Shown: positions 1 to 16,392 of the stretch, one piece after another | Numbering within the stretch: position 1 is the first letter of the stretch | How the letters are laid out: each line of letters begins with the position of its first letter | IMG/VR virus record: IMGVR_UViG_2541047751_000017 | Direction: 5' to 3' (one strand) | DNA from: a virus | Taxonomy: Duplodnaviria; Heunggongvirae; Uroviricota; Caudoviricetes | DNA: 16,392 nt | Notes under the pieces: generated by a model | Seen by the model: the letters and a program-made list of their open reading frames with translations, nothing else | Databases searched by the model: none | Told to the model about the DNA's origin: nothing | Made by a program: the position numbers and the translations under genes

Positions 1-615
1 GTGAGCAGAAAAGATACTAAAGAATTGCTAACTATCTGCATGGTGTACTTTTCAATTTATTTTTGTGCATACATGATAGTCCCAGATGAGTTTGAACATG
101 GCAGTATTATTTATTCCATAACATTCTATTTTTTAGAGCTAACACCAATTTTGGCTATCCTTTTGGCAATACATATTTATTTTTCCTTAAAAAAAGAATC
201 GACTAATTGGGAGAAGGTATGGAGAGACAGAGGATTTCTAACATCACCTAAAGATGATGCATATGAGAGTGATTTTTCTGACTTTATAACAAACTACTAC
301 TCCAGCGAACAATTCAAAAATAGACTGTCTGATGTTTGGGAAACAGCAATGTATTCCATAGGGATTATATTATTGATACTTACTGGTATTGCTCAATATG
401 TTTTTAACATTGACTTATCATTAAATCCTGAAAATTTAATATCGCCATTGATTTTTGGTGAGATATTGATCTTCTCATTCGGAATTTTCTTGAGTGTTGT
501 TCTCTGCTCATTATGCAAGCTACTGACTAACAGGTATCCAGGTGAAGCAAGGAGAGCAAGAAAGGCAAATCCATATTATCTTTTATTTCCTAATGGAGAC
601 AGCAGAGATATCTAA
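1..615 (+). CDS. Hypothetical inner-membrane protein, 4 predicted TM helices; AT-rich cargo gene, possible superinfection-exclusion or abortive-infection factor
   Basis: 204-codon ORF in visibly AT-rich DNA where stops are frequent. Four hydrophobic segments at roughly residues 9-27, 40-63, 116-135 and 146-175. Track start is GTG at 1; an in-frame ATG at 40 is an alternative. Convergent with the 701-aa gene, 19 bp apart. Confidence 0.6.
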   Translation: MSRKDTKELLTICMVYFSIYFCAYMIVPDEFEHGSIIYSITFYFLELTPILAILLAIHIYFSLKKESTNWEKVWRDRGFLTSPKDDAYESDFSDFITNYYSSEQFKNRLSDVWETAMYSIGIILLILTGIAQYVFNIDLSLNPENLISPLIFGEILIFSFGIFLSVVLCSLCKLLTNRYPGEARRARKANPYYLLFPNGDSRDI

Positions 616-634
616 GCCATCCATGGCTAACCAG

Positions 635-2740
635 TTATTGAGCTTCTTTTTGTGATGCCTGTGCGACTCTGGTGAGCGATTGTGTGACCGTACTGATCGC
701 TCTGTCATATGCTGTGCTACCTTTTGGCGTATTTGCCAGACGTAACAAGGCATTTCGTATAACAGGGCTTTCGTATGCCTTCGCTGCTCCGCCTACGGCA
801 CCAGCAGCAGGAACAACAAACGCAGCCGTTTTTAGCATCCCCGCTAATACTGCTGCGTTTATGATGCCACCACCAACTAACAAACCATAAAGCTGCTGAC
901 CATTTAAGTTTTGAACGTTCGCTTTTGCCGCGTGTCTTGTATCGTTGAGGTATTTAATAACGCCGTCCAGTTCCTTTCCATGTACGCCTTTAAAGAAAGT
1001 TGCTGATTGCTTCCTGTTCCGGTGTAACGCATTAATAAACTTCTCAACACTGATATTTCCAGACGGATCAGTCGCCTTATCTACAGCATTCTGAACTATG
1101 GCTGCTCGTGCGTTTTGCCTACCATTGTCATCCAGAAGCCTGTAAAGCTGAGAACGTTCTGATGGGTTTTGGCTAAAAACGAGTTTTGTTACATCCTCAG
1201 GCGTGGCCTTGCCGCTGGCTATTGCCTTTTGAACGCGCGTTCTTCCCATCATGTCATTAAATTTAGACCATGAGCGATCAACCCTTGCCATATTAATGGC
1301 TTCGTCTGCTCCAAGATTTTTGGCTACGGCTTTTTTCATATCCGCCGTATATGCCTTGTAGATAATATCGCTGGCTTTCTGGAGCGTATCTTTATCAACA
1401 GTGTCAGATGACGCCATAAATCGCTTTCGAAGATCGGTTCTGTTTTCCCTCGCCAGACGCAGGTCATTTGGTCCGCTGGTGATATCGTCTTTAAATTGCT
1501 GCAAGACTTTTACCGCGGCTCTATCCTGAGATTTGCCCGGGCGGCTTAACACGGCAATCTGATTGTCGATAGCTTTTACCGTGTTTGAGAGATCGACAGG
1601 GGTATCCCCCATAGCGTCAATTATGCGGTTATATCGCTTTCCTGCTGCCTCAATGAATTTTTGTTGCCCTTTAGTCGCAGATTCATAAAGCTGTTTATCA
1701 GAAATGCCACCCAGACCATCGCTAAATGTTCTGACTAAATTTTCTCGTGCTTGTTGTTGATTCAGCCGATTCTTACCGGTTCCAAAAAAAGGAACTCTTT
1801 CGCCTAATGTCTGAGCCTGACTCTGCATAAAGGTTTTATCTTTTAGCATGTCACTGGTCATTAACGGCAGATTTCTTTCCGATGCAAAGTCGACAGCAGC
1901 CTTTGCTTCAGGCGACATATCACCACGAACAGCCCTCGAAACCGCACTCGCTGTATTTTCCAGCCCCTTACCAATACCACCAATGCCAGCAGAAATTACC
2001 GTTTGTAACGGATCAATATCTTCTCCACCAGCAAGGCTAGTGGCTCCCTGTAGTGCTAAATCTGTAGCTGCTGATTTTCCTATGGCACCAAGCACCGTTC
2101 CAGCCCTGCCCGCTGGTGTAAACGCCAGCGCATTAGCCAGAAACGATGCCACGTCTTGCGGCGATAAACCCGGCTTGTTCAGAGCATAATCACCGGATGG
2201 CAGGGAAACGATAGTGTTACCCTTCTCATCCTGCCTTAATTTCGCTCCCATGCTCTGAAGAATCTTTTCCTGAGATGCGTCAGAGCCGAAAAGTTGAGAC
2301 CATCGAGCTTTTAGAGCATCCATGCTGAGTGAGGTTAACTCTGGGGCAAGGTCGACATTTTGCAGTCTCTCCATCTCTGGAGTCATTCGGCTTTCGCCTG
2401 TTATAGCATCGCGCATCGCAGCCCCAAGACTGGCTCCCTGTTCTGCTGAACGCTCAAGCCCCTCTCTTTGCTGAGTAGCTAACTTTGCATACCCTGACGC
2501 AAGAGAATTATCAGATGATGTATGTTGAATATTTTGAGTTGCTGATTGGGATCGGTCTATTTCATTCGTTGATGGTAGTGGATAGGCAGCATAAAAAGCC
2601 TGCTTAGCCTGCTCTACACTTTCTCCGGCTTGCGAGGCCACGACTTCATTGAAGTATTGCTCCTGAGCCTGCGCTTTTTGTTCTGGTGCTAACGCCTGAT
2701 ACTGTGGAGAGGCGATAACATCTTTCCATGCTTTAGCCAT
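635..2740 (-). CDS. Putative phage ejection/DNA-transfer protein, P22 gp16-like by position and size
   Basis: 701-aa ORF, last gene of a coupled operon; start overlaps the stop of the 473-aa gene by 1 nt (TAATG). Ala/Gln-rich with a Gly/Ala-rich hydrophobic C-terminal segment (LVGGGIINAAVLAGMLKTAAFVVPAAGAVGGAA). Family assignment is from size, order and composition only. Confidence 0.5.
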   Translation of the reverse strand: MAKAWKDVIASPQYQALAPEQKAQAQEQYFNEVVASQAGESVEQAKQAFYAAYPLPSTNEIDRSQSATQNIQHTSSDNSLASGYAKLATQQREGLERSAEQGASLGAAMRDAITGESRMTPEMERLQNVDLAPELTSLSMDALKARWSQLFGSDASQEKILQSMGAKLRQDEKGNTIVSLPSGDYALNKPGLSPQDVASFLANALAFTPAGRAGTVLGAIGKSAATDLALQGATSLAGGEDIDPLQTVISAGIGGIGKGLENTASAVSRAVRGDMSPEAKAAVDFASERNLPLMTSDMLKDKTFMQSQAQTLGERVPFFGTGKNRLNQQQARENLVRTFSDGLGGISDKQLYESATKGQQKFIEAAGKRYNRIIDAMGDTPVDLSNTVKAIDNQIAVLSRPGKSQDRAAVKVLQQFKDDITSGPNDLRLARENRTDLRKRFMASSDTVDKDTLQKASDIIYKAYTADMKKAVAKNLGADEAINMARVDRSWSKFNDMMGRTRVQKAIASGKATPEDVTKLVFSQNPSERSQLYRLLDDNGRQNARAAIVQNAVDKATDPSGNISVEKFINALHRNRKQSATFFKGVHGKELDGVIKYLNDTRHAAKANVQNLNGQQLYGLLVGGGIINAAVLAGMLKTAAFVVPAAGAVGGAAKAYESPVIRNALLRLANTPKGSTAYDRAISTVTQSLTRVAQASQKEAQ

Positions 2741-4161
2741 TAATCACCCCATAGTGAAGAAAAGTTACTGCTGGCTGCTGGCTGTGATACCTGCTCAGAT
2801 TGCGGCAATGTCTGCGACGAAGAAGAAGTTCCTCTGTCAACTGCTGAAATAACCCGCAAAGCATCATAAGCTCGACCAGAAGCAGCTTTCAGCGAATTGA
2901 ACTGGTTTTCCATCTTCCGGCGCTTGGTATCAATGGTTTTTGTGGAGTCGCCAGGCTGAGGGAAATACATTTGATAATATTTTGACATTTCAGCAGGTAC
3001 GATGGCTGCCCCTGTTTCCTGACGGAGTATTGCCATTATTGCGTCATTAGCATTAACAACGTATTGCTGTTCTGTTGGGCTGAGCGTTAAGTTAGCCAGC
3101 GTCCCATTACCCAAAGCATTATTAATGATCGCCACTCGCTGTGGGCTAAGCTGGTCTTTCAGTGTATCTATTGAATCAAGAGCATCCCTAACCCTGTATG
3201 CAAATCCAGCAGCTTTTTTAGCCCCTTCTGGCGACTTTTCCATGATCTTTTGGGCTGTTGGCAAAGCTATTGGACGAAACCCATCTCCAGATATTGGCTG
3301 GTTTAGTTTTCCCTGCTCTTCACTTCCGTCTGTGTAGTATTTTGTGACAGTGCCATCATCGTTTTCTCTAACACTCATTAATTTTTTGGCGTTTGTATTA
3401 ATTCCAGCCGCTGCCGCAAATGCCGCCGCCCCCTCTGGATCCGCCTTTAACATTTGAGCGTACTGATTGTAATTCTGCATTGCTGCTGTTGGTGCATATG
3501 CTGACGTTAACGCATTTGCTCGGCTAATATCCTGCCCTCTCGCCTGAAGTGCTTCGCCAGCCTGATTGCTGCGGATTGTTTCTGCCAACTTGCCACGCTC
3601 AATATCCCGACCTTCCATTTGATCTTTGATATCGAAATACTTCTCATGACCGAGAGAAAACAGTGCCATACTACCAGCAAGCCGCTGGAACCCCTGTGGA
3701 TCATTAACATGCATTTCGGCAACAGACTCAGGAGAAATTCCCAAGCGACGCATTTCATCTTCGTTATCTGCTATGAATTTTCCAAATGCCCCAGTTCCGA
3801 GCGAAGATGCGATTTGAGCACTAGTCGCAAGATGACCAATAGAATTTCTCTGGTCGTCATCAATAAAGCCCATCCCTTTCTGAACGCTTTCAAATTCTTC
3901 TGGATACTCAGAAATAAGACTGCGCATTTTGTTTCTGTCTCCAGACTCAAAAGCCCCGGCATATGCTTTCTGAAACTCTGCTTTACGCTGTTGTTGACGT
4001 GCCTGCTGATTAATCTCAGCAACGCCTCTTAGCCCCTGTAGCGCCATTAAACCTACGTTTGGCTGCTGCTGATACTGCACAGGCTGAGGAACGGAAGAAC
4101 GAGGAGCATTATCATTTTGCGGTGCCATGCTAGGCAGCCCGCCAAGTTGCCATGTCGCCAT
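2740..4161 (-). CDS. Putative phage ejection/DNA-transfer protein, P22 gp20-like by position and size
   Basis: 473-aa ORF (P22 gp20 is about 471 aa, recalled from memory). 1-nt start/stop overlaps with both neighbours. Gln/Ala-rich, no recognisable catalytic motif. Confidence 0.5.
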   Translation of the reverse strand: MATWQLGGLPSMAPQNDNAPRSSVPQPVQYQQQPNVGLMALQGLRGVAEINQQARQQQRKAEFQKAYAGAFESGDRNKMRSLISEYPEEFESVQKGMGFIDDDQRNSIGHLATSAQIASSLGTGAFGKFIADNEDEMRRLGISPESVAEMHVNDPQGFQRLAGSMALFSLGHEKYFDIKDQMEGRDIERGKLAETIRSNQAGEALQARGQDISRANALTSAYAPTAAMQNYNQYAQMLKADPEGAAAFAAAAGINTNAKKLMSVRENDDGTVTKYYTDGSEEQGKLNQPISGDGFRPIALPTAQKIMEKSPEGAKKAAGFAYRVRDALDSIDTLKDQLSPQRVAIINNALGNGTLANLTLSPTEQQYVVNANDAIMAILRQETGAAIVPAEMSKYYQMYFPQPGDSTKTIDTKRRKMENQFNSLKAASGRAYDALRVISAVDRGTSSSSQTLPQSEQVSQPAASSNFSSLWGD

Positions 4162-4838
4162 TAGAATCCAAGCCCCCCAACAAGACCAATAAGCCCACCA
4201 CCAATAGCGCCGGCCGCAGTTCCTATTCCAGGAACAACGGAACCAAGTTGCGCACCCGCTAAAGCGCCTGATGCTGCCCCACCAATACCACGCGCAAGAC
4301 TGGATGGCTGCTGCGCCTGACCTGCACGAATAGCGCCAAGCCCCTGCAAGAGTTGTCCGGTATTATTGGCGTAGTTTTGCCCTGCCGTTGCCTGCCCTGA
4401 TGCCGCATTCATCCCGACATTTAGCAGGTTTCCATAATTTTGCATTTGCCCACTGAGCCAATTGTTATAAAGCATGGGCGCAATGGAAGATAACTGGTTA
4501 CTGGTAGCTGTTGAGCCAAGCCCCCCGGTAGCTTCTGCTGAGACAAGGTTCTGATAACGGGCCTGATCTGCCTGTGTTTTATATAAACCAGAACCAAAGA
4601 AATCATTCGCGGCTTTATTCTGCCCTTCCAGAGTCATCAGTCCTTGTAGTTGTTGTAAAGCAGGCAATCCGACTTCTGCATACGGCTTGAGATTATTCAT
4701 CACCGTATTCCACTGCTCGCGCTGCAAATCAATTGCCTGCTGCTGGGCCTTCGCCTGAGCTTTAGAGGCACCACCATCACCGCCTTTTTCGTATACGGCA
4801 CGATTGAGATGTTTATGAGCTATGTGGGTAATTAACAT
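4161..4838 (-). CDS. Putative phage ejection/DNA-transfer protein, P22 gp7-like by position and size
   Basis: 225-aa ORF (P22 gp7 is about 229 aa, recalled). N-terminal YEKGGDGGAS motif, Gln/Ala-rich centre, Gly-rich hydrophobic C-terminus (GIGTAAGAIGGGLIGLVGGLGF). Overlaps the upstream 153-aa gene by 7 nt. Confidence 0.5.
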   Translation of the reverse strand: MLITHIAHKHLNRAVYEKGGDGGASKAQAKAQQQAIDLQREQWNTVMNNLKPYAEVGLPALQQLQGLMTLEGQNKAANDFFGSGLYKTQADQARYQNLVSAEATGGLGSTATSNQLSSIAPMLYNNWLSGQMQNYGNLLNVGMNAASGQATAGQNYANNTGQLLQGLGAIRAGQAQQPSSLARGIGGAASGALAGAQLGSVVPGIGTAAGAIGGGLIGLVGGLGF

Positions 4839-5293
4839 TCGCTGAATTCCTTATATTGTTGCCGAGTTAACTGATAAAGCGTTACGCCGACGGGTTTACC
4901 ACATCTGATATAAGCATCATCAAGGTGACCAACACGGGTAGCGCCAAGCAAACGGATAATTGCCCGTCCGTATTTCGTGGTGTCAGGAACCATAGTAATG
5001 CTGTTAAGGAATGGTGAGTTTTCGAGAAGCCATTTGCAGAATAATCGATGCCCTTGCAGTGCATATTCACCACGGAATCCGGGGTCGTACACCGCATGGC
5101 ATTCAACAACGCTATGCCAGAAGTTACGCACTTCATGAACGCCAGCCAGCACTAATCCTTCGTAGATGCCGAGATATACCGCATCAGGCTTGATGTAGTA
5201 CGTGTGCCCCGGCTCAACAATATTTTCGGTATTGCCTGGCTCGTTAAGAAAGGCCTGTAATCGCACAGGGTTATCAATAAATTTTAGTTCCAT
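4832..5293 (-). CDS. Hypothetical protein, first large gene of the ejection-protein-like operon (P22 gene-14 position)
   Basis: 153-aa ORF with ATG start at 5293, protein-like composition, co-oriented and overlapping the next gene. Confidence 0.55.
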   Translation of the reverse strand: MELKFIDNPVRLQAFLNEPGNTENIVEPGHTYYIKPDAVYLGIYEGLVLAGVHEVRNFWHSVVECHAVYDPGFRGEYALQGHRLFCKWLLENSPFLNSITMVPDTTKYGRAIIRLLGATRVGHLDDAYIRCGKPVGVTLYQLTRQQYKEFSEC

Positions 5294-5309
5294 GCGATGC
5301 CATCCATTT

Positions 5310-5471
5310 TCACATACAGCCTGCCAGCGCCTTATCTATTAACCCTCGTGCAATTTCATGCAGAGTTGGCGCTACTCCAATTCCTGATTTTTTACGCTGC
5401 TCTTCCTGAATTTTCTTTATCGCTTCCATTTGCTTCTCACTTATCAATACCGGCTTTACTGAAATAGCCAT
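5310..5471 (-). CDS. Possible small ribbon-helix-helix-like DNA-binding protein (53 aa); not in the ORF track
   Basis: Own translation of the minus strand: MAISVKPVLISEKQMEAIKKIQEEQRKKSGIGVAPTLHEIARGLIDKALAGCM. ATG at 5471 is preceded by AAGGGGG 4 nt upstream. Pattern is short strand, helix, G-rich turn, helix, as in Arc/CopG/ParD-type proteins. Stop lies 16 bp from the 153-aa start. Confidence 0.3.
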   Translation of the reverse strand: MAISVKPVLISEKQMEAIKKIQEEQRKKSGIGVAPTLHEIARGLIDKALAGCM

Positions 5472-5504
5472 AACGCCCCCTTAGAACTGTATAAAACAAC
5501 AGTT

Positions 5505-5510
5505 ATTATA
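5505..5510 (-). promoter_or_regulatory. Candidate -10 hexamer (TATAAT on minus strand) for the downstream operon
   Basis: Perfect TATAAT on the minus strand in the AT-rich gap between the terminator and the small ORF RBS; no convincing -35 at 17 bp. Confidence 0.25.
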
Positions 5511-5566
5511 GTTTCACAAATCGCAATATTCATCATCGTAATTGCAAAATATGAAACAAATAGCAC

Positions 5567-5598
5567 AAAAAAATGCCACCGCTCAGTAGCTGGTGGCA
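5567..5598 (-). terminator. Rho-independent terminator ending the primase operon
   Basis: Inverted repeat TGCCACC (5574-5580) / GGTGGCA (5592-5598) with an 11-nt loop; on the minus strand the stem is followed by a 7-U run (plus-strand A run 5567-5573). Confidence 0.55.
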
Positions 5599-5792
5599 TC
5601 GTTCTGTGTGTCAGGTTTTGACAGGTTTTTTATGGACTCTAAAAACTATATTTATGGTGTCGCATTACTCTTCACGGCAGGCGCTTTTCAGTTCTGCCCT
5701 TGCTTCTGGCTCCATTGGTAATTTGATTCGCGATCAGCTATGCGGATGGTTTGCTGAACAGGCATAACAACTTCTCAGAGGCTGTTTTTTGA

Positions 5793-5811
5793 ACTACGAA
5801 AATTTCGTAGT
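5793..5811. promoter_or_regulatory. Perfect palindrome ACTACGAAA-a-TTTCGTAGT, putative protein-binding site in the origin region
   Basis: 9-bp arms with a 1-bp centre; no adjacent U-run in the correct position on either strand, so not a terminator. Confidence 0.3.
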
Positions 5812-5848
5812 GCTCACTTTCAAAAACGTCACGCCCTTGTACACAGGA

Positions 5849-5869
5849 TTTTACGAAAGTCTCGTAAAA
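5849..5869. promoter_or_regulatory. Palindrome TTTTACGA-aagtc-TCGTAAAA, putative protein-binding site
   Basis: 8-bp perfect inverted repeat with 5-bp spacer, between the first palindrome and the iterons. Confidence 0.3.
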
Positions 5870-5919
5870 CACTCTCTGATGCCAGCCAGGTGTTGTGCGC
5901 ATCAATTCAGTCACATTGT

Positions 5920-6030
5920 GTTGGTTCAAAATACCGTGTTGTTGGTTCAGTGTTGGTTCAATAAAAAGAATAAAATCCTTATAAAACAATACTCTTTACA
6001 AATTGAACCAACTGAACCAACTGAACCAAC
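5920..6030. repeat. Iteron array, putative replication origin: six copies of GTTGGTTCA, three direct and three inverted, around a 43-bp AT-rich spacer
   Basis: GTTGGTTCA at 5920-5928, 5941-5949, 5952-5960; reverse complement TGAACCAAC at 6004-6012, 6013-6021, 6022-6030 (tandem 9-bp period); AT-rich spacer 5961-6003. Lies just 3' of the primase-helicase gene. Confidence 0.6.
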
Positions 6031-6055
6031 ACCTTTTCTACGCACATGAAGAAGC

Positions 6056-8815
6056 TCATTCTTCAGATGAGTTATAATCTCCTGGCTGGTAATTGAGTAC
6101 ATAAACGTTTATTTGTCGTCCCTGAATACGTGGTGATTTTCTTTGGTATCCACGACCGCTGTTTGGTGGGGTTAGCATCCCGGCTTTTTTCAACACTTCA
6201 GCAAACTGTTTTGCGTTGAAACCACATGCGATCTCCTTTTCAAATGTGGCCGGGAATGTGTAGAAAATCATTGGGCTTTCGTCATGTTCTCCACGCTGAC
6301 GGTATCCGGCTAAATCTTTGATGGGCAAATCTGCCGGGCTGTATGGAAATGGTGCAAAACGGCTAAGCCCATAGGCATTAAGAAATGCCTCCGTTTGTTC
6401 AATAATCTGCTGATGCTCTTTGTTACCTGTGCCGAACTCACGCAACCATGCGTTATAGCTGTGCTGTATCGCATCACGGCATGTCTGAGCATCCCAGCCT
6501 GTTACAACCTCGCCTAACAACAATGCGGCCTCCAGAATGGCAAATCGCGCGGCTACACGGTGAACCTGCTCACCATAATCGGATGGGATCAGGCTTCTCC
6601 ATCTGCTTTCGCAATCACGAACGGTTTTAATAGCCTGTTGCTGGTGGTCTGCCAGCCATTTAATCCACTCACGCCCGGACGCGCCGTGGTGATGCTGGTA
6701 AGCGTCTTTCAGTGCGTCTGCGTGCTGTTTTCCGTTCTGGTAATCGTGAAAGCGTACTGCTTTACTCAACGGAATATTCAGCAGTCGCACCAGTTGCCCG
6801 GCTTTGGTTTTTCGCCCGGAAGTAGCGATAAATGTTTCTAAATCCATTTCTCCGGTGCTGATTGCCACTGTACGCCAACGTTTTAGATCCCGGTTTCCAC
6901 CATCTTTAGCGCCTTGCAGTTTCCCTACACCGTTAAATAACGCATAGGCAGACTGTGAAACGCTGACAGGATCAGCGCCCTGACCAACTTCATCAAGCGG
7001 CATTAGTCCGTCATTGTGGGCGGCGGCCTCATTTGCCAGCCCCAGCGCGGTTCCGTACCACGTCAGCCGCAGTAAATCAGGGTTGCCGTATAAGCTGCTC
7101 GCCACGTTTGCCGTGGTGGTCTTACCTGCGCTCGACTGCTCATAGAAATGAATGCCGAACCCGTCAGCGCCCACCAGCCCAATCAATGGCGCTGCCAGTG
7201 CTGCGCCGATCCCGGTCATCATTGAATAGTTACCAAAGGCCAGACGCGCCACGTTATCACGCCAGCTTTTCGCGCTCCCTGAGACGGTATATCCGGCTGC
7301 GGCTGAGCTTCTCCCGCTGAACAGCACAGGATTTTCAGGTGTTCCGATGATTTCCCCATCAGGCATGATGTACGCTCCGCATTGCCAGCCAGTGGCATGA
7401 GCAACACGCCACAATTCACGAGAGCCACTGCGTTGTAGCCAGTCTGCCAGTATTGCTCTGAGGCTGCTTTTGGTCGTGACATTTACCCCACCAGCTTTAA
7501 GTGTGCGCCATCCTTCACGTTCACCAATATCAGCCAGTGGAATGGCAGCGGTTGTCGGCGTTTCAGAACCAAACGACAGCCAGCGAAGAATGAGATACTG
7601 GTCTTTATCGTCTCTGCCAGTACCGATAACGCTTAACGGAGAACATAACCAGCTTTCGTTATTGATGATTTCTCCACTCTGGCTGTCAGCTCTCGGAGAT
7701 ACCCAATAAATACCATCCTCGCGGCTTTCTATTCTTGGTTTCAGTGGGTCGGTATCCATAACCTTAAAATCGCTTCCCTCAATGGTCTGTGGCTCCTGTT
7801 TCACGCCATTACCCTGTGGTTGGTACATTGACTTATTGAACGCTTCTGTGGCGCATTTAATGCCGTGTTTTTGGTGGTAATCATTCCAGTCTGCTTTGTG
7901 ATCTGTCGGGGGTAATGCCACCCATCCAGAAACAGATAAAGCTGCTTTTTCTGCTGCTATTCTCCCCGTGTTTTGTCTTCCTTCGCTGTGGTCGTTATCC
8001 GCAGCAATGATGATTTGTGCTGAAGGAAATTTATCCCGCAGTACCTGGGCGACATATAACAGGTTCCCGGCATCAATCGCCGCCACTGTCAGCGCCTCTG
8101 GACGAATTAAATGGGCAGATAATGCCGTTGCCAGCCCTTCTGTAATTAAGATGCTCTGTGTTGTTTCTGGCGCGTTTATGGCGTGATATGCCCCCCGCTT
8201 TGCTGAACCTCTCAGGAGTCTTTTTTCACCATGTGAGGTAATAGTCTGTGCTGCTGTGACTGCGCCGGATTTATCCACCAGCGCCAGCAACAGAGATCCA
8301 TCGGGCAACACGGGGAATGTAAAATCACCTACCCCTTTCGCAACCAGATAATCAGATTTGCCGTTTACAGCCTTTCTGCGCATGTCATCAAACTGACGGG
8401 AAAACGTATCCCGTCTTTGTTGTTCGTCCTTCTCTGCCCTTTTCAGGCGCTCCTGTTCGCGTCGCTGGCGCTCGGTTTCCAGTTGTTCCCGTTTCTGGCT
8501 GGTGGCTTCTGGTGTTTCCGTTGTCCGGTAATCAATACCCAGAACATCAGCGGCAAGAAGCGCCGCCTCTGTTGTGTCGCAGTTATTTACGCGTTTAATT
8601 AAATCCAGCCCATCACCAGCGCCGCACTGATTACAGATGAAGCTACCGCGCCCGTTGTCATCGAACCGGAATCGATCTTTGCCCCCACATGCAGGGCAGG
8701 GAGCATGACGGCGCGGAGAGTCAGGGACATTTATGTTCAGGCAGCCCAGCACATGAGGCCAGTTGTTTTCAGACGCACTGATAACCTGACGGATAAGATC
8801 AATGTTTCGCATCAC
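6056..8815 (-). CDS. Primase-helicase, P4 alpha-like (zinc ribbon, TOPRIM-type primase domain, P-loop NTPase domain)
   Basis: 919-aa ORF. N-terminal CPACGG...CNQCG zinc-binding motif, ITEGLATA (EGYATA-like) and AADNDH TOPRIM-type motifs, Walker A SSAGKTT, charged coiled-coil linker (ERQRREQERLKRAEKDEQQRRD). Track start is GTG at 8815; ATG at 8812 is an alternative. Confidence 0.85.
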   Translation of the reverse strand: MMRNIDLIRQVISASENNWPHVLGCLNINVPDSPRRHAPCPACGGKDRFRFDDNGRGSFICNQCGAGDGLDLIKRVNNCDTTEAALLAADVLGIDYRTTETPEATSQKREQLETERQRREQERLKRAEKDEQQRRDTFSRQFDDMRRKAVNGKSDYLVAKGVGDFTFPVLPDGSLLLALVDKSGAVTAAQTITSHGEKRLLRGSAKRGAYHAINAPETTQSILITEGLATALSAHLIRPEALTVAAIDAGNLLYVAQVLRDKFPSAQIIIAADNDHSEGRQNTGRIAAEKAALSVSGWVALPPTDHKADWNDYHQKHGIKCATEAFNKSMYQPQGNGVKQEPQTIEGSDFKVMDTDPLKPRIESREDGIYWVSPRADSQSGEIINNESWLCSPLSVIGTGRDDKDQYLILRWLSFGSETPTTAAIPLADIGEREGWRTLKAGGVNVTTKSSLRAILADWLQRSGSRELWRVAHATGWQCGAYIMPDGEIIGTPENPVLFSGRSSAAAGYTVSGSAKSWRDNVARLAFGNYSMMTGIGAALAAPLIGLVGADGFGIHFYEQSSAGKTTTANVASSLYGNPDLLRLTWYGTALGLANEAAAHNDGLMPLDEVGQGADPVSVSQSAYALFNGVGKLQGAKDGGNRDLKRWRTVAISTGEMDLETFIATSGRKTKAGQLVRLLNIPLSKAVRFHDYQNGKQHADALKDAYQHHHGASGREWIKWLADHQQQAIKTVRDCESRWRSLIPSDYGEQVHRVAARFAILEAALLLGEVVTGWDAQTCRDAIQHSYNAWLREFGTGNKEHQQIIEQTEAFLNAYGLSRFAPFPYSPADLPIKDLAGYRQRGEHDESPMIFYTFPATFEKEIACGFNAKQFAEVLKKAGMLTPPNSGRGYQRKSPRIQGRQINVYVLNYQPGDYNSSEE

Positions 8816-9170
8816 CGTACCCCACGTGGTCTATAGCGTTTGCGATATGGCTAACCAGCATCTGCCACTTGGTTATTCCGTAATCAGTCAGCATGCCATC
8901 ATTGTTTAGCCACATATCAAATTCAGCGGTTGTCGCAAGTTTCCACTTATCGCCGTGGACAGTCCTCATTGCTGGGTACATGAATGCGCAAATCAGATCA
9001 CAAACATCTGACGGCTTCAGAGATGTAGTAATGATGCGTCCCTCTGGCGTCTGAATTGCCATTTTCTCTTCACCAGTAGAATGAAGGTTATGAATCCACA
9101 CAGCACCAGCAATCTTTGCCACCTGCTCTCCGATTGCGGAGCTAAGCGCCATTTCTGCATTTTCACGCAT
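8799..9170 (-). CDS. Hypothetical protein (123 aa), primase-operon member
   Basis: ATG at 9170 preceded by GGAGG at 5-nt spacing; overlaps the upstream gene stop by 8 nt and the primase start. Confidence 0.55.
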   Translation of the reverse strand: MRENAEMALSSAIGEQVAKIAGAVWIHNLHSTGEEKMAIQTPEGRIITTSLKPSDVCDLICAFMYPAMRTVHGDKWKLATTAEFDMWLNNDGMLTDYGITKWQMLVSHIANAIDHVGYGDAKH

Positions 9171-9504
9171 GAGAACCTCCCGCTACAGTTGCGCCCATGT
9201 CATTAACCATGCTTTGCCATATCTCACGCCCGACGTCAGTCAATCCGTCCTTAGTGACGCAACGATCAAGAAGCTCGATCCCCACGGTTTCCCACTGCGG
9301 GTAGAACACTTTCATGGCTGCCAGTGTGTAGCTATCGATCAGGCTGCGAACGCCTTTTACTCCATTGACGATTTCCACACGGACGGCCTCGCCGTCCGCA
9401 TCAACCATGAAATAGTCCCCGCCGCTGGTGGAGGTAATGTGGTTATACAGTGCCGACGCATACTTATTTGCCAGCGCATTCAGTCGGAAATTTTTAGTAA
9501 TCAT
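9163..9504 (-). CDS. Hypothetical protein (113 aa)
   Basis: ATG at 9504 with AGGA-type RBS; 10-nt gap from upstream gene; stop overlaps the next start. Confidence 0.55.
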   Translation of the reverse strand: MITKNFRLNALANKYASALYNHITSTSGGDYFMVDADGEAVRVEIVNGVKGVRSLIDSYTLAAMKVFYPQWETVGIELLDRCVTKDGLTDVGREIWQSMVNDMGATVAGGSHA

Positions 9505-9514
9505 GGCTCCATCC

Positions 9515-10117
9515 TCAGTGCGTCACTGGTTCCGCTGGCATGCCGTTTTCATTCAGTTCAGCTATAAAGCTGTTGTGAAGTTCAGCAAGCGTTTCACGAC
9601 CAAATGGAGTCAGTGCTCCTTGTTCCACATCCATCATGGCTCTGTAGAAAATGATGGCGCGTTCTGTGCCAGACTCGATGCCAAAACGTTCTATCATCGC
9701 GCCCTCAATGTTGTTTGCCATAGCGAGGCGCTCTGCTACTGGATACAGCGGCATGGCGACGATGCCGTTGGAATAAACAGCCACTTCGGAAGGATTGCCA
9801 GTATCATCAATGATGCTGACAGTGCCGTTTTCCTCTCTCATTTCCAGCATGAATACTGTTGCGATCAGCCATCTCCACATAATGACGTTATGCTGTGATG
9901 TGTAATCGAAATATCCCTGGTTGCCGCCATCGGCTATAGCGAGATGTATTGACATACCTTCATCTGGTTTATCGTCATAATCCCCGGCATCCAGACGATT
10001 TACGGCATCAATATATGAGACGGCCTCAACGCGTTCTGTCATGCCATCGTTGCTGCGGTACATGATGTTTACGCCGTCAGGCGTTGCTTCTGCATGGAAA
10101 GTTAAGAAATTATTCAT
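9515..10117 (-). CDS. Hypothetical protein (about 200 aa from ATG at 10117; track ORF extends to a TTG at 10222)
   Basis: ATG at 10117 preceded by GAGG at 6 nt and overlapping the upstream gene stop by 8 nt, matching the coupling pattern of neighbours. Start at 10222 or at the ATG at 10150 cannot be excluded. Confidence 0.5.
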   Translation of the reverse strand: MNNFLTFHAEATPDGVNIMYRSNDGMTERVEAVSYIDAVNRLDAGDYDDKPDEGMSIHLAIADGGNQGYFDYTSQHNVIMWRWLIATVFMLEMREENGTVSIIDDTGNPSEVAVYSNGIVAMPLYPVAERLAMANNIEGAMIERFGIESGTERAIIFYRAMMDVEQGALTPFGRETLAELHNSFIAELNENGMPAEPVTH

Positions 10118-10331
10118 GTTTCGCCTCGCCTGAATGATTCTGTAACTCATATTTGCCCAACAATTCGTCTGCTTCCTGAATAGCTTCTGGTACGCCATTG
10201 AGCAGTGACATAACCGCGCCAATCATTAACTTGTCTCTGTTGCTGGGGCTGGCCCCTTCAAGCCAGAACCCTAAAACAGTCTGAACCTGTTCGATGCGAC
10301 ATTGCGCTTCAATGAGCTGGATGTTGGTCAT
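10110..10331 (-). CDS. Hypothetical small protein (73 aa)
   Basis: ATG at 10331 with GGAGAG RBS at 6 nt; ATGA overlap with the upstream gene. Confidence 0.5.
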   Translation of the reverse strand: MTNIQLIEAQCRIEQVQTVLGFWLEGASPSNRDKLMIGAVMSLLNGVPEAIQEADELLGKYELQNHSGEAKHE

Positions 10332-10591
10332 TTCGCACTCTCCGCATCGATTAAACTGATATCTATCAGAGAGGTAACTTTTTGTAGCCAGCTAGTGATT
10401 ACTGTCGCCTGTTCCCCTCCCACCGATGGAAGAATCTCATTCATCACATGAACCAGACCTGTGCGCGCCCTGGTAAGCCGTTCAGTCGTGCGATCTGCAA
10501 GAGTGAATGTGTCTGGATATGGCTCTTCACGGCTCAGCAATGATTCAATTTCCAGCTCACACGGATGACGATAAATTAAGTTGATATTCAT
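10328..10591 (-). CDS. Hypothetical small protein (87 aa)
   Basis: ATG at 10591 with GGTGGTG RBS; ATGA overlap with the upstream gene. Confidence 0.5.
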   Translation of the reverse strand: MNINLIYRHPCELEIESLLSREEPYPDTFTLADRTTERLTRARTGLVHVMNEILPSVGGEQATVITSWLQKVTSLIDISLIDAESAK

Positions 10592-10782
10592 TTTTCACCA
10601 CCAAGAATTACCAGCTCTGCACGGGCATCGTTAACCAAAGATGAGCACGCTTTAATCGCATCCACGACATCAGCAGCGTCCATTTCTTCAGCCGAAAGAC
10701 TGACAGCAACCAGGACAGCCGCTGCTTGCTCGATTAATTGAAGTGCGGACGTAAGGCGAGGGGCATTAATTGAGTTATTCAT
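10588..10782 (-). CDS. Hypothetical small protein (64 aa)
   Basis: ATG at 10782; 8-nt overlap with the upstream gene. Confidence 0.5.
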   Translation of the reverse strand: MNNSINAPRLTSALQLIEQAAAVLVAVSLSAEEMDAADVVDAIKACSSLVNDARAELVILGGEK

Positions 10783-10993
10783 TGGTTGCCCCCGTTTTTA
10801 CTGGCATTTCGCCACCTTCCAGCAGGAAATGAACGTCACGAACGGCGAGATCCAATATCGCGAGTAACGCCTTCAGTCTTTCGTCTCGTGAGGGAGAGTT
10901 GCTCACCAGAATGTCGTTAATCACTTCTGTCAGTGTGATGATCTGGCTTGTGCGTTCGAGGGGATCCATATGCACATCGTAGGTTTTAATCAT
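10775..10993 (-). CDS. Hypothetical small protein (72 aa), short form of the 355-codon open frame
   Basis: Internal ATG at 10993 preceded by a near-ideal GGAGG at 6 nt. The residues just upstream in the long frame (AWRWH) look like an RBS read as codons rather than protein. Confidence 0.5.
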   Translation of the reverse strand: MIKTYDVHMDPLERTSQIITLTEVINDILVSNSPSRDERLKALLAILDLAVRDVHFLLEGGEMPVKTGATNE

Positions 10994-11842
10994 GTGCCAC
11001 CTCCATGCGGATACGACCAGCAAAAAAGCAGACGTGATCGCGCACCAGAGAACGGCGAGCATCGCGTTCAGACTCGGCAGCAATATGATGAATTTTGGCG
11101 GTAATTGTCGGGCAATCGCGGCGAACTGCGGCGATAATCCAGATAAATTGCGGTTTTTGGGTAGGGGTAGTAGCCAGCATGTGGCAGCCTCCATTCGATA
11201 GCATGTAACGCTACCACCGGAAACGCCAATTTCGCTGGTGGTAGCCCAGACAGGGTTGGCGTAACCGGCTCGAATGGATACCGGCGCTTCCGAAGAAGCC
11301 CCTGCCTGAGCCACCATTGATTGACAAAGGCGCTGGATTATACACCAACGCCCAAAAAATGGGTGAGTCAGACCTACGACATAAAAAAAGACGCTCGGCG
11401 CGTCATATGTCGCCATTCGATTTACCAGGACGCCAATCCCGGCACCCGTTTTATGAGGTGCCTTATAACCATAAACCGTGTTGCCGCATAACGGCAAGCT
11501 CTTTTTTATGGACTCCGAAAACTCACTATTGGAAGAACCAGAAGCACAGTACATCGCGCTCATTTCGTTAACGTCACGCGCGTGGACGAAGGTTTTTGTG
11601 GAGTCACTACGCGAGCAGAGAAAGCCATCTACGACCAGAAATTCTCTGGCGCAGCCGCTGACCTTCTCAACGCTAACACCATCGACCGTAATTTCTGACA
11701 TAGTTAAGGCATCCGCTCCTACCACCAGCAAATGATAAACTTTGCTTGTATCTGCTGTATTAATGCCTGACTTTGCCGTCATATTGCTGGATTTTGGCGA
11801 CATACCAGCCAGTGAAAATGTCTTCTTCTGGGCGGTTAGCAT
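10775..11842 (-). CDS. Alternative long form: 355-codon open frame from a strongly initiated ATG at 11842; possibly a fused or frameshifted gene
   Basis: ATG at 11842 has GGAGG at 7 nt and overlaps the stop of the upstream 60-aa gene. The frame stays open for 355 codons, but residues encoded between about 11000 and 11250 are Trp/Cys-rich and not protein-like. Confidence 0.25.
11208..11245. promoter_or_regulatory. Inverted repeat GCTACCACC / GGTGGTAGC with 18-nt spacer, possible RNA stem-loop or operator
   Basis: Perfect 9-bp arms at 11210-11218 and 11237-11245; no adjacent U-run, so not a classical terminator. Confidence 0.25.
11481..11508 (+). terminator. Plus-strand terminator-like hairpin, antisense to the main operon
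   Basis: Stem TTGCCG (11481-11486) / CGGCAA (11492-11497), 5-nt loop, 4-nt spacer, then T6 (11503-11508). A TTGACA hexamer sits at 11321-11326 without a well-spaced -10. Confidence 0.25.
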
Positions 11843-12018
11843 TTGTTAACCTCCGCGAACTCCTTCATGAAACGTGCCAGCGGTTGTACGCATGGCGATT
11901 GATACCCGTCGCGATAAAACGTCACTCGGTTGTGAGACACGCTTTCGACAGTAACGAGTGCTCCGTGGGCATCTTTGTAGCGTTTTTGAGGTTGTGGTGT
12001 TCCTGTCGGCTTAAACAT
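11836..12018 (-). CDS. Hypothetical small protein (60 aa from the ATG overlapping the antirepressor stop)
   Basis: ATG at 12018 overlaps the stop of the 277-aa gene (ATGTTTAA arrangement). The track ORF extends upstream to 12105, but that extension overlaps the preceding gene. Confidence 0.45.
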   Translation of the reverse strand: MFKPTGTPQPQKRYKDAHGALVTVESVSHNRVTFYRDGYQSPCVQPLARFMKEFAEVNKC

Positions 12019-12844
12019 GGACCGCCTCCAGACGCTTGGCGAGCCAGCGTTGCGACAGGCGGGTGAGTTCTCCTTTACGCTGCTCATATTCCATGCCCAT
12101 ATCAATTAACGTGATATTGGTGCTTTCGAGATATGAGAGGTGCTCAAGCTGTTCTGCGTTCATATGGTCGCGAGGTTCGCCAGAATAGCCATTTATCCGC
12201 GCCCACTGCTTAGCAGTTAGCCCACCAAGAACGATACGAGAAATCATATTGCTCTCGTTTGTGTAGTGGTGTTGCTGCGTCGTTTTACCCATCTCGGCAC
12301 GGGCCATATTCAGCGCATCGCACATTGGCTTAAAGTTGTTTGCGGCACTGATACGGGCTTTTAGCTGGCGACGATAGCGGGCGGCGATTTCAGGCACGCT
12401 ACGCTGTAATTCTTCCTCGCACTGGATGAAATAACGGCGGATAGCGCGCCCCTGATCATTGCGTTCGATCATTGCCAGTTCTTTCGCCATTCCGACACTT
12501 AACAGATAGTCTTTGCCGGGTCTGCCAGACTGCTTAATCTTGCTGTAAGCCGCGTCATTCGGGCTTTTCCCCAAATTTGGGGAAATTGTTTTATGGACTG
12601 AGTAATCGTGCCCAATGGTGAAGTCATATTCAGAGATGCGATCAGTGATCCATGTAGAGAAGTCTTTTCCCACGCCCAACGCTTTGTGTAACGCTTTTGC
12701 GCTAACAATATTGGTTTCACGCCCACCGATATGACCAGGAATAACCGGGACAATTGCGGCAAATTCATTACCGTTAATTGTGCCCAGAGAGGCGTTCAGA
12801 TGAGGGGCGGCCTCAGAAATTAATCTGCTTTTTTCGATGTTCAT
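12011..12844 (-). CDS. Phage antirepressor-like protein, AntA/AntB N-terminal domain type
   Basis: 277-aa ORF; GGAG RBS 8 nt upstream. N-terminal segments SAKALHKALGVGKDFSTWITDRISEYDFTIGHDY and DYLLSVGMAKELAMIERNDQGRAIRRYFIQCEEEL match, from memory, the conserved AntA-domain pattern of phage antirepressors. Confidence 0.65.
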   Translation of the reverse strand: MNIEKSRLISEAAPHLNASLGTINGNEFAAIVPVIPGHIGGRETNIVSAKALHKALGVGKDFSTWITDRISEYDFTIGHDYSVHKTISPNLGKSPNDAAYSKIKQSGRPGKDYLLSVGMAKELAMIERNDQGRAIRRYFIQCEEELQRSVPEIAARYRRQLKARISAANNFKPMCDALNMARAEMGKTTQQHHYTNESNMISRIVLGGLTAKQWARINGYSGEPRDHMNAEQLEHLSYLESTNITLIDMGMEYEQRKGELTRLSQRWLAKRLEAVHV

Positions 12845-12856
12845 TTTCAGTCTCCG

Positions 12857-13288
12857 TTAGGCGGCGTTAAACGCGTTCGGGTAGAGTTTCAGAATGTCGG
12901 CAATTTCCTGCTGAGAAAGTCCGTTGTGATCATTTATGTTCGCAAGATGGTTAACATGAGTGATCACTTTCAGAACATCACCACGGCAGGAGAAACGGTA
13001 GCGAAGGTGTGTTCCGATACCATCAGGATTCTTTTCGTCGATACGCTCCAGAGTGATTCCAAGCTGGCGTTCTAACTCTGTTGCATAGTTACGACCAGAA
13101 GACAGACGGCAGTAGCGAAGAATGTCATTTTCTGTCCATCCCTCTATACCAGTACGCAGCATATAGACTCTGGCACGATGCTTTTTCGGTGTGCGCTTTG
13201 GTGCTTGAAGGGATTTTGTAAGGGGCGTAACATCAGATACGCGAATATCTGAATTAGCCGCCTGTAATGGGCGGTTTTTCTTTTCCAT
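12857..13288 (-). CDS. Hypothetical protein (143 aa), basic N-terminus, coupled to alpA
   Basis: ATG at 13288 overlaps the alpA stop by 1 nt (TGATG); AAGGTGG RBS at 4 nt. Lys/Arg-rich N-terminal third. No family recognised. Confidence 0.6.
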   Translation of the reverse strand: MEKKNRPLQAANSDIRVSDVTPLTKSLQAPKRTPKKHRARVYMLRTGIEGWTENDILRYCRLSSGRNYATELERQLGITLERIDEKNPDGIGTHLRYRFSCRGDVLKVITHVNHLANINDHNGLSQQEIADILKLYPNAFNAA

Positions 13289-13506
13289 CAGGCCACCTTC
13301 CCGCGGCGTTCTGCCAGCCAGTTATTAATTTCCACCGCATCAAACGCAGTCACGTTATCTGTTAGCTTCACTGGGCGTGGAAGAGTGCCATTTTTAACCC
13401 ATCTATCAATAGTAGGCAGTGAAACACCTAGCAATTCCGGCATGCGAAAGCGACGGATGTATCCAGTTGTTGGGATAGCTGATGATGCTGGCTTGTGTGC
13501 TGTCAT
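13288..13506 (-). CDS. alpA: AlpA-family phage transcriptional regulator/excisionase-like protein
   Basis: Motif RMPELLGVSLPTIDRWVKNGTLPRPVKL is the canonical AlpA helix-turn-helix signature. Start placed at ATG 13506 (72 aa, GGAG RBS at 9 nt); the track ORF extends to 13575 without RBS support. Confidence 0.8.
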   Translation of the reverse strand: MTAHKPASSAIPTTGYIRRFRMPELLGVSLPTIDRWVKNGTLPRPVKLTDNVTAFDAVEINNWLAERRGKVA

Positions 13507-13574
13507 ATGTTCTGTAACTCCTGTGATAGCTGTTGAAGTTACGGTAATCATGTGAGCAGGGGGATTAGATGTCA

Positions 13575-13603
13575 TCGCAACGAAAAATGGATTTTCGTTG
13601 CGA
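13575..13603. promoter_or_regulatory. Perfect 12-bp inverted repeat with 5-bp spacer, putative operator in the alpA promoter region
   Basis: TCGCAACGAAAA-atgga-TTTTCGTTGCGA at 13575-13603, in the 105-bp gap between the 293-aa gene stop and alpA. No U-run follows the stem on either strand. Confidence 0.4.
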
Positions 13604-13611
13604 AATTATCT

Positions 13612-14493
13612 TTATGATTTAAAAGATTTGTTAGCTGATGAGAAATATTCATCCAGTAAGCGGGAGCTTAATTTTAAACCCCTATCCAGCATTTCTGCTT
13701 TGAGGGCTTCTTGTGTCCACCTTTTAGAAGTTGGTTCGGCTTTCTTTAAAGCGTTGAGCACCGCGCCAAGCAGTAAAAGGCTTTCATCGAGGTTCAGGAG
13801 ACTGTTGTTATCACTGAGTGTTTTCTTTTCAAATTCTGCAATATTTTCTTTTCTGAATACGAACTCGACATTACCCAGCCCATCAGCAGGATAGAAAAAG
13901 GGATGATAACCATCGAGGCTAAAGTCAACAAACCTCTGTGATTCTTTGTCGTACAGTTTAGGTTTGCCATTTTCATCTGACTTGATGGCATATTCATTGA
14001 ACGCGTTCAGAATATTCACCAGACCAAATTCTGTTAAGAGGAAAGCACCTTCCATGTTGTGAAATTCACGGGGAACCTTGTCGCGTGAAAGGTCAAACTC
14101 GTGCATAACATCTAAAGATTCAGCCCCAACCATCGGTAGATCGTATATGCCATGATTAATACGAAAAACATCACTGACTCTTTCTATATCTTCGTATTCA
14201 TAATCCAATTGTTCATTAGTATAGAATTCATCACCGGCAGGAGTTCTAATTACCGCACCTTCGTTAGTATTTTCAACAATCCACTTTTCAAAAACTCTTC
14301 GTTGCGAGTTTTTGATGACTTGAGCAGCGATAGCGTAACGGCCTTCGTCCAATATCGCTGAAATTGTAATGTGGCCTTCTACAGCCAATTGCAGGCAATC
14401 GGCTACAGATACCCTTTCACCGAGTGTTGTGCTTAACCTGTTTGCGGTTTCCTCTATGGTCAACCAACTTTTGAACTGGAACAATTTGCTCAT
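13612..14493 (-). CDS. Hypothetical protein (293 aa), AT-rich cargo gene between int and alpA; candidate accessory or defence gene
   Basis: Long ORF in DNA visibly more AT-rich than its neighbours. Acidic, soluble-looking protein with no TM segment and no recognisable catalytic motif. Confidence 0.7.
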   Translation of the reverse strand: MSKLFQFKSWLTIEETANRLSTTLGERVSVADCLQLAVEGHITISAILDEGRYAIAAQVIKNSQRRVFEKWIVENTNEGAVIRTPAGDEFYTNEQLDYEYEDIERVSDVFRINHGIYDLPMVGAESLDVMHEFDLSRDKVPREFHNMEGAFLLTEFGLVNILNAFNEYAIKSDENGKPKLYDKESQRFVDFSLDGYHPFFYPADGLGNVEFVFRKENIAEFEKKTLSDNNSLLNLDESLLLLGAVLNALKKAEPTSKRWTQEALKAEMLDRGLKLSSRLLDEYFSSANKSFKS

Positions 14494-14586
14494 AGCGTAA
14501 CCTTTCGCGCTGCCTTAAAGAGTGACCGGAACAGGCGGTAAGGCTTTCCGCTTTTCGCCCCGTCGGGCTAGTTCCGGTCTGTTCGG

Positions 14587-15846
14587 TTACTTTGCCTTTC
14601 TGATAGGCGTCACGTTGTAATCTTCGCCCTTCTCCAGAGCCACCAGCAAGCCCGCCCACTGTGTTAACGCAGCCCGGCGCTCGTCAAAGTATTGGTGACG
14701 GTTATAGATACCCTCAACGCCTTTTATGCGGTGATTGAGGCATCTTTCAGCCACTACCGGATCAACGCCCAGCGCTGCTAAATGAGTACGTGCGGTGCGT
14801 CGGAAGTCGTGAATCGTGAAATTAGGCACATCCGGCATTTCGGCGCGAACCTTAGCCAGTGCTACGGGTAAAGTGCTTTCCTGAATATGTGGAATCATTC
14901 TGTTTTGCATCTTCCTGGCCGGAAGCACCCATGCGCTATTACATGAAAAGGTGTGTAGCTCTCTCAACCATTCAACGGCTGGGGAAGGTAGAGGTATATC
15001 AATAGGGTCTCCGTTTTTGCTGCGTTCTTCCGGCAAATGCCATACCGCACCATCTAAATCAAACTCTTCCCATCGTGCGGCGCATAACTCCATCTTACGA
15101 ACGCATAGTGCCAGCAATAGCTTAAATGTCAGTTCGTTTTGGCGGCTGAATCCTTTTGCGGTGCGCATAGCCTCGAATAGCCTGATAAGCTCATCGCGAG
15201 TTAGCCAACGGTCGCGGGAAACCTCTTTACCACCAGCATCAGATACTTCAAACGCTGAACAAGGGTTTATCTCCAGAGCGTGGCGTTTTATCCCATAGTC
15301 AAAGATACGGCGTGTCCAGCGTAATACATCTGTTGCTATCGTTGGTGCTCCTCGGTCAACGATACCTTTCAACATGTCGTCAATGTGGCGTGGCTTAACG
15401 TCCTCTACCTTCATATGCCCAATGCAGGGGTTAATATCCTTATCAATTCTCCGGCGAAGGATATCGGGATGTTTCCATCTCGGAAGTATCTGTCGCTCGA
15501 AGTATTCGGCGGCCAGATCTGAAACGCGCATGGCGTTTTTCTCAGCCTCCATTTTTGCCAGTGCTTCAGCTTTTCGTTCCTGTTTTTCTGCTGCTACGTC
15601 ATAGCCAAGAGCAACTCTGGCTGACAGCTCTTTTGCTGTTTCTCTGGCTTTTGATAGTGACAGTTCGGAGTAAGAGCCGATAACCATAGCCCGCTGTTTT
15701 CCTGCGAGCTTATATCGGAATCGCCAGAACGGGACTGTGTAGTTTTTGGGGTAGCAAATATAAAGGCCGTTGCCGTCTGCCTTGCCATCAAATCTGTCTC
15801 CCGCCTTTATCCATGCGCGGATCTGCATATCTGTGAGTTTTGGCAT
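14587..15846 (-). CDS. int: Tyrosine-type site-specific integrase, P4-like (N-terminal arm-binding domain plus catalytic domain)
   Basis: N-terminus LTDMQIRAW...DGNGLYICY...WRFRYKLAGKQRAMVIGSY fits the P4-type integrase N-domain pattern. C-terminus carries HDFRRT (H-x-x-R) and GIYNRHQY (tyrosine nucleophile region). Start placed at ATG 15846 (MPKL...); the track ORF begins 28 codons upstream. Confidence 0.9.
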   Translation of the reverse strand: MPKLTDMQIRAWIKAGDRFDGKADGNGLYICYPKNYTVPFWRFRYKLAGKQRAMVIGSYSELSLSKARETAKELSARVALGYDVAAEKQERKAEALAKMEAEKNAMRVSDLAAEYFERQILPRWKHPDILRRRIDKDINPCIGHMKVEDVKPRHIDDMLKGIVDRGAPTIATDVLRWTRRIFDYGIKRHALEINPCSAFEVSDAGGKEVSRDRWLTRDELIRLFEAMRTAKGFSRQNELTFKLLLALCVRKMELCAARWEEFDLDGAVWHLPEERSKNGDPIDIPLPSPAVEWLRELHTFSCNSAWVLPARKMQNRMIPHIQESTLPVALAKVRAEMPDVPNFTIHDFRRTARTHLAALGVDPVVAERCLNHRIKGVEGIYNRHQYFDERRAALTQWAGLLVALEKGEDYNVTPIRKAK

Positions 15847-15875
15847 TGCGAATACCTGAATATCGAATATGGGTG

Positions 15876-15926
15876 TGTACATAAAGCAATGTACATGAAA
15901 GTCATTATGTACACCTCTATGTACAC
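15876..15926. repeat. Four direct copies of TGTACA(Y) upstream of int; putative integrase arm sites or int operators
   Basis: TGTACAT at 15876 and 15890, TGTACAC at 15909 and 15920, all in the same orientation within 50 bp just upstream of the int start. Confidence 0.4.
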
Positions 15927-15971
15927 GCATATTGTGCGCTTTGTTGCGTCGTTATGATAGCTCATGATAAC

Positions 15972-16008
15972 AAAAAAGCCCGACATTTCGCGGGCTTTGT
16001 GGTTTTTT
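15972..16008. terminator. Bidirectional rho-independent terminator between int and the OMP gene fragment
   Basis: Stem AGCCCG (15977-15982) / CGGGCT (15991-15996) with 8-nt loop; A6 upstream (15972-15977, giving U6 after the stem on the minus strand) and a T-rich tract with T6 at 16003-16008 downstream. Confidence 0.55.
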
Positions 16009-16080
16009 GCTGCTTGGTGATTTTTACTGATAGCTTATTCGATATTCTGAATCAGAAACAGCAGTGCATTCACTCCATGG

Positions 16081-16392
16081 GTGTCTGTTGGACTGGGTTA
16101 TGCACGGATACATCATAAGGCAACATATACTGATACCTCCTGGAATAAATCTGGTGAGGTGAGCGATATTTCTGCGTTGCATTACTCGGGATATGATAAC
16201 AATTTCGCATGGAGCATTGGGGCCGGTGTTCGCTATGACATAACCCCGGATATCGCTCTTGACCTCAGCTATCGCTATCTGGATGCTGGTAAATCCTCCC
16301 TGTCTTACAAGGATGCAGAAGGGGATAAATATAAATCAGAGGCTGACGTTAAAAGTCATGACATCATGTTTGGTGTGACTTATAACTTCTGA
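16081..16392 (+). pseudogene. 5'-truncated outer-membrane beta-barrel protein gene, Ail/Lom/OmpX/PagC family (C-terminal about 100 codons)
   Basis: Ends with a beta-barrel terminus (...IMFGVTYNF, terminal Phe) and alternating aromatic strands (YDITPDIALDLSYRY). An in-frame TGA at 16048 and absence of signal peptide or RBS upstream show the N-terminal part is missing. Confidence 0.6.

Follow-up and report, generated by a model that had tools for sequence, protein, structure and literature searches.

The gene at positions 1–615 of the window, by which we mean the whole 16,392-nt stretch of DNA analysed here, probably encodes a SieA-family superinfection-exclusion protein that would block the delivery of P22-like phage DNA at the inner membrane; we put the probability of this reading at roughly 0.7. 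As judged by sequence comparison, its 204-aa product is a very divergent member of the SieA family. The function of the SieA proteins of phage P22 and of the Escherichia coli HS1 prophage is the most likely one for it, because the homology extends over the full length, the predicted topology is the same and the gene is likewise linked to gene 16. The gene is mobile and accessory. In E. coli, it is carried by an island of ~18 kb rather than by a P22-like genome, and of the genes of such phages this island has only 14, 7, 20 and 16. The features of the window are as follows.

1–615, + strand: complete SieA-like coding sequence, 204 aa, predicted four-helix membrane protein (open reading frame; identical to WP_000087355.1; SieA homology; 33% GC)
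616–634, no strand: 19-nt spacer between convergent stop codons, the downstream boundary of the exchangeable cassette (sequence)
635–2740, − strand: homologue of the P22 gp16-type ejection (DNA transfer) protein, 701 aa (phrog_770, E = 7.8e-161; PF26808)
2740–4161, − strand: homologue of the P22 gp20-type ejection protein, 473 aa (phrog_917, E = 4.8e-112; PF16928)
4161–4838, − strand: homologue of the P22 gp7 ejection protein, 225 aa (PF25688 P22_gp7, E = 6.6e-73)
4832–5293, − strand: P22 gp14-like protein (DUF2824), 153 aa (PF11039, E = 1.5e-61)
6056–8815, − strand: Zn-ribbon/Toprim/DUF927 primase (Pfam; RefSeq annotation of L003 and L004)
11579–11694, + strand: isolated piece of a P22-type small terminase gene (gene 3) that covers the pac region (megablast; alignment to P22 gene 3)
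14587–15846, − strand: tyrosine integrase (RefSeq, L003 19587–20846; open reading frame in the window)
15904–15927, + strand: att-like 24-nt repeat on the integrase side (second copy of the direct repeat in L003; once in the window)

The PF26808 (Phage_P22_gp16) and PF16928 (Inj_translocase) assignments are precomputed annotation, that of PF26808 being taken from identical loci.

A complete, AT-rich gene that opposes its neighbours

The 204-codon open reading frame starts with a GTG at window base 1 and ends with a stop codon at 613–615 on the + strand. Its upstream context was taken from L003, a near-identical locus in E. coli CX21 whose coordinates equal those of the window plus 5000. There, the sequence AAGGGGG, a good Shine-Dalgarno match, lies five bases upstream of the GTG, and an in-frame TAA is found eight codons 5′ of it with no alternative start codon in between; on these grounds we regard the frame 1–615 as complete. 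An open frame of 204 codons would arise by chance at the composition of this gene with a probability of ~1e-7. RefSeq lists the same 204 aa (WP_000087355.1) as "hypothetical protein".

The first-pass annotation had described the gene as very AT-rich and as opposite in orientation to everything else, and both descriptions hold. Its GC content is 33.0%, versus 48.0% in the remaining window and 47.2% in the adjacent gp16 gene, and it is the only + strand gene that RefSeq annotates in L003 over the span of the window, all others being on the − strand. The AT-richness is a trait of the family: the sieA genes of P22 and HS1 have 33.7% and 36.3% GC, respectively, beside gp16 genes of 47–50%.

A consensus scan of the 800 nt upstream of the gene found no promoter-like site, and scans with Rfam and with promoter and terminator consensus sequences over 800–2300 nt upstream gave no match. 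A 23-nt motif, CGCGCGCGTAyTkGTCrCrAAAT, occurs in three copies upstream of the gene and outside the window (L003:2879–2901, 4509–4531 and 4794–4816), two of which fall in a conserved non-coding stretch of 520 nt 5′ of the gene. The palindrome TTGCAAAACTTTTTGCAA is found there too. Both the motif copies and the palindrome are possible regulatory sites.

Homology to SieA

The sieA-like identity that had been read from position and hydrophobicity is supported by family, pairwise and profile comparisons and by shared motifs. The PHROG family 7745 ('superinfection exclusion SieA-like') matches residues 91–186 (E = 4.4e-4). BLASTP aligns the protein to P22 SieA with 29% identity over 108 aa (E = 8e-8) and to the type B SieA of E. 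coli HS1 with 34% identity over 118 aa (E = 2e-9), and both alignments end in a shared NRYPGEA motif (P22 sieA was taken from NC_002371; HS1 sieA is EcHS_A0321, identified by its position in NC_009800). Profile–profile alignment with hhalign, in which three sequences of the protein's own clade (from E. coli, Citrobacter freundii and Serratia fonticola) were compared to a set of ten from types A and B and Morganella, gave a probability of 98.9% and an E-value of 1.4e-17 across 181 columns, which is nearly the full length. Taken together, these matches relate most of the protein to characterised members of the family, at a global identity of only 15–22%.

Two segments, YS.E..NR.SD and RYPGEA..K, are conserved across three genera at 38–50% overall identity. 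The residues invariant across 13 family members are Ser101, Asn107, Arg108, Asp111, Arg178, Tyr179, Pro180, Ala183 and Lys188; Glu182 is replaced by glutamine in two metagenomic sequences of the 13-sequence family alignment. The published SieA signature near the C-terminus is FxRYPxEAxxFNK (PMC10883804). The equivalent segment here, TNRYPGEARRARK, keeps R, Y, P, E, A and K, that is, six of the nine specified positions, and differs at F, F and N.

Searches of Pfam, NCBIfam and PADLOC with the protein returned sub-threshold hydrophobic matches or none. The Pfam copy that was searched lacks a SieA model, as P22 SieA itself finds no match there. In precomputed annotation, the Pfam SieA family PF26849 is present on every type A or type B match longer than 106 aa and absent from the clade of the present protein (P0001–P0003). 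Matches to an MnhB-type antiporter, DUF1634 and CRPA were rejected as sub-threshold hydrophobic-helix noise; those to MnhB-type models in Pfam and NCBIfam (E = 0.018 and 0.061) fall well under the curated cut-offs. The homology search proposed alongside the first annotation has thus returned SieA relatives, and no homology to a housekeeping membrane protein was found in Pfam or NCBIfam.

Predicted membrane topology

The four hydrophobic helices claimed for the 204-aa protein are recovered in a Kyte-Doolittle profile, in which hydrophobic segments span approximately residues 9–27, 37–59, 116–137 and 148–172, and in the AlphaFold2 model (mean pLDDT 69.5) these four stretches are covered by long helices. 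Lys and Arg residues number three at the N-terminus, eight in the 56-residue central loop and seven at the C-terminus, and none are found in the two short loops. This distribution predicts that both termini face the cytoplasm, so that the topology prediction that had been suggested yields four transmembrane (TM) segments in an N-in/C-in arrangement. A protein with three to four TM helices and a conserved cytoplasmic motif is typical of the SieA family, and the predicted topology has both features.

The YS.E..NR.SD segment is located in the helix entering TM3 and the RYPGEA..K segment just after TM4. Both regions are the most confident parts of the AlphaFold2 model (pLDDT 79–88) and, given the N-in/C-in assignment, both would lie at the cytoplasmic face of the membrane. 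A Foldseek comparison of the model to BFVD gave no match better than E = 1.7, and a sequence search of the PDB found no relative of solved structure.

A fourth type of SieA

Three types of SieA were described by Leavitt et al. (2024), with E. coli and Salmonella carrying type A or type B (PMC10883804). Type C is found in Providencia, Morganella and Proteus hosts. Sequence relationships place the clade of the E. coli protein as a fourth type, here called 'type D', because its members are 15–22% identical to types A and B and the Morganella sequence, and branch outside all of them (identity matrix and neighbour-joining tree). In the tree, the 203-aa Morganella morganii protein P0069, which we take to represent type C, falls together with types A and B, and the type D clade lies outside all three. 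Besides the E. coli protein, only two members of this clade were found: P0003 of C. freundii (204 aa, 50% identity to the E. coli protein) and P0185 of S. fonticola (201 aa, 38–42% identity, depending on the alignment).

Features in common with P22 SieA, which is of type A and has 162/164 aa (Leavitt et al. 2024, PMC10883804), are the motifs YS.E..NR.[ST]D and RYPGEA..K, the final two TM helices, a predicted cytoplasmic C-terminus and an AT-rich gene that converges on gene 16. Unlike P22 SieA, to which it is 17% identical globally, the E. coli protein lies outside any P22-like prophage, has ~30–40 extra N-terminal residues with an additional TM helix and ~9 extra C-terminal residues, and carries T and AR at the F and FN positions of the signature. 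The extra N-terminal helix is shared with types B and C, both of which have it along with a cytoplasmic motif (PMC10883804). The best characterised relative is the type B SieA of the HS1 prophage (212 aa), which excludes P22-like phages experimentally (PMC10883804). It resembles the E. coli protein in its four helices, its N-terminal extension, the sequence NRYPGEAR and the slot after gene 16. In contrast to HS1 SieA, the E. coli protein has neither the N-terminal GWRF motif nor the C-terminal SSKEFR tail found in type B, the two are 18% identical globally, and the gp16 encoded beside the E. coli gene shares only 30% identity with HS1 gp16. The presumed type C representative P0069 is similar in length (~203–204 aa) and in having the N-terminal extension, and shares 22% identity. 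T4 Imm and HK97 gp15 are other small inner-membrane proteins, encoded by phages or prophages, that stop genome delivery after adsorption by way of the injection apparatus. No search detected a sequence relationship between either of them and the E. coli protein, and they act on other phage types with other ejection machinery.

The family as a whole is much larger than the three published types. A search for SieA-like proteins gave 265 cluster representatives at 50% identity, mostly metagenomic proteins of ~170 aa with a TGRYPGEAK motif; in a large clade of these, the motif reads TGRYPGEAKxxRK. The 90%-identity cluster of the E. coli protein holds 260 member sequences on 387 contigs, and truncated or fused variants also occur in it (P0004, P0032 and P0033). 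Across 13 copies of the gene that were compared, all of them full length and with an intact frame, four synonymous changes and one non-synonymous change were distinguished.

Among 5,426 complete E. coli genomes, 419 carry this gp16 type, and 100 of these 419 also have the SieA-like gene. The gene is hence present in ~1.8% of complete E. coli genomes, and about three quarters of the carriers of the gp16 type lack it. Neither megablast nor tblastn found a match to the gene in 50,697 phage records, from which we conclude that no sequenced phage in that set carries this SieA clade. Scans of species-representative genomes with clade-specific peptides and with back-translated TNRYPGEARR found the gene absent. 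A scan of IMG/VR returned three E. coli contigs, and the open reading frames listed for two of them correspond to the same island. All copies examined are carried by mobile elements.

The gene occupies the sieA slot on an integrative island

The stop codon of the SieA-like gene (613–615) is 19 nt from that of the gp16 homologue (635–637, − strand), and the two genes converge, as stated when the gene was first placed immediately beyond the gene-16 homologue. A consensus scan of the intervening spacer (616–634) found no terminator-like site. The gene of the SieA family typically follows and opposes gene 16, between genes 16 and 9. The E. coli gene follows and opposes gene 16 on an island that has no gene 9, and in C. 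freundii the homologue is flanked by gene 16 and the mnt/arc/ant/tailspike genes. There, the order of genes is coat, gp4, gp10, gp7, gp20, gp16, the convergent 204-aa gene, mnt/arc/ant, tailspike and integrase; the homologue thus lies in a genuine P22-like prophage, at the canonical place of sieA. The earlier statement that the gene sits where P22-like genomes carry sieA therefore stands for the slot itself, and for the C. freundii homologue, but not for the E. coli element, which is an 18-kb island.

According to Leavitt et al., SieA resides in a P22-like prophage in 'all cases examined' (PMC10883804). Such residence was found for the C. freundii homologue and in none of the 12 E. coli contexts that we examined, all of which are the island with primase and integrase and have no capsid, portal, terminase or tailspike gene. 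We conclude that residence in a P22-like prophage is a habit of the SieA family and not inherent to the protein, and that the published view, in which E. coli SieA is of type A or B and always located in P22-like prophages, is incomplete.

The genes of the island are, in order, the integrase, an HTH protein, AntA, DUF4222, Ash, small open reading frames and a Toprim primase of the DUF927 or DUF5906 type. Next come gp14, gp7, gp20, gp16 and the SieA-like gene, then a stretch that varies and a regulator of the PerC family. The SieA-like gene is at the end of the island in all 12 E. coli contexts, and three or more chromosomal settings of the island were seen. In L003, the island is flanked by direct repeats of 24 nt at 2771–2794 and 20904–20927, 18,133 nt apart; the first of these, the partner of the att-like repeat in the window, lies past the PerC gene, where the window no longer extends. 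Among the island open reading frames searched, none encodes a capsid, portal or tail protein or a complete terminase, and the primase is not a P22-like replication module. The gp14-like gene has the same place as P22 gene 14, upstream of gene 7. The island gp16 is 30% identical to P22 gp16 and 76% identical to that of the C. freundii prophage, and the island gp20 is 30% identical to its P22 counterpart.

Several parts of the island vary among its relatives. The ejection module differs among the sister islands L013, L016, L019, L001, L010 and L017: some have a gp20 of 478 or 488 aa followed by a 57-aa open reading frame, without the gp7/gp14 pair, and some of these add a 152-aa open reading frame. 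The DUF927 and DUF5906 primase types alternate between sister islands, and the gp16 gene of L015 is disrupted by IS66. In the window, the C-terminal half of the AntA-domain protein (12011–12844, − strand) matches the PADLOC candidate defence family PDC-S22 (E = 4.3e-11).

An exchangeable cassette

Comparison to E. coli 042 (L004) reveals that the SieA-like gene can be replaced as a unit. The slot in 042 (L004:5613–6002) holds an unrelated 129-aa hydrophobic open reading frame in a near-exact swap from the start region to the stop; this frame resembles neither SieA nor any family in PHROG or PADLOC. The exchanged segment corresponds exactly to the body of the open reading frame (L003 5005–5614 versus L004 5656–6000), and the 500 nt upstream are common to L003 and 042 at 96%. 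In addition, the match of many islands to the window starts only at base 615–617 (base 615, the last of the gene, is L003 5615). The swap in 042 and these matches together identify the SieA-like gene as an exchangeable cassette, and a precise replacement of one open reading frame by another behind a shared 500-nt upstream region suggests that the slot is expressed. Between islands with and without the cassette, gp16 is 98% identical. The first codons of the 042 frame (MIAILN...) persist as an out-of-frame relic of 19 codons 5′ of the SieA-like gene.

The variable stretch beside the slot contains, in sister islands, either AbiD (E = 2.7e-57) or a CapP-like M78 peptidase with a 125-aa partner, and the distal (PerC/att) end of the 042 island (L004:1575–3058) encodes PDC-M59A and a Doc toxin. 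Given these contents, we consider the end of the island to be a defence hotspot; it resembles the variable defence-gene hotspots of P2 and P4. An unassigned 318- and 145-aa pair is found at the same end among the sister islands. The loci compared were L019:8167–9129, L011:8188–9051, L013:7765–9171 and L004:1575–3058.

A pac-region fragment of gene 3

Antisense inside the Ash open reading frame, the island contains a fragment of 116 nt with 86–88% identity (megablast) to the pac-containing part of gene 3 of P22-like phages. Only approximately residues 88–125 of gp3 are kept, with a stop codon directly after, and the window has no further gp3 sequence according to a tblastn search. Nine island copies of the fragment are conserved at 88–100%, and its pac 22-mer is unlike that of P22 at six of the 22 positions. 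A pac-like core, GTTTTTGTGGAGTC (15 nt with the preceding G), at 11592–11605 recurs at 2936–2949 in the gp20 gene on the same strand; the 14-mer was absent from all 200 shuffled sequences, yet an exact 14-nt repeat in 18 kb is not very improbable.

The island is an integrative element with an integrase, att-like repeats and a primase, as a satellite would be, and looks like an undescribed satellite of P22-like phages. It shares with P4-like satellites and PICIs an integrase, its own primase, regulators of the Ash/AntA type, the lack of capsid, tail and terminase genes, a putative fragment of a helper-type packaging site and one end at which defence genes are concentrated. It differs from them in carrying the P22-type ejection genes 14, 7, 20 and 16. 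To our knowledge, genes for P22-type ejection proteins are not among the core genes of described satellites, and no homologue of psu, delta or sid was found among the island open reading frames searched. A literature search found no description of a satellite with P22-type ejection proteins.

Proposed function

P22 and HS1 SieA are located exclusively in the inner membrane and are each sufficient for exclusion; they block DNA injection and K+ release, and do so for P22-like phages only (PMC10883804). Escape mutations map to the C-terminal regions of gp16 and gp20, the two targets in P22, types A and B have indistinguishable specificity, and P22 SieA excludes P22 itself (PMC10883804). By analogy, the product of the E. 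coli gene would be a small inner-membrane protein with four TM helices, whose N-terminus, central domain of ~55 residues and basic C-terminal RYPGEARRARK segment would be cytoplasmic. It would stop incoming P22-like podophages at the step of DNA delivery, probably by interfering with the assembly, opening or function of the trans-envelope conduit formed by the incoming gp20 and gp16, and would leave adsorption and later phage growth unaffected. We infer in this way the inner-membrane location, the expression from the island, the block at DNA entry and the kind of phage excluded. The target specificity of P22 SieA is not transferable to this protein, since the island gp16 and gp20 are only 30% identical to those of P22; at the P22 escape positions (338, 341, 348 and 350 of gp20 and 546 of gp16) the island proteins are too diverged for the alignment to be informative. 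As a counterpoint, the SieA-like gene is dispensable to the island, as evidenced by its presence in only 100 of the 419 genomes with this gp16 type and by the unrelated open reading frame in the 042 slot. The low global identity to characterised SieA proteins, the three altered positions of the signature, the absence of PF26849 from the annotation of this clade and the lack of a promoter-like site upstream weigh on the same side.

Alternative explanations

Two related proposals concern the role of the island. The broader one is that it represents an undescribed family of satellites of P22-like podophages that is packaged via the captured gene-3 pac fragment, supplies its own, very divergent ejection proteins gp7, gp20 and gp16 to hijacked virions, and closes the envelope to helper-type or rival particles with a SieA-type cassette; we regard this as unlikely. 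The narrower one, which we also consider unlikely, is that the SieA homologue serves such a lifestyle as the lock of a lock-and-key pair, excluding helper-type virions and competing satellites while particles with the island's divergent gp7, gp20 and gp16 escape. Besides the integrase, the 24-nt att-like repeats 18.1 kb apart, the primase and the Ash/AntA regulators, it is consistent with the fact that all identified virion genes are those of the ejection module (14, 7, 20 and 16) and with the retention of an isolated pac-region fragment in nine copies. The SieA-like gene moreover abuts the genes for the proteins that SieA targets in P22 (PMC10883804), and its clade co-occurs with a distinct gp16 (76% identity between E. 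coli and C. freundii versus 30% to P22). However, gp16 does not co-vary with the cassette at the level of islands that have or lack it, between which it is 98% identical. That P22 SieA excludes P22 and that types A and B have the same specificity indicate that type-matched locks and keys are not the rule (PMC10883804). The divergence of the pac 22-mer from P22 at 6/22 positions and the lack of any such satellite in the literature searched also argue against it.

That the gene is a silent or functionless hitchhiker, captured with the 14-7-20-16 block from a P22-like prophage and now being lost, would fit its absence from most islands with the same gp16 type, the lack of a detected promoter upstream, the truncated or fused variants P0004, P0032 and P0033 and the IS-disrupted gp16 in some islands (L015). 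We nevertheless judge this very improbable, as at least 13 independent copies keep the whole frame intact and differ mostly by synonymous changes, the motifs persist in three genera at 38–50% identity, a good Shine-Dalgarno sequence is present, and the exact replacement in 042 behind the shared upstream region suggests an expressed slot. Least probable is a membrane protein that plays no part in phage entry, for instance a subunit of a transporter, an effector of the holin or toxin kind or a housekeeping protein. The sub-threshold MnhB-type antiporter matches (E = 0.018 and 0.061) are all that speaks for it, and these are hydrophobic-helix noise, whereas the SieA homology is significant at the profile level. 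Such a function is also difficult to reconcile with an accessory gene that is present in ~1.8% of complete E. coli genomes, absent from the species-representative genomes scanned and carried on mobile elements in all copies examined. A SieA-family exclusion protein remains the preferred reading.

Implications

Few defences are known that act when phage DNA enters the cell. SieA is among them, and its effect on the gp20/gp16 conduit has so far been described only as a model. The gene itself would represent a known mechanism in a new clade that is unannotated in databases. As a fourth, much more divergent clade, it narrows the residues conserved family-wide to the YS.E..NR.SD helix and the RYPGEA..K segment, which may guide mutagenesis, and its pairing with a gp16/gp20 type that is 30% identical to that of P22 offers a natural contrast for studies of specificity. 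Approximately 1.8% of complete E. coli genomes carry this fourth type of SieA on a satellite-like island with its own ejection proteins. If the satellite reading is true, the island carries both a 'key' and a 'lock' for DNA entry, and the specificity between SieA and ejection proteins would be testable in a natural two-component system.

Follow-up and report, generated by a model that had tools for sequence, protein, structure and literature searches.

The stretch of DNA analysed here (16,392 nucleotides, hereafter the window) comprises the greater part of an E. coli phage satellite of the EcCIMP1 type and, judged from its sequence, carries a complete and intact P22-type DNA-ejection gene set, which makes it a little-studied case among satellites. 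EcCIMP1 is the PICI of E. coli MP1 with the helper vB_EcoP_Kapi1 (GenBank OR778291; Pick, Stadel & Raivio, ISME J 2025, PMC11773190). Our preferred reading, held with modest confidence, is that the island is an EcCIMP1-family satellite of P22-like podophages that replaces the DNA-delivery proteins of its helper with its own. If this is true, helper-made particles would receive a DNA-injection device that the satellite itself encodes.

The ejection-protein genes and the adjacent sieA-like gene

Four open reading frames (ORFs) of 153, 225, 473 and 701 aa, all on the minus strand within positions 635–5293 and overlapping by 7, 1 and 1 nt, reproduce the P22 order 14-7-20-16. A preliminary description had proposed this correspondence from order and size, and the family profiles (PF11039, PF25688, PF16928 and phrog_770) agreed with it; moreover, profile and pairwise comparisons gave matches to P22 and Kapi1 proteins far beyond chance. 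The operon had been placed at 635–5471, of which the four ejection-type genes account for the part up to 5293, and the remainder includes one more gene, an ORF of 53 aa.

The first gene (4832–5293, minus strand) encodes a gp14-type DUF2824 protein of 153 aa (PF11039, E = 1.5e-61; phrog_651, 1e-66), 84% identical to gp14 of Kapi1, 98% to that of EcCIMP1 and 23% to that of P22. Gene 14 of P22 is required for the assembly of the ejection (E) proteins. It is followed by a gp7-type ejection protein of 225 aa (4161–4838, minus strand; PF25688 P22_gp7, 6.6e-73), with identities of 56% to P22 gp7, 58% to Kapi1 and 99% to EcCIMP1. The gp20-type protein of 473 aa (2740–4161, minus strand) matched PF16928 Inj_translocase over aa 34–213 (4.5e-58) and phrog_917 over its full length (4.8e-112); its N-terminal domain is conserved and its C-terminal half variable, with only the N-terminal ~200 aa common to other types. 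Its best full-length phage match was in APSE (53%), and the 38% identity to P22 gp20 covers the N-terminal part only. The gp16-type protein of 701 aa (635–2740, minus strand) was recognised by phrog_770, 'DNA transfer protein' (7.8e-161), and phrog_29117 (4.4e-181), and a Pfam search gave no match. It is 30% identical to P22 gp16 over 482 aa, keeping the C-terminal motif RNxLLRLANT, and 94–98% identical to alleles in other islands, with N7 as the best phage match (67%). The Gly-rich hydrophobic tails previously attributed to the last three proteins were found at the C-terminus of gp7 (aa 205–223) and, as a segment, in gp16 (aa 617–649), and did not hold for gp20.

Convergent with gene 16 and separated from it by 19 bp (22 bp in P22), a gene of low G+C content (0.316) at positions 1–615 on the plus strand encodes a 204-aa inner-membrane protein related to SieA (phrog_7745 'SieA-like', E = 4.4e-4). 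Over 108 aa it was 29% identical to P22 SieA, and it has a C-terminal RYPGEA motif. The published cytoplasmic SieA motif is FxRYPxEAxxFNK (PMC10883804), and the predicted protein carries TNRYPGEARRARKAN, so that it has the features of the family: polytopic, bearing the motif and encoded beside gene 16. About four hydrophobic segments were also recognised, and the N-terminus is extended in the manner of SieA types B/C. A tblastn search of the phage collection gave no match and, because of this and the weak PHROG match, the protein is regarded as a distant family member. Its probable role is to guard the cell that bears the island against injection by P22-like phages. The five genes 14-7-20-16-sieA are thus arranged as in P22, with the same order, coupling and convergent sieA. 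Unlike in P22, they lie outside any phage context: genes 26 and 9, which flank the set at the end of the P22 late operon, are both absent, and a promoter and a leader gene of the island replace late-operon read-through.

The control region and the satellite backbone

DNA homology to P22-like phages begins precisely at the start codon of the gp14-type gene, upstream of which lie a leader gene, a terminator and the satellite origin. The leader gene, here named s53 (5310–5471, minus strand), encodes 53 aa and is satellite-specific: no match was found in 50,697 phage records, Pfam, NCBIfam or PDB. Its AF2 model has two helices after an extended N-terminus, and from this two-helix prediction by itself s53 is probably a small DNA-binding regulator. 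The putative operon promoter/operator (5505–5556, minus strand) consists of inverted TTTCAY-N4-YGCAA arms at 5542–5556 and 5512–5526, followed by TATAAT at 5505–5510. About 30 species keep this layout ahead of s53, the motif pair occurs in the window at this place only, and nothing in the phage collection searched matched the promoter with its leader gene. An intrinsic terminator (5564–5608, minus strand), with 17-nt arms of 82% complementarity and a following T-run, forms the boundary between the replication unit and the ejection-protein operon, and many relatives have an equivalent hairpin at the same position. With its terminator, a conserved palindrome as operator next to TATAAT, and s53, the operon is a unit of its own, newly described here.

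As had been noted from the letters alone, the operon stands directly behind the primase origin and terminator. The predicted origin (5918–6031) comprises GTTGGTTCA iterons, three direct (6004–6031) and three inverted (5918–5961), with an AT-rich core between them; PICI origins have been described directly 3′ of the replicase gene, the same position as here (PMC6092414). The primase/replicase (6056–8815, minus strand) combines a Zn ribbon, TOPRIM and DUF927 (PF06048, 3.5e-47; PF13362; PF08273; phrog_1139, 1.1e-178). Regulatory and early genes follow at 8799–13575 on the minus strand, a set the same as that of EcCIMP1, with small ORFs, DUF4222, Ash (10775–11842, minus strand), an AntA antirepressor (12011–12844, minus strand) and an AlpA-type HTH protein (13288–13575, minus strand). 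The tyrosine integrase (PF13356, PF22022, PF00589) occupies 14587–15930 on the minus strand, its annotated homologue corresponding to 14587–15846.

The right end of the island is marked by a short att core, ...TGAATC (16044–16053), and homology to E. coli islands ends at 16053. The E. coli counterpart, exemplified by E. coli CX21, is an island of ~18.35 kb with the core genes dinD and yicC on either side and other phage remnants absent there. Its length was set by comparison with thousands of empty sites in E. coli genomes, its flanking repeat is T(T/C)TGAATCTG, and the window is without the left ~2.3 kb of the island. A discrete element of 10–20 kb at a specific site with a short repeat, an integrase at one end, an AlpA-type regulator, a co-oriented replication module and an iteron origin 3′ of the replicase are PICI features that the island shows. 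A size of 10–20 kb, int, AlpA, a primase whose origin lies directly 3′ and an accessory gene of PerC-like type are shared with EcCICFT073, EcCIEDL933 and P4-like satellites; resemblance to the P4 core is limited to the integrase, the AlpA-type HTH and the TOPRIM-type primase. However, downstream of the primase these elements have genes for packaging or for redirecting the capsid, of Rpp/TerS type in the classical Gram-negative PICIs and Sid, Psu and Delta in P4, and Pfam and PHROG scans of the window ORFs gave no terminase, capsid-redirecting or other packaging function. The packaging-redirecting module expected of a PICI (TerS, Rpp, cos, pac) was not recognised in the window, where comparison with the Kapi1 terS region gave short matches at chance level only. 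In Pfam and PHROG scans, the window ORFs showed no capsid-size or late-activator function of the P4 type (Sid, Psu, Delta, Epsilon) and included no portal, coat, terminase, tail or lysis gene, in agreement with the earlier observation on the first four of these. The usual PICI definition is nevertheless stretched by the four virion-related genes, those for the E proteins and gp14.

The closest characterized relative is EcCIMP1, which has int, AlpA-type HTH, AntA, DUF4222, Ash/Icd, small ORFs and the TOPRIM-DUF927 primase in the same order, followed after the primase by an s53 protein of identical accession and, after it, DUF2824, gp7 and gp20 homologues and then a large injection protein; a PerC-type regulator lies further along. 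It differs in its integrase and site (tRNA-Thr by proA, whereas the integrase type of the window uses the yicC 3′ end in E. coli), in its gp20 type (48% identity to that of the window over the N-terminal 187 aa only), in a gp16 of unrelated type (906 aa, SLT transglycosylase domain) and in a 232-aa secreted protein at the place of the SieA homologue. Excision and transduction of EcCIMP1 were observed only with the P22-like Kapi1 and needed alpA and int; the transduction frequency was low, about 5e3 per ml, and only 2 of 21 EcCIMP1 strains harboured a Kapi1-like prophage (PMC11773190). In that study the genes were labelled 'DNA transfer' and DUF2824 and their role guessed to be packaging (PMC11773190), and their gp14-7-20-16 identity went unrecognised. 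The counterpart of the operon falls within the 19,963-bp EcCIMP1 unit, for which experiments demonstrated excision and transduction. EcCIMP1 and Kapi1 share gp14 (83%), and their gp20 (26%) and gp16 (24%) are of unrelated types.

Distribution and selection

The s53 region was found in 501 of 5426 complete E. coli genomes (about 9%), in 31 loci of other species and in 19 IMG/VR loci. All eight E. coli islands inspected, which between them use two att sites and have replicases of two types, had an ejection-type module after s53. Seven of them carried P22-type gp20 and gp16, with gp14 and gp7 present or absent, one of these gp16 genes being split by IS1 and one annotated as partial, and the remaining island, LR-33, had SLT-type virion proteins. 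Damaged gp16 copies were seen in TUM1857, split by IS1, and in E1624, truncated. P22-type E genes followed s53 in 15 of the 19 IMG/VR loci, and portal, coat and terminase genes in none. In other Enterobacterales, the slot after s53 was usually filled by tape-measure or lytic internal-virion proteins, and among islands the gene after gp16 varied, usually encoding a membrane or secreted protein. Operon and backbone were found to travel together in hundreds of genomes of several genera, although the integrase, the attachment site and even the replicase differ among them.

Between the E. coli and Leclercia islands, dN/dS of the E genes was 0.07–0.08 over 4.7 kb; in a third lineage synonymous sites were saturated, yet gp14, gp7 and gp20 retained 61–83% amino-acid identity. 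By these measures, the ejection genes are under strong purifying selection.

Proposed role and alternative explanations

In the preferred reading, lytic growth of the helper would lead to excision and replication of the island, as shown for its relative EcCIMP1, and the operator-controlled promoter of the operon would switch it on. The gp7, gp20 and gp16 proteins, aided by gp14, may then enter helper procapsids by the scaffold-dependent route of P22 E proteins, and because of this entry satellite-encoded proteins would form, partly or wholly, the trans-envelope DNA channel of the released particles. The island would thereby supply ejection proteins to hijacked virions, as the preliminary description had suggested. 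In the most speculative step, the alternative gp20/gp16 pair could change which recipients are open to satellite DNA, such as cells lysogenic for the helper or a related phage. SieA-type proteins block the channel at this pair, mutations that escape SieA lie in the C-terminal parts of gp16 and of gp20, and the E proteins of HK620 confer partial SieA resistance. P22 also incorporates E proteins of other phages in functional form; gp16 and gp20 have to be exchanged jointly, and gp7 may be exchanged on its own. Nevertheless, the SieA proteins of P22 and HS1 excluded phages with very different E proteins, and therefore escape from exclusion by a type swap is not guaranteed. Further points against the preferred reading are that P22 E proteins load into procapsids ahead of DNA packaging, with no obvious means of supplying satellite-filled particles only, that EcCIMP1 is transduced at low frequency, that few EcCIMP1 strains harbour a Kapi1-like prophage and that no TerS, cos or pac element was recognised in the window.

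An alternative, which we consider unlikely but worth weighing, is that the E proteins of the island act as a poison: they would co-assemble into particles of a helper or invading P22-like phage, where the non-cognate gp20 and gp16 would block injection, reduce the spread of the phage and protect the population. Since E proteins load ahead of the DNA, helper particles would receive them too. The island gp20 and gp16 differ in type from those of the helper, gp16 and gp20 of different phages fail together, satellites often disrupt helper assembly through homologues of helper structural proteins, and PICIs carry defences that target tails or assembly. However, EcCIMP1 left the Kapi1 titre on induction unchanged (PMC11773190), and PADLOC gave no match. 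About half of the E. coli carriers have the full cognate set with gp14, and gp20 and gp16 are always paired, which fits the needs of a working channel and not those of a poison. Purifying selection also extends over the whole length of the genes, and the conserved C-terminal motifs are kept.

Less probable still is that sieA and its neighbours are what matters in the lysogen, with the E genes either acquired along with sieA from a P22-like phage and kept by linkage, or serving SieA in the cell and not virions. The sieA homologue stands at its P22 position, EcCIMP1 adds superinfection immunity against Kapi1 (PMC11773190), and the gene after gp16 varies among islands, with a membrane or secreted protein as its usual product. 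Nonetheless, it is this downstream gene that is swapped while the E genes are conserved, and not vice versa; the E genes lie on the strand opposite sieA, behind a conserved, terminator-insulated promoter; P22 SieA suffices for exclusion by itself; and linkage alone would not produce a dN/dS near 0.07 across 4.7 kb.

A functionless chance junction, in which a P22-like prophage reduced to genes 14–16 came to lie beside an unrelated integrative element, is highly improbable: a similar order could arise by one deletion reaching from the replication genes as far as gene 14, and gp16 is occasionally damaged, but the island borders and empty sites, with core genes at both flanks and no further phage remnants, the start of phage homology exactly behind a satellite-specific leader and promoter, the recurrence of the layout across genera, the strongly purifying selection and the location of the genes inside the excising EcCIMP1 unit refute the two-degraded-prophages option of the preliminary description and, at the genomic level, assign the operon to the satellite.

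The earlier statement that known satellites were not described with such genes is outdated, as the EcCIMP1 paper drew them and the PLEs of Vibrio cholerae use their own tape measure protein (PMC12987554). In PLEs, a satellite-encoded tape measure protein, tail assembly chaperone and baseplate hub yield chimeric tails; the tape measure protein is contained in PLE virions, with selective incorporation reported, and is required for satellite transfer (Nature 2026, PMC12987554). Our best reading of the comparison is that the EcCIMP1-type island would be the podovirus counterpart of these chimeric tails. Both kinds of element lack the remaining capsid and tail genes and encode their own DNA-path proteins together with an assembly helper, in the window gp7, gp20 and gp16 with gp14. 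In terms of gene content, no relatedness between them is apparent, and the PLE helper is a myovirus, whereas the helper type of the island is a podovirus. PLEs replace tail-core proteins, whose assembly takes place outside the head, and therefore their selective use by satellite particles is possible, whereas P22 E proteins enter procapsids before the DNA. Tail genes are forbidden components in the SatelliteFinder PICI model, and tape-measure-bearing relatives may be missed for this reason. Relatives of the island carry, in the E-protein slot, a tape measure gene with a partner of 106–109 aa, SLT internal-virion proteins or a baseplate hub.

Gene organization of the island and its ejection operon

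The minus strand carries every recognisable gene of the window but two. In the direction of transcription, the tyrosine integrase gene (14587-15930) comes first, followed on the same strand by a 293-aa ORF, an AlpA/HTH_17 gene (13288-13575), a 143-aa ORF, an AntA antirepressor gene (12011-12844), a DUF4222 gene, an Ash-family gene (10775-11842), five small ORFs and a primase gene with Zn-ribbon, TOPRIM and DUF927 domains (6056-8815). Past the primase stop codon lies an iteron origin, in which three direct copies of GTTGGTTCA (6004-6031) and three inverted ones (5918-5961) flank an AT-rich core. A strong hairpin followed by a T-run, taken as a terminator, occupies 5564-5608 between this origin and a minus-strand 53-aa ORF named s53 (5310-5471). 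Directly before this terminator, read in the minus-strand direction towards the ejection operon, two tandem 10-bp repeats, TGTCAGGTTT and TGACAGGTTT, were observed at 5609-5628. The Ash region differs between island copies, being a single 355-aa frame in the window and in strain 779, whereas the annotations of CX21 and MP1 show an Icd-like gene and an ash pseudogene there.

The s53 gene stands ahead of four minus-strand genes whose products belong to the gp14 (153 aa; DUF2824, E = 1.5e-61), gp7 (225 aa; PF25688 P22_gp7, 6.6e-73), gp20 (473 aa; PF16928 Inj_translocase, 4.5e-58, and phrog_917, 4.8e-112) and gp16 families (701 aa; phrog_770 "DNA transfer protein", 7.8e-161), the last three being the DNA-ejection (E) proteins of P22. 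The 701-aa protein shares 30% identity with P22 gp16 and keeps the C-terminal RNxLLRLANT motif, and the four genes overlap by 7, 1 and 1 nt. The P22 14-7-20-16-type operon proposed in the preliminary description is thus borne out by profile matches, identity to P22, gene order and overlaps. Its four genes stand, although the stretch assigned to them also takes in the small gene s53, and the hydrophobic tails ascribed to the last three proteins do not extend to gp20, which has no such tail.

Convergent with gene 16, and 19 bp past its stop codon, a plus-strand gene (1-615) codes for a 204-aa polytopic membrane protein with a weak match to the SieA PHROG (4.4e-4) and 29% identity to P22 SieA across 108 aa. 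This sieA-like protein presents the RYPGEA cytoplasmic motif of the SieA family and an N-terminal extension, as in type B/C SieA. The layout of P22 is identical, with genes 14, 7, 20 and 16 followed by a convergent sieA 22 bp on. The G+C content of the sieA-like gene is 31.6%, against about 46-52% across the rest of the island, and tblastn returned no match to it in 50,697 phage records. All the sieA genes examined by Leavitt et al. (2024) were in P22-like prophages, between genes 16 and 9; located in a satellite, the present gene is therefore an exception to this pattern. An NCBIfam search gave no matches for the E proteins, the sieA-like protein or s53, and neither did a PDB sequence search with the four operon proteins. 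A defence-system reading was also tried and rejected, as PADLOC had no matches for the E proteins, the sieA-like protein, s53 and four other island ORFs.

Island boundaries and relationship to EcCIMP1

E. coli chromosomes match the window through position 16053 at 97-99% identity. In CX21, dinD and yicC border the element and other phage genes are absent nearby; the dinD-yicC site is empty in thousands of E. coli genomes. As no exact att repeat of at least 10 nt was found in CX21, the boundary was set by comparison with the empty site, which puts the left end about 2.3 kb outside the window, beyond its position 1. The island then measures about 18.35 kb, and the short repeat that flanks it, at the yicC 3′ end, is imperfect. 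DNA homology with P22-like phages (Kapi1, Louie, 720R6, N7, APSE and others) begins precisely with the start codon of gene 14, and the same comparison revealed no phage-like sequence at 5294-6055. Past the island end, all E. coli matches run on into yicC, but the right flank of the window (16054-16392) encodes the C-terminal portion of a beta-barrel protein of the outer membrane (PF13505). None of the complete E. coli genomes aligned to this flank and the int/att end as one contiguous stretch, the matches listed covering only the island, so the genome or the insertion context differs.

EcCIMP1, the PICI of E. coli MP1 (Pick, Stadel & Raivio, ISME J 2025, PMC11773190), is a 19,963-bp element placed at tRNA-Thr that circularises only in the presence of the P22-like prophage Kapi1, depends on its own int and alpA, and is transduced by Kapi1 at low frequency. 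The RefSeq annotation of MP1 presents the same backbone as the window, with an identical s53 protein accession. Downstream of s53, and still within the excising unit, come genes for a DUF2824 protein, for homologues of gp7 and gp20, and for an injection protein of 906 aa with an SLT domain. The window element is a new member of this published family. Two origins had been considered for it at the outset: the satellite reading holds, with backbone and E genes shared with EcCIMP1, and a junction of two degraded prophages is refuted by the core-gene flanks, the empty sites and the EcCIMP1 excising unit. In the EcCIMP1 paper (PMC11773190), these genes were coloured "DNA transfer", their DUF2824/phrog_651 similarity was noted and they were proposed as DNA-packaging candidates; they were not recognised as an ejection-protein set. 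Mimicry of the helper pac site was discarded, as blastn of the window and of the MP1 island against Kapi1 yielded only short matches at chance level. Among short matches, an 18-mer occurring twice in EcCIMP1 (about 12358-12375 and 14112-14129 of its locus, L004) agrees at 17 of 18 positions with a spot in Kapi1 terS (18875-18892), also at chance level (E = 2.3).

The s53 expression cassette and its cargo

Between the terminator and s53, inverted TTTCAY-N4-YGCAA arms (5542-5556 and 5512-5526) are directly followed by a TATAAT hexamer (5505-5510), and a strong ribosome-binding site is present as well. This motif pair occurs only once in the window, and the terminator-palindrome-TATAAT-s53 layout is conserved in about 30 Enterobacterales species despite differing downstream genes. 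Positioned behind a promoter that belongs to the satellite and is presumably regulated, the ejection genes do not depend on read-through from a phage late operon. Homologues of s53 were found neither in 50,697 phage records (tblastn) nor in Pfam, NCBIfam or the PDB (profile search). In its single-sequence AF2 model (mean pLDDT 78), two helices follow an extended N-terminus. Such a fold would suit a small DNA-binding regulator of the ribbon-helix-helix-like kind, a role that we only infer, given that Foldseek of the model against the PDB produced no match below E = 4.9 and the PDB profile search was empty.

Among 5426 complete E. coli genomes, the s53 region was present in 501 (9%) and the primase-to-gene-14 junction in 240. 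The element is therefore common, and the PerC-type regulator that it carries represses LEE virulence genes. The 501 regions form two classes of similar size, one with s53 followed by 14-7-20-16 and the other with a 57-aa s53 variant directly before 20-16. Eight E. coli islands were inspected (CX21, 779, ETEC1749, MP1, AH21H025, E1624, TUM1857 and LR-33), and seven of them carry P22-type gp20 and gp16, the eighth, LR-33, having SLT-type virion proteins. The E1624 island is placed at thrW and its gp16 gene is annotated as partial, and gp16 of TUM1857 is split by IS1; with gp16 damaged in some copies (L086, the TUM1857 locus, 6749-9643; island locus L084, 7690-9505), a working module is not present in every carrier. 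In AH21H025, s53-20-16 is kept next to a different replicase (DUF5906), that is, the replication module was swapped and the ejection module retained, so that comparison of related genomes shows the ejection module travelling with the island backbone even there. The AH21H025 locus (L083, 11753-15238) is at the same yicC site and has the same early genes, but carries this replicase and two small ORFs where the window has its TOPRIM-DUF927 primase. The divergent LR-33 island (L085, 3292-11131) presents an s53-like gene, a 66-aa ORF and large proteins of virion type, first an 898-aa SLT-domain protein and then two of 575 and 855 aa, with a Rap1a/Tai-family periplasmic immunity protein in the position of the sieA-like gene. 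Moreover, all 19 s53 loci in IMG/VR have an ejection-type module after s53 (P22-type in 15), and Kapi1-like portal, coat, scaffold or terminase genes were found in none of them. Close copies of the window gp20 or gp16 were not found in sequenced phages, the best matches being APSE for gp20 (53%) and N7 for gp16 (67%).

A primase scan with one genome per species gave 77 loci, of which about 66 belong to Enterobacterales. The s53 gene lies within 10 kb downstream of the primase in 31 loci, often with a perC-like gene in between, and genes of the DNA-delivery or tail-core class directly follow it in 26 of these 31 (the pattern was drawn from compared loci L005-L067 and L088-L106). The slot contains the P22-type 14-7-20-16 set in two loci; a tape measure protein of 584-1245 aa in 11, with one copy truncated and a conserved 106-109-aa protein preceding it in 10; another tape measure protein in one; SLT-transglycosylase "lytic tail" or internal-virion proteins in 11; a baseplate hub in one; and unrecognised proteins in five. 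In the loci whose DNA extends far enough, att repeats enclose the delivery module. For example, the 18.3-kb Chimaeribacter island has a full-length 1136-aa tape measure as its only tail gene within its att repeats, and the 17.6-kb Lonsdalea island, also within att repeats, shares its att core with EcCIMP1. No published description of the s53 cassette and its delivery slot was found in the literature searched. The PICI model of SatelliteFinder treats tail genes as forbidden components, and the relatives bearing tape measures are therefore likely missed by present satellite finders.

A broader reading is put forward here only tentatively, as a possibility that may well prove too wide. A satellite-specific cassette (terminator, palindromic operator, TATAAT and s53) would be spread through a large enterobacterial PICI-type family, and its cargo would in most cases be the delivery device of the type of helper exploited: P22 E proteins, a tape measure with its small partner, SLT internal-virion or "lytic tail" proteins, or a baseplate hub. 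Replacement of the conduit would then be a general modular strategy with podo-, sipho- and myovirus helpers alike, serving to pass injection-blocking exclusion such as SieA, also in helper lysogens, which under this reading would be the recipients that the satellite most needs to reach.

Ejection proteins, exclusion and the proposed role of the module

The P22 E proteins enter procapsids via the scaffolding protein, for which gp20 uses its N-terminal 314 aa and gp7 uses residues 21-154, and highly divergent E proteins (Sf6, L, CUS-3 and HK620) assemble into P22 and function. While gp7 can be swapped alone, gp16 and gp20 must be exchanged together. Injection is blocked by SieA; the mutations that escape this block lie in the C-terminal regions of gp16 and gp20, and the HK620 E proteins confer partial resistance to SieA. 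The islands mirror the P22 swap rules, as their minimal module is exactly gp20 plus gp16. Among islands, the N-terminal domain of gp20 is conserved, and the C-terminal half of gp20 and gp16 vary; the gp20 C-terminus type and the gp16 N-terminus type co-vary (boundary at window 2740-2950 and 2740-3500; loci L002, L003 and L083), which could reflect one recombination block across the gene boundary or a gp20-gp16 contact. In ETEC1749, a P22-type gp20 C-terminus was observed together with a P22-type gp16 N-terminus (MKVTANGKTF...), joined at about aa 38 to a window-type gp16 body. EcCIMP1 and Kapi1 share 83% identity in gp14 and 57% in gp7, and their gp20 (26%) and gp16 (24%) are of unrelated types, so EcCIMP1 is not a plain duplicate of the helper channel.

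Satellites are known for capsid remodelling and packaging redirection, and replacement of a helper tail-core protein was first demonstrated in 2026 for the Vibrio cholerae satellite PLE (Nature 2026, PMC12987554), in whose particles satellite tape measure, chaperone and baseplate hub replace those of the helper, as verified by western blot and mass spectrometry. According to its authors, what the satellite gains from this is not known, and other satellites may act alike. Mycobacterial EPIP satellites encode a tape measure too. The window element would be the podovirus counterpart of PLE. Both the EcCIMP1 island family and a satellite replacing the delivery core of its helper were already known. 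New in the literature searched are the presence of the full P22 gp14-7-20-16-sieA block in EcCIMP1-type PICIs, gp20 plus gp16 as its invariant core, its position within a conserved satellite-specific expression cassette, and the occurrence of this cassette in other genera with tape measures or lytic virion proteins as cargo. The element belongs to the best-studied DNA-ejection system, with E-protein swaps among P22-like phages, SieA sensitivity mapped to gp16/gp20 and the validated Kapi1-EcCIMP1 pair, and consequently why a satellite brings its own injection machinery becomes directly testable.

The explanation that we favour is, as a complete chain, somewhat probable. Upon induction, the operon would be expressed and its products loaded into helper procapsids, so that satellite-carrying particles would deliver the satellite through a channel made at least partly of satellite proteins; the alternative gp20/gp16 pair would alter sensitivity to injection blocks or envelope differences in recipients, and the SieA homologue would shield the carrier cell. 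The chain starts from demonstrated features, namely the identity of the genes, their belonging to the satellite, a dedicated promoter, conservation and selection; expression, loading and benefit are its inferred steps. EcCIMP1 adds superinfection immunity without lowering the Kapi1 titre (PMC11773190), and the gene after gp16 is an obvious candidate for its source. A crude ORF and hydropathy scan found a Sie-type gene after several E-protein and SLT-type modules; a rule of a Sie gene after every delivery module is not claimed, as the scan fails for tape-measure modules. Two points weigh against the favoured chain: loading precedes DNA, so helper particles would also receive island E proteins, and SieA proteins keep out phages whose E proteins are very different.

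Alternatively, non-cognate gp20/gp16 might poison the particles of the helper or of other phages, which is unlikely in view of that unchanged Kapi1 titre and of the complete cognate sets retained by the islands. The block could also act as an exclusion cassette with the E genes as passengers of sieA, an improbable arrangement given that the E genes are constant and the downstream gene is variable. That the operon is a functionless remnant is scarcely credible; its genes are under purifying selection, with dN/dS of 0.067-0.084 for all four when the E. coli MP1 island is compared with one from Leclercia (dS 1-2) and 0.14-0.28 for the window against strain 779. In the comparison with L101, a third island lineage, synonymous sites were saturated, but gp14, gp7 and gp20 were still 61-83% identical in amino acid sequence.

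Follow-up and report, generated by a model that had tools for sequence, protein, structure and literature searches.

A putative replication-origin unit with opposed iterons behind the primase-helicase gene of an EcCIMP1-like island of Escherichia coli

Directly behind the primase-helicase gene of the DNA analysed here lies a short block of repeats. Is this block a replication origin, and is it read by the protein that is encoded next to it? An earlier note on the same DNA had proposed an origin of the SaPI/PICI and P4 kind that is bound by its own initiator, and it had grouped two palindromes to the left of the repeats with it. We followed up this proposal in the whole stretch of 16,392 nt, which we term the window, and in related elements across the Enterobacterales.

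The window represents a phage-inducible chromosomal island (PICI) of E. coli that resembles EcCIMP1; its genes include int, alpA, antA and ash as well as the gene of a TOPRIM-DUF927 primase-helicase. Many E. coli strains contain chromosomal islands that match this region with 100% identity. In strains ABU 83972 and 4750, the gene order is integrase, AlpA-type regulator, antirepressor, Ash-family protein and small genes, followed by a primase-helicase annotated as 'TOPRIM and DUF927', P22-like ejection genes and perC; according to the annotation of these two strains, the islands are integrated at tRNA-Thr or beside yicC. Gene order and primase type are the same in EcCIMP1, the element of strain MP1, for which experiments have shown that it is a PICI and that the P22-like phage Kapi1 induces and transduces it (PMC11773190). 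That study does not address replication or the ori, and no origin has been described for EcCIMP1, the experimentally studied representative of this family.

The block consists of six exact copies of the 9-bp word GTTGGTTCA. Three of them are on the plus strand (5920-5928, 5941-5949 and 5952-5960) and three on the minus strand (6004-6012, 6013-6021 and 6022-6030), and the 16.4-kb window contains no further exact copy. By chance, about 0.13 exact copies of this 9-mer are expected on both strands of the window. When up to one mismatch is allowed, there are 12 matches compared to 3.8 +/- 2.0 in shuffled sequences, and none of the 200 shuffles reached 12. The two sets flank a spacer of 43 bp, of which 36 positions (84%) are A or T, and the GC content, in windows of 50 nt, drops to 0.24 in this spacer. 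Start-to-start distances in the spaced set are 21 and 11 bp, corresponding to about two and one helical turns, and the gap between the stop codon of the 919-aa primase-helicase and the nearest iteron is 25 nt. The earlier description of six 9-bp iterons around an AT-rich spacer, just 3' of the primase-helicase gene, is thus accurate. Table 1 gives the features of the region.

Table 1. Features in and beside the iteron block, in window coordinates.
Feature	Position	Strand	Remarks
Palindrome 1, ACTACGAAA-A-TTTCGTAGT	5793..5811		perfect 9+1+9; belongs to the cargo (ejection-gene) module
Palindrome 2, TTTTACGA-AAGTC-TCGTAAAA	5849..5869		8-bp arms, non-palindromic 5-bp centre; cargo module
Centre motif CCTGGCTGGCATC	5880..5892	read on -	conserved whatever the iteron class
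Spaced iteron set	5920..5960	+	GTTGGTTCA at 5920, 5941 and 5952; orientation opposite to the tight set
AT-rich spacer	5961..6003		presumed melting site
Spacer motif TTTTATAAGGATTTT	within 5961..6003	read on -	kept across iteron classes
Tight iteron set	6004..6030	-	three head-to-tail GTTGGTTCA, 9-bp period; gene-proximal set
Primase-helicase (PriRep), 919 aa	6056..8815	-	open reading frame and Pfam
C-terminal domain, aa 815-919	6059..6373	-	predicted iteron-recognition domain
Segment aa 886-907, GRGYQRKSPRIQGRQINVYVL	6095-6160	-	changes with the iteron class

A scan of 5250-6150 detected no promoter-like site, and the only terminator-like hairpins in this interval (5363-5383 on the plus strand and 5575-5590 on the minus strand) are both outside the iteron block. 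Rfam, searched with the whole window, has no match in 5300-6100, and a literature search for the iteron word retrieved only unrelated primer and oligonucleotide matches. Between 5780 and 6060 there is no DnaA box with up to one mismatch, which fits a self-loading system that is independent of the host initiator.

To survey related loci, we used the helicase half of the protein (aa 346-919) as query and one genome per species. This resulted in 67 loci with 51-100% identity from Escherichia, Enterobacter, Klebsiella, Citrobacter, Pantoea, Erwinia, Serratia, Pectobacterium, Yersinia and other genera. In about 55 of the 67, a 9-mer recurs within the 330 bp past the stop codon, and its copies follow one common arrangement. 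In these loci, a tight set of two to three copies (seven in one Erwinia metagenome-assembled genome) begins 21-46 nt past the stop, and it is followed in most loci by a spacer of 42-45 bp with about 70-90% A+T; spacers of 52 bp correspond to 43 bp plus one decayed tight iteron. The set on the opposite strand has spacings of about 11 and 21 bp that recur in other genera, and in E. coli NGF1 and MP1 it is spaced 21+21. The rest of these loci of about 20 kb is essentially free of iterons (zero to three scattered copies).

Although the geometry is constant, the word itself differs by lineage, and every copy within a locus changes in concert. We found eight iteron words in all. The commonest, present in most loci, is GTTGGTTCA, and the others are GTTGTCTCA, GTCGGTTCA, ACGGGTTAY, GTGGGTTAT, ACTTATCCC, GGTCGGGTA and GGTCGGTTT. 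Two motifs do not vary with the iteron class: the spacer contains TTTTATAAGG(A/T)TTT, and CCTGGCTGGC is found past the spaced set.

To find residues that change together with the iteron word, we aligned 49 full-length homologues and collected the columns in which the GTTGGTTCA class (35 proteins) is fully distinct from each of the other classes. For the GTTGTCTCA class (5 proteins), these are columns 840, 892 (R>G), 893 (K>R), 894 (S>V), 897 and 911, that is, six of six at aa 815 or beyond (hypergeometric p = 1.6e-6, not corrected for phylogeny). The ACGGGTTAY class is separated by 18 columns, 17 of which are located in the same domain, between 821 and 904; among variable columns this clustering has a hypergeometric p of 5e-15, again uncorrected for phylogeny. 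There is no C-terminal clustering in the GTCGGTTCA class (1 of 11 columns, p = 0.76), which is expected since these proteins are only about 60-80% identical throughout. The segment at aa 886-907 (GRGYQRKSPRI-GRQINVYVL) has a characteristic form in each iteron class. For instance, the ACGGGTTAY and GTGGGTTAT classes have a GGGTTA core in common and are similar in this segment, a change of RKSPRI to GRV-RE accompanies the iteron change GG->TC, and the GTCGGTTCA-class protein of a Pantoea locus (L040) differs from the main class by S894T.

Pairs of closely related loci show the same pattern. The proteins of loci L015 and L014 are 97% identical in the helicase core and 75% identical in the C-terminal domain, and the corresponding values for L041 and L013 are 93% and 58%. 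The origins of L014 and L015 align base for base, and all of the approximately 11 iterons, in both orientations and both units, differ in concert (GTTGGTTCA -> GTTGTCTCA).

A larger replacement is found in the element of E. coli AF14. Its upstream genes are those of the window, and the first 345 residues of its primase are 85% identical, whereas its helicase half is a DUF5906 type that is unrelated to the DUF927 half of the window. Directly past the AF14 gene, a different iteron (CCTGTACCA/CCTATACCA) surrounds an AT-rich stretch, and a second block of this kind follows 1.1 kb further on. Therefore, no coding sequence other than the helicase half changes along with the iterons, and the two are exchanged as one cassette in E. 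coli. Three independent lines point to the C-terminal approximately 105 residues as the part that would read the iterons, and the co-variation suggests that the iterons are specific for their cognate initiator through this domain.

What kind of protein would the initiator be? Pfam detects a Zn-ribbon (aa 35-70), a Toprim domain (aa 222-319) and a DUF927 helicase (aa 366-644, E = 3.5e-47) in the 919-aa protein. Furthermore, aa 403-814 match PDB entry 8tch_A, a 'Pathogenicity island protein' (E = 1.4e-11), and the helicase core thus groups with staphylococcal pathogenicity-island proteins. The initiator is thus best described as a Rep-type helicase that is predicted to load itself. The C-terminal domain is more difficult to assign. 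Among 33 diverse C-terminal domains of the family, there are nine with a match to Pfam HTH_56, the Cch helix-turn-helix (best E = 2.5e-5), and the domain of the window's own protein is below the cut-off (E ~0.1). Searches of the PDB with this domain, both as a single sequence and as a profile, returned nothing meaningful. An AlphaFold model of aa 680-919 from a shallow alignment of 24 close homologues has a mean pLDDT of 56, and 33-53 over the C-terminal domain, so that the helix-helix-beta-hairpin at aa 855-908 in this poor model is only suggestive. Given the weak HTH_56 match and the poor model, we regard the domain as a candidate winged helix.

The block in the window is one of two mirror-image units, the second of which is outside the window. 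In about 25 relatives, the second unit directly follows the first, and the whole origin spans about 260-310 bp. The second unit of these contiguous relatives has two to three iterons in a spaced set and, across a spacer, three in a tight set on the opposite strand; beyond it, CAC(C/T)TTTT-GCTTAT-TATATA precedes the adjacent gene, which often is perC or encodes an SSB. The motif CCTGGCTGGCATC is in the middle of this two-unit origin. In ABU 83972, strain 4750 and MP1, the second unit, with 3 + 3 iterons and an AT-rich spacer of 43 bp, is complete too, and its orientation is opposite to that of the first; it is located about 8.2-8.5 kb from the primase stop, immediately upstream of perC. By correspondence with ABU 83972, the window would end, on its left side, approximately 2.5 kb short of it.

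The units of this E. coli lineage are thus separated by about 8 kb of cargo with P22-like ejection genes. Split origins, with 0.3-9 kb between the units, were also found in Lonsdalea, Rosenbergiella, Chimaeribacter, Pantoea, Serratia, Leclercia and Cedecea. Their cargo differs, and P22-like ejection genes occur only in E. coli and in one Leclercia locus. The homology of the window to contiguous origins stops right after the centre motif, at about 5879/5880, where the cargo junction lies immediately to the left of the motif, and the split in Cedecea breaks at this point too. Recombination breakpoints in E. coli are found close by, at 5862-5873 (matches that start at query position 83 or end at query position 94), which corresponds to the right arm of palindrome 2.

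Among 5,426 complete E. coli genomes, 589 contain the iteron unit at least once. For 149 E. coli records, identity to our query reaches only 60-80% even in the best match, and in the ten listed of these 149 the match comprises the iteron block only (query positions 137-258), as would be the case for a perC-type unit. A perC-proximal GTTGGTTCA unit also occurs in the DUF5906 element of AF14 and in TW10690, which is riddled with insertion sequences and has lost its primase through them; hence, the repeats can exist without their cognate protein in cis. The AF14 unit differs by 2 nt from the unit of a cognate element that encodes an identical PerC protein. Since the orphan units hardly differ from the units in cognate elements, they can be explained by recent cassette replacement, and they argue neither for nor against selection on such units.

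The conserved layout, the co-variation with the C-terminal domain and the cassette exchange together strongly support a cognate pair of initiator and origin of the SaPI/PICI kind. We thus conclude that the iteron block is probably the cognate origin unit of the TOPRIM-DUF927 primase-helicase, as judged from sequence comparison, and that 5880-6030 quite likely represents one complete unit of the replication origin of this EcCIMP1-like PICI. In this respect, the earlier proposal of a SaPI/PICI-type origin with its own initiator stands, and it gains from the homology to 8tch_A and from the similar layout of the E. coli PICI EcCICFT073. It has to be amended in that the block is only one of two units, and in that in P4, whose origin had been named as a model, the block behind alpha is crr and not ori.

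This last point leads to the serious alternative, which is a variant of the same mechanism: the block might be a cis-acting replication enhancer like P4 crr, bound by the initiator and required or helpful for replication, with initiation at the perC-proximal unit or elsewhere and a protein that bridges both. Complete elements indeed contain two homologous iteron units about 8.2-8.5 kb apart, and in P4 the post-alpha block is annotated as crr, with the ori 4.7 kb away and containing the same type-1 repeats. However, each unit is a full SaPI-like origin unit, with opposed sets and a 43-bp AT-rich spacer, and the units are contiguous in many relatives. In addition, the helicase belongs to the SaPI-Rep/DUF927 lineage and not to that of P4 alpha, and in SaPIs and EcCICFT073 it is the region right after rep that is the functional ori. 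We thus consider an enhancer role of the block unlikely.

Two explanations that do not involve replication fit the data less well. The repeats might be an array of operators for a transcription factor, or a terminator or attenuator that works as an RNA hairpin, between the primase operon and the downstream genes. The inverted sets form a long hairpin when folded as a single strand (-29 kcal/mol, z = -7.1), and the second unit abuts the start region of perC, followed by the conserved GCTTAT-TATATA; yet such a hairpin is a trivial consequence of inverted iterons, and since there is no T-run past it on the transcribed minus strand, an intrinsic terminator is rejected. Neither a terminator nor a promoter was detected at 5880-6055, and the repeats co-vary with the C-terminal domain of the helicase and move with the helicase cassette whatever gene is downstream, which makes a regulatory role highly improbable. 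A role as pac site or as recombination site, used by a helper phage or by the machinery for integration or cargo exchange, has the lowest probability of the readings considered here. No packaging signal has been described for EcCIMP1, various cargo is found exactly between the units in several genera, and the E. coli breakpoints cluster beside the block. These breakpoints are, however, at the centre motif and outside the iterons, the repeat word tracks the C-terminal domain of the helicase rather than cargo, integrase or host genus, and the same block occurs in elements at thrW and at yicC that have different integrases.

The two palindromes do not belong to the origin. The first is perfect, as had been claimed; the second is perfect in its arms only, because its 5-bp centre is non-palindromic, and it is a diverged copy (87%) of the first at a distance of 57 bp. 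Both are located in the leader of about 400 bp of the downstream module. They are found unchanged behind a DUF5906 replicon in two loci (L005 and L007), whereas they are missing behind a replicon of the window's type in L003, and in E. coli B2.3, where primase and iterons are the same, other sequence takes their place. They are also absent in every non-E. coli relative. The palindromes thus travel with the cargo module and not with the replicon, which rules them out as a part of the origin.

It had also been suggested that the first palindrome shares its ACGAAA/TTTCGT half-sites with a palindrome upstream of alpA. The shared half-sites are real, as ACGAAA..TTTCGT has two occurrences in the window (0 expected), one at 5796-5808 and the other upstream of alpA, at 13580-13598. 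A function as AlpA operators is nevertheless unsupported: the half-sites are separated by 1 nt at 5796 compared to 7 nt at alpA, and in ABU 83972 and MP1 the 5796-type palindrome is kept while the alpA-proximal one is missing. Most likely, the palindromes are a pair of predicted operator sites through which a dimeric regulator would act on the hyp53/ejection operon. In a search of a phage collection, the only match was one of 38 nt to a Klebsiella phage, at window positions 5786-5823 and spanning palindrome 1.

How would the putative origin unit work? By its co-variation with the repeats, the Cch/SaPI-Rep-type C-terminal domain would bind the 9-bp iterons. By homology, protomers on the two opposed sets would then assemble on either side of the A+T-rich spacer and melt it, and they would load themselves as helicase rings with no need for a loader, after which the fused Toprim primase domain would prime synthesis. 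Loading of helicase rings without a loader has been shown biochemically for SaPI Reps (PMC9371898).

Several of these features can be combined into a wider and more speculative reading, which we consider possible but doubtful as a whole: a mirrored bipartite origin that brackets cargo, with an exchange point at its centre, bridging of the units, coupling to PerC and a recognition code. The CCTGGCTGGC centre would be a recurrent point of cargo insertion and exchange in several genera, and the initiator would bridge the two units, by analogy with the looping between ori and crr in P4. If this were true, binding of the initiator to the tight set near perC would link replication to the expression of the virulence regulator PerC, and the variants of C-terminal domain and iteron would be a readable code, in which, for example, S894T goes with GTTGGTTCA->GTCGGTTCA and RKSPRI->GRV-RE with GG->TC.

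Defining the origin together with its recognition domain would provide a minimal replicon for this family of PICIs and would explain how cassettes of primase-helicase and origin are exchanged between satellites. The natural pairs with switched specificity are material for studying how self-loading Rep helicases read DNA. Furthermore, satellite cargo, namely the ejection genes and perC beside the second unit, is embedded within the architecture of the origin.

Among known systems, the origins of classical iteron plasmids (RepA/pi/TrfA) have tandem direct iterons of 17-22 bp and DnaA boxes, whereas here the repeats are 9 bp long and arranged in opposed sets, and 5780-6060 contains no DnaA box within one mismatch, so that the region does not match this type. 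Cch of SCCmec is similar in that it combines a DUF927 helicase with a C-terminal helix-turn-helix of the HTH_56 family (Pfam PF18662), a likeness that is drawn from the proteins and in which the C-terminal domain of the window is itself below the HTH_56 threshold (E ~0.1).

The alpha protein of P4 is a multifunctional primase-helicase with C-terminal iteron binding. According to the annotation of GenBank NC_001609, from which we took the P4 layout, P4 has two separated cis regions with the same 8-9-bp repeats in both orientations, and crr is directly after the gene; each crr repeat opens with a pair of 9-bp period, followed by a spacer and inverted copies. In all of this P4 resembles the elements studied here, and as a precedent for two iteron regions it comes closest. 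The helicases differ, however, being of the P4-alpha type there and DUF927 here, and the window's half has no similarity to the DUF5906 half of AF14. Furthermore, crr consists of tandem direct repeats of about 120 bp, whereas we find two single units that are mutually inverted, and the second unit is downstream of the gene and not upstream of the operon. Thus, the two separated iteron regions of a P4-type bipartite origin are present, whereas an initiator of the alpha family and the tandem structure of crr are not.

In a SaPI ori, an AT-rich centre has two or more iterons on either side, which point in opposite directions (Qiao et al. 2022, PMC9371898); the C-terminal winged-helix domain of the Rep provides iteron specificity, and in PriRep5 primase and Rep are fused (PMC9371898). 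The region studied here has in common with these the position immediately downstream of rep, the opposed iterons, a helicase core homologous to 8tch_A and, with PriRep5, the fusion of primase and Rep in one protein. It differs by longer iterons (9 bp compared to 5-6 bp), a primase of the Toprim/Zn-ribbon type, a Gram-negative host, regulation by AlpA and an origin that is a mirrored duplicate. The C-terminal domains have no detectable sequence similarity, as the match to 8tch stops at aa 814.

The general rule for PICIs, known from EcCICFT073 (PMC6092414) and SaPIs (PMC9371898), is an ori immediately 3' of rep in which two iteron sets flank an AT-rich region. The block in the window follows this rule in position, being immediately 3' of the initiator gene, and in geometry, with 3 + 3 opposed iterons around an AT-rich region. 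For EcCICFT073, origin function has been shown by a pri-ori plasmid assay (Fillol-Salom et al. 2018, PMC6092414). Its region starts 14 nt past the primase stop with two head-to-tail copies of CTGTCTACC, continues with an AT-rich stretch and inverted copies, and closes about 230 bp on with an inverted tight pair. Thus, both origins are directly 3' of the primase/rep gene, both have short iterons in two orientations with an AT-rich middle, and both belong to elements of the type int-alpA-...-pri-ori-...-perC. They differ in the iteron word (of the TCTACC type there and GTTGGTTCA here), in the protein (a 584-aa 'DNA primase family protein' there and a 919-aa TOPRIM-DUF927 fusion here) and in that EcCICFT073 has a contiguous origin, while the two units here are set apart by about 8 kb of cargo. 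An origin at this position is therefore what a PICI specialist would expect and not surprising in itself. What goes beyond this expectation is the series of specificities in C-terminal domain and iteron, the mirrored two-unit architecture and the recurrent cargo between the units.

Two short motifs outside the iterons were found to be common to the origins that we compared, although the origins use different iteron words. The centre motif is kept in the origins of all iteron classes, the lineages that differ in their repeat words, and in two relatives, from Serratia (L034) and Rouxiella (L061), it reads GCTGGTGG, i.e. the Chi sequence. Furthermore, cargo junctions lie directly after this motif in E. 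coli and Cedecea. The centre motif could be a priming site, a site for a host factor or a recombination hotspot. The second motif is shared between iteron classes within an AT-rich spacer whose remaining sequence is divergent.

Features of the window, with position, strand and the match or description on which each is based
Feature	Position	Strand	Description
Ejection-protein cargo	635-5293	-	DUF2824/gp7-like; gp20-like 'DNA ejection protein'; gp16-like 'injection protein'
hyp53	5310-5471	-	hypothetical gene (53 aa) located downstream of the origin
Terminator-like hairpin	5575-5590/5608	-	
Unannotated 64-aa ORF	5573-5767	+	ATG start; conserved leader, between palindromes and hyp53
Centre motif CCTGGCTGGC	5883-5892		as read on the - strand
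Spacer motif TTTTATAAGGATTTT	~5975-5990	-	within the AT-rich spacer
C4 antisense RNA	11234-11321	-	Rfam, 79.5 bits
isrK Hfq-binding RNA	11384-11461	-	Rfam, 67.1 bits
int-alpA RNA	14512-14578	-	Rfam RF02996, 66 bits

The iterons themselves are polymorphic in number and spacing among the relatives (L002, 3641-3761; L003, the E. coli B2.3 element, 3559-3660; L065, downstream of the gene). The E. coli B2.3 origin contains two tight iterons only, an Erwinia MAG contains seven, and the spaced set of NGF1 and MP1, the latter being the strain that carries EcCIMP1, has a spacing of 21+21 bp. The replicon of the E. coli AF14 element (L007), which encodes a DUF5906-type helicase, carries two iteron blocks of its own at 7856-7962 and 8965-9075, with the repeats CCTGTACCA/CCTATACCA. 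The first of these blocks is located directly 3' of the gene and the second 1.1 kb downstream, past two small genes. Thus, the two-block layout recurs with an unrelated helicase.

When comparing the primase-helicase gene to the same AF14 element, we find that it is a mosaic. Amino acids 1-345, comprising the Zn-ribbon and Toprim domains (7781-8815 on the - strand, corresponding to 5476-6510 of L007), share 85% identity with the N-terminal part of the AF14 protein, whereas the protein beyond residue 345 is unrelated to it. Recombination thus takes place within the gene, at the linker between primase and helicase.

Downstream of the origin, hyp53 is kept, with 43-85% identity, in the majority of the related elements from other genera. 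It is found 0.5-6.5 kb past the primase gene, with the exception of L069, where it lies upstream instead. A GC-rich hairpin followed by a T-run usually precedes hyp53 at about -125 to -155 nt, and the window has its terminator-like hairpin at 5575-5590/5608. This structure could serve as a regulated terminator or form the 3' end of a small RNA. For the 64-aa ORF in the leader, a Pfam search gave no match. The cargo that lies between the two origin units of this satellite includes homologues of P22 ejection proteins, of which the gp16-like gene varies between strains: it encodes 701 aa in the window, whereas strain 4750 and MP1 have a lytic-transglycosylase form of 906 aa.

At the right end, identity to strain 4750 reaches as far as 16053 and so includes 19 bp of the 3' end of yicC. 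The window's final 339 bp (16054-16392) do not run on into yicC, unlike in strain 4750. The source of the window therefore has another right flank, or a tandem element.

Lastly, the int-alpA RNA is placed between the integrase and a hypothetical gene upstream of alpA, and the two other Rfam matches both fall within an ORF that is annotated as a 355-aa 'ash family protein' (10775-11842). The corresponding region of MP1 is annotated as an Icd-like protein and a partial ash gene. Because of these RNAs inside the ORF and the MP1 annotation, the ash ORF may be a mis-call that covers a C4-icd-ant immunity module of the type known from P1 and P7.

Follow-up and report, generated by a model that had tools for sequence, protein, structure and literature searches.

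Does the run of co-oriented genes between an integrase and a P4-alpha-like primase in this 16,392-nt stretch of viral DNA (IMG/VR record IMGVR_UViG_2541047751_000017; hereafter the window) form a satellite, and if so of which kind? The original prediction placed a P4/PICI-like satellite core at positions 6056-15846. These limits coincide with genes, 15846 being the int ATG and 6056 the final nucleotide of the primase stop, all on the minus strand, and the int, alpA, antirepressor and primase assignments were borne out by protein-profile searches. Twelve ORFs were counted from alpA to the primase, where about twelve co-oriented genes had been announced, and nearly all starts are preceded by GGAG- or GGAGG-type Shine-Dalgarno sequences, in keeping with the good ribosome-binding sites reported. 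The overlaps, described as 1, 4 or 8 nt, are 1, 8, 7, 8, 4, 4, 8, 8 and 14 nt, with gaps of 12 and 10 nt; the description was essentially right. The window encodes no homologue of sid, psu, terminase or portal, as had been observed, nor of delta or coat. We agree that the region is a satellite core and not part of an ordinary prophage. Its placement outside the P4-like layout holds in that this is not the P4 layout (no sid, psu, delta or epsilon), but the novelty that this implied does not, as the core shares 97.9% identity with EcCIMP1 and follows a published PICI plan (PMC10111431). Rfam RNAs, an Icd-like ORF, an iteron origin and five downstream phage-derived genes were additionally found.

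The window very probably contains most of an approximately 18-kb PICI-type satellite of the EcCIMP1 family, helped by P22-like (Lederbergvirus) temperate phages. The identity to EcCIMP1, from E. coli MP1, extends over 9.3 kb (window 4001-13298). EcCIMP1 was reported as a PICI, with experimental tests, in 2025; it excised only when the P22-like phage Kapi1 was present, its own int and alpA were required, and Kapi1 transduced it while a chromosomal marker was not transduced (PMC11773190). This transfer was called extremely low, which counts against a PICI-type reading of the window, and under the de Sousa scheme EcCIMP1 was rated by its authors no higher than a 'Type C' PICI (PMC11773190). Gram-negative PICIs follow a four-zone plan (Integration, Bro, Replication, Late), and the gene order of the window is the same; Bro-network genes with C4 and isrK matches belong to this plan (PMC10111431). 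The window element departs from the original PICI screen, which concerned elements of 12-15 kb without structural genes, in carrying virion genes and in its size of about 18 kb. The one unusual feature of the EcCIMP1-type satellite in the window is a full phage DNA-ejection gene set downstream of the core.

Genes and RNAs described below are on the minus strand unless indicated. Alignment of the window with the yicC junction of strain CX21 and with intact tia showed that positions 16036-16053, beside int, are a copy of the yicC 3' end that the island brings with it and that forms the att identity block. At 16053/16054 this block meets mid-tia sequence instead of yicC, and all E. coli matches to the window end at 16053. 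The flank (16043-16392, plus strand) is the 3' 350 nt of tia, an invasion outer-membrane protein gene cut at the island junction, and matches tia of IAI39, among others, at 99.1% identity. Since the window copy is joined to tia and not to yicC, it either went into a secondary site or underwent rearrangement; this junction, together with the location of the far island end beyond the window, counts against taking excision of the window copy as proven. The att block resembles attL of two yicC PICIs, CfCIP10159 and EcCIRM13514, and a bidirectional terminator-like hairpin between this block and int (15975-15998, terminator scan), which would replace the yicC terminator, is also present in published yicC-PICI attL sequences (PMC10111431 supplement). 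The tyrosine integrase (14587-15846, 419 aa) is of the P4/PICI type (Arm-DNA-bind_3, Phage_int_M and Phage_integrase in Pfam, E = 1e-17 to 1e-20; phrog_1) and is a yicC-targeting allele, 99.8% identical to the int of CX21, which adjoins yicC, 29% identical to that of EcCIMP1 and 25% to that of P4. Directly after its stop codon, cmscan against Rfam detected an int-alpA RNA motif (RF02996, 14512-14578; 66.1 bits vs. a gathering score of 35.8, E = 4e-12). The accessory ORF between int and alpA (h293, 13612-14493, 293 aa, GC about 0.40) is missing from EcCIMP1, and searches of Pfam, PHROGs, NCBIfam, PADLOC and PDB sequences gave no match to it. Enterobacter sichuanensis has a counterpart with 95% identity (dN/dS 0.14), next to an int that is 90% identical to that of the window.

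The alpA-family HTH gene (13288-13506, 72 aa; Phage_AlpA E = 1e-5, HTH_17, phrog_66) has a start that agrees with the 219-nt CDS annotated in CX21, and the module breakpoint relative to EcCIMP1, at 13298, lies in this gene. By analogy with the result of deleting alpA in EcCIMP1 (PMC11773190), AlpA is likely to act as master regulator and excisionase. The alpA stop is overlapped by 1 nt by the start of h143 (12857-13288), a conserved family gene with weak winged-helix hints, 55-84% identical across Enterobacterales islands (dN/dS 0.12-0.30). An AntA/Bro-network antirepressor-like gene follows (12011-12844, 277 aa; AntA E = 1e-21; phrog_5817 anti-repressor E = 1e-37), then a small DUF4222 gene (11836-12018, E = 2e-24) that shares 8 nt with antA and 7 nt with the next ORF. 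The latter, of the Ash family (10775-11842, 355 aa; Phage_ASH E = 3e-30), corresponds to the eta/kil region of P4; its full 1068-nt length is annotated by PGAP in other island copies, and the P4 cI-region ORF matches window 11347-11010 (tblastn).

The Ash ORF embeds immunity RNAs of the P4/P1 type. An isrK-like element (11384-11461; RF01394 in Rfam, 67.1 bits vs. a gathering score of 50), which corresponds to the seqA target of P4 plus a terminator hairpin, is 92% identical to P4 8608-8645. It has a hairpin and T-run at 11404-11390 and holds TCGAATGG (11420-11413), complementary to the loop of the C4/CI-type antisense immunity RNA (11234-11321; RF01695, 79.5 bits vs. a gathering score of 45, E = 2e-14). 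The C4-type RNA falls inside a 162-nt stretch (window 11159-11320) that aligns with the CI region of P4 (8347-8506) at 71% identity. A second C4-complementary site (11198-11190) is located 4 nt after the start codon of the Icd-like ORF (10986-11204, 72 aa; NF033153 phage_ICD_like E = 5e-20), which occupies another frame inside the Ash ORF and is a predicted ORF annotated by PGAP in CX21 and MP1. In all, three Rfam RNAs exceeded the gathering score in the 6056-15846 region.

Replication genes are preceded by three translationally coupled small genes (10110-10782; 64, 87 and 73 aa; overlaps of 8, 4 and 4 nt), the 73-aa protein matching phrog_20558, by a phrog_1515 family gene (9515-10117, 200 aa, E = 8e-47; 30-65% identity across the family), and by a coupled pair, phrog_37628 (113 aa) and h123 (123 aa), assigned from PHROGs and coordinates (8799-9504); both genes of this pair are absent from variant L006. 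The primase-helicase (6056-8812, 918 aa) combines Zn_Ribbon_Prim, Toprim_3 and DUF927 (E = 1e-15 to 1e-47; phrog_1139 E = 1e-178). Its relatives, at 51-82% identity, were found in about 65 Enterobacterales species, and none of the phage records covers at least 80% of it. A predicted PICI-type iteron origin (5918-6030) begins 26 nt past the primase stop; its three GTTGGTTCA iterons, AT-rich spacer of about 40 nt and three inverted TGAACCAAC iterons fit the PICI rule. The early operon ends at a terminator-like hairpin (5570-5604, GCCACC...GGTGGC then T7), after which a TATAAT box at 5510-5505 with a poor -35 is a putative promoter.

The late zone holds a separate operon that starts with orf53 (5310-5471), which has a strong Shine-Dalgarno sequence and is conserved across the family (58 of 80 IMG/VR loci and most species representatives; dN/dS 0.03-0.19). 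Its AF2 model (pLDDT 86) has an extended N-terminus and two helices, and the best PDB match, the PutA RHH domain, was not significant (E = 0.5); the product is possibly a ribbon-helix-helix DNA-binding protein. Five phage-derived genes then occupy positions 1-5293, downstream of the primase. The P22 gp14 homologue (4832-5293, DUF2824, 153 aa; PF11039 E = 2e-61, profile positions 1-148 of 151) is 98% identical to that of EcCIMP1 and 84% to that of the helper phage Kapi1, and the P22 gp7 ejection protein homologue (4161-4838, 225 aa; PF25688 P22_gp7 E = 7e-73) 98.7% and 58%, respectively. Two alleles differ from EcCIMP1: the P22 gp20 ejection protein homologue (2740-4161, 473 aa; Inj_translocase E = 5e-58; phrog_917, full length) is just 48% identical, over the N-terminal 188 aa, and the P22/Sf6-type gp16 homologue (635-2740, 701 aa; phrog_770 DNA transfer protein E = 8e-161, full length) had no BLASTP match to gp16 of EcCIMP1 or Kapi1, its closest phage copy being 67% identical (Escherichia phage N7). 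The ejection-protein ORFs in the window are full length against their profiles. Convergent with gp16 is a gene for a 204-aa inner-membrane protein (1-615, plus strand, GC 0.32; phrog_7745 SieA-like E = 4e-4). P22-like phages have sieA at the same place, and the C-terminus TNRYPGEARRARK resembles the SieA motif FxRYPxEAxxFNK (PMC10883804); tblastn against phage records gave no match for this gene. Motif, position and PHROG match suggest that the product may be SieA-like. The gp20 and gp16 proteins must form a cognate pair and both are SieA targets (PMC10883804), which fits with the joint exchange of gp20 and gp16 between islands.

The primase-ori-orf53-gp14-gp7 junction is present in 237 of 5,426 complete E. 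coli genomes. The CX21 island, between dinD and yicC, is 98.4% identical over window 1-16053. With the same core, three module sets were found: a yicC int with window-type gp20/gp16 (window, CX21), a tRNA-Thr int with MP1-type gp20/gp16 (EcCIMP1, L007), and a tRNA-Thr int with window-type gp20/gp16 (L008, L089), the shuffling breakpoints being 13298 and about 4001. Comparison of E. coli with Leclercia islands gave dN/dS of 0.05-0.09 for gp14, gp7, gp20 and gp16; this purifying selection could partly stem from phage history before capture. Other Enterobacterales relatives have tape-measure or lytic ejection-type proteins at the position after orf53.

Adjacent phage morphogenesis genes, which the original prediction would have taken as the mark of an ordinary prophage, do lie directly downstream (gp14, gp7, gp20, gp16 and the sieA-like gene), but all belong to the satellite. 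They might instead be inert late-operon leftovers of a decayed P22-like prophage or of a satellite/prophage deletion fusion: gp14-gp7-gp20-gp16 with a convergent moron is the exact P22-like order (Kapi1, 720R6), an integrated P22-like prophage also has this block at its int-distal end, and a prophage/island tandem followed by deletion is a recognised possibility (PMC10111431). We consider this very unlikely. Elsewhere the composite is directly flanked by chromosomal genes, at dinD/yicC and at tRNA-Thr/proA, with unrelated integrases, and sequencing of the EcCIMP1 attP in MP1 showed that the ejection genes leave with the satellite as a single 19,963-bp unit (PMC11773190); the block is therefore part of the satellite. 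Furthermore, the four ejection-block ORFs are intact (dN/dS 0.05-0.3), alleles have been exchanged with gene order kept, a two-gene variant exists, and the cassette always starts directly after orf53, where relatives have tape-measure genes. P22-type coat, portal, terminase, gp4, gp10 and gp26 genes were absent within 10 kb of the primase in about 150 related loci. A point against the satellite reading is that a search for pac-like sequence gave no similarity to Kapi1 or to the pac site of P22.

That the element is a strict P4-like satellite, parasitizing a P2-like helper, is extremely unlikely, in spite of its P4-type integrase family, its alpA, its CI/C4-type RNA immunity, homologous at the DNA level to the CI and seqA regions of P4, its P4-alpha-like primase N-terminus, and a further iteron cluster at another place in the island, reminiscent of the P4 ori/crr pair. 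The P4 proteins with tblastn matches are only int (25%), the N-terminal primase part of alpha (33%, over the N-terminal 340 aa of the window primase, the remainder of which had no match) and the cI-region ORF; for Sid, Delta, Psu, Epsilon, Gop, Beta, CII and ORF88, neither the window nor the complete CX21 island gave any. The helicase part has DUF927 in place of the P4 alpha type, the virion genes were captured from P22-like podoviruses and not from P2, and EcCIMP1, which is nearly identical, was tested with the P22-like helper Kapi1 (PMC11773190). It is also improbable that this is a helper-independent integrative island kept for host benefit through SieA-like exclusion and PerC regulation, with ejection genes acting inside the cell, for example as channel-blocking decoys. 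EcCIMP1 does add to Kapi1 superinfection immunity while lacking known defence systems, a Kapi1-like prophage is present in only 2 of the 21 strains that carry EcCIMP1, and its transduction frequency is very low (PMC11773190); likewise, PADLOC found no defence system in the window, and the window copy is at a non-canonical site. However, excision and transfer of EcCIMP1 are helper-dependent (PMC11773190), purifying selection is strong on the primase (dN/dS 0.07-0.18) and int (0.02), and shuffled integration modules and several att sites argue for ongoing horizontal movement.

For the PICI-type satellite that we favour, the biology of EcCIMP1, P4, P1 and PICIs suggests the following cycle. At rest, the C4-like RNA would hold the early operon silent, by termination or by a block of its translation. 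When a resident P22-like helper is induced, alpA expression would rise, and AlpA would then promote Int-mediated excision and operon expression. The primase-helicase would copy the circle from the iteron origin, and concatemers would be packaged by headful into helper capsids, giving low-frequency transfer. We propose that the late zone may provide helper procapsids with the satellite's own divergent ejected DNA-delivery proteins, and that the SieA-like protein may shield the carrier cell against P22-like superinfection. The theme of a 'DNA-delivery kit' across the family is the part of the finding worth following.

The integrase gene (int, 15846–14587; Arm-DNA-bind_3, Phage_int_M and Phage_integrase domains), alpA (13506–13288) and a gene for a 918-residue primase-helicase (8812–6056; Zn_Ribbon_Prim, Toprim_3 and DUF927 domains) follow each other in that order, all on the minus strand. 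alpA is succeeded by eleven more genes, the last being the primase gene; start and stop codons in this series overlap by 1, 8, 7, 8, 4, 4, 8, 8 and 14 nt, short gaps occur at two places, and a GGAG-type ribosome-binding site lies ahead of nearly all starts. Domains, overlaps and ribosome-binding sites thus confirm both the coordinates (6056–15846) and the co-oriented, coupled operon from alpA to the primase gene, which the original prediction had described as a P4/PICI-like satellite core. Between int and alpA are an int-alpA RNA motif (RF02996; 14578–14512, minus strand; 66 bits compared with a gathering score of 36) and h293, a 293-codon gene of low GC content (13612–14493, minus strand) to which no family was assigned, Pfam (E up to 5) and a PDB sequence search returning only noise. 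h293 was seen to accompany the yicC-type integrase, with a copy of 95% identity in Enterobacter sichuanensis (locus L016) and copies of 48–49% identity in Erwinia (L029 and L067), while EcCIMP1, a PICI of Escherichia coli MP1, does not have this extra gene. h293 may be an accessory or defence gene; PADLOC found no known defence system for h293, for the sieA-like gene described below or for the small genes, and gave just a weak PDC-S22 match to the C-terminus of antA.

AntA and Ash domains lie between alpA and the replication genes. Inside the 355-residue Ash ORF (11842–10775, minus strand; PF10554), two RNA genes scored above the Rfam gathering threshold, an isrK-like element (11461–11384, minus strand), which terminates in a hairpin and T-run, and a C4/CI-type antisense RNA (11321–11234, minus strand). 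The Ash ORF is overlapped, in a different frame, by an Icd-like ORF (11204–10986, minus strand; NF033153, E = 5e-20). None of these three features had been seen in the original prediction, although they lie inside the region that it delimited. The C4 loop TCCATTCGA is complementary to TCGAATGG in the isrK-like element upstream, and also to TCGAATGGA, 4 nt past the Icd-like start codon. As judged from its sequence, this C4/isrK set is the immunity arrangement of P4 and P1, and would be expected to function as such here. The Ash (PF10554), Icd-like (NF033153), isrK and C4 models all fall on overlapping DNA, and the Ash protein-family signal may partly come from conservation of the RNA genes. We abandoned the idea that the 355-residue Ash ORF is a frameshift artefact, since PGAP calls this ORF at full length in other copies as well.

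A putative origin (5918–6030), made of three 9-nt iterons (GTTGGTTCA), an AT-rich spacer of about 40 nt and three inverted iterons, begins with its first iteron set 26 nt past the primase stop codon, which is the layout stated for PICI origins (PMC6092414). A second iteron segment, inverted and 78–80% identical to window 5916–6037, was found near PerC, outside the window, in both EcCIMP1 and the near-identical island of E. coli CX21 (L001, 10494–10603; L002, 10729–10839), about 7.5–8.7 kb from the origin; the two segments together recall the ori/crr pair of P4. After the origin, a terminator-like hairpin (5604–5570, minus strand) precedes a separate late operon, which is opened by orf53 (5471–5310, minus strand) beyond a TATAAT box with a poor –35 sequence. 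Pfam holds nothing for the Orf53 protein. Its structural model has an extended N-terminus and two helices, and the best Foldseek match, an RHH domain, was not significant (E = 0.5), so that an RHH-like fold is a guess; orf53 is a candidate late regulator or packaging factor.

The late operon, on the minus strand, encodes full-length homologues of P22 gp14 (DUF2824, E = 2e-61), gp7 (P22_gp7, E = 7e-73), gp20 (Inj_translocase, E = 5e-58) and gp16 (phrog_770, E = 8e-161). Convergent with gp16 is a gene of GC content 0.32 (1–615, plus strand) for a 204-residue multi-pass membrane protein, assigned as SieA-like from a weak SieA-like PHROG match, a short C-terminal motif (RYPGEA, resembling the SieA motif FxRYPxEAxxFNK) and gene position. 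This gene had no tblastn match among 50,697 phage records; therefore, its product would represent a divergent type of SieA, with known members only in islands or prophages. The gene order is that of the P22/Sf6-like ejection module (genes 14, 7, 20, 16, then sieA), with full-length Pfam and PHROG profile matches and a convergent membrane-protein gene at the sieA position. However, the module follows a satellite primase gene and origin in the window, whereas it follows genes 4, 10 and 26 in P22/Sf6-like phages, and unlike in these phages there is no tailspike, coat, portal or terminase gene beside it. Domain and profile searches found no terminase, portal, scaffold, coat, tail or lysis gene in the window. 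The predicted lack of terminase and portal genes therefore held, as did that of sid and psu: tblastn queries with sid, psu, delta and epsilon matched neither the window nor any part of the CX21 island at E < 0.01. Of the adjacent full set of phage morphogenesis and lysis genes that the original prediction would have taken as the sign of an ordinary prophage, ejection genes are present, with a sieA-like gene, but capsid, portal, terminase and lysis genes are not.

Window 4001–13298 is 97.9% identical in nucleotide sequence to EcCIMP1 (9.3 kb), in a stretch comprising the start of gp20, gp7, gp14, orf53, the origin, the primase gene, the small genes, Ash with its RNAs, antA, h143 (the gene after alpA) and the 3' end of alpA. 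The element is thus a real satellite, as predicted, with the core of a tested one. EcCIMP1 shares the gene order of the window, including the late zone of ejection genes after the primase gene. Its excision is helper-dependent, occurring with the P22-like Lederbergvirus Kapi1, and needs int and alpA, the latter being switched on by helper induction; its transduction is specific and of low frequency (PMC11773190). Its own authors noted that it scores no higher than a ‘Type C’ PICI, left as ‘hypothetical, maybe packaging’ the late genes that make up the complete P22 ejection-protein set, and found CfCIP10159 to be the closest PICI (Pick et al., 2025, PMC11773190).

Compared with EcCIMP1, two modules differ, integration (upstream of 13298) and the distal late zone (below about 4001). 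The EcCIMP1 integrase is only 29% identical to that of the window, and the att block is tRNA-Thr in EcCIMP1 and of yicC type in the window; therefore, the element of the window is EcCIMP1-like and not EcCIMP1, ‘EcCIMP1-like’ being defined by a conserved antirepressor/Ash/primase core with variable int, AlpA and PerC (Pick et al., 2025, PMC11773190). In the distal late zone, the two gp20 proteins are 48% identical in the N-terminal part only, the gp16 proteins have no BLASTP match with each other, and gp16 is followed by the SieA-like membrane gene in the window and by a lipoprotein gene in EcCIMP1. In conclusion, the window carries a yicC-type integrase and different ejection-gene alleles within a known, tested kind of satellite.

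These modules are combined differently in other islands. The tRNA-Thr integrase occurs with window-type gp20 and gp16 in two loci (L008 and L089), and gp14 and gp7 are missing in three (L006, L091 and L093). One of the latter (L006, E. coli Ec-050-T5-ESBL, 7400–11149), inserted at tRNA-Thr, is also devoid of the two genes before the primase gene and retains orf53, gp20 and gp16; gp14 and gp7 would therefore be dispensable for whatever keeps gp20 and gp16 selected. The orf53-gp14-gp7-gp20-gp16 order was found in diverged islands of Leclercia (L037) and of two IMG/VR contigs of unknown host (L117 and L118). Island-to-island dN/dS ratios of the four ejection genes were 0.05–0.09 between E. coli and Leclercia and 0.15–0.30 among E. 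coli variants, similar to those of the primase gene (0.07–0.18); by this measure the ejection genes appear clearly to be under purifying selection. At least 80% of the window is held by 96 complete E. coli genomes, and the primase-ori-orf53-gp14-gp7 junction by 237 of 5,426 (4%).

In CX21 the island is about 18.3 kb long, lies between dinD and yicC, and runs about 2.3 kb past window position 1, up to a PerC-family gene. At the other end, the island sequence of the window stops at 16053, where every match to the 96 genomes also ends, and is followed by the 3' 350 nt of tia (16043–16392, 99.1% identity), an invasion outer-membrane protein gene; the canonical partner of the int-side end is the yicC 3' end. 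The junction reads ...TTCTGAATC|AGAAACAG in the window (16053/16054) and ...TTCTGAATC|TGCTCGCG at yicC, and intact tia across the same point reads ...TATGACTTC|AGAAACAG; similarity at the crossover among the window, yicC and tia sequences is loose only. The tia truncation probably results from secondary-site integration or from a rearrangement, and this junction was found in 0 of the 5,426 complete E. coli genomes. A tRNA as the att target of this island was rejected in favour of the yicC 3' end, and ARAGORN detected no tRNA gene in the window. At the far end in CX21, no exact repeat of at least 10 nt was found, just an 8-nt core, TGAATCTG, at both ends. yicC is a listed PICI att site, with attL sequences that match the int-side end of the window (Tommasini et al., 2023, PMC10111431). 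CfCIP10159 and EcCIRM13514, both of the Fillol-Salom 2018 set, have the same yicC 3'-end att region, and the published attL of CfCIP10159 closely matches the island side of the window, including the terminator hairpin and the run-up to int; this likeness is drawn from att sequences alone, and the junction in the window is with tia, not yicC.

Gram-negative PICIs are organized in four ordered zones. Integration, which includes AlpA, comes first, followed by Bro, which houses the C4/isrK immunity RNAs, and by Replication; the Late zone, at the end, is dynamic and takes up late genes of helpers (Tommasini et al., 2023, PMC10111431). The window has the unidirectional order of integrase, AlpA master regulator and replication module, the Bro-network zone with P4-type immunity RNAs before the replication genes, and the iteron origin after the primase gene. 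The original PICI screen admitted elements of about 12–15 kb with no phage structural or lysis genes (Fillol-Salom 2018). Against this definition, the island has no capsid, portal, terminase, tail or lysis genes, yet it has four genes for virion ejection proteins and the CX21 copy is about 18.3 kb long; late-gene capture in PICIs is accepted by later work (PMC10111431), and PICI behaviour was observed for EcCIMP1, which carries these genes too (PMC11773190). The original prediction of an element outside the described P4-like layout was therefore right in that this is not a P4, but the layout fits the plan described for Gram-negative PICIs.

P4 and the window share the integrase family, alpA-type regulation and the Toprim N-terminal domain of the primase. 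Both also have a CI/C4 immunity RNA preceded by a seqA-like target and a terminator, and iterons cluster at two sites in the island, as they do in P4. The CI region matches P4 DNA at 71% identity over 162 nt (P4 8347–8506), and the seqA region at 92% over 38 nt (8608–8645). In contrast, sid, psu, delta and epsilon are absent, the island is about 18 kb long compared with 11.6 kb, and the captured genes and the tested EcCIMP1 helper are P22-like whereas the helper of P4 is P2-like. P4 alpha aligns with the window primase over residues 5–339 alone (33% identity), the helicase part being DUF927 here. Strict P4 membership thus fails on the four tblastn queries, and the helicase domain also argues against it. 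A cf-PICI was rejected, the capsid, portal, protease, connector and small terminase genes of that class being absent from the window and from the flanks of related islands, and so was a P22-like prophage (Lederbergvirus), of whose expected set only gp14, gp7, gp20, gp16 and sieA homologues are present. The four-zone organization is common to the window, fis PICIs, HE-PICIs (Tommasini, Mageeney and Williams 2023) and cf-PICIs; captures in these other groups are lambda-type late clusters or full capsid sets, whereas those of the window and its relatives are ejected DNA-delivery proteins (E-proteins, tape measure, lytic tail or internal proteins) behind a conserved small gene.

Relatives of the primase at 51–82% identity were found in about 65 species of Enterobacterales, and in 80 IMG/VR contigs (76 at 52–82% identity, 4 identical). 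Most of these loci keep orf53, and only about one in ten has the P22 ejection genes. Others have, right after orf53, a tape-measure gene (TMP_3, Phage_HK97_TLTM or TMP_4; PHROG ‘tail length tape measure protein’, E down to 0), in most cases with a 108-codon ORF ahead of it, or, as a second class, a gene with a large product of the SLT/transglycosylase ‘lytic tail’, ‘internal virion’ or ‘tail injection’ kind. Among 86 loci in which orf53 is followed by 2.5 kb of sequence or more, 74 have one of these classes within 6 kb of it; the loci are not independent samples. All these late-zone proteins belong to the virion, exit from it and assist the passage of DNA through the envelope. Tape-measure proteins receive no mention in Tommasini 2023 (PMC10111431) and are essentially unknown in satellites according to a 2025 preprint; no description of satellites with ejection or tape-measure proteins in this pattern was found in the literature, of which our coverage was incomplete, and a family-wide ‘DNA-delivery kit’ is possibly new.

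Several of these loci can be described individually. orf53 (window 5310–5471; homologues in loci L009 to L166) is always directly ahead of tape-measure or ejection genes. Chimaeribacter coloradensis carries a clean 18.3-kb island at yicC (L024, 4131–22473), flanked by a 14-nt direct repeat, CAGATTCAGAACAT, and matching the E. coli island in size and site; its int is of the same type, alpA, the primase, PerC and orf53 are all there, a 1136-residue tape-measure protein replaces gp14 to gp16, and the ORFs scanned against Pfam gave no other morphogenesis domains. In eight IMG/VR contigs (L126, L127, L132, L135–L137, L143 and L144), orf53 is followed by a gene for a 566–570-residue protein with a tape-measure N-terminus and a transglycosylase domain, then by one for a baseplate-hub-like protein of 301 residues and by more ORFs (221, 247 and 267 residues in L126); the capture in this sub-group takes in slightly more of the distal tail. 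A contig of 430 kb, labelled Chryseobacterium sp. 18061 (L010, CACSKA010000004.1), holds an Enterobacter-type island (int 88% and primase 78% identical to those of the window); this contig is probably contamination or carries a wrong label. Among phage records, a close primase match occurs only in Klebsiella phage P12620-1 (PQ569648.1, 106 kb), in which a protein encoded at 99053–100741 is 69% identical to primase residues 338–907, that is, the DUF927 helicase and C-terminal part without Toprim.

Compared with the helper Kapi1, gp7 is 58% identical, and the gp20 and gp16 of EcCIMP1 are 26% and 24% identical. When the window and EcCIMP1 were compared by blastn with the complete Kapi1 genome, matches were confined to the gp14 and gp7 genes; no pac candidate emerged and nothing matched near Kapi1 terS. 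The P22 pac 22-mer gave no match with up to 3 mismatches. According to experiments, SieA exclusion targets gp20 and gp16, and the two proteins have to come as a cognate pair (PMC10883804); their joint replacement fits with this. Foreign gene 7/20/16 sets work in P22 virions and shift SieA sensitivity (Leavitt et al., PMC10883804); the ejection proteins could therefore plausibly alter where satellite-bearing particles deliver DNA, and the SieA-like gene plausibly contributes to an exclusion phenotype.

A life cycle can be proposed in which RNA-based immunity would hold the early operon off, helper induction would raise alpA expression and Int would excise the element, the primase-helicase would fire the iteron origin, concatemers of the approximately 18-kb element would fill headfuls of about 40 kb, and late-zone proteins might go into helper procapsids. 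In its strongest form, this scheme has the satellite loading helper particles with its own divergent ‘injection kit’, either to enter cells that block helper ejection or to spoil helper progeny, a reading that we hold tentatively and consider rather doubtful. Satellites of podovirus helpers would then carry only P22 gp7, gp20 and gp16 (with gp14), with no capsid-remodelling or packaging genes, and relatives with presumed long-tailed helpers would carry tape-measure or tape-measure/transglycosylase proteins. The main target would be helper lysogens with SieA-type exclusion, cells that the satellite needs to reach; an arms race over DNA entry would then explain why gp20, gp16 and the exclusion gene next to them are swapped together. 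A strategy of carrying only DNA-delivery proteins was not found described in the literature searched.

The phage genes beside the core could instead make the island a prophage remnant or a fusion of satellite and prophage. This is unlikely: chromosomal genes flank the composite at two att sites whose integrases are unrelated, the MP1 element excises as one unit, the ejection genes are intact and constrained, and their cassette always starts after the family-conserved orf53. Furthermore, no P22-type morphogenesis gene lies within 10 kb of the primase gene in about 150 related loci, where Kapi1 coat, portal, TerL, gp4, gp10 and gp26 queries gave no match. That the window copy is a purely host-beneficial island, no longer mobile, is improbable in our view.

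The element of the window is an ordinary, common E. coli satellite, and the region originally flagged adds little on its own because laboratory tests of a near-identical relative already exist. The tia insertion suggests that islands of this kind can interrupt virulence genes when they enter secondary sites. The ejection set and the SieA-like gene provide a testable explanation for the superinfection immunity of EcCIMP1 and for its missing packaging module. The late zone and the family-wide DNA-delivery pattern raise the interest of the element somewhat, and the pattern among its relatives suggests that the hallmark of this family is piracy of the DNA-entry step, not of capsid size or packaging.

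Follow-up and report, generated by a model that had tools for sequence, protein, structure and literature searches.

Why does an open reading frame of 355 codons run without a stop from one well-initiated gene into another when its middle does not resemble protein? The frame lies on the minus strand of a 16,392-nucleotide viral sequence (Caudoviricetes; IMG/VR record IMGVR_UViG_2541047751_000017), the whole of which is referred to here as the window. An earlier interpretation made from the letters alone, hereafter the sequence-only reading, had offered a frameshifted gene, a real unusual fusion and a structured regulatory RNA region as explanations.

The long frame bridges two genes

The ORF (10775..11842, minus strand) resembles eta of satellite phage P4. 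It has no internal stop and terminates at TAA 10777-10775, and PGAP names its product 'ash family protein' (WP_001437061.1). As the sequence-only reading had described, it opens with a ribosome-binding site and ATG at 11842 and continues into a 72-aa gene that has a ribosome-binding site of its own. In the start region (11836..11854, minus strand) a Shine-Dalgarno sequence, GGAGG (11854-11850), is followed by a 7-nt spacer and the ATG (11842-11840), which overlaps the stop codon TAA (11838-11836) of the upstream DUF4222 gene (ATGcTAA, 11842-11836). By its sequence, this start region is a translational-coupling junction with the DUF4222 gene. At its other end the ORF hands over to the next downstream gene (ATG 10782) at ATGAATAA (10782-10775), and it thus joins the two genes with no untranslated gap. 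The intergenic gaps of the alpA-to-primase operon are 12 nt or less only when the long ORF is counted as a gene. A scan of the whole window found no tRNA or tmRNA.

The probability that the 283 codons outside the 72-aa gene would be free of stops is (61/64)^283, about 1e-6, and the openness of the 355 codons is therefore far beyond chance. Tryptophan and cysteine, which the middle of the frame had been said to be rich in, are raised, only modestly so (W 2.8% and C 3.7% in residues 124-232; W 5.9% in residues 233-283). Likewise, the two other frames that had been described as open are so locally and not elsewhere: minus frame 1 is stop-free from 11340 to 11070 and minus frame 2 from 11405 to 11213, so that all three frames lack stops over most of the C4 RNA described below.

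The middle of the frame contains two regulatory RNAs

The non-protein-like middle, previously flagged as a coding anomaly, consists of isrK (11384..11461) and C4 (11234..11321), which both exceed their Rfam gathering scores, both lie on the operon strand and both show strong covariation in structure or loop sequence, bearing out the proposal of a structured regulatory RNA region. The isrK RNA (RF01394; 67.1 bits against a gathering score of 50) is the equivalent of the P4 SeqA region. It contains seqA, UCGAAUGG (11420-11413), and its 3' end is an intrinsic, Rho-independent terminator (11404-11383) with a GACGC-loop-GCGTC hairpin and a T run. The C4 antisense RNA (RF01695; 79.5 bits against a gathering score of 45), the equivalent of the P4 CI RNA, matches its model over the full length (positions 1-87) and carries the specificity loop, seqB, UAUCCAUUCGAG (11280-11269). 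A spacer of variable sequence (11322..11383, minus strand), which includes TGTATAAT (11344-11337), separates the two RNAs.

The C4 loop CCAUUCGA is complementary to UCGAAUGG both at 11420-11413 (seqA) and at 11198-11191 (seqC). The seqC target, UCGAAUGGA (11198-11190), runs into and overlaps GGAGG (11192-11188), the Shine-Dalgarno sequence of a kil gene, the two together occupying 11188..11198 on the minus strand. The 9-bp inverted repeat reported inside the frame proved to be one of two perfect ones, both involving C4. The first (11190-11198/11270-11278) is formed by the C4 loop with its target downstream, the second (11210-11218/11237-11245) by the C4 3' arm with a copy of the 5' arm that lies downstream.

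Inside the long frame lies a putative constitutive promoter that corresponds to P4 PLE (11468..11497, minus strand; TTGCCG 11497-11492, 18 nt, TATGGT 11473-11468), with the isrK 5' end 7 nt downstream of it. The promoter agrees with the consensus at 8/12 positions, and a consensus promoter scan returned nothing upstream of isrK at its threshold; we therefore infer the promoter from the reading of its sequence and from conservation, the motif CTTG...N17-18...TATGGTTATAG being found again in diverged loci.

For comparison we used 101 distinct related loci from one viral collection, found through an exact isrK-terminator pattern; since the loci are inter-related and were ascertained through that one pattern, their counts are not counts of independent events. 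In 69 distinct relatives, 99.9% of cells in the C4 structure are paired, compared with 30-50% for register-shifted control structures, and 16/27 pairs show compensatory double-sided changes. Each of the 29 C4 loop types covaries with seqA and seqC: for most of them a complement of 7-10 nt lies at a fixed position in isrK, and for all but one a complement lies approximately 35 nt after C4. These pairings indicate that isrK and C4 are a seqA-CI(seqB)-seqC immunity cassette of the kind found in P4.

The kil gene and the 72-aa gene

The Kil/Icd-like gene (10986..11180, minus strand; 64 aa) lies in a different frame from the long ORF, matches NF033153 with 71.7 bits and encodes a protein with 44% identity to P4 Kil. 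PGAP annotates the gene in a genome that has the identical DNA. Its diversity per codon position is.09/.06/.26, and in the comparison set, where they serve as controls, kil and the next gene give.13/.10/.34 and.21/.15/.36; this periodicity marks the Kil/Icd-like gene as a real coding sequence.

The 72-aa gene (MIKTYD...; 10775..10993, minus strand) starts at ATG 10993 behind GGAGG (11004-11000), is the in-frame terminal part of the long ORF and overlaps the kil stop with its start (ATGATTAA). It holds the position of epsilon in P4. Searches of NCBIfam and Pfam returned no family for its product, and downstream genes in loci where the long ORF runs past kil show coding periodicity. Relative to the long ORF kil is in phase +2, and the ORF ends 211 nt beyond the kil stop. 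An ending with the next gene rather than with kil is seen in 16/95 loci. The +1 frame of kil is also open in 54/79 loci that do not use it, and the openness of the long frame across kil could be tolerated chance.

Comparison with known immunity regions

The closest counterpart in layout is P4, in which the same two RNA families lie in the same order inside eta, an ORF of 199 codons whose last 65 are kil. In both elements the long ORF overlaps the stop of the upstream gene, begins upstream of the internal promoter, putative here, and crosses both RNAs; a homologous Kil/Icd-like gene follows directly after seqC, and a primase-type replication gene lies further down the operon. The long ORF aligns in frame with P4 Eta residues 14-133. 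The seqA/seqB/seqC complementarity is common to both, whereas its specificity differs. The upstream partner is the DUF4222 gene here and an AlpA homologue in P4, and the helper, P2 for P4, would be P22-like here. While P4 kil is nested in frame, kil here is one base out of the long frame, so that the ORF, crossing it in the +1 frame, does not end until the next gene does (355 versus 199 codons).

The window itself belongs with EcCIMP1 of E. coli MP1, to which positions 4001-13298 (9.3 kb) are 98% identical in nucleotide sequence, the gene order being the same and several proteins identical. The EcCIMP1 family has in common alpA, antA, DUF4222, ash, primase, DUF2824 and ejection-protein genes, and in passages of the EcCIMP1 paper retrieved by term searches the gene for the 'Ash family protein' is listed with those best conserved in EcCIMP1-like elements (PMC11773190). 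The two islands carry different integrases and are inserted at different sites, beside yicC in the present case and at tRNA-Thr/proA in MP1; their isrK-C4 immunity is also of different types. Neither the RNAs nor a pac site is mentioned in those passages, which describe the packaging mechanism of EcCIMP1 as unresolved and report experimental helper-dependent excision and transfer only for EcCIMP1 with phage Kapi1 (PMC11773190).

The same layout is found in phage SfV, where the 'immunity region' orf37, a 278-codon ORF over an isrK-C4 match, overlaps both the orf36 stop and the orf38 start; unlike the present ORF, it is part of a lambdoid phage, with cro on one side and the replication genes on the other. 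The C4 family has its founding member in the immI operon of P1 and P7 (c4 antisense RNA, icd, ant). In work ascribed to Citron and Schuster (1990), the antisense loops of the P1/P7 RNA are reported to occlude the site at which ribosomes bind icd, which encodes an Icd-type inhibitor of cell division. The present region differs from immI in that an isrK unit precedes C4 and no antirepressor lies downstream, antA being upstream.

A model for the long frame

We propose that the region is most probably the immunity and early-control module of an EcCIMP1-family phage-inducible chromosomal island, built like that of P4, with the long ORF translated for the sake of read-through. Promoter use, translation and antitermination enter this proposal by analogy with P4. 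The eta mechanism of P4 and its extension to PICIs have been published (PMC10111431, citing Forti et al. 1999).

In the quiescent island, as P4 and the covariation suggest, the internal promoter at approximately 11497-11468 would produce a leader beginning at isrK. Most transcripts would end at the isrK terminator, and those that read through would give a stable C4/CI RNA, whose seqB loop would pair with seqA in isrK and with seqC on the kil/icd-like Shine-Dalgarno sequence. Because this leader lacks the start codon of the long ORF, it would remain untranslated and folded; the folded leader would be terminated, and the downstream replication genes would stay off. In the induced island, transcription would instead enter from upstream, by way of alpA, antA and DUF4222. 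On reaching TAA 11838-11836 at the end of DUF4222, ribosomes would restart at ATG 11842 and translate the 355-codon frame across the promoter region, isrK and its terminator, the spacer, C4 and seqC. Translation would then continue over kil, in its +1 frame, and over the 72-aa gene up to the handover at 10782-10775. Ribosomes would keep the RNA unfolded and covered, and neither RNA pairings, the terminator hairpin nor Rho could stop the polymerase, such that transcripts from upstream would be insensitive to immunity.

That an ORF is kept open across immunity RNAs is already described for P4; what is added here is comparative evidence from approximately 100 loci for a point so far argued from P4 genetics. 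If correct, the model also gives EcCIMP1-type islands, experimentally characterized only recently, an immunity and early-control module.

Both RNA families also occur in the isrK-orf45-anrP region of Gifsy-1 in Salmonella, where IsrK has been described as a structural homologue of P4 SeqA (PMC4825925), and the present region might follow the logic of that prophage instead. There, isrK is followed by a conserved RNA of ~80 nt that is processed from the read-through transcript (STnc1160) and lies under a short ORF whose nucleotides are conserved while its amino acids are not and whose translation is coupled to that of the gene after it; IsrK is reported to activate orf45-anrP translation in trans (PMC4825925). 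Applied here, a short IsrK would act in trans as an activator, opening the read-through transcript for translation of the first ORF behind isrK, with coupling to the gene that follows, and C4 would be a processing by-product; we regard this as unlikely. In its favour, the leader as a whole folds very stably and has seqA paired with seqB in cis. However, the Gifsy-1 ORF is 45 codons long and starts after the isrK terminator (PMC4825925), whereas the long ORF here starts upstream of isrK, as in P4, and the gene downstream in Gifsy-1 is an antirepressor (PMC4825925), whereas here a Kil homologue follows seqC, a primase operon lies downstream and the context is that of a satellite. The three-way covariation also includes seqC on the Shine-Dalgarno sequence, which is expected for repression by C4. 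The Gifsy-1 and P4 mechanisms are not mutually exclusive.

The encoded amino acid sequence is not constrained

A functional Ash/Eta protein, for instance a regulator of the 'Bro network', with the RNAs embedded in a true protein-coding gene, would also explain a long frame. The match of residues 124-232 to Pfam PF10554 (Phage_ASH) is strong, at 105.3 bits against a gathering score of 26, eta has been treated as a Bro-network gene (PMC10111431), and the C-terminal 72 residues of the ORF are a real protein. We nevertheless consider such a protein improbable, as the three codon positions are equally variable throughout the body of the ORF (upstream.43/.46/.44; isrK.22/.23/.21; spacer.42/.45/.42; C4.25/.26/.26), whereas kil and the next gene show periodicity in the same loci. 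In addition, the DUF4222-isrK segment is replaced by unrelated sequence in other lineages and holds an inverted phage-gene fragment in the present one, and the ORF passes kil in a non-coding frame of a constrained gene. The exception is an N-terminal motif, xSLAG[L/M], with a mild coding-like pattern (.28/.17/.37), and part of the product may therefore matter.

The Phage_ASH domain maps onto isrK-spacer-C4-seqC, both here and in P4 Eta, and no purifying selection at the amino acid level was detected for it, the codon positions being equally diverse where the kil control is periodic. The comparison thus indicates that the Pfam 'Ash' domain is a translation of the RNA cassette, that is, of two RNA genes, which would explain a recurrent annotation problem. 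The region matches 1392/5426 complete E. coli genomes, 479 of which carry at least 80% of it, and on identical DNA PGAP variously labels it 'ash family protein', a pseudogene or a split gene. It seems to be the openness and translation of the frame that matter, not the protein that it encodes.

The frame is held open across related loci

If the peptide is unconstrained, the long ORF might be meaningless: a GC-rich, conserved RNA cassette that happens to lack stops, with 'Ash family protein' purely spurious. The missing codon periodicity, the coincidence of the Pfam domain with the RNAs, the divergent annotation of identical DNA and the locally stop-free frames over C4 agree with this explanation, which we find highly improbable in view of the following comparison. 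The frame is open through isrK and C4 in all 101 loci and keeps the same phase in 99/101. Stops over upstream, isrK, spacer and C4 segments total 11 in phase 0, versus 375 and 398 in the other phases (phase 0/+1/+2: upstream 8/176/147; isrK 2/39/132; spacer 0/66/62; C4 1/94/57). The unconstrained spacer thus has none in phase 0, and its length changes only by multiples of three in 96/101 loci, distributed over seven length classes that are all 0 mod 3. Avoidance of phase-0 stops extends to the fast-evolving loops (seqB 1/5/14; seqA 1/17/10). Where non-homologous inserts of 250-430 nt precede isrK, every one of them keeps the same frame open. In 85/99 loci the start of the ORF overlaps the stop of an upstream ORF, a type of junction that occurs, with conserved context, in diverged lineages as well. 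Approximately 5% of the loci are without the bridging frame. Nonsense mutations in P4 eta reportedly cause termination (work attributed to Forti et al., 1999), which likewise counts against a meaningless ORF.

Taken across these loci, the stop and indel patterns indicate that the long frame is held open by selection and is neither a frameshift nor an accident. It appears to be an ORF over regulatory RNAs that is preserved for the act of translation, with stops avoided, indels in threes and the peptide left unconstrained. The suggested unusual fusion is therefore right, though not in the sense one would expect: selection keeps the frame open, but the amino acid sequence is free to vary. Homologues with an intact long protein, named by the sequence-only reading as evidence against an anomaly, do exist in form; what they conserve is openness, not a protein.

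A frameshift, gene decay and an error of assembly or in a homopolymer are refuted and hardly credible: PGAP calls the region a pseudogene in some genomes, but the DNA of those copies is the same as that of others in which an intact 355-aa protein is annotated, a 1451-nt stretch differs from several complete E. coli genomes by 5 substitutions and 0 indels, which excludes a sequencing error in the present copy, and the frame is unbroken in every copy examined, including copies 89-98% identical over a 1351-nt region (342-355 codons) and EcCIMP1, despite the different RNA cassette there.

A pac-like fragment in the 5' third of the frame

The 380-nt 5' part of the ORF is a further difference from P4. 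Within it, at 11579..11694 on the plus strand, a sequence match identified 116 nt as an inverted copy of the pac region from gene 3, a small terminase gene of the P22 type. Positions 11588-11694 align with P22 coordinates 4-110 and begin exactly at the annotated 22-bp pac (misc_feature 4..25). The 22-mer at the pac position, GAAGGTTTTTGTGGAGTCACTA (11588-11609), is identical to canonical P22 pac at 16/22 positions and differs at 6; a search for the canonical 22-mer allowing up to 3 mismatches gave no match. It is identical, at 22/22 positions, to the site in a natural gene-3 allele, an intact TerS gene found in three sequences (L133, L137 and L139); the L139-type allele is present at 99.8% in E. 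coli MB1159. Unlike P22 pac, the island copy is isolated, inverted and without a terminase gene. The published P22 pseudo-pac pattern matches at 16/17 positions and adds little, since the pattern is weakly specific and barely above chance in the window (4 occurrences versus 1.2 expected). The low diversity of the island 22-mer was discounted as a sign of constraint because part of the sample had been collected by searching for that 22-mer. Inserts between DUF4222 and isrK in other island lineages, considered as possible pac fragments of other phages, gave no match in the phage collection.

Kapi1, the proven helper of EcCIMP1, was rejected as the source of the fragment, as its TerS is of a different type and it shares no DNA with 11461-11842. 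We tentatively suggest, as a possibility somewhat short of an even chance, that 11579-11694 is a working pac site captured by EcCIMP1-family islands for packaging by P22-like helpers with the matching terminase allele. The fragment is a lead to the packaging route and helpers of EcCIMP1-type islands; were it functional, it would supply this family with a concrete signal for packaging and a prediction of its preferred helper, and the bridging ORF would have to stay open across a captured packaging site.

The long open frame and the genes that it joins

The anomaly is real and can be interpreted in full: the region is a P4-type immunity cassette (isrK/seqA, C4/CI, seqC and kil), over which lies an eta-like ORF that seems to be maintained for the sake of its translation. 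The long ORF is a single stop-free minus-strand frame of 355 codons, running from an ATG at 11842 to a TAA at 10777-10775. The sequence-only reading had proposed gene starts at 11842 and 10993, and both are borne out. A GGAGG lies 7 nt 5' of the ATG at 11842, which overlaps the DUF4222 stop codon (ATGcTAA), and the 72-codon gene that makes up the final part of the long ORF is a separate minus-strand gene with its own GGAGG and an ATG at 10993. The long-ORF stop overlaps the ATG of the next gene (ATGAATAA, 10782-10775). In a different frame lies a 64-aa Kil/Icd-like gene (minus strand, ATG at 11180, to 10986), which matches the NCBIfam 'Icd-like' family, is 44% identical to P4 Kil at the protein level and, in its relatives, varies with a clear coding periodicity (.09/.06/.26). 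The 72-aa gene overlaps it by 8 nt, and its product had no family matches. Provided that the long ORF is counted, intergenic gaps from alpA to the primase gene are at most 12 nt.

The middle of the frame had been described as Trp/Cys-rich and unlike protein, with a regulatory RNA as one explanation. Trp and Cys levels are modestly raised, two perfect 9-bp inverted repeats are present, and the stretch consists of two Rfam RNA genes, isrK and C4. The other two frames, said to be open as well, are so locally, over C4, and contain stops elsewhere. A frameshifted gene had also been suggested and is rejected, as the long frame is intact in copies with 89-98% identity to the region (342-355 codons), in all examined copies of the window's lineage, and in EcCIMP1, an island of E. 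coli MP1, despite its different RNA cassette. At least 80% of the region is present in 479 genomes. A sequencing artefact was ruled out: relative to several complete E. coli genomes, the 1451 nt of the region (10700-12150) show five substitutions and no indel.

The isrK/C4 RNA cassette

Both RNAs lie on the operon (minus) strand, isrK at 11384-11461 (67 bits, threshold 50) and the C4 antisense RNA at 11234-11321 (79.5 bits, threshold 45). SeqB, the loop of C4 hairpin 2 (CCAUUCGA, 11277-11270, minus strand), is complementary to UCGAAUGG within isrK (11420-11413) and to a second site, UCGAAUGGA (11198-11190), which merges into the Shine-Dalgarno of the next gene. We compared 120 related loci retrieved by the isrK terminator pattern. 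The 98 distinct loci with a readable loop carry 29 different loops, and nearly all of these loops are matched by a specific 7-10 nt complement at each of the two sites. In the C4 stems 99.9% of cells are paired, with compensatory changes in 16 of 27 pairs. This loop-target covariation and the compensatory stem changes argue that the cassette is functional, with an immunity specificity of its own.

P4 carries the same isrK and C4 pair in identical order. IsrK is a structural homologue of P4 SeqA, and P4 CI RNA is processed from an untranslated leader and pairs with seqA and seqC, causing premature termination (PMC4825925). The predicted window leader fold is very stable (-135.7 kcal/mol, z = -6.1) and pairs seqA with seqB, and a conserved TTGCCG-18-TATGGT lies 7 nt 5' of isrK as a putative internal promoter. 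Directly 3' of C4, GGUGGUAGC (11210-11218) is a near-copy of the 5' arm of the outer C4 stem and a perfect complement of the 3' arm (11237-11245), so an alternative pairing could form in the unprocessed transcript. A near-perfect -10 element, TGTATAAT (11337-11344, minus strand), is located in the spacer, 3' of the isrK terminator and 5' of C4, and might be a promoter for C4 alone; no -35 is evident for it.

The frame is kept open but is not constrained as protein

The long frame is not an accident. A frame through isrK and C4 is open in 101 of 101 distinct loci and in the same phase in 99, and the spacer lengths (51, 63, 69, 87, 99, 102 and 108 nt; 96 loci) are all multiples of three. Summed over the 101 distinct loci, stops in phases 0/+1/+2 number 8/176/147 in the upstream part, 2/39/132 in isrK, 0/66/62 in the spacer and 1/94/57 in C4; phase-0 stops are avoided in the fast-changing specificity segments too. 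Lineages whose DUF4222-isrK sequence is unrelated to that of the window have 250-430 nt open in the long frame, and the ORF start overlaps the stop of the upstream ORF in 85 of 99 loci, mostly as ATGA.

The ORF is open, yet it does not behave like a protein. Diversity in the long frame is equal at the three codon positions in the upstream part (.43/.46/.44), isrK (.22/.23/.21), the spacer (.42/.45/.42) and C4 (.25/.26/.26), whereas kil and the gene after it, taken as controls, gave.13/.10/.34 and.21/.15/.36 by the same method. The long-form ORFs found in diverged lineages have an N-terminal motif in common, M-I/L-x-x-x-Q-x-K-x-L/F-S/P-L-A-G-L/M (11842-11780 in the window), found in comparison loci L014, L029, L048, L053, L056, L066, L069, L072, L094, L095 and L116. 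Its variation by codon position (.28/.17/.37) is of a mild coding type, and it looks to be the sole peptide-like constrained part of the non-kil ORF.

The Pfam 'Phage_ASH' match covers residues 124-232, exactly isrK-spacer-C4-seqC, and on P4 Eta the same RNA stretch is covered. Since the match spans the RNAs in both, the family is a translated RNA cassette. The name goes back to an early P4 annotation, 'put. ash gene / cI gene product (aa 1-137)'. This reading of the family explains why PGAP annotates the identical 1451 nt of E. coli GN02350 (L001) and cq9 (L004) in two ways: as a 355-aa 'ash family protein', or as a pseudogene fragment of the 'ash family' together with an Icd-like protein, the 72-aa gene being left unannotated. 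Comparative evidence for an open but unconstrained frame, and an account of the 'ash family protein' annotation, are by-products of the analysis.

Comparison with P4 eta and SfV

P4 eta is a 199-codon ORF that spans isrK and C4 and whose last part is Kil, with three ATGs at 1240 in the P4 locus L002. Window ORF residues 116-220 align in frame with P4 Eta 14-133, the alignment ending exactly before the kil ATG. In the P4 layout (79 of 95 loci) the long ORF includes kil in frame and shares its stop, whereas in the window layout (16 of 95) kil is shifted out of the long frame by a single base ahead of its ATG. In all 16 of these loci the long ORF passes over kil in the +1 frame of kil without meeting a stop, and it shares its stop with the next gene. 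This extension may be tolerated rather than selected, because the +1 frame of kil is also open in 54 of the 79 P4-layout loci. In phage SfV, orf37 'immunity region' (278 codons, 843-1679 of locus L144) covers an isrK-C4 match and overlaps the orf36 stop and the orf38 start, like the bridging ORF of the window; this layout therefore occurs in a lambdoid phage too.

According to the passages of PMC10111431 on Forti et al. 1999, a constitutive promoter within P4 eta yields a leader that is terminated via CI/seqA and processed to CI, translation of full-length Eta depends on transcripts from the upstream late promoter and is coupled to the upstream gene, and Eta translation blocks termination. The frame of the window, open but unconstrained, beginning 5' of a putative internal promoter and coupled to the gene before it, matches this description. 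Because of this match, we propose two states for the window: an untranslated leader would be terminated in one, and an upstream transcript would be translated in the other, with promoter use, translation and antitermination predicted by analogy. The promoter-like sequence 5' of isrK, the stable leader fold and the short gaps from alpA to the primase gene are in keeping with the proposal. Rfam C4 and isrK models match Gram-negative PICIs (PMC10111431). The principle has already been published for P4 and remarked for PICIs, and the window adds a minor layout variant.

Island context and a pac-like fragment

Window positions 4001-13298 are 98% identical to EcCIMP1, and the cassette belongs to an EcCIMP1-family island; the window island differs in its integrase and adjoins yicC. 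The passages found of PMC11773190 describe EcCIMP1 as a PICI mobilised by the P22-like phage Kapi1, list an 'Ash family protein' as strongly conserved, call EcCIMP1 packaging unresolved, and make no mention of isrK/C4 RNAs. An int-alpA RNA (RF02996, 66 bits vs 35.8) lies directly 3' of the integrase gene (14512-14578, minus strand). Directly 3' of the primase gene (5918-6032), GTTGGTTCA occurs six times, with three copies in each orientation, which resemble replication-origin iterons. Homologues of P22 virion genes occupy 635-5293 (minus strand), with Pfam matches to DUF2824 and the gp7 and gp20 ejection proteins, and a 701-aa ORF with no Pfam match follows gp7/gp20 in the place of gp16. At the DNA level, the DUF2824 gene and Kapi1 27948-28536 share 82% identity, and in strain cq9 the last gene of the set is a pseudogene.

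The 5' third of the long ORF contains an inverted 116-nt copy (11579-11694, plus strand) of the middle, pac-containing region of a P22-type small terminase gene. The annotated 22-bp pac site of P22 marks the precise start of its alignment to that phage, which extends for a further 85 nt. The island 22-mer (11588-11609) has 6 differences from that of P22 and is identical to one inside an intact 164-aa small terminase gene of viral contigs L133, L137 and L139, in which the large terminase gene follows. The fragment is 94% identical over 116 nt to this allele, which shares 92% identity with P22 gene 3 and is carried at 99.8% identity by an E. coli ST131 prophage. No match to the fragment was found in Kapi1, which has a terminase of another type, and it is absent from the other island lineages compared. 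We tentatively consider that the fragment may be a captured pac site, our reserve being that the conservation signal is partly ascertainment; it is a useful lead. In L014, L048, L056 and L072, the place of the fragment, between the ORF start and isrK, holds 1-3 copies of a TTTCG(A/G/T)GAC(A/C)AGTACGCGCGA-like motif, and no phage match was found for these segments. Among 15 distinct island copies, the 85 nt after the 22-mer (11610-11694) have a mean diversity of 0.10, with two haplotypes, against 0.02-0.04 in the flanks, which might reflect repeated exchange with phage alleles.

What the first reader, a model, noticed from the sequence alone, without database searches (positions are those of the whole stretch)
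13612..14493. AT-rich orphan gene in the int-alpA slot: candidate single-gene anti-phage or accessory system
The 293-aa gene lies between integrase and alpA and is visibly more AT-rich than both. The int-proximal slot of P4-like and PICI-like satellites is a known hotspot for variable defence cargo. The protein shows no recognisable motif, so it may be an uncharacterised family.
Basis: partly seen in the sequence, partly recalled or inferred. Interest (0 to 1): 0.6.

Follow-up and report, generated by a model that had tools for sequence, protein, structure and literature searches.

The report
Variable AlpA-linked gene in phage satellite
The gene is real and sits in a swap-prone slot of a phage satellite, but it is not an orphan: it belongs to a very large uncharacterised family that always sits just upstream of the satellite's master switch gene alpA, often behind a known structured RNA, so it may control or sense rather than defend.

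Summary
Window 13612-14493 (- strand) is an intact 293-aa gene between a P4-type integrase and alpA. Its GC is 0.41 against 0.49-0.50 for both neighbours, and no Pfam, NCBIfam, PHROGs or PADLOC model matches it.

"Orphan" is wrong. A profile search finds 2,222 relatives (50%-identity clusters).

The island is an EcCIMP1-like satellite (PICI). E. coli islands with about 96-99% identical flanks carry at least six different genes in this slot. Across 40 species there are at least 20 sequence clusters, and none matches a known defence family.

New anatomy:
- The int-X spacer is the Rfam RNA motif RF02996 "int-alpA" (66 bits).
- The motif ends 15-20 nt before the start codon of unrelated slot genes.
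- Allele swapping begins exactly at the ATG and ends about 50 nt before alpA.
- X-family genes lie directly upstream of an AlpA-type gene in 64 of 67 metagenomic loci. They stay next to it when restriction genes or 5 kb separate them from the integrase.

The AF2 model (pLDDT 88) has an N-terminal excisionase/AlpA-like winged helix, a beta-rich middle with no structural match, and a helical tail.

Best reading (about 0.35): a resident-state DNA-binding gate or sensor of the int-alpA switch, analogous to SaPI Stl. Defence cargo remains possible (about 0.25). Nothing is experimentally tested.

The parts
13612..14493 (-). Gene X. It encodes a 293-aa protein with three parts: an N-terminal winged helix (about residues 8-50), a beta-rich middle (about 50-228) and a C-terminal three-helix tail (235-292).
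14512..14578 (-). Structured RNA motif RF02996 ('int-alpA RNA'). It fills the int-X spacer and ends 18 nt before the X start codon, so it is the probable 5' leader of the slot gene.
   Evidence: Rfam match of 66.1 bits against a gathering score of 35.8, E 3.7e-13. The outer stem keeps pairing through compensatory changes between alleles: CCGGAAC/GTTCCGG against TTGAGCC/GGCTCAA. The same motif lies 15-20 nt before the ATG of X-family and unrelated slot genes in other loci.
14587..15930 (-). P4-type tyrosine integrase. This is the longest ORF, 447 aa. The RefSeq equivalent is 419 aa and would start near 15846.
   Evidence: Pfam Arm-DNA-bind_3, Phage_int_M and Phage_integrase. RefSeq annotation of near-identical islands.
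13575..13603 (.). Perfect 12-bp inverted repeat (TCGCAACGAAAA-N5-TTTTCGTTGCGA). It starts 8 nt after the X stop codon and ends 68 nt before the alpA ATG. On the coding strand no T-run follows it. It is a candidate operator, roadblock or 3' stabiliser that belongs to the X cassette.
   Evidence: It occurs with X-family alleles regardless of the alpA allele, and is missing from a non-X allele that has the same alpA. Perfect palindromes of >=9 bp occur in 7 of 60 X-alpA spacers, against 0.3 expected.
13514..13545 (-). alpA-proximal segment conserved in all slot alleles. It carries the GTAAC...GTTAC inverted repeat over the alpA ribosome-binding site and marks the right-hand end of the swapped cassette.
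   Evidence: DNA alignment of six slot alleles: homology resumes about 45-50 nt upstream of the alpA ATG.
13288..13506 (-). alpA, 72 aa. It encodes the AlpA-family regulator, which is the master activator of Gram-negative PICIs.
   Evidence: Pfam PF05930. RefSeq CDS. Its role in PICIs is described in PMC6092414 and PMC11773190.
12857..13288 (-). PM1773-family gene, 143 aa, directly after alpA. It was used as the anchor for the cross-species survey of the slot.
   Evidence: RefSeq name. 40 loci fetched.

Best explanation
Gene X is one allele of a dedicated single-gene slot in the control region of EcCIMP1-like satellites and other P4-integrase islands. The order is int, the RF02996 RNA leader, the slot gene, then alpA.

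Shown:
- The gene is intact and under purifying selection.
- Its protein has an N-terminal excisionase/AlpA/MerR-type winged helix, a conserved beta-rich middle domain with no structural match, and a variable helical tail.
- Its family is huge and is directly followed by a small same-strand gene, in most cases detectably AlpA-type.
- The swapped cassette runs from the slot gene's ATG to about 50 nt before the alpA ATG. It therefore includes the upstream half of the alpA control region and, here, a 12-bp palindrome.

Inferred:
- X is made in the resident, uninduced island, co-transcribed with int and translated from the RF02996 leader.
- It binds DNA through its winged helix in the X-alpA spacer.
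- It gates transcription into alpA, and so gates excision and induction. Its middle domain would receive an allele-specific signal such as a helper-phage protein.

Functionally this would be a Gram-negative counterpart of the SaPI Stl sensor-repressor. Because some islands lack a slot gene, it would be a modulator or specificity gate rather than an essential repressor.
For: - Deep synteny: in 64 of 67 metagenomic X loci with room, a small same-strand ORF follows within 300 nt. Of these, 39 hit Phage_AlpA and 17 hit HTH_17.
- The same order is seen in E. coli, Enterobacter, Yersinia, Neptunomonas, Rhodoferax and an unnamed contig.
- When other cargo is present, X is the gene next to alpA. The cargo is type I, MmeI or type ISP restriction genes, or a 5-kb gene block in Rhodoferax, and it lies between int and X.
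- The family is absent from 50,697 phage records and present in 1 of 72,556 plasmid records.
- The N-terminal fold matches Xis, AlpA excisionase, RdfS, TorI, BldC and MerR winged helices. It is the most conserved segment of the family.
- Cassette boundaries are at the ATG and about 50 nt before alpA. The palindrome travels with the X allele, not the alpA allele. Palindromes are enriched at a fixed distance from alpA.
- Alleles are hypervariable in otherwise near-identical islands. N- and C-terminal modules are shared around unrelated middles. This is the pattern of Stl alleles, as described in the introduction of PMC6092414.
- How helper phages switch on alpA in Gram-negative PICIs is stated to be unknown (PMC6092414).
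Against: - No DNA binding, operator or regulatory effect has been shown.
- X is co-oriented with alpA, not divergent as stl is from its target.
- 3 of 40 surveyed islands have an empty slot.
- EcCIMP1 is helper-inducible with only a small gene (about one tenth the size of UvrB) in the slot, and classical EcCICFT073-type PICIs appear to have none.
- X and alpA alleles reassort freely, which argues against a tight X-AlpA protein pair.
- The N-terminal domain is highly conserved while the downstream palindromes differ in sequence. That fits poorly with the winged helix reading those palindromes.
- Only 7 of 60 spacers have a strong palindrome.
- Promoter-like hits in the region are no more frequent than in shuffled sequence.
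Confidence: 0.35

Rival explanations
1. Single-gene anti-phage defence or superinfection-immunity cargo. X would be expressed in the resident island and would block incoming phages, perhaps through DNA binding and the conserved acidic cluster (D118, E125, D128, R214) of the middle domain.
For: - The slot is hypervariable between conserved core genes, and the gene is AT-rich.
- Satellites are known to keep defence genes in such hotspots, and 6 of 8 unknown genes from P4 hotspots protected against phages (PMC13586616).
- EcCIMP1 gives unexplained superinfection immunity with no known defence system (PMC11773190).
- Restriction enzymes lie directly upstream of X in several loci. A McrBC-like pair, identified by eye from the translations, lies upstream in Paraburkholderia.
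- The slot can be empty, so it is dispensable for the island.
Against: - 0 of 41 slot alleles and 0 of 96 family members match PADLOC, apart from two marginal coiled-coil hits. About 73% of P4 satellites have recognisable defence genes in their hotspots.
- The family is practically confined to the position upstream of alpA, and is absent from phages and almost absent from plasmids.
- The slot is size-limited and its occupants share end modules and an RNA leader.
Confidence: 0.25
2. Accessory recombination-directionality or integration factor. An Xis-like N-terminal domain next to int would help Int and AlpA assemble the excisive or integrative complex.
For: - The best structural matches of the N-terminal domain are excisionases: Pukovnik Xis, the GIsul2 AlpA-family excisionase, RdfS, TorI and Tn916 Xis.
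- The gene is often adjacent to the integrase: 25 of 35 large upstream ORFs are P4-type integrases.
- The conserved N-terminus could bind a conserved partner such as Int.
Against: - Islands with about 96-99% identical int and att flanks carry unrelated slot genes, which is unexpected for a cofactor matched to Int and att.
- In Rhodoferax and the restriction-gene loci X stays with alpA, not with int.
- In EcCIMP1, int and alpA were each shown to be required for excision; the slot gene was not tested.
- At 293 aa the protein is far larger than known directionality factors.
Confidence: 0.1
3. Small-terminase-like packaging specificity factor. It would have an N-terminal HTH that recognises island DNA, a middle oligomerisation domain, and a tail that docks to a helper large terminase.
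For: - The packaging mechanism of EcCIMP1-like islands is unknown.
- A variable C-terminal tail could track helper terminases.
Against: - The similarity is only the generic winged-helix fold.
- The gene lies upstream of alpA, outside the induced operon where PICI packaging genes normally sit.
- No PHROGs terminase family matches X.
Confidence: 0.05

Closest known systems
SaPI/PICI master repressor Stl (Rpr) of Gram-positive satellites
   Same: - The gene lies next to int and is transcribed in the same direction as int.
- The size is similar, by my own recollection about 250-290 aa.
- It has an N-terminal DNA-binding fold followed by variable domains.
- Alleles differ radically between otherwise similar islands.
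- It sits at the boundary of the induced operon.
   Different: - There is no sequence or whole-fold similarity.
- The winged helix is of the Xis/MerR type, not, by my own recollection, the HTH type of Stl.
- X is co-oriented with its presumed target alpA rather than divergent from it.
- Some islands lack a slot gene.
- Repression and derepression by a phage protein have not been tested.
Defence hotspots of P4-like and P2-like elements (PMC13586616; Rousset et al. 2022, PMC9122126, cited but not read here)
   Same: - It is a variable locus flanked by conserved core genes in a satellite.
- Alleles are exchanged between near-identical elements.
- Unknown genes at such loci often prove to be defensive.
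   Different: - No recognisable defence system was found among at least 20 slot clusters.
- The slot holds about 1 kb only.
- Occupants share end modules and often a structured RNA leader.
- The X family is tied to alpA over deep phylogeny.
EcCIMP1 of E. coli MP1 (Pick et al. 2025, PMC11773190)
   Same: The island architecture is the same: int, one gene, alpA, antirepressor, primase, and P22-like DNA-transfer and DUF2824 genes. PerC is annotated in near-identical islands, not in this window. The helper of EcCIMP1 is a temperate phage, vB_EcoP_Kapi1.
   Different: EcCIMP1_002, the gene in the slot, is a small protein about one tenth the size of UvrB and mis-annotated as UvrB. It is not an X homologue. 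The present island sits next to yicC in most E. coli genomes, not at tRNA-Thr.
AlpA/Xis/MerR-type winged-helix proteins (PF05930, PF12728; PDB 8c3t, 4j2n, 8dgl, 1z4h)
   Different: There is no profile similarity: Pfam gives no hit, and hhalign against 64 neighbouring AlpA proteins gives probability 0.2%. X carries about 240 further residues.
Rfam RF02996 int-alpA RNA motif
   Same: The int-X spacer is a full-length, high-scoring member of this family.
   Different: Rfam lists it as a candidate sRNA. The library search found no functional study of it. Here it lies 15-20 nt before the start codon of a hypervariable gene, which points to a cis-acting leader.
YfjH of cryptic prophage CP4-57 (E. 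coli K-12)
   Same: It is an uncharacterised protein of 318 aa that occupies the position between intA and alpA.
   Different: It is on the opposite strand, divergent from alpA. It shows no detectable homology (hhalign probability 0.2%). No RF02996 motif is found there.

Membership tests
Known anti-phage defence families (PADLOC-DB 2.0) | Significant match to a defence-system HMM | tested here: not met
   No hit for X. None for 41 slot alleles or 96 family members, apart from one marginal JetC coiled-coil hit in each set (E about 5-8e-4).
Known anti-phage defence families (PADLOC-DB 2.0) | Location in a variable hotspot bounded by conserved mobile-element core genes | tested here: met
   At least six alleles occur between about 96-99% identical int and alpA flanks in E. 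coli. At least 20 clusters occur in 40 species.
Known anti-phage defence families (PADLOC-DB 2.0) | Protection against phage infection when expressed | not testable with these tools
   This needs cloning and phage challenge.
PICI master repressor (Stl/Rpr-like) | N-terminal DNA-binding domain | tested here: inconclusive
PICI master repressor (Stl/Rpr-like) | Adjacent to int, same direction as int, divergent from the regulated operon | tested here: not met
   X is adjacent to int and co-directional with it, but also co-directional with alpA.
PICI master repressor (Stl/Rpr-like) | Allelic hypervariability among closely related islands | tested here: met
PICI master repressor (Stl/Rpr-like) | Cognate operator between the repressor gene and its target, and derepression by a helper-phage protein | tested here: inconclusive
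   An allele-linked 12-bp palindrome lies in the X-alpA spacer, and palindromes are enriched there, 7 of 60 against 0.3 expected. Binding and derepression cannot be tested here.
AlpA / HTH_17 excisionase-regulator family (PF05930, PF12728) | Pfam HMM match | tested here: not met
   No hit at E<=0.1. hhalign against 64 AlpA neighbours gives probability 0.2%.
AlpA / HTH_17 excisionase-regulator family (PF05930, PF12728) | Winged-helix fold of about 50-70 residues | tested here: met
BrxR/CapW-type WYL regulators of defence islands | wHTH-WYL-WCX architecture | tested here: not met
Rfam RF02996 int-alpA RNA (the upstream element) | Covariance-model score above the curated gathering score | tested here: met
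   66.1 bits against 35.8, full-length match 1-71 of 71.
EcCIMP1-like PICI (the host element) | int, alpA and primase core, no capsid or lysis genes, DNA-transfer and DUF2824 genes after the primase | tested here: met
   Pfam for int, AlpA, AntA, Ash and Toprim/DUF927. RefSeq annotation of 98.5%-identical islands. Description of EcCIMP1.
EcCIMP1-like PICI (the host element) | Helper-phage-dependent excision and transfer | not testable with these tools
   This was shown only for EcCIMP1 itself (PMC11773190).

The most novel reading that the evidence does not exclude
RF02996 leader, slot gene and alpA form a conserved three-part switch of P4-integrase islands. In it, the hypervariable slot proteins (the X family and its modular relatives) would be the missing helper-phage sensors of Gram-negative satellites. 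Each allele would couple a common DNA- or partner-binding N-terminus to a different phage-recognition domain. This would also give the orphan Rfam motif RF02996 a function, as the cis-acting leader of that sensor gene.
Probability: 0.2. Interest if true: 0.85.

Novelty: new variant of a known kind. Interest (0 to 1): 0.62.

Why it matters
How helper phages switch on alpA, and with it Gram-negative PICIs, is described as unknown in the founding paper (PMC6092414). This work points to a concrete, testable candidate. It is a very large uncharacterised protein family: 2,222 clusters, no Pfam model, and a middle domain with no match in the PDB or BFVD. It sits directly upstream of alpA, and the first half of the alpA control region is swapped together with it.

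The work also gives a genomic role to an orphan Rfam motif. RF02996 ends 15-20 nt before the start codon of many unrelated slot genes, so it behaves as a shared leader of a gene cassette.

If instead the slot genes turn out to be defensive, the slot would be a source of at least 20 new small anti-phage genes, none of them related to catalogued systems. One group of them ends in a copy of the SSB C-terminal tail.

Tried and rejected
- Sequence libraries (Pfam, NCBIfam, PHROGs, PADLOC): no hit for X. None for 96 family members in Pfam or PADLOC.
- PDB by sequence profile: nothing.
- Foldseek against PDB and BFVD: nothing significant. AFDB50 was not available.
- Direct HMM search of the X domains against other slot alleles: only weak hits. 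Profile-profile comparison gave modest support: N-terminus E 2.5e-4, C-tail E 6e-5. The C-tail result is partly circular because P0052 is in both alignments.
- YfjH of CP4-57 as a homologue: rejected.
- X N-terminus as a sequence homologue of AlpA: rejected.
- The spacer hairpin as an intrinsic terminator: rejected for this allele, because no T-run follows it on the coding strand. The F374 and AH25 alleles do appear, by eye, to have a hairpin followed by a T-run.
- The C4 or IsrK RNAs of the island as antisense regulators of the X or alpA leaders: no complementarity above shuffled controls, z no lower than -1.3.
- Remnants of slot genes or of RF02996 in 'empty-slot' islands: none.
- Literature: no paper mentions the protein accessions, and none gives a function for RF02996.
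- An integron-like, site-specific cassette mechanism was considered. Homologous recombination in the conserved flanks is simpler and fits the boundaries at the ATG and before alpA.
Full report
**1. Observation**

The ORF at 13612..14493 (- strand, ATG start, 293 aa) is present exactly as described.
- It lies 93 nt downstream of a P4-type tyrosine integrase (14587..15930; Arm-DNA-bind_3, Phage_int_M and Phage_integrase domains).
- It lies 105 nt upstream of an AlpA-family gene (13288..13506; PF05930).
- Its GC content is 0.407 (GC3 0.39). The integrase has 0.490, alpA 0.498 and the whole island 0.482.
- Pfam, PADLOC, PHROGs and NCBIfam give no hit.
- The gene is real. RefSeq annotates the identical CDS as a hypothetical protein (WP_001705540.1) in E. 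coli. Against a 95%-identical copy in Enterobacter sichuanensis, dN/dS is 0.14.

**2. The element**

The window is 98.5% identical over 16 kb to chromosomal islands of E. coli that lie next to yicC. The gene order is: int, X, alpA, a PM1773-family gene, an AntA antirepressor, DUF4222, an ash/icd region, small genes, a Toprim-DUF927 primase, and then a DUF2824 gene, a hypothetical gene, a 'phage DNA ejection protein' and an 'injection protein'.

This is the architecture of EcCIMP1. That satellite is induced and transferred by the temperate phage vB_EcoP_Kapi1. Its alpA is helper-induced and required for excision. It gives unexplained superinfection immunity, and no known defence system was found in it (PMC11773190). 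In EcCIMP1 the gene between int and alpA is a small, unrelated protein about one tenth the size of UvrB.

**3. The slot is hypervariable**

A 3-kb query spanning PM1773 to int matches 652 E. coli genomes. Most of them match in two pieces that skip the slot.

Islands whose flanks are about 96-99% identical to the window carry different genes here:

| Slot gene | Length | E. coli genomes (of 5,426) |
|---|---|---|
| Target | 293 aa | 24 (includes the three E7-type copies) |
| E7 type (60%-identical homologue of the target) | 293 aa | within the 24 above |
| 042 type | 281 aa | 38 |
| F374 type | 321 aa | 77 |
| AH25 type | 316 aa | 41 |
| 99-3165 type | 216 aa | 112 |

A survey anchored on the PM1773-family gene, with one genome per species, returned 40 loci from many enterobacterial genera.
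- Nearly all have int, then a slot of 0.8-1.6 kb, then alpA, then PM1773. Two unrelated integrase types occur.
- The slot ORFs fall into at least 20 BLAST clusters.
- Three loci have an empty slot.

None of 41 slot alleles matches a PADLOC model. The only Pfam family found is DUF6387, in six alleles.

The occupants are size-limited: one gene of about 200-350 aa, or two of about 100-150 aa. They are also mosaic. Unrelated middles are flanked by shared N-terminal segments (about 30-60 aa) and C-terminal segments (about 80-120 aa).

Profile-profile comparison gives modest support for homology of these end modules with those of X:
- N-terminus: E 2.5e-4, probability 43%.
- C-tail: E 6e-5, probability 65%. 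This result is partly circular.

**4. X is not an orphan**

The word-indexed search found 54 clusters in Enterobacterales, down to 39% identity. An exhaustive profile search of 1.84 billion representatives found 2,222 proteins at E<=1e-3, 1,550 at E<=1e-10 and 415 at E<=1e-30. Most matches are full-length proteins of 270-480 aa.

All named members are 'hypothetical'. None of 96 diverse members hits Pfam or PADLOC, and a profile of them finds nothing in the PDB.

Nearly invariant residues are:
- K3, L4, K8, W10, L20, E26, D32 and S45 in the N-terminal domain.
- G115, D118, L119, G123, E125 and D128, in the motif GVWDLPMIGxExLDVEH.
- G149.
- P202, L206, V212 and R214, in the motif YYPAGGLPxDSVLVVRT.

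The N-terminal 50 residues are the most conserved segment.

**5. Structure**

AlphaFold2 on the 41-sequence alignment gives mean pLDDT 88.3.
- The AlphaFold-database library was unavailable.

**6. Conserved neighbourhood of the family**

- In Enterobacter, Yersinia and an unnamed contig the order is int, X, AlpA gene. In a marine Neptunomonas (25% identity to X) it is int, X, then a 77-aa gene with no Pfam hit in the AlpA position.
- In Rhodoferax, X sits directly before an AlpA gene while the integrase is 5 kb away.
- Of 80 metagenomic loci, 78 have an intact X ORF and 67 of those have room downstream. In 64 of the 67 a small same-strand ORF follows within 300 nt. Of these, 39 match Phage_AlpA and 17 match HTH_17, and the consensus has the AlpA signature.
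- Of 35 large upstream ORFs, 25 are P4-type integrases. At least five are restriction enzymes (type I R, MmeI-like, type ISP). Extra cargo therefore sits between int and X, and X remains next to alpA.
- The family is absent from 50,697 phage records. It occurs in one plasmid record, a 1.9-Mb Paraburkholderia replicon. There it follows two ORFs that, read by eye from their translations, resemble a McrB/McrC pair.

**7. A known RNA motif is the leader of the slot gene**

The int-X spacer is a full-length member of Rfam RF02996, 'int-alpA RNA' (window 14512..14578; 66.1 bits against a gathering score of 35.8). Rfam lists it as a candidate sRNA. A search of the paper library found no functional study.

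The spacer is conserved between islands with different slot genes right up to the slot gene's ATG. Its outer stem keeps pairing through compensatory changes.

Where the motif was and was not found at the Rfam gathering score:

| Set of loci | Motif present |
|---|---|
| Yersinia, Neptunomonas, Rhodoferax (X family; far from int in Rhodoferax) | yes, ends 16-20 nt before the ATG |
| Two unrelated slot families | yes, close upstream of the slot gene |
| 11 further loci of other slot clusters, including the two-gene type | 8 of 11 (15-20 nt before the ATG in the six with a clear start codon) |
| 60 metagenomic X loci | 17 directly upstream of X, ending mostly 15-25 nt before its start; an 18th locus (L090) has two copies, each before another gene |
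| Three empty-slot islands | none |
| One contig with int, a 69-aa gene, X and AlpA | none |
| CP4-57 | none |

The motif therefore belongs to the slot gene. Its fixed distance from the start codon suggests a cis-acting leader.

**8. Right-hand boundary**

Homology between alleles resumes only about 45-50 nt upstream of the alpA ATG, at a conserved GTAAC...GTTAC repeat over the ribosome-binding site. The swapped cassette therefore contains the slot CDS plus the distal part of the alpA upstream region.

In the window this part holds a perfect 12-bp palindrome (13575-13603) that starts 8 nt after the X stop codon. No T-run follows it on the coding strand.
- The palindrome accompanies X-family alleles whichever alpA allele follows.
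- It is missing from a non-X allele with the same alpA as the window.
- Across 60 non-redundant X-alpA spacers, perfect palindromes of >=9 bp occur in 7, against 0.3 expected. Six of the seven lie 50-68 nt before the alpA start.
- Read by eye, the F374 and AH25 alleles instead have a hairpin followed by a T-run, like an intrinsic terminator.

**9. Interpretation**

The following are shown:
- X is a constrained gene.
- Its family is huge and AlpA-linked.
- The slot is hypervariable but architecturally fixed.
- A shared RNA leader precedes many of the slot genes.
- The cassette includes part of the alpA upstream region.
- The protein has a winged-helix N-terminus.

From these I infer, at about 0.35, that X is a resident-state DNA-binding gate or sensor of the int-alpA switch. 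That would be a functional analogue of SaPI Stl, and a modulator rather than an essential repressor. How helper phages induce alpA is an open question (PMC6092414).

Evidence against this reading:
- X is co-oriented with alpA.
- Some islands have an empty slot, and EcCIMP1 is inducible with an unrelated small gene there.
- X and alpA alleles reassort.
- The conserved N-terminus contrasts with variable palindromes.
- There are no functional data.

The defence reading (about 0.25) keeps its positional prior. In P4 hotspots, 6 of 8 unknown genes were defensive, and restriction genes are neighbours of X. It is weakened by three things: the total absence of known systems among at least 20 slot clusters, the family's restriction to the alpA-proximal position, and the lack of any effector-like fold.

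A role as an excision cofactor (about 0.1) or as a small-terminase-like factor (about 0.05) rests only on the generic winged-helix similarity.

**10. Verdict**

Against the libraries searched here the family appears undescribed. Its link to alpA and to RF02996 gives a directly testable handle on satellite induction.

Noticed in passing
L015:4759-5079, L026:4649-5098, L050:4708-5028, L020:4524-4901 (variants in L032, L025, L033): In islands where the slot holds two small genes, the first protein ends in ...DFDDDIPF. By my own recollection this is the C-terminal tail of E. coli SSB, the part that recruits many replication and repair proteins. These may be SSB-tail mimics carried by satellites.
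   Followed up: no
window 11234-11321 and 11384-11461 (- strand): Rfam finds a C4 antisense RNA (79.5 bits) and an isrK Hfq-binding RNA (67.1 bits). Both lie inside what a mechanical ORF list shows as a 355-aa 'Ash' ORF. RefSeq annotates this region as an ash pseudogene plus an Icd-like gene. The island therefore carries an RNA-based module that, by my own recollection, resembles phage P1 immI. I tested for complementarity to the X and alpA leaders and found none above chance.
   Followed up: partly
window 635-5293 (- strand): Four genes (153, 225, 473 and 701 aa) after the primase have no NCBIfam or PADLOC hit. In near-identical islands they are annotated as DUF2824, hypothetical, 'phage DNA ejection protein' and 'injection protein' or 'P22-gp16 family'. 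A satellite that carries homologues of its helper's ejection proteins might explain the superinfection immunity reported for EcCIMP1.
   Followed up: no
L090:1485-1553 and 3505-3573: One metagenomic contig has two copies of RF02996, each just before a gene. The order is RNA, 249-aa gene, X, RNA, 286-aa gene. This suggests that leader-plus-gene units can be arrayed in tandem.
   Followed up: no
L022:5175-5798, L035:4026-4546, L041:5057-5798: The 'empty-slot' spacers between int and alpA are AT-rich (GC 0.38-0.42). They hold five or six copies of a GCTCTTTAA-like motif, often next to short hairpins. These could be integrase arm-type or other protein-binding sites.
   Followed up: no
window 12011-12844 (- strand): The C-terminal half of the AntA-family antirepressor matches PDC-S22, a PADLOC candidate defence family (E 4.3e-11, residues 165-266).
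   Followed up: no
window 16043-16392 (+) and 1-615 (+): The right end of the window is the 3' part of tia (invasion outer-membrane protein, 99% identical to the E. coli gene), not yicC as in most carriers. The island therefore abuts another island in the source genome. The left end (1-615, GC 0.33) is a very AT-rich hypothetical gene.
   Followed up: partly
L056:2251-5744 and 7104-7505: In Paraburkholderia phymatum pBPHY01 the X homologue follows two ORFs that, read by eye, resemble a McrB/McrC pair. It is followed by a 133-aa ORF that, read by eye, looks like a winged-helix protein rather than an AlpA gene. This is one of the rare contexts without alpA.
   Followed up: no
L139:4645-5601 (E. 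coli K-12 CP4-57): The original alpA locus also has an uncharacterised gene, yfjH (318 aa), between intA and alpA. It is on the opposite strand, 43 bp from alpA. It is not detectably related to X, although its last 30 residues align weakly with the X tail (E 0.27).
   Followed up: partly

Follow-up and report, generated by a model that had tools for sequence, protein, structure and literature searches.

Probable off-target integration of a yicC-specific, satellite-like element into the adhesin gene tia of Escherichia coli

Introduction

Integration of phage lambda at secondary attachment sites is known from classical genetics, and the satellite P4 integrates into a tRNA-Leu gene. For satellite integrases, off-target integrations have been documented in a study that also mentions PICIs at yicC (bioRxiv 10.1101/2022.07.18.500453). 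The 3' end of yicC is the integration site of the reference PICIs (bioRxiv 10.1101/2022.07.18.500453), of the 15.4-kb prophage P19 of E. coli O157:H7 (PMC7609406) and of SGI1-like and MGI elements (PMC8409611).

The DNA analysed here (hereafter the window) is a stretch of 16,392 nt, IMG/VR record IMGVR_UViG_2541047751_000017, in which the int-proximal end of a satellite-like element is joined to a fragment of tia. The element resembles P4 in the architecture of its integrase, in the position of int at one end and in its AlpA-like regulator, large primase, Ash and Icd-like genes; it differs in that its integrase clade targets a protein gene and in that no psu, delta or sid is annotated. As in other yicC elements, the integrase of this element type adjoins yicC, the 3' end of which is replaced by one that the element brings, an arrangement found in 282 complete-genome records. 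Unlike SGI1-like islands, its cargo comprises P22-type ejection proteins, a SieA-like protein and PerC, and the copy in the window is not at yicC. The fragment itself belongs with the tia/hek/hra1 adhesin-invasins of pathogenic E. coli, to which it is related by 99.1% nucleotide identity and by neighbours like those of papGII islands; only codons 137-248 are left here, hence it is a pseudogene.

The event proposed below would resemble secondary-site integration by lambda in that an integrase with a strongly preferred attB occasionally recombines attP with a partly similar site, at the normal exchange point, so that a gene is disrupted. It would differ in the very poor match of the tia target to the crossover segment, and the reciprocal joint was not seen here.

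Results and Discussion

The integrase and its arm

The coordinates of the features are collected in Table 1. The int product was matched in Pfam by Arm-DNA-bind_3 (PF13356, E=9.5e-20), by the central Phage_int_M (PF22022, E=8.5e-17) and by the catalytic Phage_integrase (PF00589, E=7.2e-17). An N-terminal Arm-DNA-bind_3 (DUF4102) domain followed by a central and a C-terminal catalytic domain is the composition of the P4-like tyrosine integrases, to which the protein thus belongs. The boundary of int at 15847 in the earlier note, which was made from the sequence of the window alone, is right, the 447-aa open reading frame merely extending further upstream. Exactly this protein is on record in 855 blocks. 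It is the same allele as in yicC-resident elements, and adjoins yicC in nine of the ten places among those listed.

Table 1. Positions of the features in the window, and of one feature beyond it (^ marks the break)
Feature	Position	Strand	Description
int	14587-15846	minus	tyrosine integrase of P4-like architecture, 419 aa, full length
TGTACA motifs, four	15876-15925		candidate arm-type integrase binding sites, int-proximal arm
Two-way intrinsic terminator	15969-16009		hairpin 15975-15998, A run before, T run after
Element-borne att core TTATTCGATATTCTGAATC	16035-16053		19 of the 21 nt of the identity block TTATTCGATATTCTG[A/G]ATCTG
Novel joint	16045-16057		break between 16053 and 16054; 13-nt palindrome TTCTGAATC^AGAA (TTCTGAATCAGAA)
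tia/hek/hra1 3' fragment	16054-16392	plus	codons 137-248 and stop; last 112 codons
Second P4-type integrase, 420 aa	L010 16062-17597		5.7-7.2 kb beyond the window end, next to tRNA-Phe

Beyond int, the TGTACA repeats and the bidirectional terminator described in the earlier note are both present. The string ATGTACA has five matches in the 16.4-kb window when both strands are counted. These mark four TGTACA sites, all within 15876-15925. As 14 of 200 shuffles also reach five, the window-wide count is not significant; the notable feature is the clustering of the motifs within 50 nt. Two further copies of TGTACA lie in the far arm of the element, as read in relatives and in attP contigs, and a role of the motifs as arm sites bound by the integrase may be proposed. 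The hairpin of the terminator scores as such on both strands (fold -13.4 kcal/mol, z = -3.0). From the gene orientation at the normal site, it would be expected to halt yicC transcripts ahead of int.

No tRNA was found by ARAGORN in the window, and nothing near any gathering score was returned by Rfam for 15700-16392, as the earlier note had said of the surroundings of int; in the same searches, the int-proximal end showed no 3' part of a tRNA or tmRNA sharing the att core.

The cognate site

The segment 15600-16053 of the window matches 840 complete genomes, and its homology to yicC lysogens ends at 16053. In the top-ranked records, the annotated features under this match are the integrase and yicC. 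When an even sample of 60 was taken from the 282 complete-genome records carrying the int arm, yicC was found at the end of the arm match in all 60. Alignment to genomes lacking the element, which the earlier note had proposed as a check, yielded the empty site: in K-12, yicC and dinD are adjacent. The normal site of the integrase is therefore in a protein gene, yicC, of which it comprises the last 21 nt, and not in a tRNA gene. The premise that a tRNA should stand beside this integrase is overturned by the 60 records and by the K-12 empty site. Since the integrase clade targets yicC, the absence of a tRNA is expected; in this clade, a P4-type integrase without a tRNA is normal and no longer an anomaly.

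The int arm has 285 matches in complete genomes, one of which is on a plasmid. A 23-nt pattern of arm plus core also occurs in assemblies of Ruminococcus flavefaciens (L119, L122) and of Pseudoalteromonas (L121, L123), and the flank in L119, L121 and L122 resembles the 3' end of yicC from a different species. These occurrences stem either from contamination or from related elements having a much wider host range.

The attachment core and the exchange point

A 21-nt block, TTATTCGATATTCTG[A/G]ATCTG, defined by comparing the empty site with both element ends in lysogens, duplicates the final six codons and the stop codon of yicC. This core is identical in 12 int-side junctions at yicC, and the K-12 empty site carries the same block with one difference. 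Core position 10 is always A in int-side copies, and G in K-12 and in the full-length far-side copies. In three attP-form metagenome contigs (L106, L111 and L114), the int arm is followed by TTATTCGATATTCTG[A/G]ATCTG and then by the far arm TTTGTAGAG; one of them, L106, is 14.5 kb long and extends from int across attP to the far end and on into the element body. Since the block is joined to both arms in these contigs, the core is element-borne. The contigs are consistent with the element existing in excised form, as circles, or in tandem. A scan for attP in viral contigs found nothing.

Thus, for the element type, the 21-nt block is found in attP contigs, in lysogens and in the empty site, int adjoins the restored yicC and a direct repeat lies on the dinD side; the copy in the window does not sit at yicC. 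A core of TTATTCG only, as suggested by one lysogen with a shortened far-side copy, was ruled out by the full-length far-side copies and by the attP contigs.

On the far side (the dinD side), the copies differ by losses of 3-12 nt, and 10 of the 13 are shortened (L003, L042, L043, L049, L052, L056-L058, L063 and L065). All 13 retain TGRATCTG next to the far arm, the variation lying only to its left. Since the int-side copies are invariant and the variation of far-side copies and empty sites lies only further left, the crossover is placed in TGRATC(TG).

Some of the shortened far-side copies resemble empty-site variants of the same flank haplotype. Such copies suggest that the targets of integration had been variant attB sites, and not that the copies decayed afterwards. 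A 284-aa YicC ending in ...MREQIQ is encoded in more than 1000 contigs with empty yicC-dinD sites (L074-L078). Its cause is the in-frame loss of 9 nt within the att core, to the left of TGAATCTG, in at least three different forms. Such deletions may be scars left by excision, or attB alleles under selection for resistance to integration.

The tia fragment and its surroundings

After int, the earlier note had recognised a 5'-truncated outer-membrane-protein gene, which is indeed present and ends at the end of the window. The fragment is 99.1% identical, over 350 nt, to the 3' 351 nt of an annotated tia of 747 nt; 492 complete E. coli genomes carry genes annotated as 'invasion outer membrane protein Tia' that match 16043-16392 at this identity. 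The fragment lacks its own start codon and signal peptide, and a 103-aa open reading frame starting with GTG can be called at 16081-16392. The family label Ail/Lom/OmpX given earlier is only loosely right. An outer-membrane beta-barrel is recognised by OMP_b-brl (PF13505; E=8.8e-11 for the fragment, E=6.6e-22 for the full protein), but the Ail_Lom profile of Pfam matched neither the fragment nor full-length Tia at E<=0.01.

Window positions 6081-16392 are 100% identical to scaffold KE699788.1 of E. coli GCA_000457515.1, the one scaffold of like arrangement to which the 103-aa open reading frame led. Beyond the fragment, this scaffold encodes a phosphoethanolamine transferase, a 1171-aa helicase-like protein, a second integrase and tRNA-Phe, followed by yjdC, dsbD and cutA. 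In IAI39, a 747-nt tia lies just downstream of papG-II and is followed by the phosphoethanolamine transferase, the 1171-aa helicase-like protein, an integrase and tRNA-Phe. The order of genes after the window thus matches the pheU island of IAI39 and others.

The earlier note had called for a search for tRNA genes in the wider region. One is there, tRNA-Phe, 7.2 kb beyond the window end, but it adjoins a different P4-type integrase of 420 aa. This integrase and tRNA-Phe belong to the tia-carrying island, and not to the element of the window. A tRNA-targeting island with its tRNA just outside the window, or an adjacent lambdoid lom gene, are explanations that now deserve practically no credence: in spite of the tRNA-Phe, the att core of the integrase is yicC-derived and lies inside the window, and the fragment, which has no Ail_Lom match, is tia/hek, a gene that relatives carry downstream of pap in the tRNA-Phe island.

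In other genomes (L005-L014), tia is interrupted at three further points, all about 30 nt or less from the joint, and transposase genes of IS21 type (L007), IS66 type (L008) and rve type (L009) lie beside such breaks. An insertion-sequence hotspot in tia was considered and set aside as being, at least in part, an ascertainment bias, because the loci had been found via the 103-aa open reading frame.

The joints in tia and hsdR

The break was placed by aligning the window jointly to a yicC lysogen and to an intact tia. The window reads TTATTCGATATTCTGAATC^AGAAACAGCAGTGC, where intact tia reads GTATTATGACTTC^AGAAACAGCAGTGC. The element sequence stops at core position 19, two bases short of the core end, and tia continues without loss from codon 137. 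The earlier suggestion that the element had inserted into the outer-membrane-protein gene, or had deleted part of it, was sound in so far as the element end abuts the gene that it split, with the break exactly at the att core. As a refutation, the earlier note had named a tRNA or att core just outside the window, with the fragment being an unrelated older pseudogene. A core is present, but it lies inside the window and is fused directly to the tia fragment, so the fragment is not an unrelated older pseudogene.

A second off-target joint, with the same integrase allele, was found in hsdR at 9780-9800 of L037 (GCA_964042355.1), which sits near 3.427 Mb in a 3.7-Mb contig (CAXJLI010000001.1) of a different project. 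The gene belongs to an EcoAI-family type I restriction system, the restriction subunit of which is truncated. This joint reads TTCTGGATC^AGAACATCC, and intact hsdR reads GTAGTACTGGACC^AGAACATCC. Side by side, the tia joint is ...CTGAATC^AGAAACAG and the hsdR joint ...CTGGATC^AGAACATC, so that both break at the same nucleotide. The G variant is also found in attP contigs, so that no mosaic need be assumed for the hsdR joint.

In both cases, the foreign flank begins with AGAA. Read on the opposite strand, the left core GATGTTCT gives exactly the hsdR flank AGAACATC (8 of 8 positions); the tia flank shares only AGAA with the inverted left core. To the left of the break, 5-6 of 7 bases match the core in hsdR, and about 2 of 7 in tia. 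The joint in the window lies after core position 19, inside TGRATCTG, the segment of normal exchange by the integrase, and the hsdR break is at the same position. Two independent joints at one bond of the exchange segment argue for catalysis by the integrase over random breakage, an argument that rests on these two off-target joints only. Template switching at TTCTGAA, which tia contains in inverted form, was rejected, since it predicts a joint to the 5' part of tia in reversed orientation, unlike the joint observed.

Rarity and the reciprocal joint

Neither the tia joint nor the hsdR joint was found in any of 5426 complete E. coli genomes. No off-target joint of the form ...GRATCA was present in metagenome contigs, and ...GRATC followed by A, C or G was absent from the GTDB species-representative genomes; in these two scans, canonical or attP forms numbered 36. 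The off-target event is therefore rare.

Scaffold KE699788.1 has a gap of 968 N or more that begins 234 nt to the left of window position 1 (L083 19405-20372), so that the window lies at a contig edge and the reciprocal junction at the far end of the element is not readable in this scaffold. Five window proteins, looked up to reach this junction, led to other genomes, and two rare alleles led to the scaffold and its gap. The gap is probably due to the assembler having confused related copies of the element; in CP128255.1, two copies are present, one at thrW and one at yicC.

Predicted products of the reciprocal joint were sought in the protein collection, which contained neither Tia1-136+CL (two N-terminal alleles) nor Tia1-134 of the N50 allele, nor fusions of Tia with antisense yicC (three yicC tail variants with two alleles each), nor a YicC ending in ...MREQKS. 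For Tia1-134 of the D50 allele, only partial sequences at contig ends were retrieved, which stop a few bases before the joint and are uninformative. The 284-aa YicC was considered as a product of the window event and discarded, as it arises from the 9-nt in-frame deletions in empty sites. The far side of the hsdR insertion was sought with the predicted HsdR fusion as query, and no match covered the joint.

Off-target integration and its alternatives

Taken with the position of the break, the core and its joined attP form lead us to regard the junction as the probable result of integrase-mediated recombination at a secondary, off-target site in tia. The phage-satellite-like element, of about 18 kb, carries an attP with a 21-nt core copying the yicC 3' end. 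Normal exchange in the right-hand part of the core (TGRATC) puts int beside a restored yicC. According to the proposed mechanism, the same exchange point would have been used against the poorly matching tia sequence GTATTATGACTTC^AGAAAC, and the product would be the int arm and core positions 1-19 joined to tia from codon 137 onward, with inactivation of the adhesin gene. In the simplest history, an excised circular element would have integrated into tia, splitting the gene, and the insertion would have placed the 5' part of tia at the far end of the element, before TGTTTGTAGAG. We infer that the integrase catalysed the event and that the other half of tia stands at this far end. The poor match between tia and the core is a point against off-target integration, as strand exchange there should be inefficient.

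An event of this sort is of a known kind, in which a site-specific integrase uses a wrong site, rare but ordinary. It leaves the known picture of integrase behaviour unaltered, and provides a case of off-target integration resolved to the nucleotide for a very common satellite-like element of E. coli. In the tia case, a virulence-associated adhesin gene is knocked out. Together, the tia and hsdR joints narrow the exchange point of the integrase to a single bond, which is useful for att mapping.

The joint sequence would be the same if the integrase had caused an inversion, a yicC-resident prophage having recombined via its int-side att with the pseudo-site in tia. This would span about 0.55 Mb, from yicC to the pheU island and including oriC, and after it the far end of the element would border dinD, and yicC would be joined to the 5' part of tia elsewhere. 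Read in K-12 direction, the element is descending and tia-pheU-dsbD ascending; these gene orientations fit both a plain insertion into tia and an oriC-spanning inversion between yicC and tia. The inversion also gains from the absence on record of Tia1-136+CL, the product of simple insertion. However, the fusions of the 5' part of tia with yicC and the YicC ending in ...MREQKS that it predicts are not on record either, and the hsdR case is oriented as a joint of insertion or duplication, not of inversion. Furthermore, an excised attP form exists, so that integration from a circle needs no extra assumption. We thus hold the inversion to be unlikely. Were it true, a satellite integrase would be the driver of a large chromosomal rearrangement in extraintestinal pathogenic E. 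coli. Its extended version, in which cleavage would be fixed at ...TGRATC^, a flank YC^AGAA mirroring the left half-site would be preferred and the event would be the oriC inversion of about 0.55 Mb, appears quite unlikely.

Illegitimate recombination or deletion independent of the integrase, ending by chance in the att core with a 2-nt microhomology (TC), would agree with a similarity of tia and core to the left of the break that is near chance, only TC being common at the joint. This explanation is very unlikely to be correct: the independent hsdR joint breaks at the same element nucleotide, this nucleotide is inside the segment where normal crossover must occur, and both foreign flanks start with AGAA.

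The scaffold dates from 2013 and was built from short reads, and the element is multi-copy in some genomes (CP128255.1, at thrW and yicC), with a scaffold gap 234 nt to the left of the window. An assembly chimera could be imagined on these grounds. It is nevertheless highly improbable, as the element copies have neither the integrase module nor tia in common (thrW-type homology ends near 13298-13383), no repeat is present at the joint to mislead the assembler, and the same breakpoint was met again in the 3.7-Mb contig of another project. Off-target integration into tia is accordingly the reading retained here.

The element body

The element body, positions 1-13600 of the window, encodes a SieA-like protein (1-615) and homologues of the P22 ejection proteins gp16, gp20 and gp7 (635-4838), together with DUF2824, a 918-aa primase, Ash, AntA and AlpA-like proteins. 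In the element body of a relative, no capsid, tail or terminase gene is annotated. A satellite-like element with its own DNA-ejection proteins is unusual, and no description of the present one was found in a full-text literature search. The element is very common, with a 204-aa allele in 5749 blocks of the collection.

The same element body was also found with a different integrase of 404 aa at thrW, with proBA on the int side (L046, L051 and L062). Homology of the window to these thrW copies ends at about 13298-13383; therefore, the integration module has been swapped as a cassette. In several of the genomes that carry this body, vatX-vat lies directly beyond the far end of the element.
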